From: an uncultured Pseudomonadota bacterium
GTDB lineage: Bacteria > Pseudomonadota > Alphaproteobacteria > JACZXZ01
Direction of reading: 5' to 3'
Assembly: GCA_963749075.1 (NCBI GenBank)
Contig: CAVVLJ010000017.1
Coordinates: 320,001 to 384,000 of the forward strand
DNA length: 64,000 nt
Numbering within the stretch: the first letter of the stretch is position 1; the number at the start of each line of letters is the position of its first letter. Shown here piece by piece: positions 1 through 64,000 of the stretch. Made by a program: the position numbers and the translations under genes. The notes below the pieces were generated by a model. It ran no database searches, had not been told where the DNA came from, and saw nothing but the letters and a program-made list of their open reading frames with translations.

Positions 1-144
1 GGCGCCCGGCCAGCCGCCCTCGACGTAATCTATGCCGAGCTGGTCGAGCGCCTCGGCAATGGCGATCTTGTCGGCGGCCGAGAAATCGACACCCTGGGTC
101 TGGCCGCCGTCGCGCAGCGTGCTGTCGTAGAGGTAGATGCGCAT
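1..144 (-). CDS. cimA: Citramalate synthase, 5' part (runs off the window edge; not in ORF track)
   Basis: Manual translation MRIYLYDSTLRDGGQTQGVDFSAADKIAIAEALDQLGIDYVEGGWPGA has the DRE-TIM D-x-T-L-R-D-G motif and the CimA-type EGGWPG; it lies downstream of cysS as is usual in Alphaproteobacteria. Start uncertain. Confidence 0.88.
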   Translation of the reverse strand, partial: MRIYLYDSTLRDGGQTQGVDFSAADKIAIAEALDQLGIDYVEGGWPGA

Positions 145-220
145 GCGCTTGCCGCTCTCGCGCTCTCGTCATGGGGGGCGGCAAATTGCCACGGCGGCCG
201 CTGCAAGTCAAAGAGTTGCC

Positions 221-258
221 CACCCCACTCCACCTCTCCTCCTAAAGGCGGAGAGGGG
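221..258. repeat. Degenerate single copy of the GC-rich REP-like palindrome
   Basis: CACCCCACTCCACCTCTCCTCCTAAAGGCGGAGAGGGG resembles the CCCACCCTACCCTCCCCCTCAAGGGGGGAGGGG family. Confidence 0.55.
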
Positions 259-268
259 CGCGGCCTCT

Positions 269-1669
269 CTACCCTTTCCGCCGCCAGAGCGTCCCCTTGG
301 GCGTGTCCTCGAGGAGGATGCCGCGCGCCGCGAGCTCGTCGCGGATGCGGTCGGCCTCGGCGAAGTTGCGCGCCTTGCGCGCGGCGTTGCGTGCCTCGAT
401 CAGGCGATCGATCTCCGCGACCTCGCCTGCCGCGGAGGCGCCCTTGAACCACGCTTCCGGCCGCGCGCCGAGGAGACCCAGCGCCGCACCGCAAGCGGTA
501 AGACACGCAGCGAGCACGGCCTTGCCCTCCCCAGCGCTCGCGGCGAGCGTCTCGCTCGCCAGCGCATCCATGACGGAGAGTGCCAATGGCGTATTGAGGT
601 CGTCGTCGAGGGCCGCCTCGAACTCTGCGGGGAGCAGCGGAGGTATTCCCTCACCCCGACCCTCTCCCGCAAGCGGGAGAGGGAGGTCCGCCGAGAGCAG
701 CGCGCGGTACCAGCGGTCGAGCCGCGCCTTGGCCTGCTCGACGACGTCGCGGGTGAAGTCGAGCGGCTGGCGGTAGTGCGTGGAGATGAGGACGAGGCGC
801 AGCGCCTCGCCGGGAATGCCCTCCTCGAGGAGCTGGCGCACGGTGAGGAAATTACCGAGCGACTTCGACATCTTCTCGCTCTGCACGGCGACAAGGCCGT
901 TGTGCAGCCAGAAGCGCGCGAAGGGCTTCCCGTGCGCGCTCTCGCTCTGAGCGATCTCGTTCTCGTGATGGGGGAAGACGAGGTCGATGCCGCCGCCGTG
1001 GATGTCGAAAGTCTCGCCCAAGTGGCGCTCGCTCATGGCCGAGCACTCGATGTGCCAGCCGGGGCGGCCGCGGCCCCACGGGCTCGGCCAGCCGGGCTGC
1101 TCGGCGTCCGACGGCTTCCATAAGACGAAGTCGGCGGGGTCGCGCTTGTAGGGTGCTATCTCGACGCGGGCGCCGGCGATCATCTCCTCGCGGTCGCGGC
1201 GCGAGAGCTTGCCGTAATCCGGCTTGGAGGCGACGCTGAAGAGCACGTGGCCTTCCGCCGCGTAAGCATGGCCGCCGGCGATGAGCCGCTCGATCATGGC
1301 GATCATCTCGGCGATGTGCCGGGTGGCGTGCGGCTCGGCGTCGGGAGGCAGGGCCGCGAGTGCCGCCATGTCGGCGTGGAAGGCCTCCTCGGTGCGCCGT
1401 GTTAGGGCCGCGATCGGCTCGCCGTTCTCGCGCGCCGCGGCGATGATCTTGTCATCCACGTCGGTGACGTTGCGCACGTAGACGACGCGGCGATAGCGCC
1501 GCTTCAAGAGGCGGTAGAGCACGTCGAAGACGACGACCGGCCGCGCATTGCCGACATGGGCCAGATCATAGACCGTGGGCCCGCAGACATACATGCGCAC
1601 GCGCCCGGCCTCGAGCGGCTCGAAAAGCTCCTTCCTGCGGCTGAGCGTATTGTAAAGCGTGAGCGCCAC
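269..1669 (-). CDS. cysS: Cysteine--tRNA ligase
   Basis: [14 protein letters not shown] (HIGH), [33 protein letters not shown]; probable GTG start at 1669 after AGGGGG. Confidence 0.97.
648..684. repeat. REP-like palindrome lying in frame within cysS
   Basis: CCCTCACCCCGACCCTCTCCCGCAAGCGGGAGAGGGA; same core as the element at 2392-2522; encodes [13 protein letters not shown]. Confidence 0.85.
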
Positions 1670-1758
1670 GGCATCCCCCTCCGACCGGGGCCCATTGGTA
1701 ACAAGCGGCCGGCAACGCCAGCAAGCGTTCCTTTGCTTTATGCGCTTGGGCTCGTTCT

Positions 1759-1859
1759 CCCCCCACCCTACCCTCCCCCTCAAGGGGGGAGGGGAAAGAT
1801 GGTCGGGCTCGGCAAATGAACCCCCTCCCCCCTTGAGGGGGAGGGTTGGGGTGGGGGGG
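1759..1859. repeat. REP doublet (REPIN-like), inverted arms with 26-nt spacer
   Basis: CCCCCCACCCTACCCTCCCCCTCAAGGGGGGAGGGG-N26-CCCCCTCCCCCCTTGAGGGGGAGGGTTGGGGTGGGGGGG. Confidence 0.9.
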
Positions 1860-1865
1860 CCCGCG

Positions 1866-2531
1866 CTAATGCGCTGCCGTGAGCTTGAAGGAGGCGAAGA
1901 AGCGCTTGGCCTCGGCGCTCTTCTCGTGGTTGAGGGGACCGCCGGCGATGACCGCGTAGAGCCGGTCCTTGACGACGAGGAAGCGGTAGACCTGCGTATA
2001 GCCCTCCTTGTCGGAGAAGATCACCTCGCGGCCGTCGCGGCCGGAGAGCGCGGCCTTGCGGTCGGCGAGAAGCTTGACCGGCTGGCCCTTCACGAGATCG
2101 TTGCGCGCGACGTTGTAGATGAGCTCGGGATTGCGCCCGGCGAAGGTCCCGGGCTGGTAGTCCGTGTAGCTCACCACATAGGCGGTCGTGCCGAGATCGG
2201 CCGTGAAGACGTTGGCGACGCCGCCGCTCATGTCGGGCGGCTCGGACTTCACTTGCGGGGCTTTGGGAAAGAGCACCTCGAAGCCGCCGGCCTTGGAGTG
2301 GAACTCCTTCCAGACGGGGGCTGCGGCGAAAGCGGACGTGGCGAGGAGAACGAGAAGCGTCAGAGCTGCAAAGGCAAGCCGAGCGGGCGGTCCCTCACCC
2401 TTCCCGTTGCTTCGCAACGGGCCCCTTCCCTCTCCCGCAAGCGGGAGAGGGAGAAGTAGCTTTACCCTCTCCCGCTTGCGGGAGAGGGAGGGACCCAAGG
2501 CGAAGCCTTGGGCGGGTGAGGGACAGCTCAT
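1866..2531 (-). CDS. Hypothetical exported protein (possibly PsbP-like fold) with a repeat-encoded N-terminal extension
   Basis: Signal-like [18 protein letters not shown] followed by a globular domain ending FFASFKL; ATG overlaps the gltX stop (ATGA). Confidence 0.7.
2392..2522. repeat. Composite RIME/CIR-like palindromic element (two inverted arms, several hairpins)
   Basis: CCCTCACCC..CCCGTTGCTTCGCAACGGG..CCCTCTCCCGCAAGCGGGAGAGGG / CCCTCTCCCGCTTGCGGGAGAGGG..CCCAAGGCGAAGCCTTGGG..GGGTGAGGG. Confidence 0.88.
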
Positions 2532-3874
2532 GCCGCCTCACCGTTCAACCGTGCCAGCGCGCGGGGACGGCCGATGAGCGGCAGCAGGGCTGCGAGCTCC
2601 GGCCCCCGCTCGCGGCCGGTGAGCGCCAGGCGCAAGGGGTGGAAGAGCGCCTTGCCGCTGCGCCCCGTGGCGCGCTTGAGGCTCTCGGTCCAGGCGCTCC
2701 AGGTGGCACGGTCCCACGGCTCGGGCGGCAGTGCCGCCGCCGCCTGCCGCGCGAAGCCCGCGTCCTCGATGAGGGGTGCGAGCTCGCCGTGGACCACGCG
2801 CCACCAGAGCGCCGCATCGTCGAGGCGCGTCAAGTTGCCGCGAACCGCCTCCCAGAAGGCGCGGTCGGCGTCCTCGAGCCCGAGGGCCGCGAGCCGGCCG
2901 GCCACCGCCTCGAACGGCGTCGAATGGAGGAGGCGTGCGTTGAGGCGCTGCAGCTCGTCGAGGTCGAACTTGGGCGTCGAGCGGCTGAAGTGGGAGATGT
3001 CGAACTCGGCTACGAGCTCGGCGAGCGACGCGCGCGGCTCGATGGCATCGGACGTGCCGAGCTTGGCAAGGAGGCTCGCGAGCGCCATGGGCTCGATGCC
3101 GCGCTCGCGAAGCTCGCCGAGCGAAAGGCTGCCGAGGCGCTTCGAGAAGCCAGCACCGCTCGCATCCGCGAGGAGCGGCAGATGGCCGAAGGCGAGCGCC
3201 TTCGCATCTCCGCCAAGCGCCGCGAAGAGCTCGATGTGGACCGCGGTATTGGCCACGTGGTCCTCGCCGCGGATGACGTGGCTGATGCCGAACTCGAGAT
3301 CGTCGGCGACGGAGGCGAGCGTGTAGAGCGGCCGGCCGTCGGCGCGCACGAGCACGGGATCGGAGAGATGGCCCGGCTCGAAGCGCACGCTGCCGCGCAC
3401 GAGGTCCTGCCACTCGACCGCCGCGTCCGAGAGGAGGAAGCGGTAGTGGGGAAGCCGGCCCGCCTGCTCGTATTTGCGCTTCTCCTCGGTGCCGAGCTTG
3501 AGTGCTGCGCGGTCGTAGACCGGGGGTGCCCGGCGGGCGAGCTGCATCTTGCGTTTGAGCTCGAGCTCCTCGGGCGTCTCGTAGCAGGGATAGAGCCGGC
3601 CCATGGCAGCGAGTTTCTGCGCGGCCTCGGCGTAGCGCGGCAGGCGGTCCGACTGGCGCGCGAAGCGGTCCCAGGCGAGGCCGAGCCAGGCGAGGTCCTC
3701 CTTGATCGCCTCCTCGAAGGCGCGCGTCGAGCGCTCCTCGTCGGTGTCGTCGATGCGGAGGAGGAAGCTGCCGCCGTGCTTGCGCGCGAAGAGCCAGTTG
3801 ATGAGCGCCGTGCGCACATTGCCGACGTGAAGCCGGCCGGTCGGGCTGGGTGCCACGCGCACGGCGACGGGCAT
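2528..3874 (-). CDS. gltX: Glutamate--tRNA ligase (probably the second alphaproteobacterial GluRS)
   Basis: [31 protein letters not shown] motifs. Confidence 0.95.
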
Positions 3875-3880
3875 GCGGGA

Positions 3881-5536
3881 TCAGCCCTTGAAGCGGTTGG
3901 TGATCGGGTAGCGCCGGTCGCGCCCGAAGGCGCGCCGCGTGATCTTCACGCCGGGGGCTGCCTGGCGGCGCTTGTACTCGGCGCGGTCGAGCATGGACCA
4001 CACGCGCATCACGGTCGTCCGCTCGAAGCCCTTGGCCACGATCTCCTCGGGCCGCATCTCATGCTCGATGAGGCATTCGAGGATGCCGTCGAGGGTCTCG
4101 TAGGGCGGCAGCGTGTCCTGGTCGGTCTGGTTGGGCTTGAGCTCCGCCGTGGGCGCCTTGGCGATGATGCGCTCGGGGATGACGCGCCCCGCGGGGCCGA
4201 GAGCGCCCGCGGGATGCGCCTGGTTGCGCCAGCGCGAGAGGCCGTAGACCGTCGTCTTGTAGATGTCCTTGAGCGCGTTGTAGCCGCCGCACATGTCGCC
4301 GTAGAGCGTGGCATAGCCGACCGACATCTCGGACTTGTTGCCGGTGGTGAGCAGCATGTTTCCCGTGGCGTTGCTCAGCGCCATGAGCACCATGGCGCGC
4401 GCGCGCGGCTGGATGTTCTCGGCCGTGACCTCGGATGGCCTGCTGCCGAGCGCGGGTGCCAGCATGGCATCGAAGGCCTCGACCGCGGGCGCTATCGACA
4501 CGGTCTCGAGCGGGCAGCCGGTCAATGCTGCGAGCTCCGCTGCGTCCTCCATGCTCGCGTCCGAGGTGAAGCGCGAGGGGAGGCGCACGCAATGCACCTT
4601 CCGAGGGCCCAGCGCGTCGGCGGCGACGACGGCGGTCAGCGCCGAATCGATGCCGCCCGAGAGCCCGACAAGCACGCCCGGGAAGCCGTTCTTGGTGACG
4701 TAGTCGCGCACGCCGAGAAGCATCGCCTGATAGGTCGCCTCGAGGCCGTTGCGAATGGCCGCGATGCCGTCCGTCTCGCAGCGCCAGCCCTCGCCCGCAC
4801 GCCGCCAGCGCGTGGTGGCAACCGCCTCGCGCCAGGCCGGAAGCTGGGCCGCGAGCGTGCGGTCGGCGTTGAGTGCAAAGGAGGCGCCGTCGAACACCAG
4901 CTCGTCCTGGCCGCCCACCTCGTTGACGTAGATGAGCGGCAGGCCGGTCTCGACGATGCGGGCTGTGGCGAGGTCGATGCGCTCGTCGGACTTGTTGCTC
5001 TCGAAGGGCGAGCCGTTGATGACGACGAGGATCTCGGCACCCGATTCGGCGAGCGTCTCGCTCACGTCGGGGAACCACAGGTCCTCGCACACCTGGAGGC
5101 CGAGCCGCACGCCCTTGAACACGATGGGACCGGGCGCCGGGCCGGCGGCGAAGACGCGCTTCTCGTCGAAGACGCCGTAGTTCGGCAGCTCGTGCTTGAA
5201 GCGGATGTAGGAGATGCCGCCGCCCTCGAGCAGCAACGCCGCGTTGAAGAGCTTGCCGCCGCCGCGCCAGGGAGCGCCCACGATCACCGCCGGCCCGCCG
5301 TCAGCGGTCTCCTTGGCGAACTCCTTGACGGCAAGCTCGACCGCGTCCTGGAAGGCGGGCTTGAGCACGAGATCCTCGGGCGGATAGCCGGCTATGACGA
5401 GCTCGCTGGCGACGACGATGTCCGCCCTCTCCCCCGCCGCCACCGCGCGCGCGCGGCGCAGCAGCGCCACGTTCCCCGCGATGTCGCCGACCGTCGGGTT
5501 GAGCTGCGCCAGGGCGATCGAGAGGCTGTCGGTCAT
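3881..5536 (-). CDS. nadE: Glutamine-dependent NAD+ synthetase
   Basis: N-terminal nitrilase domain (GYPPEDL, KHELPNYGVFDEKR, CEDLW) plus SGGIDS, TGNKSE, GYATLYGD and AEYKRRQ. Confidence 0.97.
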   Translation of the reverse strand: MTDSLSIALAQLNPTVGDIAGNVALLRRARAVAAGERADIVVASELVIAGYPPEDLVLKPAFQDAVELAVKEFAKETADGGPAVIVGAPWRGGGKLFNAALLLEGGGISYIRFKHELPNYGVFDEKRVFAAGPAPGPIVFKGVRLGLQVCEDLWFPDVSETLAESGAEILVVINGSPFESNKSDERIDLATARIVETGLPLIYVNEVGGQDELVFDGASFALNADRTLAAQLPAWREAVATTRWRRAGEGWRCETDGIAAIRNGLEATYQAMLLGVRDYVTKNGFPGVLVGLSGGIDSALTAVVAADALGPRKVHCVRLPSRFTSDASMEDAAELAALTGCPLETVSIAPAVEAFDAMLAPALGSRPSEVTAENIQPRARAMVLMALSNATGNMLLTTGNKSEMSVGYATLYGDMCGGYNALKDIYKTTVYGLSRWRNQAHPAGALGPAGRVIPERIIAKAPTAELKPNQTDQDTLPPYETLDGILECLIEHEMRPEEIVAKGFERTTVMRVWSMLDRAEYKRRQAAPGVKITRRAFGRDRRYPITNRFKG

Positions 5537-5644
5537 GGTCCCGTCGCCGCCTGGGCGGCGCGTGAGAGGGCGAAAGCGAAGCTGTTGCGCGGCAAGGGAA
5601 ACTTAGGATCGGGGCGGGGGAGTGTCAATGGCGCGAGGAGGCGC

Positions 5645-6223
5645 CTATTTATTCTTGTCTTTCTGACCTTTGCTACGGTAACTCGGATTGTTCGACTCGA
5701 CTCTTCTCAAGTCCTGTATTCCGGGCGATGGTCCGCCGAGATAGCTCTCTGGCGGGCGGTCGGCACCGATACACATAAGAAACGTCCACCATACCGAATT
5801 GCTATTCGGAGCCGCGCCAAATAGGCGCGCCGATTCATAGAGAAATTTGCCCCCCATCAAGACACTTTCGACCTGAAAAACGGCATCTCGCCATTTTTCT
5901 CTCATGTCTCCTTCTTCTCCTTCTGCCAACAATTTAGCTATATTCTTGGCTACAGTCCCATTGTCCTGCAGAATATCGACGGTGTTCTCGCTCGTTAGGA
6001 GCACGTTCGGCAATGAGGCAAGCAGCCTGTGCGGCTCGACCTCCCTGCCGAGGAGGAAGTTGTCCTTGTCGGGGCCAAGGAACGGCGCGGTGGGATGGTC
6101 GCTGTACATACCATGGAATTCTTCGACCACCCGACCTGCGTCGTCGATCAGGGCGACGTAATTATGCTCGTAGCTCGTCATGTCTCCCGCCGGTTTCTCC
6201 ATGCTCACGATTTTCCAGCTCAT
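5645..6223 (-). CDS. Hypothetical protein, lower GC, possible permuted papain-like/toxin domain
   Basis: ATG at 6223 after GAGGAG; HNYVAL..EFHG..Y..PNSNS pattern; visibly more AT-rich than the flanks. Confidence 0.65.
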   Translation of the reverse strand: MSWKIVSMEKPAGDMTSYEHNYVALIDDAGRVVEEFHGMYSDHPTAPFLGPDKDNFLLGREVEPHRLLASLPNVLLTSENTVDILQDNGTVAKNIAKLLAEGEEGDMREKWRDAVFQVESVLMGGKFLYESARLFGAAPNSNSVWWTFLMCIGADRPPESYLGGPSPGIQDLRRVESNNPSYRSKGQKDKNK

Positions 6224-6404
6224 TGCTACGCTCCTCACTAAGGGACGGTGAAATCTCTCATGTATGGGTGCTGATGATTTGGCGCTCACAATCGGCGGCC
6301 CGCCCGAACGGGTCGCGTGGCGCATGCGCGGGGCCGCGCGAGCCCGTGAGGCTTCGCACGCCTGGTCTGTACCTTGGAGATGACGCTTCGCCGGCGTAGT
6401 GCGG

Positions 6405-7778
6405 CTATTCTAGGACTAGACCGGACATCGGGCAGGGTCGGTCGAGGGCCGCACGTTGGCGGTCGACTTGCAATCTCAGATAGCGCGCCGCGTTTCGCGC
6501 GCGCTTTCGCTCGTCGTCCGTGAGGACGGGAGCGTCAGCCGTCAGGTCAAAGCTCGCGAGAGCGTCGCCGATCCTTCCCTGCTGCATGGTCGCGGCAAAG
6601 AGCGCGAACGCGTCCGACATGCGCCTCTGGAACACGGTTTCTTTCTCGTTGAGGAGCTGCGCAGGGAGCTCACGCCCGGCTTGGAACGCCGCAATGAGCT
6701 CGTCGTAATAGCCGGGAAAGTCCCGGCATGCTTCGACAAGCCGGCCGTCCCGCCAATCGAGCACGATTGCCACATCCTCGTAGCCTCCTACGCAGGTGCG
6801 CTGACCCTTGCCATTCCCGGCCTCGATCCGATCCATCAGCGGAATGGTGCAGTGCCCGGAGTCCCAACGGCGGTCGTAGGAGATCGCCTCGTAGCGGCCG
6901 TCGCGGCCGAGGTCGCGGAGATCGTGGAGGACGTCGCCATCCTCCACCTCGACCGGATGCAGGCCCGTATCATCGGCCGACAGAAGCTCGATGCTCTCCG
7001 GTGCGGCTGTCCAATTCGGAGCAATGCCGTATCTGGCAATTATATAGCTGTGCCGCACGCGGTCCCGCTCGGGAAAGGTCACGGCCTCGAAGAAGCGGTC
7101 GCCATACTCGATGGAGTTGGGCAGGTCCGCTTCTGCGGCGGCACCGACCTGGCGCAGATTGTCCGATCCTGCTTCGGGGACATAGAGGGCGACGAGCATC
7201 TTTCGCGACGGCGGCCCGTTCAGGGGACATTCCGGCCGGTTCCACGCGACGACGAGCGCATCCTTCATGCCGTCGAGCTCGACCTTCTCGATCCGCCGGG
7301 CGGTCGCCCATCCGGGCTCGGGCGGCGTCACCCCGCGCGCAGCAATGGCGCGGTGCTCAAGGATACGGTCGAGAAGAAGCAAGCCGTAGGAGAGCTCCGA
7401 GCCGTCGGATTGCCAGGCCTCGGCCGTCGCCAGCGCCCCGTCGAAGTCGCCGCGCTGCCAATCATAGGCCATGGCGACGAGGAGAATCTTATAGGGAGCG
7501 AAGACGTCAAAGTCCTTGCGGTAGTGGCGGAACATGAAGGCGCGCGCCTGCCGGTCTCTGGCCAGTGCCCTGATGCGCGGCCCAACGGCGGTGAGATCGC
7601 CGCCTTCGTCGCACACCCGCCGCGTCTCTGCGACGATGCTCGTGACGCGTCTTTCGAGTTCGTCCGGCAATTCCGCGCGCGCCGCCGCGGCATAGGCGGC
7701 AAGCCAGGAAAGCACGAGCACCGCGACCGCGACGCGAACGGCCCGTCGTTGGACGGTAATGGCCGATGCGATGCCCAA
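6405..7778 (-). CDS. Hypothetical exported protein
   Basis: 457-aa ORF with an N-terminal signal-like segment (VAVAVLVLSWLAAYAAAARA) and an FG-GAP-like DLGRDGRYEAI; no family recognised. Confidence 0.65.
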   Translation of the reverse strand: MGIASAITVQRRAVRVAVAVLVLSWLAAYAAAARAELPDELERRVTSIVAETRRVCDEGGDLTAVGPRIRALARDRQARAFMFRHYRKDFDVFAPYKILLVAMAYDWQRGDFDGALATAEAWQSDGSELSYGLLLLDRILEHRAIAARGVTPPEPGWATARRIEKVELDGMKDALVVAWNRPECPLNGPPSRKMLVALYVPEAGSDNLRQVGAAAEADLPNSIEYGDRFFEAVTFPERDRVRHSYIIARYGIAPNWTAAPESIELLSADDTGLHPVEVEDGDVLHDLRDLGRDGRYEAISYDRRWDSGHCTIPLMDRIEAGNGKGQRTCVGGYEDVAIVLDWRDGRLVEACRDFPGYYDELIAAFQAGRELPAQLLNEKETVFQRRMSDAFALFAATMQQGRIGDALASFDLTADAPVLTDDERKRARNAARYLRLQVDRQRAALDRPCPMSGLVLE

Positions 7779-7893
7779 GCCGGCGGCTCACAAAAAAGCG
7801 GCCGAACCGGCCGCCGCGCAATTCTCCAGCATGAAAACAAACTAGCACGCCGATGGCCGTCGGTCAAACCTGGTTGAACTTTTTCATCCGCCG

Positions 7894-8226
7894 TCAACCG
7901 GGCGCGAGCCAGGCAAAGAGCACGATCGCGCCGACGCCCACCGCGGCCGCGATGAGGATGTTCTTGCGGCTCGCGTAGAAGGCCGCGAGCGAGAGGGCTG
8001 CGGCGGCAAGGCGCGCCCAGAGGGGAAGCTCCTTAAGCTCGCCGATCGGCAGCACGATCATGCGCGCGACGAGGCCGGCCAAGAGCGCGTAGGCGACGCA
8101 GCCCGTCCAGCGGAAGACGGCACCGCGCGGGTCGATGCGGCCGGCGAGTGCTACGCCCAAGCCGCGCCAGAGATAGGTGACCGCCGTCGCCGCGAGGATG
8201 GCGGGCCAGATCGAGGCCTCACGCAC
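7894..8226 (-). CDS. azlD: AzlD-family branched-chain amino acid exporter subunit
   Basis: Small hydrophobic protein with TYLWRGLG and YALLAGLVARMI; overlaps the azlC end; GTG start inferred. Confidence 0.8.
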   Translation of the reverse strand: MREASIWPAILAATAVTYLWRGLGVALAGRIDPRGAVFRWTGCVAYALLAGLVARMIVLPIGELKELPLWARLAAAALSLAAFYASRKNILIAAAVGVGAIVLFAWLAPG

Positions 8227-8965
8227 GGCGCCTCGCCTCCGCGAGCGCTTGCCGCGCCTCCGCCCGACGGTCGAGGAGGAAGGCCAAGGTGCCGGCGACG
8301 ACGCCGGTGAGCGGCAGGCCCCAGTCCGGCGTTGCGAGGTGGAAGAGCGGTCCGAGCACGGCGCCGGCCGTGAGCGCATAGAGCCGCGCGCGCTCGCGCA
8401 GGTCGGCGGTGAAGAGCAGCATGAAGTAGAGCGGATTGAGGAAGACGAGGCCCAAGGAGACGACATGGGGAAGCCCGCCCGCGAGTGCGAAGCCGCCGGC
8501 GGTGCCGGTGAAGCAACCCGCCCACAGCACGACCGTGAGACCGAAGAAGTAGGGGAGCCGCCTCTCCTCCTCGAGGCCCGGGCAGCGCTGCATGGCGAAG
8601 ACCCAGCTCGTCACCGCGACGAGCTGCGCCACCGGGTAGTAGAGCCAGCCCGGCCAATGGCGCGTGCGCAAATGCGCCATCAGCACCACGGTCATGGGAA
8701 GGAAGCGCGCATTGGTGAGTGCCACGGTGGTGGCGATGACGAGGAGCGAGCCGCCGGCGCCGTAGAGCTCGACGAGCGCCACCTGGCCCGGCAGCGCCCA
8801 GACGCCGAGGGTGGTGGCGAGCCCGGGGAGGAGGCCGAGCCCGGTCGCATGCACGAGCGAGCCGAAGCCGAGATAGCTCGCAGTCAAGGTCAAGGCCGGC
8901 AGGCCGCAGGCGTCGCGCAAGCCGAGTGCGAACGCCTCGCGGCGCGCGGACGAAGTCGTCGCCAT
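8219..8965 (-). CDS. azlC: AzlC-family permease
   Basis: WALPGQV and NARFLPM motifs, multiple TM segments. Confidence 0.85.
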   Translation of the reverse strand: MATTSSARREAFALGLRDACGLPALTLTASYLGFGSLVHATGLGLLPGLATTLGVWALPGQVALVELYGAGGSLLVIATTVALTNARFLPMTVVLMAHLRTRHWPGWLYYPVAQLVAVTSWVFAMQRCPGLEEERRLPYFFGLTVVLWAGCFTGTAGGFALAGGLPHVVSLGLVFLNPLYFMLLFTADLRERARLYALTAGAVLGPLFHLATPDWGLPLTGVVAGTLAFLLDRRAEARQALAEARRRA

Positions 8966-9096
8966 GCCATGTCCCCCCTCGCCTTCGCCGGCGCGATGCT
9001 AAGGGGCGGCAGCCGGGCCTGCAAGCGTGCGCGCGACGGTGGGCACGAGTGGGACGCCTCGGCTATCATCGCGGCGTCCTTGCAAGGAGCATCGCC

Positions 9097-9495
9097 ATGC
9101 CGACACCGCCCGTCTTCCACATGATCCCGGGTGCGGCCCATCCGGTCGCCCCCTATTGCCACGCCGTCGAGGTGGGGGATTGGATCCTGCTCACCGGCCA
9201 GGTGCCGAACGATCCGCCCAACGACGCGGCACCGCTGCCGCCCGACATCGAGGGCCAGGCGCGGCGCACCATGGAGAACCTGCGGCTCGTGCTGCAAGGC
9301 CTCGGGCTCGACCTCGCTCACATCGTCTCGGCGCGCGTCTTCCTCACGCATTTCGAGGAGGATTACGAGCGCATGAACGCGGTCTACCGCGGCTACTTCG
9401 CGCCCGACCGCCTGCCGGCGCGCACCTGCATCGGCGTCACGGCACTCGCGCGCGGCGCCCGCATCGAGATCGACGCGGTGGCGCGGAGGGGGTGA
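9097..9495 (+). CDS. RidA/YjgF-family protein
   Basis: PYCHAV, TGQVP, MNAVY, PARTCIGV, IEIDAVA; AGGAG RBS. Confidence 0.9.
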   Translation: MPTPPVFHMIPGAAHPVAPYCHAVEVGDWILLTGQVPNDPPNDAAPLPPDIEGQARRTMENLRLVLQGLGLDLAHIVSARVFLTHFEEDYERMNAVYRGYFAPDRLPARTCIGVTALARGARIEIDAVARRG

Positions 9496-9515
9496 GGATG
9501 CGGACGCCTTGCTGA

Positions 9516-9615
9516 CCCCCCTCCCTACCCTCCCCCTCAAGGGGGGAGGGGAAAGATGAGCAGGCTGACTAAACGAGCCCCCTCCCCCCTTGAGGGGGAG
9601 GGTTGGGGTGGGGGG
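9516..9615. repeat. REP doublet with 26-nt spacer between convergent genes
   Basis: Same arms as 1759-1859. Confidence 0.9.
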
Positions 9616-9628
9616 TAAAGAAAAGCCC

Positions 9629-10747
9629 CTACTTCCGCAGCAGCCACTCGCGGCCGACCTTGACGCGCGGGGTGCCGTTGTAGGCGACGATGTCGGCGGT
9701 GGCGTAGGTCTCGTGCCAGTTCTCGGGCAGATAGGAGCCGGTGCCGACCACGTCGATCGGCGCATTGGCGACGGCCATCACCTTGCACTTGGCCGGACCG
9801 AAGCCCGAGGAGGCGACGATCTTGACGTTGGCAAAGCCCGCCTGGTCGAGGCGCTCGCGCAGATACCAGATCGCCGCCGCGGAGACGCCGGTGCCGATGA
9901 GGTAGCGCAGCTCCGTGTCGGTGCGGAAGCCGCGCAACGAATCGGGCGCATTGCGCTCGAGCACCGCGTAGGAGCGCTGCGGGTCGAGCTCCTCCATGAA
10001 GCGGCCGCCGCTGGTGTCGAGGCGCACCGCGAGCCCGCCTTTGGCCGCGAGCTCGGGAAAGCGGCGGGCGACGGCGAGCGTATCGCTGACCTCGCGCCCG
10101 AAGTAATCGACCAGCACCGTGAGCATGGCGTCGGGATGCGCCTCGTGGAACATCTCGGCCGCGGCGACGGTCGAGCCGGCATAGCCAATGAGGGCGTGCG
10201 GCATGGTGCCGAGGCCCTTCTTCTGGCCGAAGTAGTGGGCGGTGGCGTCGGTCGCGTTGCCGACGAAGCCCTTGGCCGCCACTTTACGCCGCGCGCGCGC
10301 CGAGCCGACCGAGGCGGCATAGGCCATCATCTCGGCCATCTCGGCGCCGGCGCAGTGGCGCGCGTCCATGGCGAGAAAAGCGACCCGGGGCAGATCGGCG
10401 CACATGGTGAAGGCGTTGTAGGCCGCGACGCAGGCGGGTCCGATCTTCTGCAGATAGATCGTCTCGAGATCGATGAGGTGATAGAGCGGGCCCGAGAGAT
10501 AGAGGAGCGGCTCGCCGGCGCCGACCCACTTGCCCTCGGGATAGATGAGGTCGATCTCGAACTTGGTCTGGCGCCGCTCGGCGACCGCGAGGAGCCACTC
10601 GACGGCGAGCCGCGGCGCGCTCACCACGGGGCGGCGCAGGAAGACCGCATAGGTGGCGCGCGTGTCGCCGAACTTGCCGACGACCGCCTTGCTGCGGTTG
10701 AAGTAGGCGTCGGTGAGGCGCTCGATCTCGTCGACATCGGGATGCAT
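9629..10747 (-). CDS. Nicotinate phosphoribosyltransferase-family protein
   Basis: TDAYF, MDARH, GTMPHALI, VRLDTSG, IVASSGF, GTGS: type II phosphoribosyltransferase motifs. Confidence 0.85.
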   Translation of the reverse strand: MHPDVDEIERLTDAYFNRSKAVVGKFGDTRATYAVFLRRPVVSAPRLAVEWLLAVAERRQTKFEIDLIYPEGKWVGAGEPLLYLSGPLYHLIDLETIYLQKIGPACVAAYNAFTMCADLPRVAFLAMDARHCAGAEMAEMMAYAASVGSARARRKVAAKGFVGNATDATAHYFGQKKGLGTMPHALIGYAGSTVAAAEMFHEAHPDAMLTVLVDYFGREVSDTLAVARRFPELAAKGGLAVRLDTSGGRFMEELDPQRSYAVLERNAPDSLRGFRTDTELRYLIGTGVSAAAIWYLRERLDQAGFANVKIVASSGFGPAKCKVMAVANAPIDVVGTGSYLPENWHETYATADIVAYNGTPRVKVGREWLLRK

Positions 10748-10859
10748 GGCCGCGCCGCCAAGGACGTTGATGGGGCGGCAAGCCTAGCGTGCCTGGGCGG
10801 ATTTTGATAGGCCCCGCGGCCGGGGCGCCGGCCGAACTACGCCGATTAAGCCTCCAAAA

Positions 10860-11039
10860 CTAGGCTACCTTGCGCCAGCCATGGGCGACCAGGTCGGCGA
10901 GAATGCCGTAATTGACCCGGCCTTGGCCGATATGCGCCGATGCCGCTGCTCTATAATCCTTAACGAGCACTTGCAGCACCGAGCGCAGCTCAGGCGGCAA
11001 TTCGGTCTCGGCCAGTTCGAGCGATTCTTTCGTTTCCAT
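10860..11039 (-). CDS. Small hypothetical protein, 59 aa (not in ORF track)
   Basis: METKESLELAETELPPELRSVLQVLVKDYRAAASAHIGQGRVNYGILADLVAHGWRKVA*; strong AGGAGGGAG RBS. Confidence 0.7.
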   Translation of the reverse strand: METKESLELAETELPPELRSVLQVLVKDYRAAASAHIGQGRVNYGILADLVAHGWRKVA

Positions 11040-11164
11040 CGCTCCCTCCTACTCGCAATCGGCATCAGCTATCGCGCCGTGGCGCACTGATGCGAGAGGG
11101 AGTCTACACCGGCGGCCGTAAGGAAATTGTTATGGGATTTCTCGCTGCCGCGCGCCCGCCCCGC

Positions 11165-12214
11165 TCACATCAGGAAGACGCCTTTCCCGGCGTTCTGCGC
11201 GTCGAACAGGCGATAGGCCTCCGCCGCCTGCTCGAGGCGCCAGCGGTGGGTGAAGAGGCGCTCGACCGCGACGTTACGCTCGACGACGAAGCTCGCGCAC
11301 TCGGCCTGGCCGATGGTCGAGAAGGTCCACGAGCCGATGACGGTGAGCTGCCTCCGCAAGAGATCGCGGCTCACGTCGAGGGTGACGCTGCCGCCCTCGC
11401 CCACGAAGCAAGCAGTACCCCAGGTGCGCGTGCTCTGCACGGCGGCGAGCCGCGCCGCGGGCGCGCCCGAGGTGTCGAGGGTGAGATCGGCGCCGGCGCC
11501 GTGGGTGAGCTCGTTGATCGCGGCGACGGGATCGGTGCTGCCGGGATCGACGGTCTCGGCAGCACCGAACTCCTTGGCGCGGGCGAGCCGCTCGGGGCTC
11601 ACGTCGAGGGCGATGACGCGGGCACCCATGGCCGCCGCGAGCTGGGTCGCCGAGAGGCCGACCGGGCCCTGGCCGAAGACGGCGAGCACGTCGCGGCCCG
11701 AGAGGTTCATGCGCCTGAGTGCTGCATAGGCCGTCCCGGTGCCGCAGGAGATGGCGGCTCCGACCGCGAAGCTCAGCGCCTCGGGCAAGGGAACCAGCGT
11801 CGCCGCAGGCACCTTCATGTAGGGCGCGTGCGCGCCGTGGCCGGTGAAGCCGTAGACCACGATGCCCTCGCGGCAGAGCTGCGCCCAGCCGCTGCGGCAA
11901 TGGCCGCACACGCCGCAGCCCTTGTAGTGATGCACCATCGCGCGCATGCCGGGCCGGGCCTGGCGCTCGTGACACACGGCCCGACCGCGGCCACGATCCC
12001 GCAGGGCTCGTGCCCGGCGATCACCGGACCGGCGTCCGCGCCGAGACCGAGTGCCGCCGCAGCGTCGCTCCTCGGCGGCGCGGTAGGGCTTGAGATCCGA
12101 GCCGCACATCCCCGAGGCCTTGATCTCGAGCACCACCTCGCCCGGTCCCGGCGTCGGGTCGGGAAAGCTCATGAGCTCGACCGCACGGTCGCCGGTGAAG
12201 ACGACGCCTTTCAT
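11165..12214 (-). CDS. Zinc-binding (MDR) dehydrogenase with an internal segment read out of frame
   Basis: GMCGSD, structural Zn CGVCGHC..C, GQGPVG; the conserved GHEPCG motif lies in another frame between about 11965 and 12075 (two compensating frameshifts). Confidence 0.85.
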   Translation of the reverse strand: MKGVVFTGDRAVELMSFPDPTPGPGEVVLEIKASGMCGSDLKPYRAAEERRCGGTRSRRGRRSGDRRARALRDRGRGRAVCHERQARPGMRAMVHHYKGCGVCGHCRSGWAQLCREGIVVYGFTGHGAHAPYMKVPAATLVPLPEALSFAVGAAISCGTGTAYAALRRMNLSGRDVLAVFGQGPVGLSATQLAAAMGARVIALDVSPERLARAKEFGAAETVDPGSTDPVAAINELTHGAGADLTLDTSGAPAARLAAVQSTRTWGTACFVGEGGSVTLDVSRDLLRRQLTVIGSWTFSTIGQAECASFVVERNVAVERLFTHRWRLEQAAEAYRLFDAQNAGKGVFLM

Positions 12215-12248
12215 GACGGAGCTTCTCCCTGATCAGAGCTTTCTTAAA

Positions 12249-12295
12249 CCCCCCACCCTACCCTCCCCCTCAAGGGGGGAGGGTAGGGTGGGGGG
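12249..12295. repeat. Collapsed (spacerless) REP doublet, near-perfect hairpin; may act as a terminator
   Basis: CCCCCCACCCTACCCTCCCCCT-CA-AGGGGGGAGGGTAGGGTGGGGGG. Confidence 0.88.
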
Positions 12296-12313
12296 TACGC
12301 CTTTCCGATACCG

Positions 12314-13696
12314 CTACGACGCCGCCGCCACTCTGTGGGCGCTCTCCGTGCGCAGGGACTTGAGCTCCTCGGCGATGAGGAAGGCGAGCTCGAGCGCCTG
12401 GGTGGCGTTGAGGCGCGGGTCGCAGTGCGTGTGGTAGCGGTCGGCGAGCTGGCTCTCGTCGATCGCCTGGGCGCCGCCGATGCACTCGGTCACCTCCTGG
12501 CCGGTCATCTCGAAATGCACGCCTCCCGCGAAGGTGCCCTCGGCCTGGTGCACGGCGAAAAAGCGGCGCACCTCGCCGAGGATGCGGTCGAAGGCACGCG
12601 TCTTGTAGCCGTTGGCGGACTTGACCGTATTGCCGTGCATGGGATCGCACGCCCACACGACCTTCTTGCCCTCGCGCTCGACGGCGCGGATGAGGGGCGG
12701 CAGCTTCTTCTCCACCAAATCCATGCCCATGCGCGCGATGAGGGTGAGCCGCCCGGGCTCGTTGGCCGGATTGAGCGCGTCCGCGAGCCGGAGGAGATCG
12801 TCGGGCGCGAGCGAGGGCCCGCATTTGAGGCCGAGCGGGTTCTTGACCCCGCGCAGGAACTCGACGTGGGCGCCGTCCGCCTGGCGCGTGCGGTCGCCGA
12901 TCCAGAGGAGATGCGCCGAGCAGCCGTACCAGTCCCCGGTCAGGCTGTCCTGGCGGGTGAGCGCTCGCTCGTAAGGGAGGAGCAGCGCCTCGTGGGAGGT
13001 GAAGAAGGAGACCTCGCGCACGCTCGGCGTGCTCTCGGAGGTGAGCCCGCAGGCCTCCATGAAGGCGAGCGCCTCGGTTATGCGGTCGGCGAGCTCCTGG
13101 TAGCGGGCACCCGCGCTGCTCTTGAGCACGAAGTCCTGTGTCCAGCGGTGCACCTTGTGGAGGTCGGCGAAGCCGCCGAGTGCGAAGGCGCGCAAAAGGT
13201 TGAGCGTGGCGGCCGACTGGTTGTAGGCCTGCACCATGCGCTGGGGATCGGGCGTGCGGGCGGCTGCCTCGAACTCGATGCCGTTGATGATGTCGCCGCG
13301 GTAGCTCGGCAGCTCGACCCCACCCTGGCGCTCGCTCTCCTCCGAGCGCGGCTTGGCGAACTGGCCGGCCACGCGCCCCACCTTGACGACCGGCAGTGCC
13401 GCGCCATAAGTGAGCACCACCGCCATCTGGAGAAATACCTTGAAGCTGTCGCGGATGTTGTTGGCGGAGAACTCGGCGAAGCTCTCGGCGCAGTCGCCGC
13501 CCTGGAGGAGGAACGACTTGCCCGCGGCCACGCGCGCGAGCTCGGCCTTCAAGTTGCGCGCCTCGCCGGCGAAGACGAGCGGCGGGAAGCGGGCGAGCTG
13601 CGCCTCGGCGCGGCCGAGCGCCTCCTCGTCGGGATAGACGGGCGCCTGCTTGGCAGGCTTCATGCGCCAACTGTCGGGCGTCCACGGGGCGGCCAT
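12314..13696 (-). CDS. Class II DAHP synthase
   Basis: [44 protein letters not shown]. Confidence 0.96.
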
Positions 13697-13812
13697 GTCT
13701 CGCGTCCTTCGGGTTGCCGTGCTGGAAAGCCCAGTCTATACGACGATTCGATGGTGCTTTCCAGAGCGAAATCCCTCTCCGCGCGCGGCGGCGCCCGTCG
13801 GGCAATGCGCTT

Positions 13813-13845
13813 TTGAACTTCTCTGTATATGATGGTAATATACAG
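13813..13845 (+). promoter_or_regulatory. Putative brnTA promoter with inverted-repeat operator
   Basis: TTGAAC-N17-TAATAT overlapped by CTGTATAT-N7-ATATACAG, immediately before the ATG at 13847. Confidence 0.55.
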
Positions 13846-13846
13846 G

Positions 13847-14149
13847 ATGATCGCGCTCGACCTGATTGTCGGCTTCGAGTGGGACGACGGCAATCTTCGG
13901 AAGAGCGCGGTCAAACATGGCGTGAGCCAGGCCGAGGCGGAGCAGGTGTTTCTCAACGAGCCTTTGCTCGTCGTCGAGGACAGAAGCCACAGCGGCGCCG
14001 AAACGCGGTTCCACGCGCTCGGGAGAAGCGATGCCGGCCGCCGGCTGCACGTGACGTTCACGGTCCGCCAGAACGGAACCTTGATCCGCGTGATCTCGGC
14101 GCGGGACATGCACCGCAAGGAGCGAGTCCGTTATGCAGAAGAGACATAA
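13847..14149 (+). CDS. brnT: BrnT-family ribonuclease toxin
   Basis: FEWDDGN..KHGVS..EAEQVF..HS..E.R..IRVISAR..KER..Y. Confidence 0.9.
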   Translation: MIALDLIVGFEWDDGNLRKSAVKHGVSQAEAEQVFLNEPLLVVEDRSHSGAETRFHALGRSDAGRRLHVTFTVRQNGTLIRVISARDMHRKERVRYAEET

Positions 14150-14402
14150 GACCGCCCCACGCTTCCGAAACGAGGCGGAGGAACGCCGGTTTTGGGAAAG
14201 CCATGATTCGACGGCATATGTGGATTGGCGCTCGGCCGAGCGCGTCCGCATGCCGAACCTCAAGCCGTCCACGGTCTCGATCTCGCTGAGGCTCCCCGCG
14301 GGTCTTCTCGAGCGCATCAAGATCGCGGCCAACAAGCGAGACGTGCCCTATCAATCGCTCATCAAGTCATGGCTCGCCGAGAAGCTCGATCGCCTTTCGT
14401 GA
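14133..14402 (+). CDS. BrnA/CopG-type antitoxin (RHH)
   Basis: P.F..EAEER.FW..HDS and ISLRLP..IK..A.KRDVPYQSLIK.WL; overlaps brnT. Confidence 0.88.
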   Translation: MQKRHKTAPRFRNEAEERRFWESHDSTAYVDWRSAERVRMPNLKPSTVSISLRLPAGLLERIKIAANKRDVPYQSLIKSWLAEKLDRLS

Positions 14403-14409
14403 GCGCCGC

Positions 14410-15786
14410 CTATTCCGCCGCCTGCTTCTCGGGCTCCGGCGCGGCCGTGCGCATGGTGACGAACTCCTCGGCCGCGGTCGGATGGATGCCGATGGTGCGG
14501 TCGAAGTCGCTCTTGGTGGCACCCGCCTTGATCGCCACGGCGAGGCCCTGGATGATCTCGGCTGCCCCCTCCCCCACCATGTGAGCGCCCACCACCCGCC
14601 CGCCCGCGCGCTCGACCACGAGCTTCATCATGGTGCGCTCGTCGCGACCCGAGAGCGTGTGCTTCAGGGGCCGGAAGTGCTGACGGTAGACGTCGACCGC
14701 GCCATGCGACTTGCGCGCCGCCTCCTCGCTCAAGCCGACGGTCGCAAGCTCGGGCTGGCTGAAGACGGCGGCGGGCACGTTGGCGTGATCGGGCCTGGTG
14801 GGATTGCCGTTGAAGACGGTCTCGGCGAAGGCCTGGCCTTCGGCGATCGCCACCGGCGTCAAGTTGATGCGGTCGGTCACGTCGCCCACCGCATAGATGT
14901 TCTCGACGGAGCTCCGCGAGTAGGCGTCGACCTCGACCGCCCCCTTGGCGTTCAGCTTGACGCCCGCCGCCTCGAGCCCCAGCCCCTTGCTCGAGGGCGC
15001 GCGGCCGGTTGCAAACATCACGACGTCGGCCTCGAGCCGCTCGCCGTTCGTGAGCGTCGCGACGAGGCCGGCCGAGCCGCGCTCGACGGCGGCGATCTCG
15101 GCGTTGAAGCGGAGATCGACGCCCTTCTTGCGCGTCTCCTCGGCGAGCGTCTGGCGCAAATCGCCGTCGAAGCCGCGGAGGAAAAGCGGGCCGCGGTAGA
15201 GCTGGGTGACGCGGCTGCCCATGCCGTTGAAGATGCCGGCGAACTCGCAGGCGATGTAGCCGCCGCCCACGATGGCGACGCGTTCGGGGAGGCGCTCGAG
15301 GAAGAAGGCCTCGTTCGAGGTGATGCCATGCCCGGCGCCGTGGAGCGGCGGGATCACCGGCCAGCCGCCCGTGGCGATGAGGATCGTCCCGGCGCTCACG
15401 CGCCGGCTGGGGAGCTCGACCGTATGAGCATCGCGCAAGCTGGCGCGCGACGAGAGGATCTCGACGCCCGACTCCTCGAGGAGCTGGCGGTAGACGCCAT
15501 TGAGCCGCGCGATCTCCTTGTTCTTGTGGGCGATGAGGGCGGGCCAGTCGAAGCGGCGCTCGCCGAGGGTCCAGCCGTAGCCGGCCGCGTCCGCGAAATG
15601 CTCGCTGTAGTGGCTCGCGTAGACGAGGAGCTTCTTGGGGATGCAGCCGACGTTGACGCAGGTGCCGCCCAGGTAGCGCTCCTCGGCGAGGGCCACCCGC
15701 GCGCCGTAGCGCGCCGCGACCCGGCTCGCGCGCACGCCGCCCGAGCCGCCGCCGATCACGAAGAGGTCGTAGTCGTAGCCCGCCAT
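14410..15786 (-). CDS. gor: Glutathione-disulfide reductase
   Basis: GGGSGG, GGTCVNVGCIPKK, GGGYIACEFA, LTPVAI, HPTAAEE. Confidence 0.95.
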   Translation of the reverse strand: MAGYDYDLFVIGGGSGGVRASRVAARYGARVALAEERYLGGTCVNVGCIPKKLLVYASHYSEHFADAAGYGWTLGERRFDWPALIAHKNKEIARLNGVYRQLLEESGVEILSSRASLRDAHTVELPSRRVSAGTILIATGGWPVIPPLHGAGHGITSNEAFFLERLPERVAIVGGGYIACEFAGIFNGMGSRVTQLYRGPLFLRGFDGDLRQTLAEETRKKGVDLRFNAEIAAVERGSAGLVATLTNGERLEADVVMFATGRAPSSKGLGLEAAGVKLNAKGAVEVDAYSRSSVENIYAVGDVTDRINLTPVAIAEGQAFAETVFNGNPTRPDHANVPAAVFSQPELATVGLSEEAARKSHGAVDVYRQHFRPLKHTLSGRDERTMMKLVVERAGGRVVGAHMVGEGAAEIIQGLAVAIKAGATKSDFDRTIGIHPTAAEEFVTMRTAAPEPEKQAAE

Positions 15787-15874
15787 CGCCTGAGCCTTTC
15801 CGCCCCCGGAAGCCGTTCCGTGCCGGGGATATAGCCCAAAACGGCGGGAAGGCGAAGGCGCCGGCGCGTGCCGC

Positions 15875-16321
15875 TCAGTAGCGCTTGTAGGGGAGGAACT
15901 TGCCCGCCATGACGATCTCCACCCGGTCGCCCTTGGGGTCGGGCTTGCGGCGGACCTCCATGTCGAAATCGATGGCGCTCATGATGCCGTCGCCGAACTC
16001 CTCCTCGATGAGCGCCTTGCAAGTGGTGCCATAGACCTGCATGAGCTCGTAGAAGCGGTAGATGAGGGGATCGGTCGGGATCGCGGTGGGCAGCGAGCCG
16101 CGATAGGGCACCTCGGAGAGGAGGGCCGCCTCCTCGGCGCCGAGCCCGAGGAGCTTGGCCGCCTTGGCGGCCTGGGCCTTCTCCAGCGTCATCTGGCCGA
16201 GAAGGGCCGCCGTGATGAAAAGGGGCGAGTTGCCGCCGATCGTCTTGGCGATGGCCTGCCAGGTGAGGCCCTTCTTGCGCTTGGCGGCGATGATCTTCTC
16301 GGTCAGCTCGGCTCGCGTCAT
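15875..16321 (-). CDS. cynS: Cyanase
   Basis: PTDPLIYRFYE, EEFGDGIMSAIDF, GKFLPYK. Confidence 0.96.
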   Translation of the reverse strand: MTRAELTEKIIAAKRKKGLTWQAIAKTIGGNSPLFITAALLGQMTLEKAQAAKAAKLLGLGAEEAALLSEVPYRGSLPTAIPTDPLIYRFYELMQVYGTTCKALIEEEFGDGIMSAIDFDMEVRRKPDPKGDRVEIVMAGKFLPYKRY

Positions 16322-16535
16322 GGCACGGCTCCCTTCCCTTGTCTTTTCTCCAAGGTAGCAACCGCCATGCCAAAGCGGCGGCAGCGGAAGCCGCGCGCCG
16401 GGCCGTCTCGCGCGGCGCCTTTTGTTAGAATCGCCTATTTCTTGAGCAAAATGCGGCGGCCGCAGCCGTCGCGATTGTTTATCGCGACGCCGCTCCCTAG
16501 AATCGCCGCTCCACCGGCTCTCGAGAGGAAGTCCC

Positions 16536-18401
<1,866 letters not shown>

Positions 18402-18423
18402 TCGGCAGGCTTGCGTTAAATTT

Positions 18424-18543
18424 CCTCTCCCCCTTTAGGGGGAGAGGATCAAGGTGAGGGGGCCTCTCGCGGGCAGCCCTGGTGCCACGAGTTCATCGCC
18501 GCTTAGTCCCCCCTCCCTAACCCTCCCCCTCAAGGGGGGAGGG
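18424..18543. repeat. Two REP-like arms in outward-facing orientation
   Basis: CCTCTCCCCCTTTAGGGGGAGAGG..GGTGAGGGGG (18424-18462) and CCCCCTCCCTAACCCTCCCCCTCAAGGGGGGAGGG (18508-18543). Confidence 0.75.
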
Positions 18544-18578
18544 CATATGCATCGCATGGCATAAACTTTACCCTAAGC

Positions 18579-18767
18579 TCACCTGCGGCGCGCGCGACGC
18601 TCCGCGATGATGGCCTCGACGTTGACGGGAGCGGGCGGCCTGCTCCTCAGCCCCGCCTCGATTTCCCGGCGCAATGCGAGACGCTTCTGGTCGTAATCGT
18701 CGAACGGCTTCGACTCCTCACGCGCACGCTGCACAACTTCCCGGGCGGGCCGCACGGTCTTGGCCAT
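18579..18767 (-). CDS. Orphan/truncated ParD-like antitoxin
   Basis: QKRLALRREIEAGLRS.P..VNVEAIIAE.RARR resembles the C-terminal half of ParD; no parE follows; start uncertain. Confidence 0.5.
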   Translation of the reverse strand: MAKTVRPAREVVQRAREESKPFDDYDQKRLALRREIEAGLRSRPPAPVNVEAIIAERRARRR

Positions 18768-18793
18768 CGGTTCATTCCATGCTGGAGGTTGCA

Positions 18794-18830
18794 AGCATAA
18801 CGCGATGTCGAATTTTGTCAAATCTTGACA
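18794..18830 (-). promoter_or_regulatory. Putative sigma70 promoter with a palindrome over the -35
   Basis: Minus strand TTGACA-N16-TATGCT; TGTCAA-ATC-TTGACA palindrome at 18816-18830. Confidence 0.55.
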
Positions 18831-18879
18831 TTTTTACGCGTCCTTGGGGCACCATTCCGTGGCAAACCTGCCACCTCGT

Positions 18880-18929
18880 TCATATCCCCCCATGCACAGA
18901 TACTTCACCTCGAGATACTCCTCGATGCC
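18880..18929 (-). repeat. Displaced copy of the gabD 3' end (att-like direct repeat of 20090-20140)
   Basis: 50 vs 51 bp; differs by two third-position substitutions and one homopolymer indel; encodes GIEEYLEVKYLCMGG. Confidence 0.93.
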
Positions 18930-18945
18930 CGCGCCGGCTGGACGA

Positions 18946-19623
18946 TCACGCCGACATCTTGGATCTGGGCTCGCGAGCCGTAAGCCGCTCCACGAGAACG
19001 GCGAGCTTGTCGAAGATATCCCGAGCGACCGGCATGGTGGAGCGACCGTGAGCAAGCGCGTTTCTCAATGTGACCCCGGGCACGAGCTGGTCGTACTCCT
19101 CCGGCTCCAGCAGGCCGAACGACACCAGGTCCTTAAGAAGCGCGATCGGCGTCTTCGGTCCGTCTCGCGAGACGCCAAGCTCCTTCAGCCGGTGATGGGC
19201 GGCCGCCTCCAAGAGTGACCACAGCAGCAGCAGCGCTGCGGCCTGCTCGTTCGACTCATAGAGCCGACGAGCCGAGCGAAGTTTCTTCCTGATCGCGCTG
19301 GGAGATGGAGGCGGCGGCACATTGGCCGCGCGGCCAGACGGCGGCGCAGCCAAGACCAGCCTGAGCTGCCATCCGGGATGGCGACGGACTTCTGCCGCCA
19401 GGTCTCGCCAGGAACTGGGGTCTTGGCCCCACGAACCGCCTTTAACCTCGACAACCAAATGCTCCGCACCGCGGTGGGCGACAAGATCGGGGCGAAAGCC
19501 GTGCAGGAATTCGGGCAAGTCATTTCTGCCAGGTTCCCGTATAACGTCGTATCCTTGGCGCACGAGATCGTCGGCTGCCCTCGCAATCGCCTCCTTTTCA
19601 ACCTGCGCGGGCTCTGCGGTCAT
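18946..19623 (-). CDS. PD-(D/E)xK restriction-endonuclease-fold domain (AHJR-like) fused to a HEPN-like domain
   Basis: GYDV..P....LPEFL.GFRPDLVA.RG.EHLVVEVK (PD..EVK) plus C-terminal RNALAH (RxxxxH). Confidence 0.78.
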   Translation of the reverse strand: MTAEPAQVEKEAIARAADDLVRQGYDVIREPGRNDLPEFLHGFRPDLVAHRGAEHLVVEVKGGSWGQDPSSWRDLAAEVRRHPGWQLRLVLAAPPSGRAANVPPPPSPSAIRKKLRSARRLYESNEQAAALLLLWSLLEAAAHHRLKELGVSRDGPKTPIALLKDLVSFGLLEPEEYDQLVPGVTLRNALAHGRSTMPVARDIFDKLAVLVERLTAREPRSKMSA

Positions 19624-20030
19624 GACGGTACCTCGCCGTGGTCAGGAGGATTGGAAATACGGATATACACGAAGTCACGGGTGACCCCCGCAAGGGCATT
19701 GGCCAGGCTAGGCGATGGGTTGCGAACTGTGAGTCCTCCGGTCAGGCCGGTCTTGCGCACGATAAGCTGTTCTATAACCCGATCGTTCGCGTAGACGACA
19801 TCCTCCAGGCAATCCAAGATCGGTTTCGCGATATTATCGACATCGAGATCGGTGTAATCGGCATAGAAATAGATGATGAGCGCGCCCACGCCCTCGCCCA
19901 CCAGCGGCGTTCCAGCGGGCAAGCTCGCCTGCGCTGCGGCACGAACATTTCCCTGCCAGCGTCGCTTTGACGGCGACGAGGCTTGTAGCGAGATCGGAGT
20001 GCCGTCAACGGTAAAGTCAAACGGCTCCAC
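19620..20030 (-). CDS. RusA-like endodeoxyribonuclease-fold protein
   Basis: F.VDGTP.S, DVDNIAKPILDCL..VVY.ND..I; ATGA overlap with the downstream gene. Confidence 0.8.
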   Translation of the reverse strand: MEPFDFTVDGTPISLQASSPSKRRWQGNVRAAAQASLPAGTPLVGEGVGALIIYFYADYTDLDVDNIAKPILDCLEDVVYANDRVIEQLIVRKTGLTGGLTVRNPSPSLANALAGVTRDFVYIRISNPPDHGEVPS

Positions 20031-20089
20031 GGATTGTCTTTCGAGCCATAAATGTCTCCGCGGCCAGTATAGCTCCGGCGCCCCTCACA

Positions 20090-21541
20090 TCAAATCCCCC
20101 CCATGCAGAGATACTTCACCTCGAGATACTCCTCGATGCCGTACCTCGAGCCCTCGCGGCCGAGGCCGGACTCCTTGACGCCGCCGAAGGGGGCGATCTC
20201 GGTCGAGATGATGCCGGTGTTGATGCCGACCATGCCGTACTCGAGCGCCTCGGCCACGCGCCAGATGCGGCCGATGTCGCGGCCGTAGAAGTAGCTCGCC
20301 AGGCCGAACTCGGTGTCGTTGGCCATCTCGATGGCCTCGGCGTCGGTGTTGAAGCGGAAGAGCGGCGCCACGGGCCCGAAGGTCTCCTCGCGCGCCACGG
20401 CCATCGAGGGCTTCACGTCGGCGAGTATGGTCGGTTCGAAGAAGGTGCCGCCCCTGGCGTGGCGCTTGCCGCCGACCACGACGCGGGCACCCTTATGAAG
20501 CGCGTCCGCGATGTGCTGCTCGACCTTCTCCACCGCCTTCATGTCGATGAGCGGACCTTGCGTGACGCCCGCCTCGAGGCCGTTGCCGACGCGGAGTGCG
20601 CTCACGGCCTGCGCGAGCTTCGCGGAAAACTCCTCATAGACGCTGTCCTGCACGAGGAGGCGGTTGGCGCAGACGCAGGTTTGGCCGGTGTTGCGGTACT
20701 TCGACGCCATGGCGCCCTCGACCGCGGCGTCGAGATCGGCGTCGTCGAAGACGATGAAGGGCGCATTGCCGCCGAGCTCGAGGGAGATCTTCTTGATGGT
20801 GCCGGCGCACTGCGCCATGAGGAGCTTGCCGATCTCGGTCGAGCCGGTGAAGGAGAGCTTGCGCACGATGGGGTTCGAGGTCATCTCCTTGCCGATCTCG
20901 CCCGAGCTCCCGGTCACCACGCTGAAGGCGCCCTTGGGCACGCCCGCGCGCTCGGCGAGCTCGGCGAGGGCGAGGGCCGAATAAGGCGTCTGGCTCGCCG
21001 GCTTCACCACCATGGTGCAACCGGCGGCGAGCGCCGGGCCCGCCTTGCGCGTGATCATGGCGGCGGGGAAGTTCCACGGCGTGATGGCGACCGTCACCCC
21101 CACCGGCTGCTTGATCACCACGATGCGCTTGTCGGCCTGGTGCTGCGGGATGGTGTCGCCGTAGACGCGCTTGCACTCCTCGGCGAACCACTCGATGAAG
21201 GAGGCGGCATAGACGATCTCGCCCTTCGATTCCGCTAACGGCTTCCCCTGCTCCTCCGTCATGAGCACGGCGAGGTCGTCCTGGTTCTCCATCATGAGGT
21301 CCGCCCACTTGCGCATGACCTTGGCGCGCTCCTTGGCGGTCTTGGCGCGCCAGGCCGGCAGCGCCTTCTCGGCCGCCTCGATGGCGCGGCGCGTCTCATC
21401 CGTGCCCATGCGCGGAACGCTTCCCAGGACCTCGCCCGTGGCGGGGTTGTTGACTTTGATGGTGGCGCCGCCGTCGGCGTCCGTCCAGGCGCCGGCGAGG
21501 TAGCACTGCTGCCGGAACAGGCTCTTGTCCTTGAGCTGCAT
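20090..21541 (-). CDS. gabD: NAD(P)-dependent succinate-semialdehyde dehydrogenase
   Basis: ITPWNFP, SFTGST, LELGGNAP, GQTCVCAN, EETFGP, PFGGVKESG. Confidence 0.95.
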   Translation of the reverse strand: MQLKDKSLFRQQCYLAGAWTDADGGATIKVNNPATGEVLGSVPRMGTDETRRAIEAAEKALPAWRAKTAKERAKVMRKWADLMMENQDDLAVLMTEEQGKPLAESKGEIVYAASFIEWFAEECKRVYGDTIPQHQADKRIVVIKQPVGVTVAITPWNFPAAMITRKAGPALAAGCTMVVKPASQTPYSALALAELAERAGVPKGAFSVVTGSSGEIGKEMTSNPIVRKLSFTGSTEIGKLLMAQCAGTIKKISLELGGNAPFIVFDDADLDAAVEGAMASKYRNTGQTCVCANRLLVQDSVYEEFSAKLAQAVSALRVGNGLEAGVTQGPLIDMKAVEKVEQHIADALHKGARVVVGGKRHARGGTFFEPTILADVKPSMAVAREETFGPVAPLFRFNTDAEAIEMANDTEFGLASYFYGRDIGRIWRVAEALEYGMVGINTGIISTEIAPFGGVKESGLGREGSRYGIEEYLEVKYLCMGGI

Positions 21542-21615
21542 GGCTTCCCTCCCTTGGAAAGACTGGCGGGGTTTCACCAATTATAGGTCCGCGCCGACGC
21601 CGGCGCGAGCCCGAC

Positions 21616-21644
21616 TTGACGCTCGGACAAAAATATCCGATTCT
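21616..21644 (+). promoter_or_regulatory. Putative hicAB promoter/operator
   Basis: TTGACG followed by the TCGGA-N8-TCCGA inverted repeat just upstream of the GTG at 21651. Confidence 0.5.
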
Positions 21645-21650
21645 TAAATC

Positions 21651-21866
21651 GTGAACGGCGCCGACTTCATGCGGGCGGTCCAGCGACTTGGCCGGAGCCG
21701 CAACATACCCGTCCGTATCAACGAAAAGCGGGGCAAAGGCTCGCACATCACGCTTTATTTTGGCACTTGCAAGACCGTGGTGAAGGATCGCAGGAAGGAA
21801 ATCGGCAAGGGTCTGCTCCATGCCATGCTCCGCCAGCTTGGACTCTCGCTCCACGATCTGAGATAG
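21651..21866 (+). CDS. hicA: HicA-family toxin
   Basis: RGKGSH, KEIGKGLL.AML.QLGL. Confidence 0.88.
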   Translation: MNGADFMRAVQRLGRSRNIPVRINEKRGKGSHITLYFGTCKTVVKDRRKEIGKGLLHAMLRQLGLSLHDLR

Positions 21867-21912
21867 GAAGCGATCTGACCCCGACACGGGAAGCACCCCG
21901 AGGAGCACGATA

Positions 21913-22353
21913 ATGCGCCCCTTCGACTTCGCCTATCCGGCAACCCTCTCGCGCGACGAGGACCGTCGCGTCCTTGTCCGGTTCCGCGATCTGCCGGAAG
22001 CTCTCACCGACGGTGCCGATGAGGACGAGGCGGTTTCCGAGGCGATGGACTGCCTCGACGAAGCGATCGCCGGGCGCATCCTGGACGGCGAGGACATCCC
22101 GCGACCCTCGCGGCCGAAGAAGCGGGAGCGGCTCGTCTCGGTGCCCGCCCACACGGCTGCCCAGGCGGCTCTCTATATCGCCATGCGCGAGGCCGGCATC
22201 AGCAAGAGCGCGCTCGCGCGCCGGCTTGGCTGCGACGAGAAGGAGGCGCGCCGATTGCTCGATCCGCGCCATCCTTCCAAGGTGCAGCGCCTCGAGGAGG
22301 CGCTTGCCGTGCTCGGCGGAACGCTCGAGGTCCGGCTACGCAAGATCGCGTAA
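21913..22353 (+). CDS. hicB: HicB-family antitoxin with C-terminal HTH
   Basis: YPA.L..D....V.F.DLPEALTDG..EA...A.D.L..IP.PS and HTH ISKSALARRLG. Confidence 0.9.
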   Translation: MRPFDFAYPATLSRDEDRRVLVRFRDLPEALTDGADEDEAVSEAMDCLDEAIAGRILDGEDIPRPSRPKKRERLVSVPAHTAAQAALYIAMREAGISKSALARRLGCDEKEARRLLDPRHPSKVQRLEEALAVLGGTLEVRLRKIA

Positions 22354-22358
22354 GCCGC

Positions 22359-22688
22359 TCAATCGACGATGAAGGCCACAGCACCACTCGCCGTCGAGAC
22401 GAGATGGAAGCCGTCGTCCTCGGCGATCTGGAAGCTGGTGCCGGCCGGGCTCTCGAAGCGGCGGCCGTCCTTGAGCTCGGTCGTAAGCGCGCCCTCGGTC
22501 ACCAGCACCACGTGACCGCGCGCGCACCAATGGTCGGCGCGGTAGCCGGGCGAGAACTCGACCATGCGCAAGCGGAGATTGCCCGCCTCGAGCTGCCGCG
22601 TGCGCGCGGTCCCGCTTTCGCCCTGCAACTCGCTCGCGGGAAGCTTCGCCCAATCGGTCGTCATGAAGGGAAGGTTCTCGATCTTCAT
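22359..22688 (-). CDS. DHCW-motif cupin-fold protein
   Basis: PGY.ADHWC.RGHV...EG.L.TEL.DGR. Confidence 0.88.
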   Translation of the reverse strand: MKIENLPFMTTDWAKLPASELQGESGTARTRQLEAGNLRLRMVEFSPGYRADHWCARGHVVLVTEGALTTELKDGRRFESPAGTSFQIAEDDGFHLVSTASGAVAFIVD

Positions 22689-22696
22689 GGAGCACC

Positions 22697-23536
22697 TCAG
22701 CGAATGCCGGCGCGGATGAAGCTCTGCACGAACTGGCGCTGGAAAAGCAGGAAGGCAAGGAGGAGGGGTGCGGAGGTCAAGAGCGTCGCCGCGGTGATGA
22801 CCGACCAGTCGATGCCCTGGTCCGTGGAGGCGAAGACCGAGAGGCCGACGGTCACCGGCCGCGTCGTCACCGAGTTGGTGATGATGAGGGGCCAGAGGAA
22901 ATTGTTCCAGTGGTAGCTCACCGAGACCAGGCCGAAGGCGATGTAGACGGGCTTCGCGAGCGGCACATAGACTTTCCACAGGAGCTGGAGCAGGTTGCAG
23001 CCCTCGACGCGCGCCGCCTCGTCGAGCTCCTTGGGCACGGTCTTGAAGGTCTGGCGCAGGAGGAAGATGCCGAAGGCCGACGCCATATAGGGGAGCCCGA
23101 TGCCGAGGATGCTGTCGACGAGGCCGAGGGCATGCATGGTGCGGTAGTTCTCGACGATCAGCACGTCGGGCATGATCATGAGCTGCACCAGCACGAGGAG
23201 GAAGAGGAGCTCGCGGCCGAAGAAGGCGAAGCGCGCGAAGGCGAAGGCGGCGAGCGTCGAGAGCACGAGCTGTGCGGCGAGGATCGAGCTCACGAGGAGG
23301 AAGCTGTTGAGGAAGTAGCGCGCGAAGGGGGCCGCCGCCCAGGCGCGCGCGAAGTTCCGCAGCGTGAGCGGAGCGAGGAGCGCCAGATGCGCCGCATACT
23401 CGCTCGCGTGGAAGGCGGTCCACACGGCATAGAGGAGCGGTGCGGCCCAGAGGATGCCGAGGAGCCAGGCTCCCGCCGTGTCGAGGGCGGTGCCCAGGCG
23501 TGCCGCCGGCGGATTCCTGATCGCGAGCGCGCTCAT
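22697..23536 (-). CDS. Carbohydrate ABC permease (UgpE-like)
   Basis: EAA loop (ELDEAARVEG), WNNFLWPL. Confidence 0.9.
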   Translation of the reverse strand: MSALAIRNPPAARLGTALDTAGAWLLGILWAAPLLYAVWTAFHASEYAAHLALLAPLTLRNFARAWAAAPFARYFLNSFLLVSSILAAQLVLSTLAAFAFARFAFFGRELLFLLVLVQLMIMPDVLIVENYRTMHALGLVDSILGIGLPYMASAFGIFLLRQTFKTVPKELDEAARVEGCNLLQLLWKVYVPLAKPVYIAFGLVSVSYHWNNFLWPLIITNSVTTRPVTVGLSVFASTDQGIDWSVITAATLLTSAPLLLAFLLFQRQFVQSFIRAGIR

Positions 23537-24429
23537 TGGTAATGCACGCGCTTGTCGAAATAGAGGAACTGCCCGAAGGCGAGTGCCGCGAGGATGGCGA
23601 GCAGCACGATCGTAAGCGTGGCGCCGTAGGCGGTGTCCCAGAACTTGAAGGCGATCTCGTAGATGTAGAAGAGCAGCAGCTCGGTCGCATTGTCCGGCCC
23701 GCCGCGCGTCATCACCACCACGTGATCGACCATGCGGAAGGCGTTGATCACCGCATTGACCAGGATGAAGAGGGTGGTCGGCATGAGGAGCGGGAAGGTG
23801 ACGCGGCGGAAGACGTAGAAGCGCCCCGCTCCCTCGATCGCCGCCGCCTCGCCGAGCGCCGGCGGGATCTGCTGCAAGGCCGCGAGATAGAAGATCATGA
23901 AGAAGCCGGCCTCCTTCCAGATCGCCACCGCCATGAGGCAGCCGAGCGCCGTGCCCGGCTCTCCGAGCCAGTTGCGCGCACCCCAGCCGAAAAGATGGCG
24001 GAGCTGGTCGAGGAGCCCGTAGCCCGGCGTATAGAAGAAGAGCCAGATATTGGCGACCGCGATCATGGGCAGCACGGTCGGCGTGAAATAGGCGAGGCGC
24101 AACGCGCCGCGCCCGGCGATCTTGCCGTTGACCCAGAGCGCCATGAGGAGTGCCAAGGCTACGGACGCGGGGATGGTGCCTAGCGCATAGATCGCGTTGT
24201 TCTCGAGTGCGCGCCAGAAGATCGGATCCGCGATCATCGCCTGGTAGTTGTCGAGCCCGACGAAGCGTGCCGGCCGGCTGCCCTTGGGCGTCGAGTAGAG
24301 GCTGTCGACGAGGGTGGCGATCACCGGATAGTGGGTGAAGGTGGCGAGCAGCACCGCTGCCGGCAAGACGAGGAGCCAGCCGTAGATGTGGATGCGCGCG
24401 CGATGAAAGGAGCTGCTAGCGGCGCGCAT
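23533..24429 (-). CDS. Carbohydrate ABC permease (UgpA-like)
   Basis: GLDNY, EAAAIEGA, TRGGPDNAT. Confidence 0.9.
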   Translation of the reverse strand: MRAASSSFHRARIHIYGWLLVLPAAVLLATFTHYPVIATLVDSLYSTPKGSRPARFVGLDNYQAMIADPIFWRALENNAIYALGTIPASVALALLMALWVNGKIAGRGALRLAYFTPTVLPMIAVANIWLFFYTPGYGLLDQLRHLFGWGARNWLGEPGTALGCLMAVAIWKEAGFFMIFYLAALQQIPPALGEAAAIEGAGRFYVFRRVTFPLLMPTTLFILVNAVINAFRMVDHVVVMTRGGPDNATELLLFYIYEIAFKFWDTAYGATLTIVLLAILAALAFGQFLYFDKRVHYQ

Positions 24430-24444
24430 CGGCGCGTCGCAATA

Positions 24445-24544
24445 CCCCCCACCCTGCCCTCCCCCTCAAGGGGGGAGGGGAAGGGGTCGGGGCACGCGAT
24501 GACTTGCCCCCTCCCCCCTTGAGGGGGAGGGATGGGGTGGGGGG
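24445..24544. repeat. REP doublet with 26-nt spacer inside the ABC operon, after the binding-protein gene
   Basis: Same arms as 1759-1859. Confidence 0.9.
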
Positions 24545-24555
24545 TCGGCGCCGCA

Positions 24556-25848
24556 TCATCGATAGGCCTTGAGGATGCGCGTCGCCTCGGCTTGCGCGTC
24601 CTTCAATGCGTCTGCCGGCGGCTTGGCGCCGGTCAGGGCCGCCTGCAGGCCGTCGTTGAGCGCCTTGGTGACGCGCTGGTTGTCGTGGGTCGAGAGCTCG
24701 GCCACGGAATATTTGAGCTGGTCGCGCGCTACCGCGGCCGGGGGGAAATCCTTGACGTAGGCCTGCATCGCCGGCGTCTCCCACGCCGCGGGCGACACCG
24801 CGACATAGCCCGTCTCGATGCCCCACTGTGCCGCGCGCTCGGGTGCCGTCATCCATTTGACGAAAGTGAAGGCCGCCGCCTTCTCCTCGGGCGTCGATTT
24901 CTTGAAGATATAGAAATTGCCGCCGCCCGTGGGCGAGCCGCGGCGCACGTGCGCCGGCAGCATGGCGACGCCGAAGGGGAACTTGGCATTGCTGCGCACG
25001 TTAGTGAGGTTGCCCGTCGTCGTCCACATGATGGCGGTCTTGCGCTCGAAGAAGTCCTTGGGCGTGGTGCCCCACTCGACGATGCCGGGCGGATGGATCT
25101 TCCACTTCTGGCTGAGGTCGACCCAGAACTGCAGTGCTTCGACGACCTTGGGATCGTCGAAGTAGGTCTCGTTGCCCGCCTCGTTCATGAGGCGCACGTC
25201 GTTCGCCGTGGTGAGGCCCTGGAAGAGCCAGTAGGGAAAGCCCGAGGAGGGAATCTGCACGCCCCATTGGGTGACGTTGCCGCCGGCGTCGCGCTTGGTG
25301 AGCTTCTTGCCGTCCTCGACGAGCTCGTCCCAGGTCGCGGGCGGCTTCTCGGGATCGAGGCCGGCCTCCTTGAAGGCCTCCTTGTTCCAGTACATCACGA
25401 TGGTCGAGCGCTGGAACGGGGCGCCCCAGGTCTTGCCGCCGCTGCGGCTGTTCTCCATGAAGGCGGGATAGAAGCCCGCGAGCCAGGCCTTGTCCGCCTC
25501 GCTCTTGACGAGCTCCTCGAAGGGCATGATGGCGTCCTCGTCGATAAGCGTGAACATGTCGGTCGAGAGGATGACCGCGACCTGCGGCACGTCGCCGCCC
25601 TTGATCGCCGTCAGCACCTTGGCGGTGGTGTCCTGGTACGAGCCGGCATAGATCGGCTTCACCTTGATCGCCGGGTTGGCCTTCTCGAAACCGGCGACCA
25701 TGCCGTCGATGATCTTGGTGATGGGCCCGCCGACCGCGACGGGATAATAGAACTGGAGCGTGGTCTCGGCCCGCGCCGCCGCGGCGCCGCAGACCGCGGC
25801 TGCCGCCAGTGCCAGCATCGCGAGGCGCTTCTTGAAGCTTTTGCTCAT
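24556..25848 (-). CDS. ABC substrate-binding protein (UgpB-like)
   Basis: Signal peptide, PFQRST..YWNK.AF.EAGLDPE.PP.TW, SPTGGGN. Confidence 0.9.
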   Translation of the reverse strand: MSKSFKKRLAMLALAAAAVCGAAAARAETTLQFYYPVAVGGPITKIIDGMVAGFEKANPAIKVKPIYAGSYQDTTAKVLTAIKGGDVPQVAVILSTDMFTLIDEDAIMPFEELVKSEADKAWLAGFYPAFMENSRSGGKTWGAPFQRSTIVMYWNKEAFKEAGLDPEKPPATWDELVEDGKKLTKRDAGGNVTQWGVQIPSSGFPYWLFQGLTTANDVRLMNEAGNETYFDDPKVVEALQFWVDLSQKWKIHPPGIVEWGTTPKDFFERKTAIMWTTTGNLTNVRSNAKFPFGVAMLPAHVRRGSPTGGGNFYIFKKSTPEEKAAAFTFVKWMTAPERAAQWGIETGYVAVSPAAWETPAMQAYVKDFPPAAVARDQLKYSVAELSTHDNQRVTKALNDGLQAALTGAKPPADALKDAQAEATRILKAYR

Positions 25849-25882
25849 TGCCGTCTCCCTCTTTTCCCTATAAGCCGCCGCC

Positions 25883-26974
25883 TCAGGCGTGCGCGCGCAA
25901 GGCCGGAGCAAGCACTCGCTCAGCCGGCGGCTCGACGCGCGCGCCGCTCTTCACGTCGAAAAGGTGGAGCGCTCCCGCCGGCCAGGCGAGCCTGACCGCG
26001 GCACCGGCGCCGAGCGCCACGGCGCCCGGCACGCGCACCGCCACGCGCGCATCGCCGACGGCGGCGCTCAGAATCGAATCGGCGCCGAGATACTCGACCC
26101 CGCTCAGCAGCGCCGGGAGCGCGCCTTGGTCCGACAGGACGATGTCCTCGGGCCTGAGGCCGATCGCCAGGCCCTCGCCGCGTCCTGCGAGGAGCGCCGG
26201 ACCGGCGGTGCCCTTGACCACGGCGCCCTCCGCTCCGTCGGCGAGCGGCAGGATGTTCATGGGCGGCGTGCCGATGAAGCGGGCCGCGAAGATGCTGGCC
26301 GGCCGCGCGTAGAGCTCGGCGGGTGCCGCATTCTGCTCGACGCGGCCTTGGCGCAGGAGCACGACGCGGTCGGCCATGCTCATCGCCTCGCCCTGGTCGT
26401 GGGTCACGTAGACCATGGTCATGGCGAGCTTCTGCTGGAGGGTACGGATCTCGTGGCGCATCTCCTGGCGCAGCTGGGCGTCGAGGTTGGAGAGCGGCTC
26501 GTCCATCAGGCAGACCGGCTGCTCGGCGATGATGGCGCGGCCGAGTGCCGTGCGCTGCTGCTGGCCGCCCGAGAGCTGGCTCGGCTTGCGCTCGAGGAGT
26601 GCCGCGAGGCCGAGGAGCTCGGCCGTGCGCGCGAGCCTTGCCTTGGCCTCGGCCCTCGCCACGCCGCGCACGCGCAGGCCGAAGAGGATGTTCTCGGCGA
26701 CCGAGAGATGCGGGAAGAGCGCATAGGACTGGAACACCATGGCGATGCGGCGCTCGGCGGGCGGCAGCCGGCTCACGTCCTTGCCGGCGATGAGGATGCG
26801 GCCCGCATCCAGCGTCTCGAGCCCGGCGATGAGCCTGAGCGTCGTCGATTTGCCGCAGCCGGAGGGGCCGAGCAGCACGAGAAGCGTCCCCGCCTCGGCC
26901 TCGAAGCTCACCCGGTCGACGGCCCGGGCCGCCCCCCACAGCTTGCTGACCTCTTCGAGGGAGATGGCGTGCAC
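25883..26974 (-). CDS. ABC ATP-binding protein (UgpC/MalK-like)
   Basis: [31 protein letters not shown]; GTG start inferred. Confidence 0.92.
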
Positions 26975-27138
26975 GCGTCCTTTTCCCCACCCTGTCCTCG
27001 GGGTCTCGTTCTTGGCCTTGGTCTCAGCACCTGCCCCGGGCATAGCAGCATAGCGTGACGGATCGATGACGGCCAGGGAGGCGGCGAACGGAGACGGCGC
27101 CTTGACGCGGACGCCGGCGCCGACAAGAACTCGGCGCC

Positions 27139-27774
27139 ATGACAAGCCATCTCTGGACCTTCCTCGGCATCTCCGCCCTCGTGATCGCCACACCGGGGCC
27201 GGACACCGCGCTCACCATCCGGAACAGCCTCCTCGGCGGCCGCGCGGGCGGACTTGCCACGGCGCTGGGGGTGGCCACGGGCCAGACCATCTGGGCGCTC
27301 GCCACGAGCCTCGGGGTGGTCGGCCTCCTCGTCGCCTCGGCGGCGGTCTTTGCCGCGGTCAAGCTGCTCGGTGCCGCCTATCTCGTCTACCTCGGCGTGG
27401 ACGCGCTGGTGCGCGCATTCCGCCCTGCCAGGGCGGGCGCAGGCAGCCCCGTGCCGGCCGCCTGGCAGCGCCTGGCACCCGCGCGCGCCTTCCGCCAGGG
27501 CGTCGTCAGCGACCTCGGCAACCCCAAGATGGCGGTCTTCTTCATGAGCCTCCTCCCCCAGTTCGCACCGGCGGGCGACGGCTCATTCGCGGCTTTCGTC
27601 TTCTTGGGGATGATTTTCTCGGCGATGACGCTCACCTGGCTCGCGGGCTATGCGCTTGCGGTCGCGCGCGCCGGGGATTTCCTCTCCCGCCCGCGCATCA
27701 GGCGGGCACTCGAGGCCGCGACGGGCGCGGCGCTGATCGCACTCGGCCTGCGGCTTGCCGCGGAGGAGCGATAG
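27139..27774 (+). CDS. LysE/RhtB-family translocator
   Basis: TPGPD, GAAYL.YLG, NPK, LPQF. Confidence 0.9.
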   Translation: MTSHLWTFLGISALVIATPGPDTALTIRNSLLGGRAGGLATALGVATGQTIWALATSLGVVGLLVASAAVFAAVKLLGAAYLVYLGVDALVRAFRPARAGAGSPVPAAWQRLAPARAFRQGVVSDLGNPKMAVFFMSLLPQFAPAGDGSFAAFVFLGMIFSAMTLTWLAGYALAVARAGDFLSRPRIRRALEAATGAALIALGLRLAAEER

Positions 27775-27795
27775 CGGAAACATTGACGCGCGGCA

Positions 27796-27893
27796 CCCCC
27801 CTCCCTGCCCTCCCCCTCAAGGGGGGAGGGGAAAACGCAGTGGCACGCTCGATGGGCCCCTCCCCCCTTGAGGGGGAGGGTTGGGGTGGGGGG
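27796..27893. repeat. REP doublet with 25-nt spacer between convergent lysE and glmS
   Basis: Same arms as 1759-1859. Confidence 0.9.
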
Positions 27894-27898
27894 TCGCC

Positions 27899-29722
27899 CT
27901 ACTCCACCGTCACGCTCTTGGCAAGGTTGCGCGGCTGGTCCACGTCGGTGCCCTTGAGCACGGCCACGTGATAGGCGAGGAGCTGGACGGGGATGGCGTA
28001 GAGGATGGGCGCCACGAAGGGATCGACCTCGGGGAGCTCGAGCGAGACCGCGGCCTTGGCGCCAAGCTTGGCGATGCCCTTGCGGTCGGAGAGCAGGATG
28101 ACGCGGCCGCCGCGCGCCACGGCCTCCTGCATGTTGCTCGCCGTCTTCTCGAAGAGCGCGTCCGAGGGTGCTATGACGATGATCGGCACCGTCTCGTCGA
28201 TGAGGGCGATGGGGCCGTGCTTCATCTCGCCCGCGGCATAGCCCTCGGCGTGGATGTAGGAGATCTCCTTGAGCTTCAAGGCGCCCTCGAGGGCGATGGG
28301 ATAGCCGGTGCCGCGCCCGAGATAGAGCACGTCGCGCGCCTCGGCTAAACCGTGGGCGATGCGCTCGATGCTCTCGTCGTGGCTCAGCACCTCGGCAACT
28401 CGCGCCGGCAGCTCCATGAGGGCCGCCACCAGCTTGCGCTCGCGCGCCGCATCGACGGCACCCCGCGCCCGCGCCGCGGCGAGCGAGAGGGCGGCGAGCA
28501 CGGCGAGCTGCGTCGTGAAGGCCTTGGTCGAGGCGACGCCGATCTCGGGACCCGCGTGGGTCGGCAGCACGGCGTCCGAGGCGCGCGCGATCGAGCTCTC
28601 CGGCACGTTGACGACGGAGAGGATGGTCTGCCCCTCCCCGCGCGCATATTTGAGCGCCGCCATGGTGTCGAGCGTCTCGCCCGACTGCGAGATGAAGAGC
28701 GACGCGCCGTCCTTGGGCAGCGGCGCCTCGCGGTAGCGGAACTCGGAGGCGATGTCGGCCTCGACGGGAAGCCGCGCCATCTGCTCGAACCAGTATTTGG
28801 CGACGAGCCCCGCGAAATAGGCCGTGCCGCAGGCGGAGATGGTGAGCCTACTCAGCTTGGCGAGATCGCACGGCAGCGGAGGCAAGCTCACGGCCATGGT
28901 CGCCGGGTTGACCAGCGCCCGCACGCAATCGCCGAGCGCCGAGGGCTGGTCGTAGATTTCCTTCAGCATGTAATGGCGGTAATTGCCCTTGCCGATGAGG
29001 GCGCCCGAGAGCTGGGTGAGCTTGATCGGGCGCTCGACCTCACGTCCACCCTCGTCGTGCACCACGGCACCGGCCGCCGTCAGCTCCACCCAGTCGCCGT
29101 CCTCGGGATAGGAGATGCGGTTGGTGAGCGGCGCCATGGCGAGCGCGTCGGAGGCGAGATACATCTCGCCCTCGCCGTAGCCGACGGCGAGCGGCGTGCC
29201 GCGCCGGGCGCCTATGAGGAGATCGGAGCGCCCGGCGAAGAGGACCGCGAGTGCGAAGGCGCCGTGGAGGCGCGGCATGGCGCGCGCCATGGCGGCCTGG
29301 GGCGTCATGCCCTCCTCGAGATAGACGGTCAAGAGCTGGGCCACCGCCTCGGTGTCGGTCTCGGTCGTGAAGTTGCGCCCGAGTGCCACGAGCTCGTCGC
29401 GCAGCTCCTGGAAGTTCTCGATGATGCCGTTGTGCACCACCGCCACCTTGTCGGTGGCGATGGGGTGGGCGTTGTTCTCGTTGGGCACGCCATGGGTGGC
29501 CCAGCGCGTGTGGCCGATGCCGGTGGTGCCGCGGACCGGCGCCTCCTTGAGGCGGCGCTCGAGATTGGCGAGCTTGCCCTCGGCGCGGCGGCGCTCGATC
29601 GCGCCGTTCGAGAGCGTCGCGATGCCGGCCAAGTCATAGCCGCGGTACTCGAGCCGCCTGAGCCCCTCGAGGAGGCGTGGTGCCGCCTCGCCCTTGCCGA
29701 TGATGCCGATGATGCCGCACAT
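27899..29722 (-). CDS. glmS: Glutamine--fructose-6-phosphate transaminase
   Basis: MCGIIG, HTRWATHG, SQSGET, PRNLAKSVTVE. Confidence 0.98.
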   Translation of the reverse strand: MCGIIGIIGKGEAAPRLLEGLRRLEYRGYDLAGIATLSNGAIERRRAEGKLANLERRLKEAPVRGTTGIGHTRWATHGVPNENNAHPIATDKVAVVHNGIIENFQELRDELVALGRNFTTETDTEAVAQLLTVYLEEGMTPQAAMARAMPRLHGAFALAVLFAGRSDLLIGARRGTPLAVGYGEGEMYLASDALAMAPLTNRISYPEDGDWVELTAAGAVVHDEGGREVERPIKLTQLSGALIGKGNYRHYMLKEIYDQPSALGDCVRALVNPATMAVSLPPLPCDLAKLSRLTISACGTAYFAGLVAKYWFEQMARLPVEADIASEFRYREAPLPKDGASLFISQSGETLDTMAALKYARGEGQTILSVVNVPESSIARASDAVLPTHAGPEIGVASTKAFTTQLAVLAALSLAAARARGAVDAARERKLVAALMELPARVAEVLSHDESIERIAHGLAEARDVLYLGRGTGYPIALEGALKLKEISYIHAEGYAAGEMKHGPIALIDETVPIIVIAPSDALFEKTASNMQEAVARGGRVILLSDRKGIAKLGAKAAVSLELPEVDPFVAPILYAIPVQLLAYHVAVLKGTDVDQPRNLAKSVTVE

Positions 29723-29725
29723 GGC

Positions 29726-31108
29726 TCAGCTCCCCGCCTTCGCCTTGGTCCGCTCCTTGCCCGGTGCGGCCTTGGCGGTGCCTTTGCGCGCGCGGAACTT
29801 GGCGCTCCAGCCCGGCCGCTCCTCCTGGCGCGCGCGGGCGAGGGCGAGCGCGCCGTCGGGCACGTCGCGCACGATGACGCTGCCGCTTGCGACATAGGCG
29901 TCGTCGCCGATGCGCACCGGTGCCACGAGGGACGAGTTGGTGCCGATGAAGGCGCCCTTGCCGATCTCGGTCGCGTGCTTGGCATAGCCGTCGTAATTGC
30001 AGGTGATGGTGCCGGCGCCGATGTTGGCGCCAGCCCCCACCCGCGCGTCGCCCAGATAGGCGAGGTGGTTGGCCTTGGCCCCCTCGCCGATACTCGTGTT
30101 CTTGACCTCGACGAAGTTGCCGATATGGGCATCGGCACCGATCTCCGCACCCGGCCTCAGCCGCGCGAAGGGGCCGACGACCGCCCCGGCTGCTATGCTG
30201 GCACCCTCGATGTGGCAGAAGCCGCGGATCTCGACGCGGTCCGCCACCTCGACGCCGGGTCCGAAGACGACGTGGGGGCCGATCGTCACGTCGCGCCCGA
30301 TGCGGGTGTCGTGGCTGAGCCACACGGTCTCGGGTGCGGTGAGCGTCGCCCCCTCCTCCATCGCGCGCGCGCGGAGGCGCTTCTGCAGCGACGCCTCGGC
30401 CGCCGCCAGATCGGCGCGCGAATTGATGCCGAGGAGCTCCTCCTCCGGCGCCTCGACGAAAGCGCAGGGTAGGCCGTCGGCGCGCGCCAGCGCCACGATC
30501 GAGGTGAGGTAGTACTCGCCCTTCTTGTTCCGCCGGTCGACGCGGTCGAGGAGTGCTAAGAGCCGCCTGCCGTCGACCGCCATGACGCCGGAATTGCAGA
30601 GGCGCAAGGCGCGCACCTCGGCGCTTGCGTCGCGCTCCTCGACGATCGCCTCGAGCATGCCGTCGGCACCGGTGACCAGGCGCCCATAGCCGCTGCACTC
30701 GGCCGGCGAGAAGCCGAGCACGACGACGGCGGGTGCGGGCTTCCGCCTGCGCGCGGCGAGCATGCGCTCGAGCGTTTCCACGGTGATGAGCGGCGTATCG
30801 CCGAAGAGCACCAGCACGTCGCCCGCGAAGCCCTGAAGTGCTGCGCGCGCGGCGAGCACGGCGTGGCCGGTGCCGAGCGGCTCCGCTTGCACCACCGTGC
30901 GGTGCGGCTCGACGGCGTCCTTGACCGCCTCCATCCCGGGTCCGAGCACCACGACGGAGAGCTGCGGCTCGAGGCGTTCCACCGTCGAGAGCAGATGGCG
31001 GATCATCGGCAGGCCGGCGAGCGGGTGCAGCGCCTTGGGCAGCGCCGATTTCATGCGCGTCCCCTGGCCCGCGGCCAGCACCACGGCGGCGACATTTGCC
31101 TTGGTCAT
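29726..31108 (-). CDS. glmU: Bifunctional UDP-GlcNAc pyrophosphorylase/GlcN-1-P acetyltransferase
   Basis: LAAGQGTRMKS.LPK, LGTGHAV, EYYLT, GNFVEVK, GAGTITCNYDG. Confidence 0.97.
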   Translation of the reverse strand: MTKANVAAVVLAAGQGTRMKSALPKALHPLAGLPMIRHLLSTVERLEPQLSVVVLGPGMEAVKDAVEPHRTVVQAEPLGTGHAVLAARAALQGFAGDVLVLFGDTPLITVETLERMLAARRRKPAPAVVVLGFSPAECSGYGRLVTGADGMLEAIVEERDASAEVRALRLCNSGVMAVDGRRLLALLDRVDRRNKKGEYYLTSIVALARADGLPCAFVEAPEEELLGINSRADLAAAEASLQKRLRARAMEEGATLTAPETVWLSHDTRIGRDVTIGPHVVFGPGVEVADRVEIRGFCHIEGASIAAGAVVGPFARLRPGAEIGADAHIGNFVEVKNTSIGEGAKANHLAYLGDARVGAGANIGAGTITCNYDGYAKHATEIGKGAFIGTNSSLVAPVRIGDDAYVASGSVIVRDVPDGALALARARQEERPGWSAKFRARKGTAKAAPGKERTKAKAGS

Positions 31109-31238
31109 CGCACTCCCATCGGGTAATGCTCCGGTCTCGCCGGACGGCGGCGCCAAACTGCCACAAGCCGTGGGCCGCCTCCAAGTCAAGTTTTGTTAGC
31201 GATTGTAAGGCGCTATGCGAGAGCCGCGCAAACCGGGG

Positions 31239-31950
31239 ATGGGCGGGCTGCGGGCCGTCGTCTTCGATCTCGACGGCACGCTCGTCGAACTCGGCGGCGG
31301 ACATCCGGCGGGCGCTCAACCGCACCCTCGCGGCGGCCGGACGGCCGGCGCTCGAGCTCGACGCCGTCAAGCTCCTCATCGGCGACGGCGCCGAGCGCCT
31401 CGTGGCGCGCGGCTTTGCCGCGAGCGGTGCGGCGCTCGACGCGCCCGGCCTCGAGTGCCATTACCGGCAATTCCTCGCCTTCTACGGGGAGCCGGGGGCG
31501 GCGGACCTCACCCGCCCCTATCCGGGCGTGCGCGAGACCTTGCAGCACCTCGCCGGCGACGGGCTCAAGCTCGGCCTCTGCACCAACAAGCCGAGAGGAG
31601 CCACCGCCAACGTGCTCCAGCACCTCTCCCTCGCGCCCTTCTTCGCGGCCGTGGCGACGCCCGAGGACGTGGCGGCGCCCAAGCCCGATCCGGCGCATCT
31701 CCTGGCCGTGCTCGCCCTCCTCGACGCGACGCCCGCCGCGGCCGTGATGGTCGGCGACAGCGCCAACGACGTGGCGGCGGCGCGCGGCGCCGGCACCAGG
31801 GTCGTGGCGGTCAGCTACGGCTATCCGCGCATGGCGCCGGAAAGGCTCGGCGCGGACCTCCTCATCGACCGCATGGCGGAGCTGCCGGCGGCCCTCGAGC
31901 GGCTCGGCAGAGGCGAGCGCCGGCCGCCGCCGGCCGCCCGGCTTTCTTGA
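31239..31950 (+). CDS. gph: Phosphoglycolate phosphatase (HAD) with an apparent +1 frameshift near 31288
   Basis: FDLDGTLV in one frame; SAADI..TNKP..KPDP..MVGDSAND in the next; removing one A from GTCGAACTCG restores GTLVDS. Confidence 0.85.
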
Positions 31951-31975
31951 CAGGGGCGGAAGCGGCCCCTTAAAT
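31947..31975 (+). promoter_or_regulatory. Putative sigma70 promoter of tRNA-Val
   Basis: TTGACA-N17-TTAAAT followed by GC-rich GGCGC. Confidence 0.6.
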
Positions 31976-32005
31976 GGCGCCCTCCACCCTGCGGCAGACG
32001 GTGCC

Positions 32006-32080
32006 GGGCGCTTAGCTCAGCGGAAGAGCGTTCCCCTCACACGGGAGAGGTCGTAGGTTCAATCCCTACAGCGCCCACCA
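32006..32080 (+). tRNA. tRNA-Val (anticodon CAC)
   Basis: GGGCGCT acceptor stem pairs with AGCGCCC; anticodon arm TTCCC-CTCACAC-GGGAG; T-arm GGTTCAATCCC; encoded CCA. Confidence 0.97.
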
Positions 32081-32094
32081 CTGCGGGGGCGACT

Positions 32095-32210
32095 GGCGTC
32101 CTGCTCGAGCGCTACGCCGAATGGGCCGTCCAACGCGCCCGCTGCGTGACGCTGTAAACCGTCGCAGCTTTGAGCGACAATCCCATCGTCAAGCCGCCCG
32201 CTTTGCTGCG
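32095..32210 (+). mobile_element. IS256-family transposase C-terminal remnant
   Basis: [35 protein letters not shown] matches the alphaproteobacterial IS256 tail recalled as [30 protein letters not shown].LPA, with an internal stop. Confidence 0.8.
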
Positions 32211-32296
32211 CCGCTTCTTCCGCGTCCCTGCCGCGCGCCATGCACGCGCGCGGGCGCAGCGATCCTGGGAAGCTCGATATATTCTGGGAGGCTCCA

Positions 32297-33406
32297 ATGG
32301 AACGGCAACGGAAGACGCGCGGCGTGCGGCGCCGCACCCTCCTCAAGGCCGGTGCTGCGGCCGGCGCCGCCCAGTTTGTTGCGCCGTTCATCCTGACCGC
32401 GCGCGGCGAAGAGGCGATGAGCGGGGGAGGTCAGATGATCCACCGGACATTGGGCCGCACCGGGCTCAAGGTCAGCGCCGCCGGGCTCGGCGGCGGCGGC
32501 TTCAGCCGGCTCGGGCTGTCCAAGGGCAAATCGGAGACCGAGGTCGTCTCGCTCATCCGCCTCGCCCTCGATCTCGGGGTCAATATCATCGACACGGCTG
32601 CTTCCTACGGCACCGAGCCGGTGATCGGCCGCGCGATCAAATCGGTGCCGCGCGAGAGCCTTGTCATCACCACCAAGGCCAGCCCCGCCCAATATGGGAG
32701 CTGGGAGCTTTTCACGCCCGAAAACGTGGTGGCGAGCATCGACAATTCGCTGCGCCAGCTTGAGACCGATTATCTCGACGTGCTCCAGCTCCACGCCGTG
32801 GCGCCGCAGATCTACGAGCAGACGCGCGAGGCGATCTATCCGGCGGTGCTGCGCCAGAAGGAGAAGGGCAAGCTCCGCTTCATCGGCATCACCGAGGCGG
32901 CACCCTACGATCTCGACCACAAGATGCTGCAGCGCGCGCTCTCCGAAGACGACATCTGGGACACCGTCATGGTCGGCTTCAACATGATGCACCAGAATAC
33001 CCGCACCAGCGTCTTCCCCAAGACCATGGAGAAGAAGGTTGGCACGCTAATAATGTTCGCCGTGCGCGGCATTTTCGCCCAGCCCGAGCGGCTCAAGGCG
33101 GAGGTGCGGGCGCTGGCGGCGAACGGGCAGCTGCCGAAATCGCTGGGCGATTCGCCCGACCCTCTCGGGTTCCTGGTCCACGAGGGCGGCGCCAGCTCGA
33201 TCATCGACGCGGCCTATCGCTTTGTGCGCGACGAGCCAGGCGTGGACGTGGTGCTGTTCGGCACCAGCGATCCCCAGCATCTCAGCGAGGACATCGCGTC
33301 CTTGACCAAGCCGCCCTTGCCGGCGGCGGACCGCGAGCAAATCGTGACCCTGTTCGGCCATCTGGTGGGCGTCGGGATCGAGGCGCCCAGCCGCGTGCAG
33401 CCCTAG
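32297..33406 (+). CDS. Aldo/keto reductase with an N-terminal twin-arginine leader
   Basis: RTLGRTGLKVS, IDTAASYGTE, ITTK, SLRQLETDYLDVLQLH; leader RRRTLLK; a second RBS+ATG at 32435. Confidence 0.88.
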   Translation: MERQRKTRGVRRRTLLKAGAAAGAAQFVAPFILTARGEEAMSGGGQMIHRTLGRTGLKVSAAGLGGGGFSRLGLSKGKSETEVVSLIRLALDLGVNIIDTAASYGTEPVIGRAIKSVPRESLVITTKASPAQYGSWELFTPENVVASIDNSLRQLETDYLDVLQLHAVAPQIYEQTREAIYPAVLRQKEKGKLRFIGITEAAPYDLDHKMLQRALSEDDIWDTVMVGFNMMHQNTRTSVFPKTMEKKVGTLIMFAVRGIFAQPERLKAEVRALAANGQLPKSLGDSPDPLGFLVHEGGASSIIDAAYRFVRDEPGVDVVLFGTSDPQHLSEDIASLTKPPLPAADREQIVTLFGHLVGVGIEAPSRVQP

Positions 33407-33489
33407 GCTCTCAGCTCGCTCCAAATGGGGGTTCTCGCCTCTTCGCGGTCATGCGAGAGAAGTGCGGAAAGGCGGCAGCTGCGCGAACG

Positions 33490-35841
33490 TCAATGGATTT
33501 CGAAACGCCGGAAGATGAAGACCTTCACCTGATCGAGAATGAGCAAGTATGCGGCGACGGCGGCCAGCAGTGCCGCAATGAGCACGGGACTGACCGGCGC
33601 CATCAAGACGCCCGTCGTCGCCATGACGGCCACCACCGCGAGATCGGCGATCGAGCTGCCGATGAGCCAGCGGCTCGGCCGCGACTGCCAGAAACGGCCG
33701 CGCTCGCGGACGAGATAGACGTTCCCTTGCCCGGTCGTCACCAGCATGACGAAGACCAGCGTCTGAAGCTGCGCCAAGGGCAGGCCGATGAGGTCGCGCC
33801 CCGTAAAGAAGACCGCGAAGGAGAGCAGCAGCACGAGCCCCGCTAGCACGCCTCCCGTGAGCATGAGCGTCTTGACGTTCCAGCGGTCGGGTTTCCGCGA
33901 GTAGGACACGTGATCGGTGGCGATCGACATCGTCACGAAGTCGTTGGTGAAGAGCAAGAGGACGATCAGCAGCGGCGTGATCACGAAGCTGTCGGTGAGC
34001 ATCACGCCGACGGTCAGGAAGACGGCGATCTCCAGGGTCTTCATGATCTTGTTGATGGTGTAGGTCAGCATGCGCTGATAGATGCGGCGGCTGATCTTGA
34101 CCGCCGAGAGCGCATCCACCAGGCCCGGAGCGGTGAGCACCACGCCGGCGGCGGCGCGCGCCACGTCGGTGGCGCTGGCGACGGCGATGCCGACGTCGGC
34201 CTGCTTCAGGGCGGGCGCGTCGTTGACGCCGTCCCCCGTCATGCCGACGACGTGGCCCGCCGCCTGCAGCAGCCGGACGAGCTGGATCTTGTGCTCGGGG
34301 AAGACCCGCGCATAGACGTCGTAATCGAGCGCGCGGTTTCCGTCGAGACTGCCGAGCGCCTCCGAGGAGGCGGCGCGCGCGCCGATGCCGACGCGCTCTG
34401 CCACCGCGCAAGCCGTCGCGAGGTTGTCGCCGGTGACCATCAGGACGCGCACCCCGAGCTCGTGCAAGCCGCTCACCAGCGATGCGGAATCGGCGCGCGG
34501 GGGGTCTTCCAGCGCCACGAGCCCTGCCAGGCGCAGCGTCTCCCGACTGCCGCCGGAGGCGACGGCGAGCACGCGATTGCCGCCGCCCGCCAGCCGCTCG
34601 ACGGCCGCCGTGAGCGCGGGCTCGTGCGGAACGAGTGCGGCGATCGCGCGCGGCGCTCCCTTGACGACGCAAAGCTTTCCGTCCGCAGCCTCGTAGAGCC
34701 CGAGCGAATAGCGCAGCACCGGATCGAAGGGGACGAACTCGAGCCGCCGCGGCGGATCGCCAAGCAGGCGGCGTCCGCCGGCGGCGGCGAGGATGGCGAG
34801 ATCGATGGGGTCTTGCGTCGCCGGATCGCAGGCCAGTGCCGCCCGGCGCAGGAGCTCGTCCTCCGACAAGGGTGCCAAAGGCTCGGCTGCGACGAGGGCG
34901 AGGCTGTTCTCGGTGATGGTGCCGGTCTTGTCGGTGCAGAGCACGTCCATGCCGGCTGCCTCTTCGATCGCCGAGAGCCTCGTGACCAGCACGCCATTTC
35001 GCGCGAGCTCCGTCGATCCGAGCGCGGTCGCGAGCGTGAAGGTCGCCGGAAGCGCCACGGGAACGGACGCCACGAGGAGGATCAGCGCGAAGGGGACCAC
35101 GTCCGCGAACGGCAGGCCGGCCCATGCGGCATAGCCAAGGAGCGCGCAGACCAGCAGCGCATCGATGATGACGAGCGTCTTGACGATGGCGAAGATCAGC
35201 GCCTGCAGGTGACTGGCCGACTTCGCCGTCCGCACGAGCTCGGCGGTCTTGCCGAAGTAGGTGCGCTGGCCGGTCGCCACGACCTCGCCGGTCGCCTCGC
35301 CCCGCCTGACGACGGCGGCGGCGTAGGCGAGCGCTCCGGCTCCCGCTTCCACGGGAACGGATTCGCCGGTCAAGGCCGATTGGTCGAGGAGAACCTCGCC
35401 GTCCGCGATGCGAATGTCGGCGGGCGCGAGATCGCCCATCCGGAGATGAACGGAATCGCCGGGAACCAGGCTTGCCGCCGTCACCGATTGCCATCGGCCG
35501 TCGCGAAGCACGCGCGCCCGCGTCGTCAAGCGGCGGCGCAGCAGCGCCAAGGCCTTGTTCGCACGGCCCTCCTCGGCAAAGCTGATCGCGGCGTTGAACG
35601 CCAGGAGAAGGGCTACGATCGCCGCCTCTCTGCGCTTCTCGAGCAGGACCTGAACCAGGATCGTGGCCTCGAGCATCCAGGGAATGGGGCCCCAGAGCTT
35701 TTTCAGCAACGCGAGCGCCGGGTGCGGACGCCGCTCCGGAATTTCGTTCGGCCCGTATTGCCCGAGCCGGCGTTGCGCCTCGGCGCCGGTCAAGCCGGCG
35801 GGCGCCTCGGGCGTCGATGCGGGTTTTATGGGCCGATCCAT
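33490..35841 (-). CDS. Plasma-membrane-type proton-efflux P-type ATPase (P3A)
   Basis: YGPNEIPE, DQSALTGES, ASVPVALP, DKTGT, TGDGVNDAPALK, FTNDF. Confidence 0.92.
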   Translation of the reverse strand: MDRPIKPASTPEAPAGLTGAEAQRRLGQYGPNEIPERRPHPALALLKKLWGPIPWMLEATILVQVLLEKRREAAIVALLLAFNAAISFAEEGRANKALALLRRRLTTRARVLRDGRWQSVTAASLVPGDSVHLRMGDLAPADIRIADGEVLLDQSALTGESVPVEAGAGALAYAAAVVRRGEATGEVVATGQRTYFGKTAELVRTAKSASHLQALIFAIVKTLVIIDALLVCALLGYAAWAGLPFADVVPFALILLVASVPVALPATFTLATALGSTELARNGVLVTRLSAIEEAAGMDVLCTDKTGTITENSLALVAAEPLAPLSEDELLRRAALACDPATQDPIDLAILAAAGGRRLLGDPPRRLEFVPFDPVLRYSLGLYEAADGKLCVVKGAPRAIAALVPHEPALTAAVERLAGGGNRVLAVASGGSRETLRLAGLVALEDPPRADSASLVSGLHELGVRVLMVTGDNLATACAVAERVGIGARAASSEALGSLDGNRALDYDVYARVFPEHKIQLVRLLQAAGHVVGMTGDGVNDAPALKQADVGIAVASATDVARAAAGVVLTAPGLVDALSAVKISRRIYQRMLTYTINKIMKTLEIAVFLTVGVMLTDSFVITPLLIVLLLFTNDFVTMSIATDHVSYSRKPDRWNVKTLMLTGGVLAGLVLLLSFAVFFTGRDLIGLPLAQLQTLVFVMLVTTGQGNVYLVRERGRFWQSRPSRWLIGSSIADLAVVAVMATTGVLMAPVSPVLIAALLAAVAAYLLILDQVKVFIFRRFEIH

Positions 35842-35979
35842 GTCCGTCCCGAAGTGCGCCGCCCCGTGATATTCCGCCCCCTGGCCGCAAGCCCGTCGCG
35901 ACGCTGCCGCGAAGCCGGGACACCGGGGCGCGAAAGTGGCATCTTAAGTGAGCGGCTCGGAACCGCGAAGACCTGAGTG

Positions 35980-36693
35980 ATGGATATGCGCCTCTCCGAA
36001 TTCGGGCCGCACATCTGGGTCGGCGAGGGTCCGCTGGTGCCGTTTTACGGCTTTCCCTATCCCACGCGCATGGCGCTGATCCGGCTCTCGAGCGGCGGCC
36101 TCTTCGTCTGGTCGCCGGTTGCGCTCGCGCCAGCGCTCAAGCGCCAGGTCGATGCGCTCGGGCCGGTGCGCCACCTCGTCTCGCCCAATGCACTCCATCA
36201 TCTTTTCCTCGGCGAGTGGAATGCGGCCTATCCGGAGGCGCGCCTCTATGCCTCCCCGAGGCTGCGCCGCAAGCGCAAGGACCTCGTCTTCGCTGGCGAG
36301 CTCGGCGCTTCTCCGGAACCGGAATGGGCGGCGGATATCGATCAGGTTCCGCTCGTCGGCAGTTTCGTATTGACGGAGGTGGTGTTCTTCCACCGCGCGA
36401 GCCGCACGGCGATGTTCGCCGACCTGATCGAGAATCTGCCGGCCGACTGGTTCAAAGGCTGGCGCCGCGTCGTTGCCCGGATGGACGGCATCGTGGCGCC
36501 CAATCCGGGCGCGCCGCGCGAGTGGCGTGCCAGCTTCCTCGATCGCCGTGCGGCGCGCGCCGCGCTCGAGCGCATCCTCGCCTGGCCGATCGAGCGGGCG
36601 CTGATCGCCCATGGCGAGTCTGCAAGCGCCGACGGTGCAGCGTTCGTCCGCCGCGCCTTCGCGTGGCTGCTCCGGCCCAAGAGGCCTGCCTAG
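35980..36693 (+). CDS. DUF4336-family protein
   Basis: TRM...RL..G.L..WSP, GPV.HL.SPN.LH.LF, EVVFFH..SRT...DL.EN. Confidence 0.85.
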   Translation: MDMRLSEFGPHIWVGEGPLVPFYGFPYPTRMALIRLSSGGLFVWSPVALAPALKRQVDALGPVRHLVSPNALHHLFLGEWNAAYPEARLYASPRLRRKRKDLVFAGELGASPEPEWAADIDQVPLVGSFVLTEVVFFHRASRTAMFADLIENLPADWFKGWRRVVARMDGIVAPNPGAPREWRASFLDRRAARAALERILAWPIERALIAHGESASADGAAFVRRAFAWLLRPKRPA

Positions 36694-36802
36694 AGCGCGT
36701 CCCACTCGAACGCACTCTCCGCTTGGTTCGTCATTCCCGCGAAGCCTGTCCCCGCGAAGGCGGGGAGCGGGAATCCATCGGCTCCGGACCCCCGCTTTCG
36801 CG

Positions 36803-37043
36803 CTATGGCATTCACACATTTCGAGGAGGACTGCAGAGCCATCGTGGGTCCTTCGAGACGCGCCCCTTCGGGGCGCTCCTCAGGATGAGGAAAATCTGTA
36901 TGTGGCACAAAGACTTAACCTCATCCTGAGGAGCGAGCGCAGCGAGCGTCTCGAAGGACCCGCCGTAACCAGTCCGAGGTTCCTTTTGCACACCGCAACA
37001 CCAGGATTTGCCGACAATCTTCGGGTTTGTGTGAATCCCGTAG
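36803..37043. mobile_element. 241-bp MITE-like element with 16-bp TIRs and a 10-bp target duplication
   Basis: TIRs CTATGGCATTCACACA / TGTGTGAATCCCGTAG (14/16); flanking direct repeat CGCTTTCGCG at 36793-36802 and 37044-37053. Confidence 0.8.
36846..36961. repeat. RIME-like palindromic element within the MITE
   Basis: GGGTCCTTCGAGACGC..GCTCCTCAGGATGAGG-N28-CCTCATCCTGAGGAGC..GCGTCTCGAAGGACCC. Confidence 0.88.
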
Positions 37044-37153
37044 CGCTTTCGCGGGAGCGACGGAGGAGGCGGTTCCGACTAATCGGGACATGCTCTAGCG
37101 ATCCTGGCCTGGCCCGCGGCGCCGCGCGAACCTTCGGCGCTCCTGCGCGGCGC

Positions 37154-37930
37154 TCACGGATTTTCGGCGCCCGTCGGCTTCGCCTGCGTCATCCAGGCTT
37201 GCAGCATCTCGAGGGGGAACGGGAAGACGATGGTCGAGGTGCGCTCGCCCGCGATGTCGAACAGCGTGGCGAGATAGCGGAGCTGCATCGCCTGCGGCAC
37301 CGGTTGCAGGATGCGCGCGGCCTCGAGCAGCTTTTGCGCCGCCTGCTCCTCGCCCAGGGCATTGATGACCTTGGCGCGGCGCGAGCGCTCGGCTTCGGCC
37401 TGCCGGGCGATCGCGCGCACCATGCTCTCCTCGAGGTCGATGCGCTTGATCTCGACGTTCGAGACCTTGATGCCCCAGCCCTCGGTCTGCTTGTCGAGGG
37501 CGTCCTGGATGTCGGTGTTGAGCTTGTCGCGCTCGGCGAGCATCTCGTCGAGCTCGTGCTTGCCCAGCACCGAGCGCAGCGTGGTCTGGGACAGCTGGCT
37601 CGTCGCCTCCATGTAGTTGCGCACCTGGATGACCGCCCGCTCGGCGTCGATGACGCGGAAGTAGATGACGGCGCTGACTTTAACCGAGACGTTGTCCCTG
37701 GAGATCACGTCCTGCGGCGGCACTTCGACGACGACGATGCGCAAATCGACGCGCACCACCTGCTGCACCAGCGGCACGATCAGCACGAGGCCCGGTCCCT
37801 TGGTCCCCGTATAGCGCCCGAGGGTGAAGAGGACGCCGCGCTCGTATTCGCGAAAGATGCGGACGGCCCAGCCGATGACCAACAGAACGAAAATCGCGAC
37901 GATGACGAGGGTCGTAATACCGGTAATCAT
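37154..37930 (-). CDS. Slipin/stomatin-family SPFH protein
   Basis: EYERGV.F.LGR, QDVISRDNVSV.V.AV, QTTLRSVLG, QAEAER, QLRYL.TL. Confidence 0.93.
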   Translation of the reverse strand: MITGITTLVIVAIFVLLVIGWAVRIFREYERGVLFTLGRYTGTKGPGLVLIVPLVQQVVRVDLRIVVVEVPPQDVISRDNVSVKVSAVIYFRVIDAERAVIQVRNYMEATSQLSQTTLRSVLGKHELDEMLAERDKLNTDIQDALDKQTEGWGIKVSNVEIKRIDLEESMVRAIARQAEAERSRRAKVINALGEEQAAQKLLEAARILQPVPQAMQLRYLATLFDIAGERTSTIVFPFPLEMLQAWMTQAKPTGAENP

Positions 37931-37963
37931 GCGCGTGCCTCCCTCTCTCGCTAATCGGAGCTT

Positions 37964-39394
37964 CTATCGCTGCGGCTCGACGGTGAGGACGAGGCCGTCG
38001 CGCGCGACGACCTTGATGCTCGCCCCCGGCGGCAGGGGATGACCGGCGCGCGCCAGCCAGATCTCGCCTTTGACGCGCACCCTGCCCGCCGTGCCTTCCC
38101 ACGCGACGGCCTCGCCCTCCGCGCCGATCAGCGCCTCGCCGCCGGTGACGACCGGCCGGCGCCGCGAGCGGAGCAGCATGGCGAGGACGAGGAGGAAGAA
38201 GCCGGCGCTGATGACCACGGCGGCGACCACGACGGAGATGGATAGTCCGAAGCCCGGTGCATTGCCGTGGAACATCATGACCGAGCCGAAGGCGAACGCG
38301 ACGATGCCGCCGATGCCGAGCATGCCGAACGTGCCGATGAAGGCTTCCGCGACCATGAGCGCGATGCCGAGCAGCACGAGGCCGGCGCCGGCATAATCGA
38401 CCGGCAGCAGATTGAGGGCGAACAGTGCCACGAGCAGGCTGATCGTGCCGATGAGGCCGGGCAGCACCATGCCCGGATTGGCCAGCTCGAAGATCAACCC
38501 ATAGGCCCCGAGCAGCATCAAGAGATAGGCGATGTTGGGATCGGTGATGACGGCGAGAAGCTCAGTGCGCCAGTCGGGTGCCACGGTCACGGCCTCGAGG
38601 CCGGCCGTCGCCAGGCGCTCCGGCTTGCCGGCCACCTTGACGGTCCGCCCGTCGACTTGGCGGAGCAGATCGGAGACATTGTCCGCGATCACGTCGATGA
38701 CGTGAAGCTTGAGCGCATCGTCGGCGGAGAGGCTCACCGCGCTGCGCACGGCCTCGGCCGCCCAATCCGCATTGCGGCCGTTGAGCTCGGCAAGGCTGCG
38801 GATATAGGCCACGGCATCGTTGAGGATCTTGCGGGTCTCGGTGTCCTTCGGCTCGGCGTTGGCGGCGCTGCCGGCGTTGCCCGCGGCCGTGGGCTCCTTG
38901 CCGTCATTGCCCTTCTCGGGAGTCTGCTGCGGCGGGCTCGGCAGGAGCGGAAGCCCGCCCAGCTGGACCGGCGTCGCCGCGCCGAGATTGGTCCCGGGCG
39001 CCATGGCGGCGATGGCGCAGGCATAGGCGATGTAGGTGCCTGCGCTCGCGGCCCGCGCGCCGCTCGGCGCCACATAGGCGGCGACCGGCACCGGCGAGGC
39101 CAGGATGGCGCGAATGATCTCGCGCATCGAGCTGTCGAGCCCGCCCGGCGTATCCATGCGCAGGATGACGAGGCCGGCGTCGCTCGGCCGCACCGCCCCG
39201 AGCTCGCGCGACACATAGCCGGCGATCGCCGGCCCGATGGCGCCGTCGATCTCGAGCACGACCGCCTGCCGGGCCTCCGCCGCCGTCGGGATCGTCAGTG
39301 CCGCGGCCAGCACGGCGATGGGTGCTGCAGCGACACCCCACCACGGGTGCCCGCGCGATACGCGGGCGAGGCACCGCGTGCGGCCCAACCGCAT
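37964..39394 (-). CDS. nfeD: NfeD-family membrane serine protease
   Basis: MDTPGG, RAASAG, GTNLGAATPV, C-terminal OB domain (GEIW.A); paired with slipin. Start uncertain. Confidence 0.92.
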   Translation of the reverse strand: MRLGRTRCLARVSRGHPWWGVAAAPIAVLAAALTIPTAAEARQAVVLEIDGAIGPAIAGYVSRELGAVRPSDAGLVILRMDTPGGLDSSMREIIRAILASPVPVAAYVAPSGARAASAGTYIAYACAIAAMAPGTNLGAATPVQLGGLPLLPSPPQQTPEKGNDGKEPTAAGNAGSAANAEPKDTETRKILNDAVAYIRSLAELNGRNADWAAEAVRSAVSLSADDALKLHVIDVIADNVSDLLRQVDGRTVKVAGKPERLATAGLEAVTVAPDWRTELLAVITDPNIAYLLMLLGAYGLIFELANPGMVLPGLIGTISLLVALFALNLLPVDYAGAGLVLLGIALMVAEAFIGTFGMLGIGGIVAFAFGSVMMFHGNAPGFGLSISVVVAAVVISAGFFLLVLAMLLRSRRRPVVTGGEALIGAEGEAVAWEGTAGRVRVKGEIWLARAGHPLPPGASIKVVARDGLVLTVEPQR

Positions 39395-39605
39395 GGCCCG
39401 CCTCCATCCGCAGGGACGCCGCCGAGCTCCGCGGCGCCCGAACTCAGCATCTTCCGTCCCGTCCGTGCGCCGGCATCCTCGGCGCGTCGCTCGCCGCCGC
39501 TTCGCCGTCCGTTCCGGACCTTACAACCGCGCCAATTCGACCGCGAGAATATCCGGATGCACGTCCATCCCTGCCGGCATGATAGGCAAGCCGCGCGGCG
39601 GCGCC

Positions 39606-39619
39606 TTGATCCAGCTCAA
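39606..39619. promoter_or_regulatory. FNR/FixK-like box upstream of nfeD
   Basis: TTGAT-CCAG-CTCAA, one mismatch to TTGAT-N4-ATCAA. Confidence 0.5.
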
Positions 39620-39753
39620 GGGTCAGCTCCCCTGCGCGAGGTGCTCACTCGCGCTCAACCAGTCGCGACATAGGCTGAACCTCCGCATGGCTCGCCCGAA
39701 CGGTCAAGCCGGCGGTCGTAGGAGCGCGGCCGGTCTGCGCTAGAAGGGTGATT

Positions 39754-39764
39754 TGTGATCACAG
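39754..39764. promoter_or_regulatory. Putative GntR operator 1
   Basis: TGTGATCACA(G) palindrome in an AT-rich patch upstream of gntR. Confidence 0.6.
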
Positions 39765-39864
39765 TTTTATGTATGATAGGTGCGTCTGCCTTCGCTCGCG
39801 GCGCCCGCCGGAGGGCGTCTCCGCCGGCAAGGCAAGCGCGTTTCATCCTGGATGGACGGTCAAT

Positions 39865-40611
39865 ATGGCATTCCAAAGCAAGACGACGGTCAAGCCGCGC
39901 GCGCCGTTGCCCGCCGCCCGGGTAAACGAGCCCGCTGCCACGCGGGAGAGGCCCGCGCTGCACATGCTCAGCCGCGACACGCTCCATATGCGCGCCCATC
40001 AGGAGCTGCGGCGCGCCCTGATCACCGGCGTATTCCTTCCCGGCCAGCCGGTGACCTTGCGCCAATTGGTCAAGAGCCTGGGCACCAGCATGATGCCCAT
40101 ACGCGACGCGGTCGGCCGGCTGATCGCCTCCGGCGCTCTCGAGATGCTGCCCAATCGCTCGGTCATCGTGCCCCAGATGACCCGGCGCAAATTTGTCGAG
40201 CTCTCACGCATCCGCCAGGCGCTCGAAGGCATGGCGGCCGAGAAGGCGTGCCAGGTCATGGACGGGGAGACGCTCGAGAAAATAAGGCATATCAACGCGC
40301 TGGCCAAAGACGCGATCGCCCGGCGCGCGCACGAGGACGCCTTTCTCTACAATCGCGACTATCACTTCGCGATCTACGAGGCCGCGAGCATGCAAGTGGC
40401 GCTGCCGCTGATCGACACCCTCTGGCTCCAGGCCGGGCCCTTCCTCTGCCTCTCTCTCGTCAAGCACGGCGCGCGCTGGAGCGCCGTCCATCATGATGCG
40501 GCGATCGAGGCCTTTGACGCCCGGGACGCCACCGCGGCGCGCCGTGCCATCGAGCGCGACATCGAGGAAACCCTCGTCTATTTGCTCGAGCACGGCGCTT
40601 TCGCCGAGTAG
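39865..40611 (+). CDS. GntR-family regulator (FCD domain)
   Basis: LGTSMMPIRDAV.RL wHTH, R.ALEG.AA, N..YHF.IY, H..AIEA. Start uncertain. Confidence 0.92.
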   Translation: MAFQSKTTVKPRAPLPAARVNEPAATRERPALHMLSRDTLHMRAHQELRRALITGVFLPGQPVTLRQLVKSLGTSMMPIRDAVGRLIASGALEMLPNRSVIVPQMTRRKFVELSRIRQALEGMAAEKACQVMDGETLEKIRHINALAKDAIARRAHEDAFLYNRDYHFAIYEAASMQVALPLIDTLWLQAGPFLCLSLVKHGARWSAVHHDAAIEAFDARDATAARRAIERDIEETLVYLLEHGAFAE

Positions 40612-40648
40612 CGCGATTTAGTTTGCATTGCGAAAAAACCATGGGCTA

Positions 40649-40660
40649 CTGTTATCACAG
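40649..40660. promoter_or_regulatory. Putative GntR operator 2
   Basis: CTGTTATCACAG, near match to operator 1, upstream of the catabolic operon. Confidence 0.6.
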
Positions 40661-40769
40661 ATAAATCATGCCCCACCCGACGGCTGCCGCCATGTCCGCA
40701 TGGCCGATGAACGTGCTTGGAACGGCCATGACGTGAGCCAAAGCGCCGAACATTGAGCAAGATCGAGCG

Positions 40770-41885
40770 ATGAGACAGGACGTCATCGAGCGGCAAGCGG
40801 CGGCCATGGGGGAGCTGGGTCTCGATGCCGTCATCTCGAGCTCGCCCGAGAATTTCGCCTACGTCACCGGCTTCCTCTCGCCGACCCAGCCGCTCATGCG
40901 CTGGCGCCATGCCATGGCGCTCGTCACGCGCGACGGCAAGGCAGCGCTTCTCGTCGTCGACATGGAGGCGAGCACGATCCGCGCCAAGGCGCCGGGCAGC
41001 GAGATCGCGGTATGGCAGGAATTCCAGTTCGACGCGATTGAGGTCTTAGCCGGGCTCGTCCGGAACCATGGGCTCGCCCGCGCCAACATCGGCATCGAGA
41101 TGGATTATCTGCCGGCCGGCGATTTCGCCGAGCTCGCGAAGCAGCTGCCGGAGGCGCGCTTCGCTCCCGCGCAGGCGCTCCTGGCGCGGCTGCGTCAGGT
41201 GAAGACGCCGGCGGAGATCGCAATCCTCCGCCGCCTCTCGCGCATCGCCGACCAGGCGATCGCGGACGCCTTCGGCGCGGTCAAGGCCGGGATGACCGAG
41301 ATGGACATCGCCGCGGCCTTGAGCGGCAACGTCTATGCGCTCGGCGCCGATCACTTCAAGATCATGATCGTGGCGACAGGCGAGCGCAGCGTCTTCCCCA
41401 ACGTCGGCCCGAGCGAGCGCGTTCTGAAACGGGGCGACATCTGCCGCGTCGAGATCTTCCCGACGCTTGGCGGCTATCACGCTGGCGTCTGCCGGACCGC
41501 CATGGTCGAAGAGGCGCCGCGCGAGGCCGAGCGCATCTGGCAGAACTTGGTCGCCTGCAAGTACCTGCTGCTCGACGCCATCAAGCCGGGTGCGGGCAGC
41601 CGCGCGATTTACGAGCTCTATCTCAAGAAGGTGGGCGAGCTCGGGCTGCCGCCCATTTCCTTCATCGGACACGGCATCGGGCTCCACCTGCACGAGGACC
41701 CCTATCTGGGACCTACTCCCAGCCAACCCCTCGAGGCCGGCATGGTGCTCGGCATCGAGCCGCTGGTCTACGAGACGGGCTTCGGCTTCGGGATGCAGAA
41801 CAAGGATATGGTGCTTGTGACCGCCGGCGGATGCGAGCTCCTCTCCGACTACACGGACACGGACCGGCTGATCAGGGTGGCATAG
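40770..41885 (+). CDS. M24/creatinase-like hydrolase 1
   Basis: N.AY.TGF, R.VKTP.EI, GHGIGL.LHE.P, IEP. Confidence 0.88.
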   Translation: MRQDVIERQAAAMGELGLDAVISSSPENFAYVTGFLSPTQPLMRWRHAMALVTRDGKAALLVVDMEASTIRAKAPGSEIAVWQEFQFDAIEVLAGLVRNHGLARANIGIEMDYLPAGDFAELAKQLPEARFAPAQALLARLRQVKTPAEIAILRRLSRIADQAIADAFGAVKAGMTEMDIAAALSGNVYALGADHFKIMIVATGERSVFPNVGPSERVLKRGDICRVEIFPTLGGYHAGVCRTAMVEEAPREAERIWQNLVACKYLLLDAIKPGAGSRAIYELYLKKVGELGLPPISFIGHGIGLHLHEDPYLGPTPSQPLEAGMVLGIEPLVYETGFGFGMQNKDMVLVTAGGCELLSDYTDTDRLIRVA

Positions 41886-41894
41886 CTTCGGCTC

Positions 41895-42695
41895 ATGGGC
41901 GTCGTTTCGCACATCGGGGTGACCGACCTCACGCTGCGCTACCGCTCCAAGGACGACGCGGTGGTCGCGCTCGACAACGTGTCGATGGAGATCGCTCCGC
42001 GCTCGTTCGTCAGCATCGTCGGGCCGTCCGGCTGCGGCAAGACGACGCTTCTCAAGGTGCTCTCCGGCGTCCTCAAGGCGACGAGCGGACGGGTCCTGTT
42101 CGACGGCGTCCCCATCGAGCGCACCAGTCTCGCCGGCAAGGTCGGCTACGTCTTCCAGCGCCCGCTGCTCCTCCCCTGGCGCACGGCGCTCGAGAACGTG
42201 GCGCTCACCACCGAGGTCTCCCAGAAGCACGTCGGGCGGGCGGAGCGGCTCGCCGAGGCGCGCCGCTGGCTGGCGCTCATGGGACTCGATGGGTTCGAGG
42301 ACCGCCTCCCTCACGAGCTCTCGGGCGGCATGCAGCAGCGCGTCTCGCTCTCGCGGGCGCTCGCCTTCCACCCGCCGATCCTGATGATGGACGAGCCGTT
42401 CGCGGCACTCGACGAGATCACGCGCGAGGCCATGCAGGACGAGCTCCTGCGCCTCTGGGCCATCACCGAGAGCACGGTGATTTTCGTCACCCACAGCATC
42501 AGCGAGGCGGTTCTGCTCTCCGAGCGGGTCATCGTCATGACGGCGCGTCCGGGCCGCGTCGACGAGATCATCGATGTGCCGTTTCCGCGTCCGCGCGACG
42601 AGGAGCTGCGCGGCAGTTCCGCCTTCACGGAGCTCGTCCAGCACATCCGCCGCAAGCTGCGCCGGGGCGAGCGCGTCGCGGAGGCCGCGTCGTGA
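41895..42695 (+). CDS. ABC ATP-binding protein (SsuB/TauB-like)
   Basis: GPSGCGKT, LSGGMQQR, DEPFAALD, FVTHSISEA. Confidence 0.93.
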   Translation: MGVVSHIGVTDLTLRYRSKDDAVVALDNVSMEIAPRSFVSIVGPSGCGKTTLLKVLSGVLKATSGRVLFDGVPIERTSLAGKVGYVFQRPLLLPWRTALENVALTTEVSQKHVGRAERLAEARRWLALMGLDGFEDRLPHELSGGMQQRVSLSRALAFHPPILMMDEPFAALDEITREAMQDELLRLWAITESTVIFVTHSISEAVLLSERVIVMTARPGRVDEIIDVPFPRPRDEELRGSSAFTELVQHIRRKLRRGERVAEAAS

Positions 42696-43471
42696 ACGCA
42701 CGCGTGCTCACCCGCACGGCGAGCCAGGCCATCGTCTTCTTGGCCTTTTTCGCGGTCTGGGAGGCGCTGGTCGACGTCCTCAAGATCAAGCCGGTGATCC
42801 TGCCGGGGCCGAGCCTGATTTTTCTCAGCATGGTCAAGAACTGGGCCTATTTGATGAAGAACACCTGGCCGACGCTGATCGAGGTCGGCGGCGGCTTTGT
42901 GATCGCCGCGGCGTTCGGCTTCGCGATCGCGGTCGGCATCGCGTACTCGCGCTGGGTGAGCGAGGTGAGCTACCCCTTCCTCGTGACGGCCCAGGTGCTG
43001 CCGAAGATCGCGCTGGCGCCGCTCTTCCTCATCTGGTTCGGCTTCGGACTCACGCCCAAGCTCGTCATCGCGGCGCTCATCGCCTTCTTTCCGATCGTCA
43101 TCAACACGGCGCGCGGGCTGACCTCGGTGGAGCCCGAGCTCATACAGTATATGCGCTCGCTCGGGGCAAGCTGGCGCGAGATCTTCTTCAAGATCAGCCT
43201 GCCCTGGGCGCTCCCCTACATCTTCTCCTCGTTCCGCATCTCGATCACGCTCGCCGTGGTGGGTGCCGTCGTCGGCGAGTTCGTCGCCTCCGACAGCGGC
43301 CTCGGCTACGTCATCAGCTATGCCAACACCTCGCTCGACACCGACGTCATGTTCGCCGGCATTTTCGTGCTCAGCGGCCTGGGCGTTGCGCTCTTCCTCG
43401 CCGTCGTGCTCGCCGAGCGCCTCGTGCTGCCCTGGCAGGCGGCGATCGAGGCGGCGCCCGAGACCATGTAA
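42692..43471 (+). CDS. ABC permease (SsuC/TauC-like)
   Basis: PKIALAPL..WFGFG..PK, GAVVGEF..S..GLG; GTGA overlap. Confidence 0.92.
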   Translation: MNARVLTRTASQAIVFLAFFAVWEALVDVLKIKPVILPGPSLIFLSMVKNWAYLMKNTWPTLIEVGGGFVIAAAFGFAIAVGIAYSRWVSEVSYPFLVTAQVLPKIALAPLFLIWFGFGLTPKLVIAALIAFFPIVINTARGLTSVEPELIQYMRSLGASWREIFFKISLPWALPYIFSSFRISITLAVVGAVVGEFVASDSGLGYVISYANTSLDTDVMFAGIFVLSGLGVALFLAVVLAERLVLPWQAAIEAAPETM

Positions 43472-43501
43472 CCACGCACCGTCAACAAAGGAGGCTTCCA
43501 C

Positions 43502-44471
43502 ATGCTGATGAGACGATTGATGCTTGCCGGCGCCGTCTTGGCGGTCGCCGGCGGTCCGGCGCTTGCCCTCGACAAGGTGACGCTTCGTCTCGACTGGGTC
43601 TACGGCTCCGAGCACGCGCCGATCTTCCTCGCGCGCGACAAGGGCTTCTTCGCCAAGGAGGGGATCGACGTTCGAGCTCATGCCGGGCGAAGGCTCGACC
43701 GTCACCGTGAAGCTGGTCGGCAACGGCACGGCGGACTTCGGCTACGCCACCGCCGACCAGGCGCTCATGGCCTATGCCAAGGGCCTGCCGGTGGTATCGA
43801 CCGCGGTCATCCTGCAGAAGAGCGCCTCCGCGATCATCTATCCGACGGCGACGGGCATCAAGACGCTCAAGGATCTCTACGGCAAGACCCTCGGCGTGCC
43901 GATGCTGAGCGTTGGCGAGAAGCAATGGCGCGCCATCATCAAGATCAACGGGCTCGACGGCTCCAAGATCAAGGAGCTGCCGACCGACCGCAACATCGCC
44001 CTGATGATCGAGGCGAAGAAGGTCGATGCCGCCATTGCTTTCTTCTTCAACGACGGCATCAAACTCATCACCGACGGCATTCCGACGAGCTGGATCCTGT
44101 TCGCCGACGCGGGCCTGCCGATCTATTCAAGCTCGCTCATCACCAATGCCGACATGATCAAGAAGAACCCCGACCTCGTGCGCCGCTTCACGCACGCCTT
44201 CGTCGAGGGCTGGACCTATGCGCTCGGCCACGAGAAAGAGGCGCTCGACGCCTTTCTCAAGGACATCCCCCAGGCCGACGTGAAGTATTCGACCGTCAAG
44301 TTCCCCGAGGTGCTCAAGCTCACCCAGACCGAGGACACGATCAAGCACGGCATCGGCTACTCCACGAAGGAGAAATGGGAGGCCATGCAGAAGTCGCTGC
44401 TCGACATCGGCATCATGCAGACCCCGGTCGACGTCGAGAAGGTTTTCACCAACGAATTCCTCAAGCAGTGA
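43502..44471 (+). CDS. NMT1/THI5-type ABC substrate-binding protein with an apparent frameshift near 43675
   Basis: Signal peptide and LRLDW...EHAP...KGFF.KEGIDV in one frame, continuing as PGEGS...FTNEF in another. Confidence 0.88.
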
Positions 44472-44475
44472 GCCC

Positions 44476-45576
44476 ATGATCAGGACCATCGCCATCCTGG
44501 GCGCCGGCCACGGCGGTGCCGCCGCAGCGGCCGATCTCGTGCGCCGCGGCTTCTCGGTGCGCCTCCACGCGCGGCGCGCCGAGCGGCTCGCCCCCTTTCG
44601 CGCCGCCGGAGGGGTCGAGGCGCGCGGCGTGCAGGAGGGCTTCGTGCCGCTCGCTCACATGACCACGGACGTGGGTGAAGCCGTGCGCGGCGCCGACCTC
44701 GTGATGCTCGTGGTGCCCTCCGATGCGCACGCGTTCTATGCCGAGGCGCTGGCGCCGCACCTCTCTCCGGACATCCCGGTCTTCCTCAACCCCGGTCACA
44801 CCGGCGGCGGGCTTCACTTCGTCCACGAGCTGCGCAGGGTGGGCTATGGCAAGCCGGTCCAGAGCTGCGAGAGCGTTTCGCTCACCTACATCTGCCGCAT
44901 GGAGGGACCGGCCAAGGTCGGCATCTACAGCTACACCAAGCGGCTCGCCTTCGCGGCATTCCCCGGCAAGAACGCCCGGCGGCTCCATGAGCTCATGAAG
45001 CCGGTCTATCCCGAGTTGACGCTCGCCTCGAGCGTGCTCGAGACGGCGCTCACCAATCTCAATGCCGTCTTCCACCCGCCCGGCATGGTGATGAACACCG
45101 GGTGGATCGAGCATACCGGCGGCAATTTCCTCTTTTACCGCGAGGGCATCACCGAGGGGATCGGACGCGTCACCGCCGCCGTCGACGCCGAGCGCATTGC
45201 CATCGCGCGGGCGCTAGCACTGCCGGTGCGCACCTTCCTCGAGGCCTTCTACCAGGCCGGGCTGACCACGACGGCGGCCTTCGAGAGCGGCTCGATCGCG
45301 CGCGCCTGCCGGGAGAGCGAGCCTAACTTCACGCTCAAGTCGCCGCCCGCGCTCGCCCATCGCTACATCAACGAGGACGTGGGCTACGGCCTCGTGCCGA
45401 TCGCCGCCTTCGGAGAGCTTGCCGGTGTCGCCACGCCCGTGATCGACGCGCTCGTGACGCTCGCGAGCAGCGCCGCCGGCATCGACTTCCGCAAGACCGG
45501 CCTCACCCTCGAAAAGATGGGCCTTGCCGGGCGGCGGCCTGCGAGCCTCGCGCAATTCCTCGAAGAGGGCGATTGA
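44476..45576 (+). CDS. NAD/NADP octopine/nopaline dehydrogenase-family protein
   Basis: GAGHGG, NPGHTGG, N.NAVFHP, FY.EG.T, HRY..EDV.YGL. Confidence 0.9.
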   Translation: MIRTIAILGAGHGGAAAAADLVRRGFSVRLHARRAERLAPFRAAGGVEARGVQEGFVPLAHMTTDVGEAVRGADLVMLVVPSDAHAFYAEALAPHLSPDIPVFLNPGHTGGGLHFVHELRRVGYGKPVQSCESVSLTYICRMEGPAKVGIYSYTKRLAFAAFPGKNARRLHELMKPVYPELTLASSVLETALTNLNAVFHPPGMVMNTGWIEHTGGNFLFYREGITEGIGRVTAAVDAERIAIARALALPVRTFLEAFYQAGLTTTAAFESGSIARACRESEPNFTLKSPPALAHRYINEDVGYGLVPIAAFGELAGVATPVIDALVTLASSAAGIDFRKTGLTLEKMGLAGRRPASLAQFLEEGD

Positions 45577-45590
45577 GGGGAACGCCCGCC

Positions 45591-46583
45591 ATGGCCGCCC
45601 GCATCGGCATCTGCTTTGACGGCTTCAAGCCGTTCCACGAGACGCTCGAGCTCGCCAACGAGGCGGCGGCGGCCGGGGCCGAGAGCGTGTGGATGGCGGA
45701 CCATCTCGGTTACCGCGAGGCGATCCTTTCGTGCCTCGGCTTCGCGCTCGCCGTGCCCAAGGTCAAGGTGGTGCCGACCGCGGTCAGCCCGTATCTGCGC
45801 CATCCGATGCCGGTTGCCATGCAGATGTCGACGCTGGCCGAGGCGGCACCTGGACGCGCGGCACTCGCAGTCGGCATCGGCAATCCGCTCTTTCTCGGCG
45901 AGGCGGGCGAGGGCATCGAGAAGCCGGTCAGGATCGTGCGCGAGTTCGTCGAGGCGCTGCGCGCGCTATGGTCCGGCCAGCCCGTCGAGATGGAGGCGGC
46001 GCGCTTTCGCCTCAAGGGTGCGCGCATGATGTTCAGCGCAAGCGCGCCCATTCCCATTTATCTCGCCCCGATGCGCGAGCAGATGCTGCGGCTCGCGGGC
46101 CGCATGGCCAACGGCGTCGTGCTCTCGGCCGGCATCTCCGCGGGCTACGCGCGGCATTCCCTCGCGATCATGGCCAAGGGTGCCGAGCAGGCCGGGCGGC
46201 CGGCGAGCGACGTGCTGACGGCGGGCTGCCTCTTCTTCATGGCCTCGCGGGAGCCCAAGCGCGCGATCGAGGAGGTGCGGCGCAAGCTCGCCTTCGTCCT
46301 GCGCAACCGCTTTCTCGACGAGAGTCTCGCTTTCACCGGCATCCCCCTCGATCAGGCGGCGATCATCGCCGCGATCGCCGAGCGCGACTTCGAAGGTGCC
46401 TCGCGCCTCGTGCCGGACGACGCGGTCGAGGCCTTTGCCGTCGCCGGCAGCGCCCGCGCGTGCTGCGACAAGCTGCGGGCTTTCGCCGACGCCGGCATCG
46501 AGGAGCTCGTGCTGCTCGTCGGCGGCGAAGGCGAGGACCGGCTCGAGGGCCTTAAGGTCATCCGCGAGTTCACGGCGAAATGA
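45591..46583 (+). CDS. LLM-class flavin/F420-dependent oxidoreductase
   Basis: W.ADH..YR, SPY.RHP, APGR, PIPIYLA, LAG..A.GV. Confidence 0.85.
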   Translation: MAARIGICFDGFKPFHETLELANEAAAAGAESVWMADHLGYREAILSCLGFALAVPKVKVVPTAVSPYLRHPMPVAMQMSTLAEAAPGRAALAVGIGNPLFLGEAGEGIEKPVRIVREFVEALRALWSGQPVEMEAARFRLKGARMMFSASAPIPIYLAPMREQMLRLAGRMANGVVLSAGISAGYARHSLAIMAKGAEQAGRPASDVLTAGCLFFMASREPKRAIEEVRRKLAFVLRNRFLDESLAFTGIPLDQAAIIAAIAERDFEGASRLVPDDAVEAFAVAGSARACCDKLRAFADAGIEELVLLVGGEGEDRLEGLKVIREFTAK

Positions 46584-46615
46584 CCCACCGACATCCCTGA
46601 CGCATGGAGGAAGGA

Positions 46616-47746
46616 ATGGCGAAAGAGGAGAGCGAGCACGAGGTCTTCCGCAAGTTGCGCGGCATGATGAAGGCCAAAGGCTATGACGCGCTGGTGGCGT
46701 TCTCGCCCGACAACGTCACCTACACGGCGGGCTTTCTCGTGCCGAGCCACGCGACCAACCGCTTCCGCCGCACGATCTCGGTGCTCGCGGGCGACGCCTT
46801 CGCCGCGCAGGTCGTGGTCACCGTCGAGGAGAAGCTCGCCCTCGCGCGCTCGCGCTTCAAGGACGTCCGACCTTACGGTCAGTTCGACCAGGACCCCGCG
46901 GACGTGCTCGCCGATATCCTCGTGGAGGCCGGCGTCGCCCGAGGCAGAATCGCCATCGAGCTCGACTACATGCCCGCCAAGGACTACCTGCGGCTCGCGG
47001 CGCGGCTGCCCCAGGCCGGCTTTTTCGAGTGCAAGGACATCTATTTCAAGGCGCGCATGATCAAGACGGATGCCGAGGTCGCGGTCCTCCGCAGCGTCGG
47101 CGCGCTCACCGATCGGGTCATCGGCGACGTGCTCAAGACGCTCAAGCCGGGCGTGACCGAGGCCGAGGTCGGGCGGCAGATTTCCGATCGCATGTATGCG
47201 GGCGGCTGCGGCGAGCTCAAGTATCAGATCGGCTCCGGCGTCAACAGCGGCATCACCAATTGCGGCACGAGCGACAAGCCCATCGAGAAGGGCGACGTCA
47301 TCCGCGTCGAGGTGCTCGGCAGCATGCAGAACTACCGCTCGAACGTCACGCGCACGGCGGTCATGGGGCGGCCGAGCGAGGAGCAGAGGGGGATCTGGCG
47401 GACGATGATCCGCGCGCGCGACATCTGCAAGGCGATGCTGCGGCCCGGCGTGCCCGTGCCCGAGGTCTGGCGCGCCTACGTGACGGCCTGCCGCGAGGGC
47501 GGCATCGAGCCGACGCTGCAGTTCCTCGGCCACGGCATCGGCCAGACCATCCACGAGGAGCCGTACCTCACGGCCTCCCGCGATATCGTTTTCGAGCCCA
47601 ACATCACCTTCACGATGGAGCCGCTCTACATGATGCCGGGCGTCATGGGCTTCCATGTCGAGGACATGTACGTCATCACGCCGGACGGCTTCGCGCCTCT
47701 GAGCGGCGACATCACGCCGAACGACAAGCTCATCGAAGTCGGCTGA
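46616..47746 (+). CDS. M24/creatinase-like hydrolase 2
   Basis: NVTYTAGF, RMIKT..E, GHGIG..IHEEP, MEP, HVED. Confidence 0.88.
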   Translation: MAKEESEHEVFRKLRGMMKAKGYDALVAFSPDNVTYTAGFLVPSHATNRFRRTISVLAGDAFAAQVVVTVEEKLALARSRFKDVRPYGQFDQDPADVLADILVEAGVARGRIAIELDYMPAKDYLRLAARLPQAGFFECKDIYFKARMIKTDAEVAVLRSVGALTDRVIGDVLKTLKPGVTEAEVGRQISDRMYAGGCGELKYQIGSGVNSGITNCGTSDKPIEKGDVIRVEVLGSMQNYRSNVTRTAVMGRPSEEQRGIWRTMIRARDICKAMLRPGVPVPEVWRAYVTACREGGIEPTLQFLGHGIGQTIHEEPYLTASRDIVFEPNITFTMEPLYMMPGVMGFHVEDMYVITPDGFAPLSGDITPNDKLIEVG

Positions 47747-47758
47747 GGGAGCCCGGTC

Positions 47759-48931
47759 ATGGCGATGTCCAGTCTCAAGATCCGCGGCGGCAAGGTGTTC
47801 CTCGTAGCACTGCCGATCCGCCGGCCGCATTTCTGGGCGGGTCACACCACCCGGATCGGCGAAGGCTATATCGTGCTGCGTCTCGAGCTCGAGAGCGGCA
47901 TTGCCGGCTGGGGCGAGACCCAGGTCATCGGCACCTGGGGCGGCGACCACGGCAGCAAATACGGCGAGGCGCCGAGGCCGACGGCGGTCGTCCTGAGGGA
48001 CATTCTCCTGCCGGCCATCACCGGGCTCGACGTGACGCAGCTCGATCTCCTCCATGGCCAGATGAACCGCGTTTTGCGGGGACATCCCTACGCCAAGGCC
48101 GCGATCGACGTGGCCGCTCTCGACGCCATCGGCACGGCTCATGGATTGCCGGTCTATCAGCTCCTCGGCGGGCGGTTCCGCGAACGGGTCGAGATCGCCC
48201 ACAGCATCGGCCTGATGGGGGCCGAGGCCGCGGCCAAGGAGGCGGCCGCGGCCGTTGACGAGGGCATCAGGACGATCAAGATCAAGATCGGCATCGATCC
48301 GGCGCGCGACATCGGGGTGGTCGGCGAGGTCCGAGCCGCGGTCGGCAAATCGGCGCGGCTCAGGGTCGACGCGAATCAGGGCTACCGCACCTGGCGCGAG
48401 GCGGTCGCGGTCATCGAGGCGCTCGAGAAATACGACATCTGGTACGCCGAGCAGCCGGTCGAAGGCTTGAGCGCCATGGCGGAGGTCAGTGCGCGCAGCC
48501 GCGTCCCGATCATGGCGGACGAGAGCGCCTGGAACGAGCATGACGTGCTCGAAATCATCCGCCGCAACGCGGCGCAGATGCTCTCGGTCTATTACACCAA
48601 GCCCGGCGGTCCCTCGCGCGCGAAGCGTCTTCTCGCGGTCGCCGGCGCCGGTGCCTTGCCTTGCGACATCAACGGCTCGGCCGAGATGGGCATCGGCAAT
48701 GCCGCCAATCTCCATCTCGCCGCGAGCTCCCCGGAAATCTCGCTCCCGGGCACGATCCCGATCACCTCGACGGCGGAGAAGGTGGTGACCGAAGTGGCGT
48801 GCCGCACATACCTCGACGACCTGATCGAGGAGCCCTTCCGCTACGCCGACGGCTACCTCCATGTTCCCGAGGGTCCGGGTCTCGGCATCAAGGTCGACGA
48901 GGCCAAGATCGCCAAATATCTCGTCGGATGA
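47759..48931 (+). CDS. Enolase-superfamily, muconate cycloisomerase-like enzyme
   Basis: GWGE, KIKIG, RVDANQG, EQP, ADES, P.GPGLG. Confidence 0.88.
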   Translation: MAMSSLKIRGGKVFLVALPIRRPHFWAGHTTRIGEGYIVLRLELESGIAGWGETQVIGTWGGDHGSKYGEAPRPTAVVLRDILLPAITGLDVTQLDLLHGQMNRVLRGHPYAKAAIDVAALDAIGTAHGLPVYQLLGGRFRERVEIAHSIGLMGAEAAAKEAAAAVDEGIRTIKIKIGIDPARDIGVVGEVRAAVGKSARLRVDANQGYRTWREAVAVIEALEKYDIWYAEQPVEGLSAMAEVSARSRVPIMADESAWNEHDVLEIIRRNAAQMLSVYYTKPGGPSRAKRLLAVAGAGALPCDINGSAEMGIGNAANLHLAASSPEISLPGTIPITSTAEKVVTEVACRTYLDDLIEEPFRYADGYLHVPEGPGLGIKVDEAKIAKYLVG

Positions 48932-48966
48932 GCGCCTGTGCCGAGATCGAATGAGAGTTGGGCGAC

Positions 48967-50022
48967 ATGTCGAATGAACCATCGGCGAACGCGGACCAGG
49001 GTCTCGTACCGGTCATCGACATCGCCCCGTACCTCGGCGGGAACGAGGCGCAGAAGCGCGAGGTTGCCGCCCGGATCGACGCCGCCTGCCGCGAAGCGGG
49101 GTTCTACATCATCGTCGGCCACGGCGTGGATGCGGCACTGATCGAGCGCATGGCAGCGATATCGCGCGAGTTCTTCGCCCTTCCGCTGGCGGACAAGATG
49201 CGGCTGCACCGCGACGGGAGCGGGGAGAAGGGCTCCGTCGGCTACTCGACGATCGGCGACAACAACCTCTCCTATACGCGCGGCGAGAATCTCCCCTTCG
49301 ATCTCAACGAGACCATTCAAATCGCACCCCTCGACGTCGGCAACGACGCATATTACCGGGAAGGCGCTACGCTCGGGATGTTCCCGCCCAACCAGTGGCC
49401 GGAACGTCTGCCGGCGTTCAAGGAGATCTTCAGCGACTATTACCGACGCATGATCGCACTTGCCGGCGACCTCATGCGGCTCTCCGCCCTGGCGCTCGAG
49501 CTGCCCGAGGACTACTTCGCCGACAAGATCGACCGCAGCGTGAGCAAGCTTGCCGCTCGTCTCTATCCGGAGCAGGCCGAGGAACCGCTGCCGGGCCAGC
49601 TCCGGGCCGCGGCCCACACCGATTACGGCACGCTGACGATCCTGAAGCCCGGCAACGCGCCGGGCGGGCTGCAAATCGCCGACGGAGAAGGCCGTTGGCA
49701 CGATGTCCCGATGGTGCCCGGCTCCTACGTGATCAATCTCGGCGATGTCATGGCGCGCTGGACGAACGATCGCTGGCGCTCGACGCTACATCGTGTCACG
49801 AACCCGCCGCTGGAACTGCGCCGAAGCTCCCGCCGGCTCTCGATCGTGTTTTTCGGCCATCCGAATTACGATGTCGCCGTGTCCTGCCTGCCGTCTTGTC
49901 GGCAGCCGGGGAACCCGCCGCGCTACGAGCCGATTACCGTCGCGGATTACTATCTCTTGAAACAGAATCAGGGGCGCATCCTCCGGACTAGGGCTTCCTC
50001 TCCTCACGAGGCCGCGCCATGA
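48967..50022 (+). CDS. Isopenicillin-N-synthase-family 2OG/Fe(II) oxygenase
   Basis: VPVIDI, AC.E.GF.Y..GHGV, HTDYG.LT, NLGD..RWTND.W.STLHRV, R.S. Start uncertain. Confidence 0.9.
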   Translation: MSNEPSANADQGLVPVIDIAPYLGGNEAQKREVAARIDAACREAGFYIIVGHGVDAALIERMAAISREFFALPLADKMRLHRDGSGEKGSVGYSTIGDNNLSYTRGENLPFDLNETIQIAPLDVGNDAYYREGATLGMFPPNQWPERLPAFKEIFSDYYRRMIALAGDLMRLSALALELPEDYFADKIDRSVSKLAARLYPEQAEEPLPGQLRAAAHTDYGTLTILKPGNAPGGLQIADGEGRWHDVPMVPGSYVINLGDVMARWTNDRWRSTLHRVTNPPLELRRSSRRLSIVFFGHPNYDVAVSCLPSCRQPGNPPRYEPITVADYYLLKQNQGRILRTRASSPHEAAP

Positions 50023-50593
50023 GCGCGCGTAGCTTGCCGGCGATGCGCTCGCCCGGCGTGCCAGCATCGAACCCCGCGGCGAAGGCGCCTTGCGGGTCCA
50101 TGACGTAGATATAGGCGCTGTGGTCCATGAGGTAGTCGTCGGCGCCGGCTCCGGTCCTGCGGCGGACGTAGTAGACCCCGTATTCCTTGGCGACGGCGGC
50201 GAGCTGTTGCGGAGCGCCGATGAGGCCGACGATCCGCGGGTCGAAGGCGCGGACGTAGCTCGCCATCACCTTGGGCGTGTCGCGCTGGGGATCGACCGTG
50301 ATGAAGAGCACCTGCAGCTTTGCCGCTTCGGGCCCGAGCTTCGCGAGCGCCCGGGCGATCTCGCCGAGCGTGGTCGGGCAGGTGTCGGGACAGAAGGTAT
50401 AGCCGAAGTAAACGAGCAGCCATTTGCCGCGGTACGTCCGATCGGTGACGGTCGCGCCGCCGGCGGTCGTCAGCGTGAAGGGTCCACCGATGGTCACCGC
50501 CGCCGCGGCCGCCCGCGGCAGAGGCGGGCTCATCGCCATGAGAGCCAGCGCTGCCAGAACGGCCGGCAGCATGGAGAGGAGGCGCCGCCGCAC
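49988..50593 (-). CDS. SCO1/SenC copper chaperone
   Basis: GGPF.L, YFGYTFCPDTCP, TVDP.RD, DHSA..Y..DP.G. Start uncertain. Confidence 0.92.
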   Translation of the reverse strand: MRRRLLSMLPAVLAALALMAMSPPLPRAAAAAVTIGGPFTLTTAGGATVTDRTYRGKWLLVYFGYTFCPDTCPTTLGEIARALAKLGPEAAKLQVLFITVDPQRDTPKVMASYVRAFDPRIVGLIGAPQQLAAVAKEYGVYYVRRRTGAGADDYLMDHSAYIYVMDPQGAFAAGFDAGTPGERIAGKLRALMARPREERKP

Positions 50594-50774
50594 GAGAGCT
50601 CACTCCCCGGGTGCCGCGGCGGCCGGCGGGCGGCGGCCGCGAGCGCCGGCGCGGCAGCGCCGGCGGCACGGCGAAGCGAGCCCGCCCGGCACCAGTGCCA
50701 GTCGTCCGCTCTCGGCGATCATGGCTTCCGACCTTCCGGCGGCGGATTGGCCGCCGCCGCGGCGCCGTCCCCGC

Positions 50775-51992
50775 TCACGCGGCCTTGGGGATCATCAAGC
50801 GGCCCCAGACATCGGCGAGGGCTGCCACCAAGCTGTCGATATCGGCGTCGGAATGCAAGGGCGTCGGTGTGAGCCGCAGACGCTCGCTGCCGCGCGGCAC
50901 GGTGGGGAAATTGATCGGCTGCACGTAGATGCGGTGGCGCGCGAGGAGCTCGTCCGAGGCCTGCTTGCACAGCCGCGCGTCGCCCACGAGCACGGGCACG
51001 ACATGGCTCGGCGACGGCATCATCGGCAATCGCGCGTGGCGCAGCCGCGCTTTCAGCAAGGCGACGCGCTCCTGGTGGCGCTCGCGCACCGCCGGGGCGC
51101 CCTTGAGGAAGCGCAGGCTGGCAAGGGCGCCCGCAGCGATCGCCGGCGGCAGCGCCGTGGTAAAGATGAAGCCGGGTGCGAAGCTGCGCAGGAAGTCGAC
51201 GAGTGCCGCCGAGCCGGCGACATAGCCGCCCACCAGACCGAAGGCCTTGGCCAGCGTGCCCTGGATCAGGCTCAGCCGGTGCATCACGCCGTCCCGCTCG
51301 GCGACGCCCCCGCCGCGCGGGCCGTAGAGGCCGACGGCATGGACCTCGTCGAGATAGGTGAAGGCGCCGTAGCGCTCCGCCACGTCGCAAAGCTCGGCGA
51401 GGGGTGCGATGTCGCCGTCCATGGAATAGACCGACTCGAAGGCGACGAGCTTGGGCCGCTCCGGATCGGCGAGGGCCAGCCGGCGCGCGAGGTCCGCCGG
51501 ATCGTTGTGCGCGAAGATGTGCCGCTCGGCGCCGCTGTGCCGGATGCCTTCGATCATGGAGGCGTGATTGAGCGCGTCGGAATAGATGATGGCGCGCGGC
51601 ATCTGGCGGCCGAGGGTCGCCAGCGCCGCCTCGTTGGCGACGTAGCCCGAGGTGAAGAGGAGTGCCGCCGCCTTGCCGTGGAGATCGGCGAGCTCGCGCT
51701 CGAGGGCGACATGGTAGCGGGTGGTGCCGGAGATGTTGCGCGTGCCGCCGGCGCCGGCGCCGCTGAGGTCGATGGCCTCGCGCATGGCGGCCAGCACCTC
51801 CGGGTGCTGCCCCATGCCGAGATAGTCGTTCGAGCACCACACCGTCACCTCGGCGCCGAGGCGGTGCTCGAAGGCGTTGGGGAAGGCGCCCGCCCGCCGC
51901 TCGAGCTCGGCGAAGACGCGGTAGCGCCCCTCCCCTCTCAGCTCGGCGAGGCGCTCGGTGAAGAATGCCTCATAGTTCGGCTCTCGCCGCAT
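50775..51992 (-). CDS. hemA: 5-aminolevulinate synthase
   Basis: [51 protein letters not shown]. Confidence 0.95.
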
Positions 51993-52086
51993 CGGCCTCG
52001 ACCCAACTTCCGCGATTCCCCGAAGCGAAGCGCCGTCTCGGCGGCGGAGCGGCGGCGCGCCCCGCCGCCGCCCCGCGTAGCGCCGC

Positions 52087-52536
52087 CTAATATTGCCCGG
52101 TATCGAGCACCGAGCCCGAATTCGACCAGTAGATGTAGGTCTCGAGCGCCTTCATCGCCTCCGAGTCGGGAGTGATCTTCTCGCCCTGGTTTGGCTTCTC
52201 GATGCACCAGTTGATCATGTCCCGCAGCGTCGCGAAGGCGGCCATCTGGGATTGAAACTTCGGGAACGAGCCGGGATGGGTGTCGGAGGCCATGGGATGG
52301 CACATCGCGCAAGCCATCCCCGTCTTGCTGAGCGTCACCCCCATCGCCTTGGCGGTGGCGCCGTCGCCATGGAACAGAAGGTCGCCCTTCCTGACCTCGT
52401 CCATGAGGACATCGTTGTACGCCTTGAGCTGATCCGGCGTGACGGGCGTCTTATGGGCATCCGCAGAGCTGATCAACCCTACCGTCAGAACGGTTCCGAC
52501 GAGGAGGGCGCCGCGGACGAACTTTCGGCTTGTCAT
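52087..52536 (-). CDS. Exported monoheme cytochrome c, SoxA/TsdA-like domain
   Basis: Signal peptide, CAMCH, then [14 protein letters not shown]...DS.AMKAL.TY..W with an extra Cys at the TsdA/SoxA distal-ligand position. Confidence 0.8.
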
Positions 52537-52549
52537 GGCCAGTCCTCCC

Positions 52550-53689
52550 TCAGTCCTTGTATTGCCACATTTCGTCGGCGATGCGCGGATGCAGGATCTC
52601 GCGGTGGCTCAGCGAGGAGTCGGACATCGATTGAGCGTAGACCACCTTGCGGCCCCACATGACGTAGTCGTTCTCGACCTTGTCGGCGGCGCTGACGGTG
52701 AGCTTGTCCCAGCCGACGCCGTCGTAGATGTCGCCGGGATCGGCACGGATCATCGGCACGGTGAGCTTCGGCACGCCCTCCGGCGCATAGGGCCACGGCC
52801 ACGCGGTCGACAGCATGCCGATGCAGCGCATGTGCCCGATCTCGTTGTAGAGCACCTGGTGGGTATGGCCGTGGATGTTGGTGATGTTGGTGTAGGGCGC
52901 CAGCACCTCGTTGACCGGTCGCCAGTCGCGCACCCAGAAGTTCCAGCGCGGGTAGTACTCGTAGAGGGGGTTGTGCGTGAAGACGATCACCGGCTTGGCC
53001 TTGTCCCAGCCGGAGAGCGATTTCTGCAGGAAGTCGATCCCGTCGCTGCCGACCGCGGCCCAGGGACCGGCGACGTTGCCGTCGAGGGTCGCCATGTGAT
53101 CCATGCGCTCTTCCGGGCTCATCTTCCTGGCCGACCAGTAGTCCGGCGCGCGGCTGACGGTGTCGAGGCCGATGAAGCGTACGCCCTTGTGGTCGAAGGT
53201 CCAGCTCGGCTTGCCGTAGAGGTCGGTCCAGTGCTTGCCCATGTCGTAGTACCAGTCGTGCTCGCCCGGGATGAAGTGCTTCGGGGCCTTCACCTCCTTG
53301 AGGATATTGCTGCCGAGATCGAGCTCATCGGCGCGGCCGAGCTGGGCGATGTCGCCGCCGAAGACGAGGAAATCCGGCGCCGGTTTCATCTCCTGCACGT
53401 CCTTGACAGCGCGCACCGTCTTCTCGACGAAGCGCTCGTTGACCGCCTTGACATAGAGGTGCGTGTCGGAAATCCAGGCGAAGCTGAAAGGCTCCGTCGC
53501 GGCGTGGGCGACGCTGATGGTGTTGACGAGGGGGAACCAGCCCACGCTCGCCGCCCCGGCGGCCACGCCGGTGGCGATCGATTTGTGCAGGAACGTGCGG
53601 CGGCTGAGATGGAGCGACGGGTCGGGCCGCGCGCCGAGTTTGTTCAAGGTGCGGTGCATCTCACGTCGTTCGCGGTCAAGCTCGGACAT
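52550..53689 (-). CDS. Tat-exported calcineurin-like metallophosphoesterase
   Basis: SRRTFL..AHA signal; SDTH, GGD, GEHD, THNP, HGHTH. Confidence 0.9.
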   Translation of the reverse strand: MSELDRERREMHRTLNKLGARPDPSLHLSRRTFLHKSIATGVAAGAASVGWFPLVNTISVAHAATEPFSFAWISDTHLYVKAVNERFVEKTVRAVKDVQEMKPAPDFLVFGGDIAQLGRADELDLGSNILKEVKAPKHFIPGEHDWYYDMGKHWTDLYGKPSWTFDHKGVRFIGLDTVSRAPDYWSARKMSPEERMDHMATLDGNVAGPWAAVGSDGIDFLQKSLSGWDKAKPVIVFTHNPLYEYYPRWNFWVRDWRPVNEVLAPYTNITNIHGHTHQVLYNEIGHMRCIGMLSTAWPWPYAPEGVPKLTVPMIRADPGDIYDGVGWDKLTVSAADKVENDYVMWGRKVVYAQSMSDSSLSHREILHPRIADEMWQYKD

Positions 53690-53768
53690 GGCGTGCCTCC
53701 CTTTCTTGGTCGTCACAAAACATTGCGCACTCGCCCAAGGCGGCGAACGGCCGAGCGGGCCGTCTCGC

Positions 53769-54491
53769 CTACTTGGGCGCCTTCAGCTCGATGGCGAGTT
53801 CCACAGGCTTGCCCGCGGCAACCGTGACCGGCTGCTCCATCTCGCCCGTATAGGGCTGCCAGGTCACGAGGGTGTAGTTGCCCGGCGGCACGTCCGCGAT
53901 CGTGAACTTGCCGTCGGCGCCGGTGATGGCGTAGTAGGGATTGTCCACGACATAGATCCAGCCCAGCATCCAGCCGTGGGCGTCGCAATCCACGCGCACC
54001 TCGCCGGGCCGCGTCAGGTCCGTCTCGATGCGCTGGCCCTTGTTCGGCAAGGCCATGTTGAAGGCGGTGCGCTTGCCGTAGTAGCCGTGGGTGTTGTGCA
54101 GCACCGGATCGTCGTTGACGACCACGAGCGGTCCCGCGGGGATGACCTGGACATCGGGCACGAAGCGGCATTTCACGTTGTCGAGCTCGGGCTTCTTGCC
54201 GGGCGCCGGCCAAGCCTTGCCCTTGGCCACCTCCTTGAGGAAGACGACCGCGTTCGCGACGGCGTGGTCGGCGTCCACGTCGATCAGCGGATCCTCGCGG
54301 ATGCCGCCGCAGACCTCGACATCCTTGGTCGGAATGATCTTCCGCGTCGGTACGGTGCCGTTGTAGGTGATCTTGCCCGAGATGGTGCCGCCGCCGGTAA
54401 CCGTGCCCGCCTCATAGGCTTGCGCGGGGACGCTCAAGAATGCCGCGAGGGCGAGCGCAAGAAAAACGGCAAACGGATTGATAGTCTTCAT
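53769..54491 (-). CDS. Exported cupredoxin-like protein with a carboxypeptidase-regulatory-like C-terminal domain
   Basis: Signal peptide (AQA); C.F.P, HNTH and CDAHGWM (putative type-1 Cu ligands); TGADGKFTI.DVPPG.Y. Confidence 0.78.
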   Translation of the reverse strand: MKTINPFAVFLALALAAFLSVPAQAYEAGTVTGGGTISGKITYNGTVPTRKIIPTKDVEVCGGIREDPLIDVDADHAVANAVVFLKEVAKGKAWPAPGKKPELDNVKCRFVPDVQVIPAGPLVVVNDDPVLHNTHGYYGKRTAFNMALPNKGQRIETDLTRPGEVRVDCDAHGWMLGWIYVVDNPYYAITGADGKFTIADVPPGNYTLVTWQPYTGEMEQPVTVAAGKPVELAIELKAPK

Positions 54492-54568
54492 CGCTACGGC
54501 TCGCCCTCCCAAAGCTTTCCGGCCATTATTGCGTCCGGCGTGCCGCCGGCGGCCTTTTCACGAGGCGT

Positions 54569-54629
54569 CGAGAGCAAGGGTGGCATGGAAGCCGCCCGGA
54601 AATCTTTGGCGAATTCCTGAAATCTTCTG
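54569..54629 (-). promoter_or_regulatory. Copy A of the 61-bp inverted duplication (faces the leftward operon)
   Basis: Reverse complement is 51/61 identical, ungapped, to 54801-54861. Confidence 0.8.
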
Positions 54630-54800
54630 GTTTGACCTGATGCGGCCGCGCGCGGCTCTCGCCATTGCGCGGCGCGCGTGATGCGGCGGCGGGTCATGGT
54701 CGGCATCAGCCCATTGCGCAGGCGCCTACGGACGAGAGGTGCCCGCGGCCAGCGCCGCGTGCTCCGGCGCGGGCTGCGCCGGCCCCCACTCAGCTCATTT

Positions 54801-54861
54801 CAGAAAATTCCAGGAATTCGCCAAAGATTTCCGCGTGGGTTTCGTGCAACGCTGGCTCTCG
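54801..54861 (+). promoter_or_regulatory. Copy B of the 61-bp inverted duplication (faces the rightward operon)
   Basis: CAGAAAATTCCAGGAATTCGCCAAAGATTTCCG core, 31/33 identical to copy A. Confidence 0.8.
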
Positions 54862-54935
54862 CGCGCACCGAATAGAGCAAGAATAGCGCGCAGCAACCGG
54901 CTGGGCTGGGAAGCCGAGGGGAGGAGGGGCGCACC

Positions 54936-56390
54936 ATGGCCGAAGCAGTGCATGGGGCGGAACCGCTGCACGGCAAGTTCGCCGGCATCGATCTCGATGA
55001 GCTGGTCGATTGGCGGCTCGTAAGAACTTGGCTCTATTTCGGCATGTTTTGGCTGATGGTGACGCCCTCGGTCGGCGTGACGCTCTCGGGCATCTTCGAC
55101 TATCCCGATTATCTCGGCCATGCGCTGGGCCTGACCTTCGGGCGGCTGCGGCCGGTGCACGTCAACGGCGTCATCTTCGGCGCCTTTTCCAGCCTGTTCA
55201 TCGGGGAGTGCTATTACCTGGTGCCGCGCCTGTGCGGCGTGCGCGTCGCCTGGGGCGAATGGGGCATTCCGCTCGCCTGGGTGTGGAACCTGGCGCTCCT
55301 GGCCGGCCTTACCTCGCTGCCCTTGGGCGATAACCACGGGCTTGAGGCGGGCGAGCTCCCCCTCCTCGCCGAGATCCCGATCTTCATCGTAACCGCGGCC
55401 GCGACCGCGCAGTTCATCGTCACCATTTCGCGGCGCCTCGAGCCGGCGCTTTACGTGGCGCTTTGGTACCTGATCGGCGCTTTCATATGGACCACGTTGA
55501 ACCTCATCCTGGGCGCCTTCATCCTGCCCTACACCATCTCGGGCGTCAACAGCGCCGCCTTCCACGGGCTCTACATCCACTACATCGTCGGCCTATGGAT
55601 CACGCCGGCGGGCTACGTCATCATCTATTATTTCCTCCCGCTCAGCGTGCGCAATCCGCTCTATGCCCACAAGCTCTCCATGGTCGGTTTCTGGTCGCTC
55701 GCGCTGTTCTATCCCTTCGTCGGCATCCACCACTATCTCTACAGCCCGATCGCCGATTGGGCCGAGACGATCGCCATCGTCTGCTCGATGCTGCTGATCA
55801 TCCCGGTGTGGACGGTGCTGGTGAACTTCTTCGGTACCGTGAAGGGCCGCTGGGCGCACTTCGGCAAGAACCTCCCGGCCAAGTTCCTGATCATGGGCTC
55901 CATCATGTATCTTGCCGGCTGCTTCCAGGGCTCGACCGAGGCGTTGCGCTCGATCCAGCAGCCAACCCATTTCACCGACTTCGTCATCTCCCATTCGCAC
56001 CTCACCGTGTTCGGCACCTTCGTGGTGTGGTCGATCGGCGGCCTCGTCTATCTCTGGCCGCGCGTCTGGGGCCGCGAGCTGTGGTCCTTCACGCTCGGTA
56101 ACTATTCCTTCTGGCTCATCACCGTCGGCATCTCCACCATGGGCCTGGTGCTGACGGCGGGAGGCCTGCAGCAGGGCTACGAGTGGATGAGCGGCACCAA
56201 CTGGCTCGACACGGTGGTGCACATGCGGCCCTTCTGGTTCGCGCGCACCCTCGCCGGGATCAGCATGGACATCGGCATGTCGCTGCTCGTCATCAACCTG
56301 ATGATGACGGCGATCACCAGTCCCGCCGCGGAGAGGCAGCCGCACGTGCGCGGCAGCGCCCCGCTGCCAGCCGGGGGGGCCGCGGAATGA
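54936..56390 (+). CDS. ccoN: Divergent cbb3-type (C-family) heme-copper oxidase subunit I
   Basis: FGRLRPVH.N, E..E Ca-site, six His ligands (PVH, YIH, IHH, HSH), helix-VII Tyr (FYPF), HFTD. Confidence 0.88.
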   Translation: MAEAVHGAEPLHGKFAGIDLDELVDWRLVRTWLYFGMFWLMVTPSVGVTLSGIFDYPDYLGHALGLTFGRLRPVHVNGVIFGAFSSLFIGECYYLVPRLCGVRVAWGEWGIPLAWVWNLALLAGLTSLPLGDNHGLEAGELPLLAEIPIFIVTAAATAQFIVTISRRLEPALYVALWYLIGAFIWTTLNLILGAFILPYTISGVNSAAFHGLYIHYIVGLWITPAGYVIIYYFLPLSVRNPLYAHKLSMVGFWSLALFYPFVGIHHYLYSPIADWAETIAIVCSMLLIIPVWTVLVNFFGTVKGRWAHFGKNLPAKFLIMGSIMYLAGCFQGSTEALRSIQQPTHFTDFVISHSHLTVFGTFVVWSIGGLVYLWPRVWGRELWSFTLGNYSFWLITVGISTMGLVLTAGGLQQGYEWMSGTNWLDTVVHMRPFWFARTLAGISMDIGMSLLVINLMMTAITSPAAERQPHVRGSAPLPAGGAAE

Positions 56391-58090
56391 ACGCTCGCAT
56401 CGTAGCGCTGCTCGCCGGCGTCTTCTTCTTCTTCCTCGCCGTCGTCACGCAAGGGGTGCTGCCCTTCCTCGAGCCGTCGGCACGCACCAATCTGGTGACG
56501 GCGGTGGTCCGCACCGACCTCGGTCAGCTCAAATGGATGGTGACGGCGGCCACCGATTACACCCCGCTCCAGCAGCGCGGCCGCGACGTGTATCTCAGGG
56601 AGGGCTGCTGGTACTGTCACTCCCAATACGTGCGCCCGGTGACCGGCGAGACGCGGCGCTGGGGGCCGGTGAGCGAGGCCGGCGAATACGCCTACGACGT
56701 GCCGCACCTCTTCGGCACGCGGCGCATCGGGCCCGACCTCACGCGGGTCGGCCTCAAATACGGCGACGAGTGGCATTTCGCCCACTTCTGGAATCCGCGC
56801 ATGCTGTCGCCGGATTCGATCATGGCGTCCTATCGCGATCTCTTCGACCTGCCGAGCCGGCCGGTCAAGATCGTCGATGACGGCCAGGGCGGCCGCACCC
56901 TCGAGCAGACCGCGGTCACCAAGAAGCTCTTCGACTTCGCGAGCAAGGACCAGATCAAGCTCACGCCGAATGCCGAGGGCCTGCTCTTCGTCCCCAAGGC
57001 GGCGGCGGGCAAGTTCCCGCTGATCTGGACGCCCAACAAGGAATATACCGGCGCCACGGTCACCCTTGCCGTGGAGAGCGACGATCTCGAGGGCCTCATC
57101 GCCTACGTCCAGAAGCTCGGCATGAACCGCGGCAAGTGGCGTGATCGCTTCGAGCCGCAGGAGCTCGAGTCCTCGGGGGCGGCCCTGCCGGCCTCGGAGG
57201 AATGGATCGCCTACGGCAAGGAGGTCTACGAGCGGCATTGCGTCGGCTGCCACGGCGACAAGGGCGACGGCAACGGGACCGCCGCGACCTTCATGTACAA
57301 TCAGCGGCCGCGCAACTTCACGCTCGGCGTCTTCAAGTTCCGCCTCACCCAGAAGCCCGTCCCGACCGACGGCGACCTGCTGCGGACGATCACGCGCGGC
57401 GTGCGCGGCACGGCGATGCCGCCCTGGTATAGCCTGCCGCTCAACGACCGTCTCGCCGTCATTCAGTACATCAAGTACGTTCTCGCGGTGGACCGTTCCG
57501 ACCCGAAGAAGCCTTATGCCTATTTCGTCGAGGAGCCGCCGGGTCAGCCGCTCTATATCCCCAACCCCCCGCCGCCCTCGCAGCAAATGGTCGCGCACGG
57601 CCACGACGTCTGGCAGAACGCCAAGTGCTGGGAGTGCCATGGCACGGCCGGCATGGGCGATGGCGAGAAGGCCGCCGGCTTGAAGGACGATTTCGGCTTC
57701 CCGATCCGGCCCGCCAATCTCACCACGGGCCAGTTCAAGTCGGGGCCGAGGGTGGAGGACATCTTCAGGACGATCAGCACCGGCTTGAGCGGCTCGCCGA
57801 TGCCATCGTTCCGGGATTCGGAGCCGGAGGCGGACCGCTGGGCGCTCGCCTACTACATCCTGTCGCTCTCCGCCTACAAGGATCCGCTCACCGCCAAGCC
57901 GCTCGAGCTGCCCGCGGCGGTGCGCACGGCGCTCGACGATCCCAAGCTCGAGGCGCCGACCCCCGAGCGGGCCTATGTGCCGCCCGGCGTCTCGATGGAG
58001 CGCGTGACGGAGGCGGGCGTCTCCATCGCCCCTGGCGAGACGGTGGAAGTGCGCAAGGAGGCGAGCGCGGGCACTAGCGGGAAGGATTGA
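56387..58090 (+). CDS. CcoO-like subunit fused to two further cytochrome c domains (triheme)
   Basis: GR.VY.REGCWYCHSQ.VRP, GTRRIGPDL.RVG, then CVGCH..TAMP and CWECH..SPMP. Confidence 0.9.
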   Translation: MNARIVALLAGVFFFFLAVVTQGVLPFLEPSARTNLVTAVVRTDLGQLKWMVTAATDYTPLQQRGRDVYLREGCWYCHSQYVRPVTGETRRWGPVSEAGEYAYDVPHLFGTRRIGPDLTRVGLKYGDEWHFAHFWNPRMLSPDSIMASYRDLFDLPSRPVKIVDDGQGGRTLEQTAVTKKLFDFASKDQIKLTPNAEGLLFVPKAAAGKFPLIWTPNKEYTGATVTLAVESDDLEGLIAYVQKLGMNRGKWRDRFEPQELESSGAALPASEEWIAYGKEVYERHCVGCHGDKGDGNGTAATFMYNQRPRNFTLGVFKFRLTQKPVPTDGDLLRTITRGVRGTAMPPWYSLPLNDRLAVIQYIKYVLAVDRSDPKKPYAYFVEEPPGQPLYIPNPPPPSQQMVAHGHDVWQNAKCWECHGTAGMGDGEKAAGLKDDFGFPIRPANLTTGQFKSGPRVEDIFRTISTGLSGSPMPSFRDSEPEADRWALAYYILSLSAYKDPLTAKPLELPAAVRTALDDPKLEAPTPERAYVPPGVSMERVTEAGVSIAPGETVEVRKEASAGTSGKD

Positions 58091-58094
58091 CGCC

Positions 58095-58283
58095 ATGCCG
58101 GAGTTCGAGGTCGCAGGTCCCTATGTCACCGCCCTGATGATGAGCATCGGCGCCGTGTGCGTCTTCATCTGGGGCGTGTTATCGGGCGCTTTCAACGCGT
58201 CGGACGAACCGTCCAAGAGGTTCTATCAGTCGGAGGTCGGAGATGACGGAGTCGGAGAGGGACACGATGTCCCCGGTGAATGA
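58095..58283 (+). CDS. CcoS-like small membrane protein
   Basis: One TM segment followed by FIWGVLSGAF..DEP (cf. F.WA..SGQFDD). Confidence 0.65.
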   Translation: MPEFEVAGPYVTALMMSIGAVCVFIWGVLSGAFNASDEPSKRFYQSEVGDDGVGEGHDVPGE

Positions 58284-58446
58284 GGAGACCCACGAGGAGC
58301 TGGAGGAGTATGCCGGCGGTTACATCAAGGCACGGCACGGGTACATCCCCGCGTGGCTGCTCGTCGTCTACGCGGCCCTGTTCGTCTGGGCGCTCTATTA
58401 CCTCTTCGTCTATTGGGGCGGCGTCGGACCGGGGCGGGTGTTCTAG
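58243..58446 (+). CDS. Small membrane protein resembling the CcoP N-terminal anchor
   Basis: EYAGGYI....IPAWL..VY..LFVWALYY; GGAGG RBS; no heme motif. Confidence 0.55.
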   Translation: MTESERDTMSPVNEETHEELEEYAGGYIKARHGYIPAWLLVVYAALFVWALYYLFVYWGGVGPGRVF

Positions 58447-58510
58447 AGCCGCCGGGTAGGGTGGCGCGCGGGTGCGGCCGGCCAAATGGCCGCGGAAGGG
58501 GAGACGAGAG

Positions 58511-58609
58511 ATGCTGATGCCTAAGATCATCATAGCGGTCGCGTGCGCGAACCTGCTGTTCCTGTTCTCTGAGCTCACCATGAACGTGGTCCGGGCCTTT
58601 ATCGGCTGA
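58511..58609 (+). CDS. 32-aa hydrophobic microprotein (not in ORF track)
   Basis: MLMPKIIIAVACANLLFLFSELTMNVVRAFIG*; purine-rich RBS. Confidence 0.45.
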   Translation: MLMPKIIIAVACANLLFLFSELTMNVVRAFIG

Positions 58610-58620
58610 GGAGAGCAAGC

Positions 58621-58746
58621 ATGGTTGCGCATACCCTTTTCTCGCTGAGCACTGCGAGCCCGGAGCAGGCCGTGGCCTTCATCGGGTTCTCGCTCTTCAC
58701 CATCGGCTTCTTCGTCTGGGTGGCTTGGCTCTCGCGCAAGAAATAG
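58621..58746 (+). CDS. 41-aa single-TM protein, CcoQ-like (not in ORF track)
   Basis: MVAHTLFSLSTASPEQAVAFIGFSLFTIGFFVWVAWLSRKK*; GAGGAG RBS. Confidence 0.55.
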   Translation: MVAHTLFSLSTASPEQAVAFIGFSLFTIGFFVWVAWLSRKK

Positions 58747-58804
58747 CGCCGTCCTTGCAGCGCCGCAGGCGGCGGGCGGCCGAACGCGGGCGGGCCATGC
58801 GGTG

Positions 58805-59533
58805 ATGGACTACTATCTGCTGCTCTTTGCCGCCGGCTTCGCCGGCAGCTTCCATTGCGTCGGCATGTGCGGCGGCTTCGCCTGCGCGCTCGGACGCGAC
58901 CCGCGCGGACATCCGGCGAGCGTTCTGCGCCACCTGCTCTACAACAGCGGCCGGGTCACGACCTACTGCTTCCTCGGCGCCCTCGCGGGTACGCTCGGGC
59001 AGGCGCTGTGCACGCCGAGGGGCTTGACCACGACGCCGCTCCTCGCCGGCTCGCTCGACGCCGGCCAGCGCATCCTCGCCGTGGTCGCGGGGCTGCTGAT
59101 GGTCGCCATGGCGCTGCAGTTCTTCGGTCTGCTGCAGGGACTGCACCGCGTGACCACGGGCTTCGGCGGCAGCACGCTCGCCGGCTCCCTGCGCAGCCTG
59201 CTCGCCGGGCGCGGGCACGGGGCGCCGCTCGCGTTCGGGGTCATCAACGGCTTCCTCCCCTGCCCGCTGGTCTACGCCTTCACCGCCCAGGCGGCGAGCA
59301 CCGCGAGCGCGCTCCCCGGCGTCCTCACCATGGCGGCCTTCGGCCTCGGCACCTTCCCGGCCATGCTGGCGATGGGCGGCATCGGCCGGCTAATGGGTCC
59401 CGTGTGGCGCCGCCGCGGCGTCTGGCTTGCCGGCGGCTTCATCCTGCTCCTCGGCCTCGTCACGCTCGGCCGCGGCATCCTGCCCATGGCCGGCCATGGT
59501 GGGCACCTCTGGCACGGCGGGCATCTCGCATGA
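58805..59533 (+). CDS. DsbD_2/TauE-like cbb3 maturation membrane protein
   Basis: GSFHCVGMCGG, YN.GR..TY, GFLPCPLVY, FGLGT.P. Confidence 0.88.
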   Translation: MDYYLLLFAAGFAGSFHCVGMCGGFACALGRDPRGHPASVLRHLLYNSGRVTTYCFLGALAGTLGQALCTPRGLTTTPLLAGSLDAGQRILAVVAGLLMVAMALQFFGLLQGLHRVTTGFGGSTLAGSLRSLLAGRGHGAPLAFGVINGFLPCPLVYAFTAQAASTASALPGVLTMAAFGLGTFPAMLAMGGIGRLMGPVWRRRGVWLAGGFILLLGLVTLGRGILPMAGHGGHLWHGGHLA

Positions 59534-61704
59534 CTGCCGCGGGCGAAGGGCTCTGCCGCCATTGCCTGTTGCCGCTTGGCTTGCGCCCGCTGCGGCGCAC
59601 GATGCGGGGAGAGAGCCGCGCGTTTTGCTGCTACGGCTGCTGCATCGCCGATCAGGTCAAGGGCGGACGCGGCGAGGAGTGGGAAGCGGCGCTGCTCCTC
59701 ATCCGCCTCGGCGTCGGCAGCTTTCTCTCGATGAACATCATGCTGTTCAGCCTGCTCTTTTACGCCGACGCCTTCGCCGCTACCGACGTCCGGGTCGTCC
59801 GCGGCATCGACTTCCTGCTCTGGGCCCTGGCGACGCCGGCGCTTCTCATCCTCGGCGGGCCGTTCCTGCGGGAGAGCTGGGGCAACGCCGCGCGCGGGCG
59901 CCTGACCTCCTCGGCGCTCATCGTGCTCGGCGTCGGCGCCGCCTACCTCTATTCCGTCCTCGTCATTCTGGCCGGCGGCACGCACGTCTATTTCGATACC
60001 GCCGCCATGGTGTTGATGCTGTTCACGCTCGGACGCTATCTCGAGGCGGCCGGGCGCGCCCGCGCCGCGCGCGACCTCGAGCCCCTGCTGGCGGCGGAGA
60101 GCGAGCTCGTGACGGTGGTCGACGGCGAGACGGAGCGGCGCTGCCCGGCGCGCGAGGTCGTCGCCGGGATGCTGGTGCGGGTGAGGCCCGGCGAGCGCAT
60201 CGCCGTCGACGGCACGGTGCTCGAGGGCGAGTCCCATGCCGACGAGGCGGTGATCACGGGAGAGAGCCGTGAAATCGTCAAGCTTGCCGGCGCGCCGGTG
60301 ATCGCCGGCAGCATCAATCTCGACGGCGTCCTCCTCATCCGCTGCGACAGTCCCGGCAACGAGACGCGCTGGGCGCAAATCTGCCGCTCGGTGCGGGAGG
60401 CGCTGTTGCGCCGCAGCCCGATCCAGCGCCTCGCCGACGGCGCGGTGAGCGCCTTCGTGCCCCTCGTGCTGCTGCTCGCGGGCGCGACCGTGCTCTATTG
60501 GGCGACGCGGCTGCCCTTCGACGGCGCCCTGCTCGCCGGGCTCGCCGTGCTGGTGGTGGCCTGCCCCTGCGCGGTCGGCCTCGCGGCACCTCTGGCGAGC
60601 TCGCTCGGCATCGGCCGCCTGGCGCGGCACGGCTGTCTCGTGCGCAGCCCCGGCGCGCTCGAGAGCCTCGCCCGCACGCGCCTGCTTGCCTTCGACAAGA
60701 CCGGGACGCTGACCGCCGGCAGGCCGCGGCTCGTCGGCATCGCGTGCGCGGCCGCGGAGAGCGGCGACGTGCTCGCCCGCGCCGCTGGCCTCGAGCGCCA
60801 TTCCGAGCATGCGCTCGCGCGCGCCGTCACCGCCGCGGCTGCGGCGCGCGGGCTCCAACCGGCGCCCGCCCGCGAGGTCCGCGTCATCGCGGGCCGCGGC
60901 ATCCGGGGCAGCGTCGGCGGAGAGACGGTGGCAGCCGGCAGCCATGTCTTGATGGAGGCGCTCGGCTGGCCGCTGCCGCCGACCCTCGCCGAGCGCGCGC
61001 TAGAGCTTGAAGCGGACGGTCATTCGGCGATCTATGTCGGCTGGGGCGGGCGAGTTCGCGCCCTGCTCTCCTTCGCTGACACCCCGCTCCCCGAGGCCCG
61101 CGCCACGGTCGCGGCACTCGGCCGCCTCGGGCTGCAAGCAGCCCTTCTGACGGGCGATCTCGCCGGCGCCACCGCGCGCGTCGCCGCTGCGGCGGGGATC
61201 GCGGACTGGCAGGCCGGCCTCTCGCCCGAAGCCAAGCGCGCGAGCCTTGAGCGGCGGCGTCAAGGGGGCGGCCTGACGGCGATGGTCGGCGACGGGCTCA
61301 ACGACGGCCCGGCGCTGGCGGGAGCGGACGTCGGCATCGCCGTCGGCAGTGCCACGGATCTCGCGCGCGAGACCGCGGATCTCGTGCTCCCTCCGGGCGG
61401 GCTGTGGATGCTGCCCTGGATCGTCGGCCTGGCGCGGGCGGTGCGCGGGACCATCCTGGCCAACCTGGCCTGGGCCTTCGGCTACAACCTCATTGCCCTC
61501 GCCTGCGCAGCACTCGGACTGCTGCAGCCGATGCTGGCGGCCGGGATCATGGCCGGTTCGAGCATCCTCGTGGTGATGAATTCGCTGCGCTTGGAGCGCT
61601 ATCCCGATCCGGTTCCTTTCGGCACCCCGGCGCCTGACCGCGCGCAAGCGCGGCGCGCCGGCGGGGAGCCGGTCGCGAGCGCTGCGGCGCTCGAGCACGT
61701 TTGA
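59530..61704 (+). CDS. CcoI/FixI-like Cu-transporting P1B ATPase
   Basis: N-terminal CRHC..FCCYGC, TGES, CPC, DKTGT, SEH, GDGLND, YN..P..M..SS. Confidence 0.92.
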   Translation: MTAAGEGLCRHCLLPLGLRPLRRTMRGESRAFCCYGCCIADQVKGGRGEEWEAALLLIRLGVGSFLSMNIMLFSLLFYADAFAATDVRVVRGIDFLLWALATPALLILGGPFLRESWGNAARGRLTSSALIVLGVGAAYLYSVLVILAGGTHVYFDTAAMVLMLFTLGRYLEAAGRARAARDLEPLLAAESELVTVVDGETERRCPAREVVAGMLVRVRPGERIAVDGTVLEGESHADEAVITGESREIVKLAGAPVIAGSINLDGVLLIRCDSPGNETRWAQICRSVREALLRRSPIQRLADGAVSAFVPLVLLLAGATVLYWATRLPFDGALLAGLAVLVVACPCAVGLAAPLASSLGIGRLARHGCLVRSPGALESLARTRLLAFDKTGTLTAGRPRLVGIACAAAESGDVLARAAGLERHSEHALARAVTAAAAARGLQPAPAREVRVIAGRGIRGSVGGETVAAGSHVLMEALGWPLPPTLAERALELEADGHSAIYVGWGGRVRALLSFADTPLPEARATVAALGRLGLQAALLTGDLAGATARVAAAAGIADWQAGLSPEAKRASLERRRQGGGLTAMVGDGLNDGPALAGADVGIAVGSATDLARETADLVLPPGGLWMLPWIVGLARAVRGTILANLAWAFGYNLIALACAALGLLQPMLAAGIMAGSSILVVMNSLRLERYPDPVPFGTPAPDRAQARRAGGEPVASAAALEHV

Positions 61705-61741
61705 ACATTTGCCGCCATGGCAAAGGGAAAAGGACCGAAAA

Positions 61742-62803
61742 GTGGCAGACGATCTTAGGGTGGACGGGTCGAGGGAGCCTGCGGAGGTTGCCGGCTTCGG
61801 GCACGGCTTCCGCGCGGTCCATGGCGCCCTCGGGCGCTTTCTGCGCCTGCCCCGCCTGCGCCGGGAGGGCGCCTGGCTGCTGGCGGCGCTCGTGCTCGTC
61901 GGCTGGGTGGCGACCGGCATCTATAAAGTGCAGCCCGACGAGCAGGGCCTGGTGCTGCGCTTCGGCCATTGGATCGCGACCGAGCCGCCGGGGCTGCACT
62001 ACCACCTGCCCTATCCGGTCGAGAGGGTGCTGCTGCCGAGGGTCACCAGCATGAACGAGATGCGCATCGGCGGCGGCACGCCCGGCCTCTCCATCGGCGC
62101 GAGCCACATGCTGACCGGCGATGAGAATCTGGTCGAGGCCGAATATTCGGTATTCTGGGAGGTCAAGGACGCCGGGCGCTATCTCTTCGCGATGAGCGAT
62201 CCGGTTGGCATGCTGCGCACCGCCGCCGAGAGCGCGCTGCGCGACGTGATCGGGCGCAATCCCATCCTCTCCGCAATGTCCGACAAGCGCCAGCAGATCG
62301 CCGATGCCACCAAGGATGAGCTGCAGCGCTTGCTGAGCGCGCATCATGCCGGCATCCAGATCGTCCACGTCCAGTTGCAGCGCGTCGATCCGCCCGCGGC
62401 GGTGATTGATGCCTTCAACGACGTGCAGCGCGCCCGCGCCGACCAGGAGCGCGCTCGCAATGAGGCCGAAGCCTACCGCAACGACATCCTTCCCCGCGCC
62501 CGCGGCGAGGCCCAGCACATCATCCAGGACGCGGAGGCCTACAAGGCGCAGGTCGTGGCCGAGGCCAAGGGCGAGCTGCAAAACTACCTCGCGACCTACG
62601 CCGCCTACGGGGTCTCGCCCGAGGTGGTGTCGTGGCGGCTCTACCTCGACAGCGTGGATCAGATGCTGCGCAAGGCAGGCAAGGTCGTCATCGATTCCTC
62701 GGGCAAGGGTGTCGCGGGCGTGGTGACCTACATGCCGCTTGCCGACCTGCCGCACCCCGGGCGTCCCGAGAGCGGCGCAGACACGAAGGGGGCGCCGAAA
62801 TGA
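61742..62803 (+). CDS. hflK: HflK-family protein
   Basis: V.PDEQG.VLRFG, PGL.YHLPYP.E, MLTGDEN, V.PP..V.DAF.DVQ.A, P.ARGEA. Start uncertain. Confidence 0.9.
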   Translation: MADDLRVDGSREPAEVAGFGHGFRAVHGALGRFLRLPRLRREGAWLLAALVLVGWVATGIYKVQPDEQGLVLRFGHWIATEPPGLHYHLPYPVERVLLPRVTSMNEMRIGGGTPGLSIGASHMLTGDENLVEAEYSVFWEVKDAGRYLFAMSDPVGMLRTAAESALRDVIGRNPILSAMSDKRQQIADATKDELQRLLSAHHAGIQIVHVQLQRVDPPAAVIDAFNDVQRARADQERARNEAEAYRNDILPRARGEAQHIIQDAEAYKAQVVAEAKGELQNYLATYAAYGVSPEVVSWRLYLDSVDQMLRKAGKVVIDSSGKGVAGVVTYMPLADLPHPGRPESGADTKGAPK

Positions 62804-63681
62804 AGCGCTTTCTGCTGCCCTTGGCACTCGCCGTCGCCGCCGGTGCTGCGTTCATCCTGCCCGCGATCTTCTATACCGTGGGCGAGACGGATCAGGCTCT
62901 GGTCACGCGCTTCGGCCGGCCGATCGCCGTCGTCACCGCTCCCGGGCTCCATGCCAAGCGGCCCTTCGTCGACAACGTCACCTTCTACGACGCGAGGCTG
63001 CTGCCGCTGGACCCGCCCACCGAGCAGATCATCCTCGGCGATCAGAAGCGGATCGAGGTCGACACCTACACGTGGTTCCGCATCGTCGATCCGCTGCGCT
63101 TCTACCAGTCGGTGCATACGCTGGAGCAGGCGCGCTCGCAATTGACGCAACTCGTCGGCTCGTCGCTGCGCCGCGAATTGGGACAGGTGGCGCTCCCGGC
63201 GCTCCTGACGGAGCAGCGCGAGACGATCACCTCCGTCATCCGGAAAGAAGTGGCGGACAAGGCGCGTCCGCTCGGCATCGAGGTCGCCGACGTGCGCATC
63301 CATCGCGCCGATCTGCCGCCCGAGACCAGCCAGGCGATCTACGACCGCATGAAGTCGGAACGCCAGCGCGATGCCAAGGAGCTGCGCGCCCAGGGTTACG
63401 AGTGGGCGCAGGAAATCAAGAGCCGGGCGGACAAGGAGCGCACGGTGATCCTCGCGGAGGCGGAGCGGCAGAGCACCATCACGCGCAGCGAGGGCGACGC
63501 CGAGGCGAACCGGCTGTTCGGCGAGGCCTTCGCCAAGGACACCAAGTTCTTCACCTTCTACCGCGCCATGCAGACCTATCGGCGGGCGCTGGCGGATGCG
63601 GCGCCGACCTTGATTCTCTCGCCGGATGCGCAGTTCCTGCGCTACCTCGGCGGCGGCCCCCTGGCGAAGCCCGCGCCATGA
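62800..63681 (+). CDS. hflC: HflC-family protein
   Basis: PGL..K.PF, DQKR..VD, DP..FY, RADLP, Y.RM.SER, F..FYR...Y. Confidence 0.9.
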   Translation: MKRFLLPLALAVAAGAAFILPAIFYTVGETDQALVTRFGRPIAVVTAPGLHAKRPFVDNVTFYDARLLPLDPPTEQIILGDQKRIEVDTYTWFRIVDPLRFYQSVHTLEQARSQLTQLVGSSLRRELGQVALPALLTEQRETITSVIRKEVADKARPLGIEVADVRIHRADLPPETSQAIYDRMKSERQRDAKELRAQGYEWAQEIKSRADKERTVILAEAERQSTITRSEGDAEANRLFGEAFAKDTKFFTFYRAMQTYRRALADAAPTLILSPDAQFLRYLGGGPLAKPAP

Positions 63682-63729
63682 ACGCGCGTTGCGGCGGCGC
63701 CGTTCGGCTGTCGGCCTGAGGAGGTGGCC

Positions 63730-64000
63730 GTGCCTTCTTCCGTCATCGCCGCGCGCCCCTCCTGGCGCCGGCTGGCTTTTGTGGTTGGGCCCGGATTGGT
63801 GGCGATGCTGGCCGATACCGACGCCGGCAGCGTGATCACCGTGGCGCAGAGCGGGGCACAGTGGCAATACCGGCTTTTGCTGCTGCAATTCCTGCTCATT
63901 CCGGCGATGTTCATGGCGCAGGAGCTCGCCGGGCGCATCGGGATGTGCACCGGCAAGGGATGCGCCGAACTCATCCTCGCGCGGTTCGGTCGTGCCTGGG
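63730..64000 (+). CDS. NRAMP-family divalent cation transporter, 5' part (not in ORF track)
   Basis: Manual translation GPGLVAMLADTDAGSVITVAQSGAQWQY..QELAGRIG..TGKG.AELI..RFG; GAGGAGG RBS. Confidence 0.88.
   Translation, partial: MPSSVIAARPSWRRLAFVVGPGLVAMLADTDAGSVITVAQSGAQWQYRLLLLQFLLIPAMFMAQELAGRIGMCTGKGCAELILARFGRAW

Follow-up and report, generated by a model that had tools for sequence, protein, structure and literature searches.

A repeated gabD 3' end brackets a two-gene RusA-like/Hjc-HEPN cassette, and gabD-tail duplications with other cargo recur in related genomes

Introduction

Phage 21 and e14 target the 3' end of icd and supply a replacement for it. In other integrase-bearing elements of this kind, such as those of the SGI1 type at trmE and the dusA-specific islands, the target gene remains whole, copies of its end flank the insert as direct repeats, and the displaced end lies downstream; these elements carry or depend on a known integrase and have a single att length and a size of kilobases to tens of kilobases. 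CIMEs have att-like repeats around DNA that is devoid of its own recombinase; an ICE or IME in the same genome is their source and has the same att sites. Serial insertion at one gene end is described for the tycheposons of Prochlorococcus: successive insertions push the older ones outward and leave partial copies of the target together with remnants, the target is a tRNA, the recombinases are tyrosine recombinases, the partial copies are att-sized, and the cargo includes defence genes (10.1101/2020.12.28.424599).

Here we describe a locus of comparable anatomy at the 3' end of gabD, found in a window of 64,000 nt (the whole stretch of DNA that was analysed). It shares with the integrase-bearing 3'-end elements the intact target gene, the bracketing repeats and the displaced end downstream, but no integrase was found, the repeat is of variable length from genome to genome, and the inserts are of 1-2 kb. 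It shares with CIMEs the att-like repeats around recombinase-free DNA, yet no parent element was found at gabD in 73 loci. One displaced copy of the gene end is present in the window, while in a related genome, L035, at least five gabD 3' fragments form a tycheposon-like array; the differences from the tycheposons are that the target here is gabD, that no tRNA is present in L035 or in a second related genome, L045, and that no recombinase was found in the scanned open reading frames (ORFs). The literature searched yielded no paper in which gabD is an att site or insertion target.

The gabD 3' end is present twice in the window

The features of the repeat and its surroundings are as follows.

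20090..21580, minus strand: gabD, NADP-dependent succinate-semialdehyde dehydrogenase (NF008415, PF00171)
20090..20140, minus strand: tail copy B, the functional last 16 gabD codons plus TGA
18930..20089, minus strand: inserted cassette of 1,160 nt, made up of a 59-nt leader, two overlapping genes and a 16-nt trailer
18880..18929, minus strand: tail copy A, the displaced gabD 3' end of 50 nt, out of frame past the G run and followed by the older downstream DNA

The identity of gabD is well supported (NF008415, 916.9 bits with a cut-off of 828; PF00171, E 9.5e-178). Its reading frame was drawn from the first TTG; since the alignment to the family model begins only at residue 14, translation probably begins at the ATG near 21541.

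A preliminary description of this DNA held that the end of gabD is repeated about 1.16 kb downstream, and this was confirmed. The terminal 51 nt of the gene, stop codon TGA included, recur as 50 nt at 18880-18929, and the repeat search returned a gapless core of 44 nt with 98% identity and a start-to-start spacing of 1,211 nt. A 39-nt tail pattern, with up to 3 mismatches allowed, matches the window exactly twice, at 18891-18929 and 20102-20140, where none is expected by chance (100 shuffles); a tblastn search of 12000-20100 with the C-terminal part of GabD (E <= 50) likewise gave no third copy. Over its first 32 nt the repeat is the same in both copies. The differences, read in the sense of gabD, are CTC/CTG, ATT/ATA and a G run of 7 as opposed to 6, and the homology ends precisely at the gabD stop codon. 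The distal 19 nt of copy B would have come in with the cassette. A comparison of the window gabD with its relatives gave no clear break of the mosaic kind that would be a sign of an imported 3' segment.

Both substitutions between the copies are synonymous, as are all five in the tail pair of L045, a change from TAA to TAG included. The earlier proposal that the tails look like once-functional alleles is supported by these 7/7 synonymous substitutions, which fit two alleles under selection rather than decay in place.

An assembly artefact or a chimeric contig might produce such a duplication, as the window probably belongs to a metagenome-assembled genome and a homopolymer difference is typical of long-read error. 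Several observations speak against it. A 100-aa version of the RusA-like protein is recorded from a separate contig whose length, 1,239 nt, is exactly that of the run of unique 31-mers at 18900-20138 that crosses both junctions; an insert of 1.2 kb with 50-nt repeats fits inside single long reads; and the assemblies of L035 and L045 have the same architecture. Misassembly is unlikely, and we assign only the slightest probability to an artefactual origin of the locus. The run of six G in the displaced copy, which lies outside 18900-20138, could itself be a homopolymer sequencing error.

A RusA-like/Hjc-HEPN cassette lies between the tails

The cassette forms one operon of two genes, co-oriented with gabD, with a promoter-like site at its upstream end.

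20066..20093, minus strand: promoter-like TTGATG-16-TATACT, overlapping the gabD stop codon (consensus match 9/12)
19620..20030, minus strand: P0002, RusA-like junction endonuclease, 136 aa from GTG (PF05866)
18946..19623, minus strand: P0001, Hjc/AHJR-like PD-(D/E)xK nuclease (N-terminal) joined to a HepT-like HEPN domain (C-terminal), 225 aa (PF18743)

Its composition is foreign relative to gabD: GC is 0.56-0.68, and GC3 is 0.65 and 0.72, compared with 0.94 in gabD. The consensus scan of the region gave 2 promoter sites against 0.5 in shuffles, and TTGATG-16-TATACT, in which the preliminary description saw a promoter brought by the cassette itself, is a putative promoter by its 9/12 match to the consensus. 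Transcription of the cassette by read-through from gabD is equally possible, because the two are co-oriented and no terminator-like site was found between them.

P0002 scores 35.1 bits against PF05866 (curated cut-off 22.8), and D63, D65, N66, K69 and D73 are invariant in its alignment with 9 relatives; after E. coli RusA, we take this acidic cluster to be the catalytic residues. By profile and conserved acidic cluster, P0002 is a predicted member of the RusA family. Its start is uncertain, and a 100-aa version with an internal start is on record.

The start of P0001 overlaps the stop of P0002 (ATGA). The protein scores 74.6 bits against PF18743 (cut-off 26.1; E 6.3e-21). In an alignment of 19 sequences, the PD..ExK and R-N-A-x-A-H-G motifs are invariant: P45 and D46 of the nuclease motif are invariant, E59 is nearly so, with the K two residues further on, and R187 and H192 of the HEPN motif are invariant. 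The AF2 model (pLDDT 87) matches the folds of HEPN/HepT toxins (2hsb, 7ae6, 6m6w) and of Hjc with a probability of 1.0, and Pfam HEPN matches to the protein are below the cut-off. Profile, motif and modelled fold identify the N-terminal part as a predicted Hjc/AHJR-like PD-(D/E)xK nuclease, and the Rx4-6H motif together with the modelled HEPN fold identifies the C-terminal part as a predicted HEPN domain of HepT type.

The closest characterised relatives of this arrangement are the HepT/MntA HEPN systems (structures 7ae6, 6m6w, 5yep), to which it is similar in the HepT-like fold of the P0001 C-terminal part, the invariant Rx4H and the two-gene operon. It differs from them in that the partner is RusA-like and not a nucleotidyltransferase, and in that HEPN is fused to an Hjc-like DNA nuclease; an MntA-type nucleotidyltransferase antitoxin is absent beside P0001. 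Among the PADLOC 2.0 system models, the sole match to the cassette was RTasHEPN (12.9 bits, E 0.022), and none rose above noise. No paper on a system of RusA plus HEPN was found. We make no claim that P0001 and P0002 bind each other, as the support from the predicted complex is weak: its score was 0.52 (best of 3 controls 0.00) on a scale whose range at 0.60 or under holds only 18 of 157 solved complexes along with both of the 2 passing mismatches. At least 89% of contacts agreed between runs, and the partner pLDDT was at least 84.

Tail duplications at gabD recur in related genomes

The preliminary description had regarded the gabD end as an insertion point, a suggestion that is strengthened by tail duplication with different cargo in two more genomes. 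A gabD-tail scan of 185,579 species genomes gave two further duplications, L035 and L045, and a blast of each gabD with its own tail likewise detected these two among the 73 distinct contigs that extend 500 nt or more beyond the gene. In L045, a repeat of 233 nt surrounds an AIPR abortive-infection gene (cargo GC3 0.62). In L035, a RusA/Hjc-HEPN pair directly follows gabD, and past the pair come five or more gabD 3' fragments, arrayed in the orientation of gabD (147, 124, 567, 71+204 and 57 nt) and interleaved with other genes; some gabD fragments are frameshifted and internally deleted, and a truncated Hjc-HEPN gene is present. Across the three genomes the duplicated segments range from 51 to 567 nt, and in the window, in L045 and in all L035 copies the direct repeats in gabD orientation end precisely at the stop codon. 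L039 is a possible further case.

The duplications are confined in both target and lineage. In the GabD tree all three cases fall in a single Stellaceae-like group of 10 rows (3/10, as opposed to 0/63 rows outside it). No tail duplication of another protein-coding gene was found in the same loci (1.37 Mb), where the sole other gene-end repeat is a tRNA-Arg repeat in L048. The cargo genes of L035 and L045 were not found as native neighbours of gabD elsewhere in 108 loci.

Several other candidates were set aside. Three loci (L015, L046, L053) have weak, short matches (22-112 nt) that lie in the 5' portion of the 700-nt query and not in the tail, and additional gabD 3' pieces seen on plasmids in multiple places come from aldehyde dehydrogenase paralogues such as hpaE in H40. 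Other direct repeats, in L033, L065, L078 and L079, appear by eye to be intergenic hairpin or tandem repeats.

The anatomy of the segments between tails bears on the possibility that a larger phage, ICE or IME once sat at the gabD end and shrank to two genes between its att copies. Integrated elements do decay, and the broken gabD fragments and the truncated gene of L035 would be consistent with this. However, the inter-tail segments of the three genomes, at least six in number, are all of 0.3-2.3 kb, and no phage, conjugation or integrase fragments were found in them; the window operon is intact and tightly packed and its two tails are almost the same, features that speak against a prolonged decay; and the same operon exists as a stand-alone unit elsewhere. 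Such a remnant is quite unlikely.

The stand-alone copies of the RusA/Hjc-HEPN pair were found on plasmids of Rhizobium, Agrobacterium and Azospirillum, and the cargo family extends far beyond them, with 3,075 cluster representatives (E <= 1e-3). Cargo homologues of 65-66% identity (P0005-P0008, P0032-P0034) are on record from contigs of up to 36 kb. The pair is a widespread, uncharacterised two-gene module, and the cassette is probably a horizontally acquired module of toxin/defence type. These copies are also relevant to the idea that the cassette moves itself, with the RusA-like and Hjc-like nucleases cutting or resolving the gabD tail in a homing-like or resolvase-assisted insertion. The same rare pair stands directly after gabD in the window and in L035 even though the proteins are only 37-43% identical and the two copies are not sisters in the family tree (that of L035 has a long branch and belongs to another group, supported at 92/90), and both nuclease motifs are conserved. 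Nevertheless, L045 has a tail duplication with an AIPR gene and without these nucleases, no gabD was found near the pair at the five plasmid loci, no flanking repeats were found around the three plasmid copies tested (L001-L003), and the wide occurrence of the family itself speaks against a gabD-bound mover. HEPN fusions, moreover, are typical of toxin or defence effectors and not of mobility enzymes. We consider self-movement very unlikely.

Possible routes of insertion

The characterisation of the islet as integrase-less holds for everything scanned: the ORFs scanned across the window and in L035 and L045 matched no integrase, recombinase or transposase family, and neither did 248 ORFs from the 5 kb downstream of gabD at 70 other loci. 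The second of the integrase scans was run at E <= 1e-8 with ORFs of 150-800 aa only, from which weak or short recombinases could escape. No excised circle or donor was seen. No exact empty site was found in a near relative; in the closest, L069, the contig stops 73 nt past gabD, and these 73 nt match nothing in the window. A blastn search with the downstream DNA of the window found no relative. The broader ancestral state, in which gor comes directly after gabD, is present in at least 10 loci.

The reading that we prefer, tentatively and at something short of an even chance, is that a single, homology-driven crossover of Campbell type in the gabD tail brought the cassette in. The incoming DNA, circular or circularised and with a gabD 3' segment from a related strain, would recombine with the resident gabD 3' end, the crossover falling within the first 32 identical nt; gabD would then end in the incoming tail, and the resident tail would be displaced 1.2 kb downstream. 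The crossover would be of RecA type rather than the work of a dedicated site-specific recombinase. Recombination between the bracketing tails may free a circle, of 1,211 nt in the case of the window, which would retain its tag and could re-enter any related gabD, so that the gabD end would serve as an address tag for small cassettes in the Stellaceae-like clade.

Against this homology reading, the perfect identity extends over just 32 nt, within a repeat of 51 nt in all, which is very short for a RecA-type process. A generic homology-driven insertion should also strike other conserved genes, and here only gabD is struck; the address tag would explain this pattern only once a first, unexplained founding event had taken place. 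The tight ends of the two RusA/Hjc-HEPN cassettes, with trailers of 16 nt in the window and 6 nt in L035 past the last cargo stop codon, resemble defined element ends more than random fragments, and a recombinase peculiar to the clade, encoded elsewhere in these genomes, would be another way to account for the clade restriction.

It is conceivable, if on balance doubtful, that a tyrosine or serine recombinase specific for the gabD tail, encoded at another place in the genome or by a helper element, moves the cassettes as passengers that have no integrase of their own, in the manner of CIMEs or of the cargo-only remnants of tycheposon islands. The strict gabD specificity, the restriction to one clade and the tight ends of two unrelated RusA/Hjc-HEPN cassettes speak for such an enzyme. 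The architecture is like that of elements which restore the 3' end of their target gene, and the L035 array is like the serial integrations of tycheposons with their scattered partial tRNAs (10.1101/2020.12.28.424599). On the other hand, no autonomous integrase-bearing element was found at any gabD tail in the 70 + 3 loci, and just 126 nt of non-coding and tail DNA would be available for attP in a circle of 1,211 nt. At least five repeat lengths occur, several of them in one array, which is unexpected from one recombinase with one core site; of the two routes named in the preliminary description, in trans or by short homology, this variability (51-567 nt) leans towards homology.

A broader reading is of an integrase-free cassette system in one alphaproteobacterial clade, with the gabD end as its recombination site, in which defence or toxin cassettes carry tail addresses, insert, excise and form integron-like arrays as in L035, possibly helped by the RusA-like and Hjc-like nucleases. 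We regard a system of that scope as rather unlikely. Integron cassettes have a folded attC site and an IntI integrase; the tails here are devoid of an attC-like single-strand fold (z-scores from -0.42 to +0.53 for both tails and both strands), which counts in favour of the homology-driven route, and no integrase was found.

Biological meaning

The movement of one- and two-gene defence and toxin modules that have no mobility gene is poorly understood, and the gabD locus offers a concrete case. It is also a testable one, with one target, at least three genomes, differing cargo, no integrase found and a predicted circle of 1,211 nt. If the insertions are addressed by homology, the end of a conserved gene can act as an attachment site that is portable; should a recombinase lie hidden behind them, gabD would be a new target and the cassettes passengers of that enzyme.

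Duplicated gabD tail and the inserted cassette

The preliminary description had claimed that the 3' end of gabD is repeated downstream, and both copies were recovered in the window with a 39-nt pattern allowing up to 3 mismatches, which gave two matches only, against 0 expected from 100 shuffles. The first 32 nt of the copies are the same; beyond them we found the two synonymous third-position differences (CTC/CTG and ATT/ATA) and the homopolymer indel (a 7-G versus a 6-G run) that had been described. The homology stops precisely at the gabD stop codon.

Features of the gabD region in the window
20090-21580, minus strand: gabD, 916.9 bits against a cut-off of 828 with the NADP-dependent succinate-semialdehyde dehydrogenase model
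20090-20140 (51 nt) and 18880-18929, minus strand: gabD's own tail and the displaced tail, from the repeat comparison
18930-20089: inserted segment of 1,160 nt, comprising a 59-nt leader, two genes and a 16-nt trailer
19620-20030, minus strand: P0002, RusA, 35.1 bits (cut-off 22.8)
18946-19623, minus strand: P0001, AHJR-like restriction-endonuclease family, E 6e-21
18579-18821: 80-aa ORF, family unassigned, GC3 0.75; promoter-like TTGACA-16-TATGCT site at 18821-18794
16536-18401, plus strand: recQ
15875-16588: cyanate lyase gene
14410-15786: glutathione-reductase-like gene (gor-like), separated from gabD by the cassette, the small ORF, recQ and the cyanate lyase gene

In a consensus scan, the promoter-like site proposed for the cassette (TTGATG-16-TATACT, 20093-20066, minus strand) had 9 of 12 consensus matches, and no terminator-like site was found between gabD and the cassette. 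The stop of the first cassette gene overlaps the start of the second, and the cassette is lower in G+C (GC3 of 0.65 and 0.72 versus 0.94 for gabD).

It is very improbable that the arrangement is an artefact of assembly. A 100-aa version of P0002 is on record from a separate contig of 1,239 nt, and the stretch of unique 31-mers spanning the cassette, 18900-20138, is exactly 1,239 nt long, other values of k giving other lengths. If both junctions are real, this contig, known by its record only, would be the expected product of a graph assembly at k=31, a value that a public assembly set uses.

Cargo of the cassette

In P0002, a D-x-D-N-x-x-K-x-x-x-D cluster is invariant across 9 relatives. P0001 retains PD...ExK and has an invariant R-N-A-x-A-H-G (19 sequences); in its predicted structure (pLDDT 87) the N-terminal half resembles archaeal Hjc resolvases and the C-terminal half HEPN/HepT toxins. 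Plasmids of Rhizobium, Agrobacterium (pTi) and Azospirillum also carry the RusA/Hjc-HEPN pair as a conserved operon that stands alone; its neighbourhoods differ, and one copy adjoins AbiE, an ATPase and a restriction enzyme. Members of the fusion family are widespread: 3,075 cluster representatives were counted at E <= 1e-3, of which 1,040 reach <= 1e-30, and the sole Atlas name for them is 'REase_AHJR-like domain-containing protein'. The pair matched no PADLOC system; from its domain content and context, we infer that it is probably an uncharacterised toxin- or defence-type module.

Tail duplications in other genomes

A degenerate 32-nt tail pattern, run against 185,579 species genomes, gave 108 stretches on 107 contigs, the window's own contig being absent among them. 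Up to 10 kb of flank accompanied 80 of the 108; the other 28, with only ~600 nt, lay outside the survey. The last 700 nt of each locus's own gabD were blasted against its downstream DNA. This survey of gabD 3' flanks, which the preliminary description had proposed, revealed two more tail duplications with differing cargo, L045 and L035, among 73 distinct contigs with at least 500 nt downstream.

In L045, a Stellaceae genome bin, a 233-nt repeat (98% identity, copies 2,341 nt apart) encloses a low-GC AIPR abortive-infection protein gene on the opposite strand, and 5/5 differences between the copies are synonymous. In L035, an alphaproteobacterial bin, homologues of RusA (43% identity) and Hjc-HEPN (37%) begin 37 nt past the gabD stop. 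Downstream, at least five gabD 3' fragments alternate with an ABC substrate-binding gene, a dienelactone hydrolase and unassigned ORFs:

L035 7789-7934; 8181-8304; 9495-10057; 11228-11298 with 11331-11534; 12674-12730: gabD 3' fragments, gabD orientation

These fragments are older, since they are frameshifted and mix synonymous with non-synonymous changes. An encapsulin (Linocin_M18) gene adjoins a DyP-type peroxidase gene at 14696-16786 (minus strand), inside the ~10.8-kb gabD-gor gap of L035.

L039 (Stellaceae) is a possible fourth case: the contig start cuts the gabD end (1-96), and same-strand GabD-like fragments follow at 2361-2894 and 3723-3911 (residues 290-482 at 57% identity and 257-326 at 51%), which are either remnants of old, displaced gabD ends or a decayed paralogue. 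Separately, the GabD C-terminal region aligns as two adjacent pieces in L021 (9387-10048) and L076 (9985-10645), suggesting a gabD frameshift or a sequencing error.

The window, L035 and L045 fell within one 10-row group of a FastTree tree of 73 GabD sequences (local support 87, not starred) that contains the Stellaceae-labelled rows, and none of the 63 rows outside it had a tail duplication. By our arithmetic, the chance of such clustering is ~0.002 for three cases and 0.014 without the window, which was chosen for this feature. The DNA directly 3' of gabD differs in nearly every genome of the clade.

When 81 sequences (1.37 Mb) were compared with themselves, no other protein gene had a duplicated end; the remaining repeats were seemingly intergenic by eye, apart from that of L048, a Dechloromonas-like genome bin that served as a control. 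There, a 51-nt direct repeat (98%; 739-789 and 7911-7961, 7.2 kb apart) overlaps the end of a tRNA-Arg(CCG) gene, the classical signature of a tRNA-integrated element.

Backbone downstream of gabD

In many relatives (at least 10 loci), a glutathione-reductase-like gene directly follows gabD, stop and start sometimes overlapping. Because the two genes are adjacent or overlapping there, the 3-kb block at 15875-18821 of the window is itself an older insertion, with no detectable tail copy. Interspersed repeat families of 86-90% identity occur at 12243-12294, 18502-18543, 24444-24547 and 27795-27896, and also at 1759-1858 and 9516-9615; the copy near 18400-18600 carries GC-rich CCTCTCCCCC...GGGGGAGAGG-type hairpins that look like REP-type intergenic repeats.

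The glutathione-reductase-like and class II DAHP synthase genes are neighbours in many relatives; in the window, a BrnT toxin/CopG-type (BrnA-like) antitoxin pair lies between them (13829-14402, plus strand), a further small selfish module in the same conserved backbone. L049 (10054-10623) has a 90-aa ORF overlapping the gabD stop, then a MazE-family antitoxin gene, another small toxin-antitoxin-like module at a gabD end, with no tail duplication. In Roseibium suaedae (L079, 12634-13794, minus strand), a RES-domain toxin and Xre-like antitoxin pair lies ~2.6 kb downstream of gabD.

Mechanism of insertion

The locus has the anatomy of a single-crossover insertion through a gene end, in which the incoming tail would restore gabD and the resident tail would be displaced. 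Since all 7 of 7 substitutions (window and L045) are synonymous, the tails show themselves, at the sequence level, as once-functional alleles, in keeping with the preliminary description, and as alleles of different strains; this would mean that the incoming DNA bore the gabD tail of a close relative along with compositionally foreign cargo.

The islet had been called integrase-less, and indeed no integrase, recombinase or transposase family was found in the scanned ORFs of the 64-kb window, in those of the 20-kb L035 and L045 loci, among 23 gabD-near ORFs of nine relatives, or among 248 ORFs (150-800 aa; thresholds E <= 1e-6 and E <= 1e-8) up to 5 kb downstream of gabD at 70 further loci. Every case also has another repeat length (51 to 567 nt), and no folded site formed in the gabD tail. 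These three observations speak for a homology-driven, Campbell-type insertion, which we tentatively prefer. The first two argue against a hidden, trans-acting site-specific recombinase; however, gabD is the sole target hit, tail duplications are limited to one clade, and two unrelated RusA/Hjc-HEPN cassettes finish 6-16 nt past the last stop codon, which speaks for such an enzyme, a possible but somewhat less likely driver. That the arrangement is a deletion remnant is improbable.

Insertion driven by the cassette nucleases themselves is a distinctly poor prospect. In the family tree, the two gabD-linked RusA/Hjc-HEPN cassettes do not group as sisters, the L035 branch being long, and a role of the cargo nucleases is therefore possible; however, the tail of L045 is duplicated in the same way with no such nucleases present, and plasmid copies of the pair have no nearby gabD, nor flanking repeats in the three tested.

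Comparison with known elements

Three kinds of structure are already known: elements that restore the 3' end of their target, att-flanked elements lacking an integrase, and arrays of partial copies of the target, the last described for tycheposons (10.1101/2020.12.28.424599). No report of gabD as an integration target was found in the literature searched, which agrees with the preliminary description. In contrast to the known elements, the target here is gabD, no recombinase at all was found across 73 loci, the repeat length is variable, and the cargo is minimal, one or two defence-like genes.

Follow-up and report, generated by a model that had tools for sequence, protein, structure and literature searches.

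We identified a horizontally mobile periplasmic gene module of three operons. On balance, it probably uses a dedicated SoxYZ-type carrier to oxidise a reduced inorganic sulfur compound, and delivers the electrons to its own cbb3-type oxidase. The module looks like a rebuilt Sox system, wired through a blue-copper protein to a private oxygen reductase; no description of it was found in the literature searched, and it is apparently unstudied. Two of the operons diverge within the window (the whole 64,000-nt stretch of DNA that was analysed), and the third lies just beyond it. ORF, Pfam and NCBIfam analyses found every gene that a first-pass annotation had listed for the two divergent operons, at the coordinates it had given, so that its observation as a whole was confirmed and its functional reading as a whole partly supported. 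The features are as follows.

49988..50593, minus strand: SCO1/SenC copper chaperone, last gene of the leftward operon (PF02630, E 9.1e-49)
50775..51992, minus strand: 5-aminolevulinate synthase (hemA), dedicated copy (TIGR01821, 647 bits, cut-off 338.55)
52087..52536, minus strand: exported monohaem cytochrome c of the SoxA/TsdA domain family ("mini-SoxA"; PF21342, CAMCH, Cys111)
52550..53689, minus strand: Tat-exported metallophosphoesterase (MPE), GEHD variant of GNHD (PF00149, 42.2 bits; conserved motifs)
53769..54491, minus strand: exported cupredoxin domain followed by a CarboxypepD_reg beta-sandwich (PF13620, 35.8 bits; type-1 copper ligands)
54569..54640, minus strand: left arm of an inverted repeat, with an operator-like core at 54600-54629 reading towards the cupredoxin operon
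54790..54861, plus strand: right arm of the inverted repeat, with an operator-like core at 54801-54830 reading towards ccoN
54936..56390, plus strand: divergent CcoN, catalytic subunit of a C-family haem-copper oxidase (PF00115, 227.6 bits)
56387..58090, plus strand: CcoO fused to a C-terminal dihaem (CcoP-like) domain (FixO, 148.1 bits, and two Cytochrome_CBB3 stretches)
58095..58283, plus strand: 62-aa membrane microprotein, weakly FixS/CcoS-like (PF03597, 17.9 bits, under the cut-off of 23.1)
58243..58446, plus strand: 67-aa microprotein like the N-terminal membrane anchor of CcoP (FixP_N; PF14715, 22.6 bits, under the cut-off of 24.9)
58472..58609, plus strand: 45-aa hydrophobic microprotein (ORF; tblastn matches in a minority of loci)
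58621..58746, plus strand: 41-aa hydrophobic microprotein (ORF; tblastn matches in most type-A loci)
58802..59533, plus strand: DsbD_2-family membrane protein (PF13386, E 1.1e-43)
59530..61704, plus strand: copper-translocating P1B-type ATPase (TIGR01511, 421.8 bits, cut-off 397)
G000:C17:388450-388479, beyond the window: third copy of the operator-like element, upstream of soxY2

The cytochrome matches the SoxA/TsdA family with 37.3 bits (PF21342, cut-off 27), and TsdA (Z 5.6), TsdBA and SoxA were its three best fold matches among 48,161 chains (Z 5.1-5.6), which bears out the kinship proposed earlier. Its translation contains one CxxCH (CAMCH) and an INWC motif. The Cys to which the first-pass annotation had drawn attention, Cys111, is invariant in 36/36 sequences of one alignment and kept in at least 98% of 76 sequences in another; at the aligned position of TsdA and SoxA stands the Cys that ligates the haem. 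The haem is therefore presumed from the alignments to be His/Cys-ligated, although other axial ligands are possible because further Met and His residues are invariant in the 36 sequences. The Arg pair preceding the TsdA Cys is replaced by Gln97 and Met107, implying a substrate pocket unlike that of TsdA. The protein is a single 13-kDa domain and not a SoxA equivalog (TIGR04484, 28 bits versus a cut-off of 110).

The gene for the MPE lies 13 nt from that of the cytochrome. Its longest ORF spans 52550-53716, with the ATG at 53689 as the probable start, and it carries a twin-arginine motif (SRRTFL; NCBIfam TAT model 16.5 bits, just under the cut-off of 16.7). The DTH, GD, GEHD, HN and GHTH motifs are kept across 79 sequences; GEHD aligns with GNHD of GpdQ, an invariant Glu occupying the metal-binding Asn position. 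The active site is complete yet unusual. A Foldseek search with a model of mean pLDDT 58.9, from which residues 303-388 were left out, gave GpdQ (3d03, E 3.4e-10) as the best match; among the best 50 matches listed, the closest structures were the GpdQ and Rv0805 phosphodiesterases and purple acid phosphatases, and SoxB was not present. The earlier comparison with SoxB therefore amounts to an analogy at superfamily level, since the modelled fold resembles GpdQ/Rv0805-type diesterases. A complex of MPE, cytochrome and haem was predicted with a score of 0.60 (runs 0.60, 0.19 and 0.83), compared with 0.28 for the best of three controls; at least 51% of contacts agreed between runs, and partner pLDDT was at least 82. 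In calibration, 116/157 solved complexes and 2/215 mismatched pairs reached the mark, but at scores of 0.60 or below it was reached by only 18/157 solved complexes and by both mismatches. These predictions lend weak support to complex formation.

The longest cupredoxin ORF begins at TTG 54512. Numbered from there, the LHNTHG and CDAHGWM motifs accompany a type-1 copper ligand set (H139, C176, H179, M182) that is invariant in 74/74 sequences, as are C68 and C115, in agreement with the H/C/H/M site recognised earlier. Among PDB sequences, the cupredoxin weakly matches 5u7n, a CuA-domain construct (E 0.0053), and 5fc9, a blue copper protein (E 0.046). The hemA gene is one of three paralogues in the genome, the other two lying elsewhere and being 70% identical, and the SCO homologue adjoins the module in most type-A loci. 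In the rightward operon, the divergent CcoN scores 220.5 bits against TIGR00780, well under the cut-off of 583, and is 29% identical to the canonical CcoN of the same genome; it retains the His and Tyr residues aligned with the ligand positions of 3mk7. Three CxxCH motifs were counted in the translated CcoO fusion. The 62-aa microprotein is kept in most type-A loci, the 67-aa FixP_N-like microprotein is conserved across loci, and DsbD_2 shows 67-78% identity in most type-A loci and 56-60% in two. The Cu P-type ATPase presumably has a CcoI/FixI-like role.

Synteny was analysed in 80 MPE-anchored loci, drawn from 285 matching stretches in species-representative genomes. The cytochrome gene is adjacent in 77/80 and the cupredoxin gene in 79/80, all four misses falling at contig ends, and the order cupredoxin-MPE-cytochrome is strict in every uncut locus. 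The divergent CcoN clade is present in 62/80 of these loci, a SoxY/SoxZ pair or SoxY-SoxZ fusion in 59/80 (18 being fusions) and a flavocytochrome c sulfide dehydrogenase-type flavoprotein (FCSD) in 47/80; the oxidase is absent from 12 loci that extend 2.7 kb or more to each side. Conversely, among metagenome loci anchored on CcoN that have 2.6 kb or more of upstream sequence, 41/46 contain MPE and cytochrome and the other 5 lack them. Co-occurrence of the three periplasmic genes with this oxidase clade, which the first-pass annotation had made a test of its reading, was thus found in both directions. The same comparative evidence supports its proposal of an electron route through the cupredoxin and trihaem subunit into a dedicated cbb3-like oxidase for which haem and copper are supplied locally. 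The cupredoxin, however, is associated with the electron acceptor as closely as with the MPE-cytochrome pair.

The module is a mobile gene set that hundreds of soil bacteria carry and that is also found on symbiosis plasmids of rhizobia, including conjugative Sinorhizobium megaplasmids. The source organism is itself a soil bacterium. This distribution bears on an unlikely alternative, in which the module serves sulfide or sulfite detoxification and protection of respiration by a sulfide-tolerant private oxidase rather than energy-yielding lithotrophy, the MPE-cytochrome pair mainly regenerating or repairing the carrier. Consistent with such a role, the module is sporadic and accessory (none of 400 further genomes sampled from the class, among them two from the same genus, contained the divergent CcoN clade) and sits on symbiosis megaplasmids of heterotrophs; canonical SoxB and SoxC are missing from most carriers (above cut-off in 13/50 and 17/50 module genomes, respectively, counts that cover 50 of the 80 loci); and trxB, msrA, msrB and an OsmC-family gene are among the S. 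meliloti neighbours. Against it, a complete oxidase of the proton-pumping type, equipped with a separate supply of haem and copper, is a high price to pay for detoxification, and the source genome also has a complete canonical Sox cluster. Detoxification and lithotrophy are not mutually exclusive.

The duplicated sequence noted earlier upstream of both arms is real: a 72-nt inverted repeat (54569-54640 and 54790-54861) is 81% complementary, its best 72-nt window having 58 matches, whereas 200 shuffles averaged 38 and did not exceed 45. A 30-nt pattern, built from the three sites themselves, has exactly three copies in the 5.49-Mb genome, one upstream of each of the three operons, and the reversed pattern used as a control gave 0 matches. 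Because this operator-like element is common to all three and a winged-helix/AAA regulator gene adjoins soxY of the module, the operons are most likely co-regulated. The third operon, at G000:C17:385927-388418, 4.2 kb beyond the Cu-ATPase gene, encodes a second soxY-soxZ pair (98.4 and 99.9 bits), a cytochrome and an FCSD-type flavoprotein. The earlier statement that soxXYZCD are lacking is consequently correct for the window but not for the genome, which also carries a canonical soxCDXYZAB cluster on contig C22. In most relatives the soxYZ-cytochrome-flavoprotein operon is either the immediate neighbour of the cluster or merged with it, and in type-B loci a SoxY-SoxZ fusion (PF13501 and PF08770, GQGGC motif) lies between cytochrome and ccoN. 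Module-type SoxY ends in [N/D]-G-C-x in 40/40 loci (T-N-G-C-x for SoxY2 of the source genome), whereas the canonical copy has GGCGG. Gene order and motifs thus indicate that dedicated SoxYZ and FCSD belong to the system; the compact non-canonical Sox analogue envisaged earlier stands as a Sox-like core, but not as a carrier-free one.

This result weighs on a carrier-independent thiosulfate pathway, in which a one-domain TsdA-like cytochrome would make tetrathionate or another polythionate, the MPE would hydrolyse the free product, and soxYZ-FCSD would be a separate sulfide-oxidising unit sharing merely the oxidase. There is a precedent: TsdA and a SoxB-type metallohydrolase of Erythrobacter flavus are reported to convert thiosulfate jointly via tetrathionate without SoxYZ (PMC7608252). 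By fold as well as by sequence, TsdA is also among the cytochrome's best matches, and seven roomy MPE loci (L017, L036, L038, L043, L065, L068 and L081, with at least 8 kb on at least one side) have no SoxY/Z. We nevertheless consider this pathway quite improbable, since TsdA is dihaem whereas the module cytochrome has one CxxCH, the TsdA Arg pair is not conserved, the SoxY-SoxZ fusion directly follows the cytochrome gene in 18 loci, the soxY2 promoter has the unique operator common to the other two units, and the family-specific SoxY arm suggests co-adapted partners. A non-sulfur substrate is still harder to defend; here the MPE would bind another oxyanion or ester (phosphite, thiophosphate, an arsenic or selenium species or an organic phosphodiester) and the Cys-haem protein would couple its conversion to electron transfer. 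The phosphodiesterases and acid phosphatases closest to the MPE in structure and the Glu replacing a metal-binding Asn, which hints at an unusual metal centre, favour this idea, but the module is conserved, and shares its operator, with SoxY, SoxZ and FCSD, and the cytochrome's family is known from sulfur enzymes only. That an ordinary Pho-type periplasmic phosphatase and unrelated cytochromes lie by chance beside an extra cbb3 oxidase is scarcely credible despite the public names of the MPE ("cyclic-AMP phosphodiesterase" or "Icc protein"), since the strict gene order already contradicts it, MPE identity is 61-71% across several phyla, and the gene, without a promoter of its own inside the operon, never stands alone in the module loci examined.

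In the carrier-based reading that we favour, the cytochrome would oxidatively load the C-terminal Cys of module SoxY with thiosulfate, sulfite or sulfide. The MPE, whose gene always directly precedes that of the cytochrome and which may bind the cytochrome, would hydrolyse the terminal sulfonate to sulfate, taking SoxB's part though not a SoxB orthologue. Sulfide electrons would be fed in by the FCSD flavoprotein and small cytochrome. From the blue-copper protein, electrons would then reach O2 at the active site of CcoN by way of the dihaem domain that is fused to CcoO, with hemA, SCO, DsbD_2 and the Cu-ATPase supplying cofactors. Complete oxidation to sulfate is unexplained, because the cluster lacks a SoxCD-like sulfane dehydrogenase. 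In the source genome, an ancestral single operon has probably split into two divergent units, the soxYZ unit being displaced by 4.2 kb.

Among known systems, the module shares with canonical Sox (SoxYZ, SoxAX, SoxB and SoxCD; Paracoccus/Rhodovulum type) a SoxY/SoxZ carrier whose C-terminal arm bears a Cys, a SoxA/TsdA-family cytochrome that has a Cys where the haem ligand lies, a two-metal hydrolase that belongs to the metallophosphoesterase superfamily and is exported by Tat, and a SoxF-like FCSD flavoprotein with a c-type cytochrome. It differs in that its cytochrome is one small domain without SoxX, its hydrolase is GpdQ-like and lacks the 5'-nucleotidase C-domain, its SoxY arm is T-N-G-C-x instead of GGCGG, SoxCD is lacking, the cluster includes a blue-copper protein, a private cbb3 oxidase and cofactor-supply genes, and its host genomes mostly lack SoxB. 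With TsdA and the E. flavus pathway (PMC7608252) it has in common a Cys-bearing c-type haem domain and a metallohydrolase for thiosulfate-derived sulfur. However, the module cytochrome has neither the two haem domains nor the Arg-lined pocket of TsdA, the hydrolase of E. flavus belongs to the 5'-nucleotidase/SoxB type, and the carrier, cupredoxin and dedicated oxidase of the module are lacking from both pathways. Like FccAB/SoxEF, it has an FCSD flavoprotein (PF21706, PF09242) encoded with a small c-type cytochrome beside soxYZ, but this cytochrome is a 120-aa monohaem protein and the unit is tied to the MPE-cytochrome-oxidase cluster. The oxidase resembles canonical cbb3 (CcoNOQP with ccoGHIS; P. 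stutzeri 3mk7), a copy of which the source genome also carries (G000:C17, about 137-140 kb), in the His and Tyr at CcoN ligand positions, the CcoO domain and the adjacent Cu P-type ATPase gene. By contrast, its CcoP dihaem domain is fused to CcoO with the FixP_N-like anchor as a separate 67-aa gene, DsbD_2, SCO and hemA stand in place of ccoG/ccoH, and the cluster is always accompanied by the cupredoxin/CarboxypepD_reg protein.

Two divergently transcribed gene sets, delimited by their open reading frames and by Pfam and NCBIfam matches, fill positions 49988-61704 of the window, and the remainder holds genes of housekeeping and catabolism that have no relation to them (among others those for tRNA synthetases, DAHP synthase, cyanase, RecQ, and ABC transporters). 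The genes of this module are as follows, in order of transcription within each set.

53769-54491, leftward, first: exported protein, cupredoxin-like in its middle and with CarboxypepD_reg as its C-terminal domain
52550-53689, leftward, second: Tat-exported metallophosphoesterase (MPE) with an SRRTFL twin-arginine motif
52087-52536, leftward, third: monohaem cytochrome of 149 aa, starting 13 nt past the MPE gene
leftward, fourth: 5-aminolevulinate synthase
leftward, last: SCO copper chaperone
rightward, first: divergent CcoN
rightward, second: CcoO fused to two further c-type haem domains
rightward, next: four microproteins, two of them weakly similar to FixS and to the FixP N-terminal anchor
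rightward, end: DsbD_2 protein, then a copper P-type ATPase (Cu-ATPase)

Three paralogues of 5-aminolevulinate synthase are encoded in the source assembly (G000, where the window lies on contig C17), and the module's copy is 70% identical to both others (C17:629422-630633 and C20:668503-669714). The sole match in an Rfam search of 49500-62500 was to the Xanthomonas sRNA sX2 (58748-58856, between the last microprotein gene and the DsbD_2 gene), which falls below threshold (28.2 bits vs a gathering score of 40) and so is probably due to chance.

The third leftward gene encodes a cytochrome with one CxxCH that passes the threshold of the SoxA/TsdA cytochrome domain PF21342 (37.3 bits vs 27) in Pfam. 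By NCBIfam it does not reach the SoxA equivalog TIGR04484 (28.1 bits vs a cut-off of 110), and the same two databases reveal no SoxX gene in the cluster. When a cytochrome model of moderate confidence (pLDDT 66.5) was compared all-against-all with the folds of 48,161 chains, its top three matches were TsdA (Z 5.6), TsdBA (Z 5.5), and SoxA (Z 5.1), with no other chain at Z 4 or above; Foldseek points the same way, but with E > 0.1. The link to SoxA and TsdA raised in the first-pass annotation agrees with both the domain match and the fold ranking. Cys111 lines up with the corresponding Cys in TsdA (4wq7) and in each of the two SoxA domains of 1h31, and, judged by this alignment, it probably occupies the haem-ligand position of these proteins. 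It is kept in 36/36 aligned homologues, which were picked from 76 sequences for normal ORF length, and in at least 98% of all 76. In TsdA, Arg residues ahead of the Cys bind thiosulfate. In the alignment, Gln97 and Met107 of the cytochrome take the place of the two Arg (TsdA chain positions 82 and 92), which bears out the earlier suspicion that these residues are only partly kept and implies that the cytochrome pocket is not that of TsdA.

The D-x-H, G-D, H, and G-H-x-H motifs of PF00149, the only Pfam domain in the MPE, are all present and conserved. Only the Asn of G-N-H-D/E is changed, with an invariant Glu (GEHD) where GpdQ and the superfamily consensus carry Asn (GNHD). GEHD is mostly retained in distant relatives (30-48% identity), and those that are full-length mostly also retain the Tat motif. 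The best 120 database matches to the MPE are 66-100% identical to it, and the Protein Atlas holds only generic 'metallophosphoesterase' clusters for it. The nearest structures to the MPE model by Foldseek are GpdQ (E 3.4e-10), Rv0805, and purple acid phosphatases. SoxB is absent among the 50 Foldseek matches listed, an absence that is not decisive on its own, because the model is poor (pLDDT 58.9). The C-terminal 85 residues are conserved and are absent from the model. Apparent 'long' MPE forms of 540-583 aa proved to be frameshifted gene calls across neighbouring genes and not fusions. Residues 10-40 (window 53600-53716) form an unusually long conserved stretch, MSELDRERREM...RPDPSL, before the twin-arginine motif; this stretch is modelled as a helix, where a Tat proofreading chaperone may dock.

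A complex of the MPE with the cytochrome, put forward for modelling in the first-pass annotation, was predicted from MPE residues 66-388, cytochrome residues 27-149, and haem, in 3 runs with 3 controls. The prediction scored 0.60 (runs of 0.60, 0.19, and 0.83) vs 0.28 for the best control, with at least 51% of contacts in agreement between runs and a partner pLDDT of at least 82. In calibration, 116 of 157 solved complexes and 2 of 215 mismatched pairs attained this mark; with scores of 0.60 or under, only 18 of the 157 and both mismatches did so. The prediction weakly supports a complex, raising its odds a little, but does not establish one.

The type-1 copper ligand set H139, C176, H179, and M182 (C-x2-H-x2-M) is present in 74/74 cupredoxin sequences, together with an invariant Cys pair, and sequence matches of this putative cupredoxin to PDB entries are weak (5u7n, E 0.0053; 5fc9, E 0.046; 9cck, E 0.94). 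CcoN aligns to 3mk7_A (E 5.2e-51), and identical in both are the H of LRPVH, the H of YIHY, the Y and HH of FYPFVGIHH, and HSH; these cover the His residues that bind haem and CuB in 3mk7 and its Tyr on helix 7. The protein does not reach the ccoN equivalog TIGR00780 (220.5 bits vs 583.15), nor is TIGR00781 reached (131.8 bits vs 200.65).

A scan of species-representative genomes for the MPE gave 285 stretches, and the best 80 loci of these were kept and probed by tblastn with the window's proteins. Among the sources of these loci are Bradyrhizobium, Mesorhizobium, Sinorhizobium/Ensifer, Rhizobium, Microvirga, Methylobacterium, Methyloceanibacter, and Thiobacillus, as well as Rokubacteria, Binatia, Methylomirabilota, and Acidimicrobiia. 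The cytochrome follows the MPE in 77/80 loci, where the 3 misses end at most 74 nt from the MPE, and the cupredoxin precedes it in 79/80, where the single miss starts 58 nt before the MPE. Members of the CcoN clade (at least 55% identity) occur in 62/80 loci; of the 18 loci without one, 6 break off less than 2.3 kb from the MPE, unlike the other 12. In most loci the genes from the cupredoxin to the Cu-ATPase stand in one row on one strand, and the divergent layout of the window is common only to L003, L031, and L043 among the 80. In the reverse direction, an alignment of 23 of 56 CcoN sequences was used to scan metagenomes, and the best 80 loci of at least 510 stretches have CcoN proteins of 76-84% identity. 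In 46 of these loci the sequence extends 2.6 kb or more ahead of ccoN, and of these 46 the MPE and cytochrome are present in 41 and absent from 5 (L155, L163, L164, L167, and L170).

Three of these metagenome loci (L163:2927-6818, L170:3255-6965, and L167:3160-6957) encode a CcoN of the same clade (76-79% identical) but neither the MPE nor the Cys-haem cytochrome. Ahead of the oxidase in all three is an exported protein (468-481 aa) that matches no Pfam family. In L163 and L170, which were scanned whole, this protein has 468-476 aa and is accompanied by two c-type cytochromes and by a cupredoxin/CarboxypepD_reg homologue that is distant (43-46%). L167 has the large exported protein, one cytochrome, a cupredoxin homologue detected by tblastn only, and an upstream two-component regulator pair. 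The upstream genes of these three loci may constitute a different input module for the same oxidase. At the acceptor end, the cupredoxin, MPE, and cytochrome together with a flavocytochrome c sulfide dehydrogenase (FCSD) gene adjoin genes for Cpn60 and for stand-alone CcoO-dihaem-like proteins in loci of Methylobacterium, Lichenihabitans, and Acetobacteraceae type (L036:11653-18338; also L017, L038, L034, L041, and L054), which have no ccoN within 10 kb. A gene for a PufC-type reaction-centre tetrahaem cytochrome (PF02276, E 3.7e-133) also lies beside the trio in these loci, and a photosynthetic reaction centre may be the acceptor there. A 418-aa ORF in L036, considered as a substitute for CcoN, was rejected as a shadow ORF by its hhalign probability (0.06) and composition; the real gene, on the opposite strand, is that of the PufC-type cytochrome. 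A GroEL/Cpn60 paralogue lies inside the module in S. meliloti pSymA (L090:9279-10919) and Methylobacterium (L036:13390-15384), and none is found in the window. The cupredoxin is thus what stays constant between a variable input and a high-potential acceptor, in keeping with a role as electron shuttle.

A further operon of G000, soxY-soxZ-cytochrome c-FCSD flavoprotein (C17:385927-388418), lies 4.2 kb past the Cu-ATPase gene and includes a SoxY (PF13501, 98.4 bits) and SoxZ (PF08770, 99.9 bits) pair at C17:386551-388418. Two Band-7 (HflK/C-like) genes and an Nramp transporter gene occupy the space between (window 61709-64000 and C17:384000-385900). In L031 and most other loci the Cu-ATPase gene and the soxYZ-FCSD operon are directly adjacent, so the gap in G000 looks like an insertion or rearrangement. 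The module SoxY ends in ...VDTNGCA, and an [N/D]-G-C-x end is found in 40/40 homologues. SoxY/SoxZ homologues or a fusion of the two occur in 59/80 loci and FCSD in 47/80, most of the others being too short. The alphaproteobacterial type has a convergent soxY-soxZ-cytochrome c-FCSD operon abutting the Cu-ATPase gene. In 18 loci, from Binatia, 'Deltaproteobacteria', Rokubacteria, Methylomirabilota, and Acidoferrum, a SoxY-SoxZ fusion gene (PF13501 and PF08770, with an internal GQGGC) directly follows the cytochrome gene. One such fusion (L046:11684-12592) has an additional match to Desulfoferrodoxin, the family of the superoxide reductase iron site (E 1.6e-12), and is followed by genes for a 274-aa multihaem cytochrome and a 116-aa protein. 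Loci of this fusion type are flanked by genes for an ECF sigma factor, a zf-HC2 anti-sigma factor, and a Caa3_CtaG assembly factor. No SoxCD genes were found within the window or in related loci. SoxC is encoded elsewhere in G000, where the canonical soxCDXYZAB cluster stands complete on contig C22. The assembly likewise has, at another site, a ccoNO(Q)P operon of the canonical kind, and thus the module is a second, parallel system in this bacterium.

The genes listed in the first-pass annotation are all present, and the duplicated upstream sequence that the two arms of the module had been reported to share was confirmed as well: in the 424 nt between the arms lies an inverted repeat of 72 nt that is 81% complementary, far above chance (58/72 matches vs a maximum of 45 in 200 shuffles). 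Scans of 54400-55000 for sigma-70 promoter and terminator consensus sequences found nothing. A third copy of the repeat core lies 32 nt upstream of the ORF of soxY2, the module's own soxY, oriented with transcription. A 30-nt degenerate pattern (at most 3 mismatches) has only 3 sites in the 5.49-Mb assembly and 0 with the reversed control; since the pattern was built from these 3 sites themselves, the informative part is the lack of a fourth. Hexamers resembling TTYCAG, repeated every 10 nt, make up the element. This common element suggests that the three operons of G000 form one regulon. Divergent to soxY2 lies a regulator gene (C17:388774-390501) whose product combines a winged helix of the OmpR/PhoB type with an AAA_16 ATPase domain and may bind the 30-nt element. 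The 33-nt operator core (at most 7 mismatches) occurs in 1 of the 80 genome loci, L003, in both orientations, and a periodic-hexamer expression run over 160 loci matches L003 and two unrelated places. Among the loci scanned, only this nearest relative shares the operator, which is therefore lineage-specific, and the duplicated upstream sequence is best read as such an operator, copied when an ancestral operon split. By k-mer counting in 48 regions upstream of the cupredoxin gene, all from loci of the window's kind, a different motif (CTTGATATTAG / CTTGATATTAGAATCA) was found in 9; it may be an operator for the regulator of another lineage.

The module is common, with 285 species-representative stretches, at least 510 metagenome stretches (mostly from soil), and 43 plasmid records carrying the MPE, of which 35 are from Sinorhizobium and 34 are predicted to be conjugative. 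These plasmids include pSymA of S. meliloti Rm41, SM11, BL225C, and RU11/001. The annotated order on pSymA is Cu-ATPase, TauE/DsbD_2, cbb3 II, cbb3 I, groEL, SCO, carboxypeptidase-regulatory-like, metallophosphoesterase, and a hypothetical protein, followed convergently by FAD oxidoreductase, c-type cytochrome, soxZ, and soxY. Sequencing runs listed with module sequence are of soil and peat metagenome DNA, with no RNA run among them. The CcoN clade (E ≤ 1e-120) was found in 0 of 400 other sampled genomes of the class, including 2 of the same genus and 1 of the same family; this sample held no second carrier and so gives no two-by-two table of co-occurrence. Of 50 module genomes, taken from the 80 loci for long contigs and isolates, 13 have canonical SoxB above its curated cut-off and 17 have SoxC; many of these genomes are incomplete, so that absence is not proof. 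Isolates without canonical SoxB or SoxC include members of Sinorhizobium, Ensifer, Rhizobium, Microvirga, and Methylobacterium.

We found no description of a module of MPE, cytochrome, cupredoxin, and oxidase in a search of the openly accessible literature, and no studied member of any of the three core periplasmic proteins. The nearest is a table of Sugawara et al. 2013 (PMC4053727), where 7 S. meliloti strains and 2 strains of one other Sinorhizobium species have the entry 'soxYZEF-like, sulfur oxidation', and the portion of PMC6431628 consulted makes no mention of this Sox variant.

Protein families, conserved residues, synteny, a shared operator, and a patchy and plasmid-borne distribution are what we observe; the chemistry outlined here would build on them. 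The substrate would be a reduced inorganic sulfur compound bound to SoxY, which the cytochrome, with a presumed His/Cys-ligated haem, would couple oxidatively and from which the MPE would release sulfate. Electrons would pass from the cupredoxin through the dihaem domain and CcoO to CcoN. A bolder proposal, which we consider rather unlikely, is that the GEHD MPE joins with the Cys-haem cytochrome, itself of one domain, in one enzyme with two cofactors that both loads and unloads sulfur on SoxY(T-N-G-C) as its dedicated carrier and that, with the blue-copper shuttle and private cbb3 oxidase, completes a bc1-independent plug-in chain from reduced sulfur to O2, spread horizontally and providing a hidden sulfur lithotrophy to heterotrophic soil bacteria and rhizobia. 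The functional reading is directly testable, since genetically tractable Sinorhizobium meliloti strains have the module on pSymA. If correct, it would imply an unrecognised route of sulfur oxidation in soils and legume symbionts, a second, non-orthologous solution to SoxAX/SoxB chemistry, and a cbb3 oxidase fed from a blue-copper protein instead of the cytochrome c pool.

TsdA has two haem domains, whereas the module cytochrome has one. SoxB (TIGR04486) combines the metallophosphoesterase domain with a 5'-nucleotidase C-terminal domain, which the true SoxB of G000 on C22 carries (PF02872) and the MPE lacks. The SoxY of canonical Sox, including the C22 copy, ends in a GGCGG swinging arm that is missing from the module SoxY. 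In contrast to canonical cbb3 oxidases with separate CcoO and CcoP, as in the other operon of G000, the dihaem domain here is fused to CcoO. We read the module as a probable oxidation system of the Sox type that works on a carrier, has been rebuilt out of parts that are not orthologous, and is coupled to an oxidase of its own.
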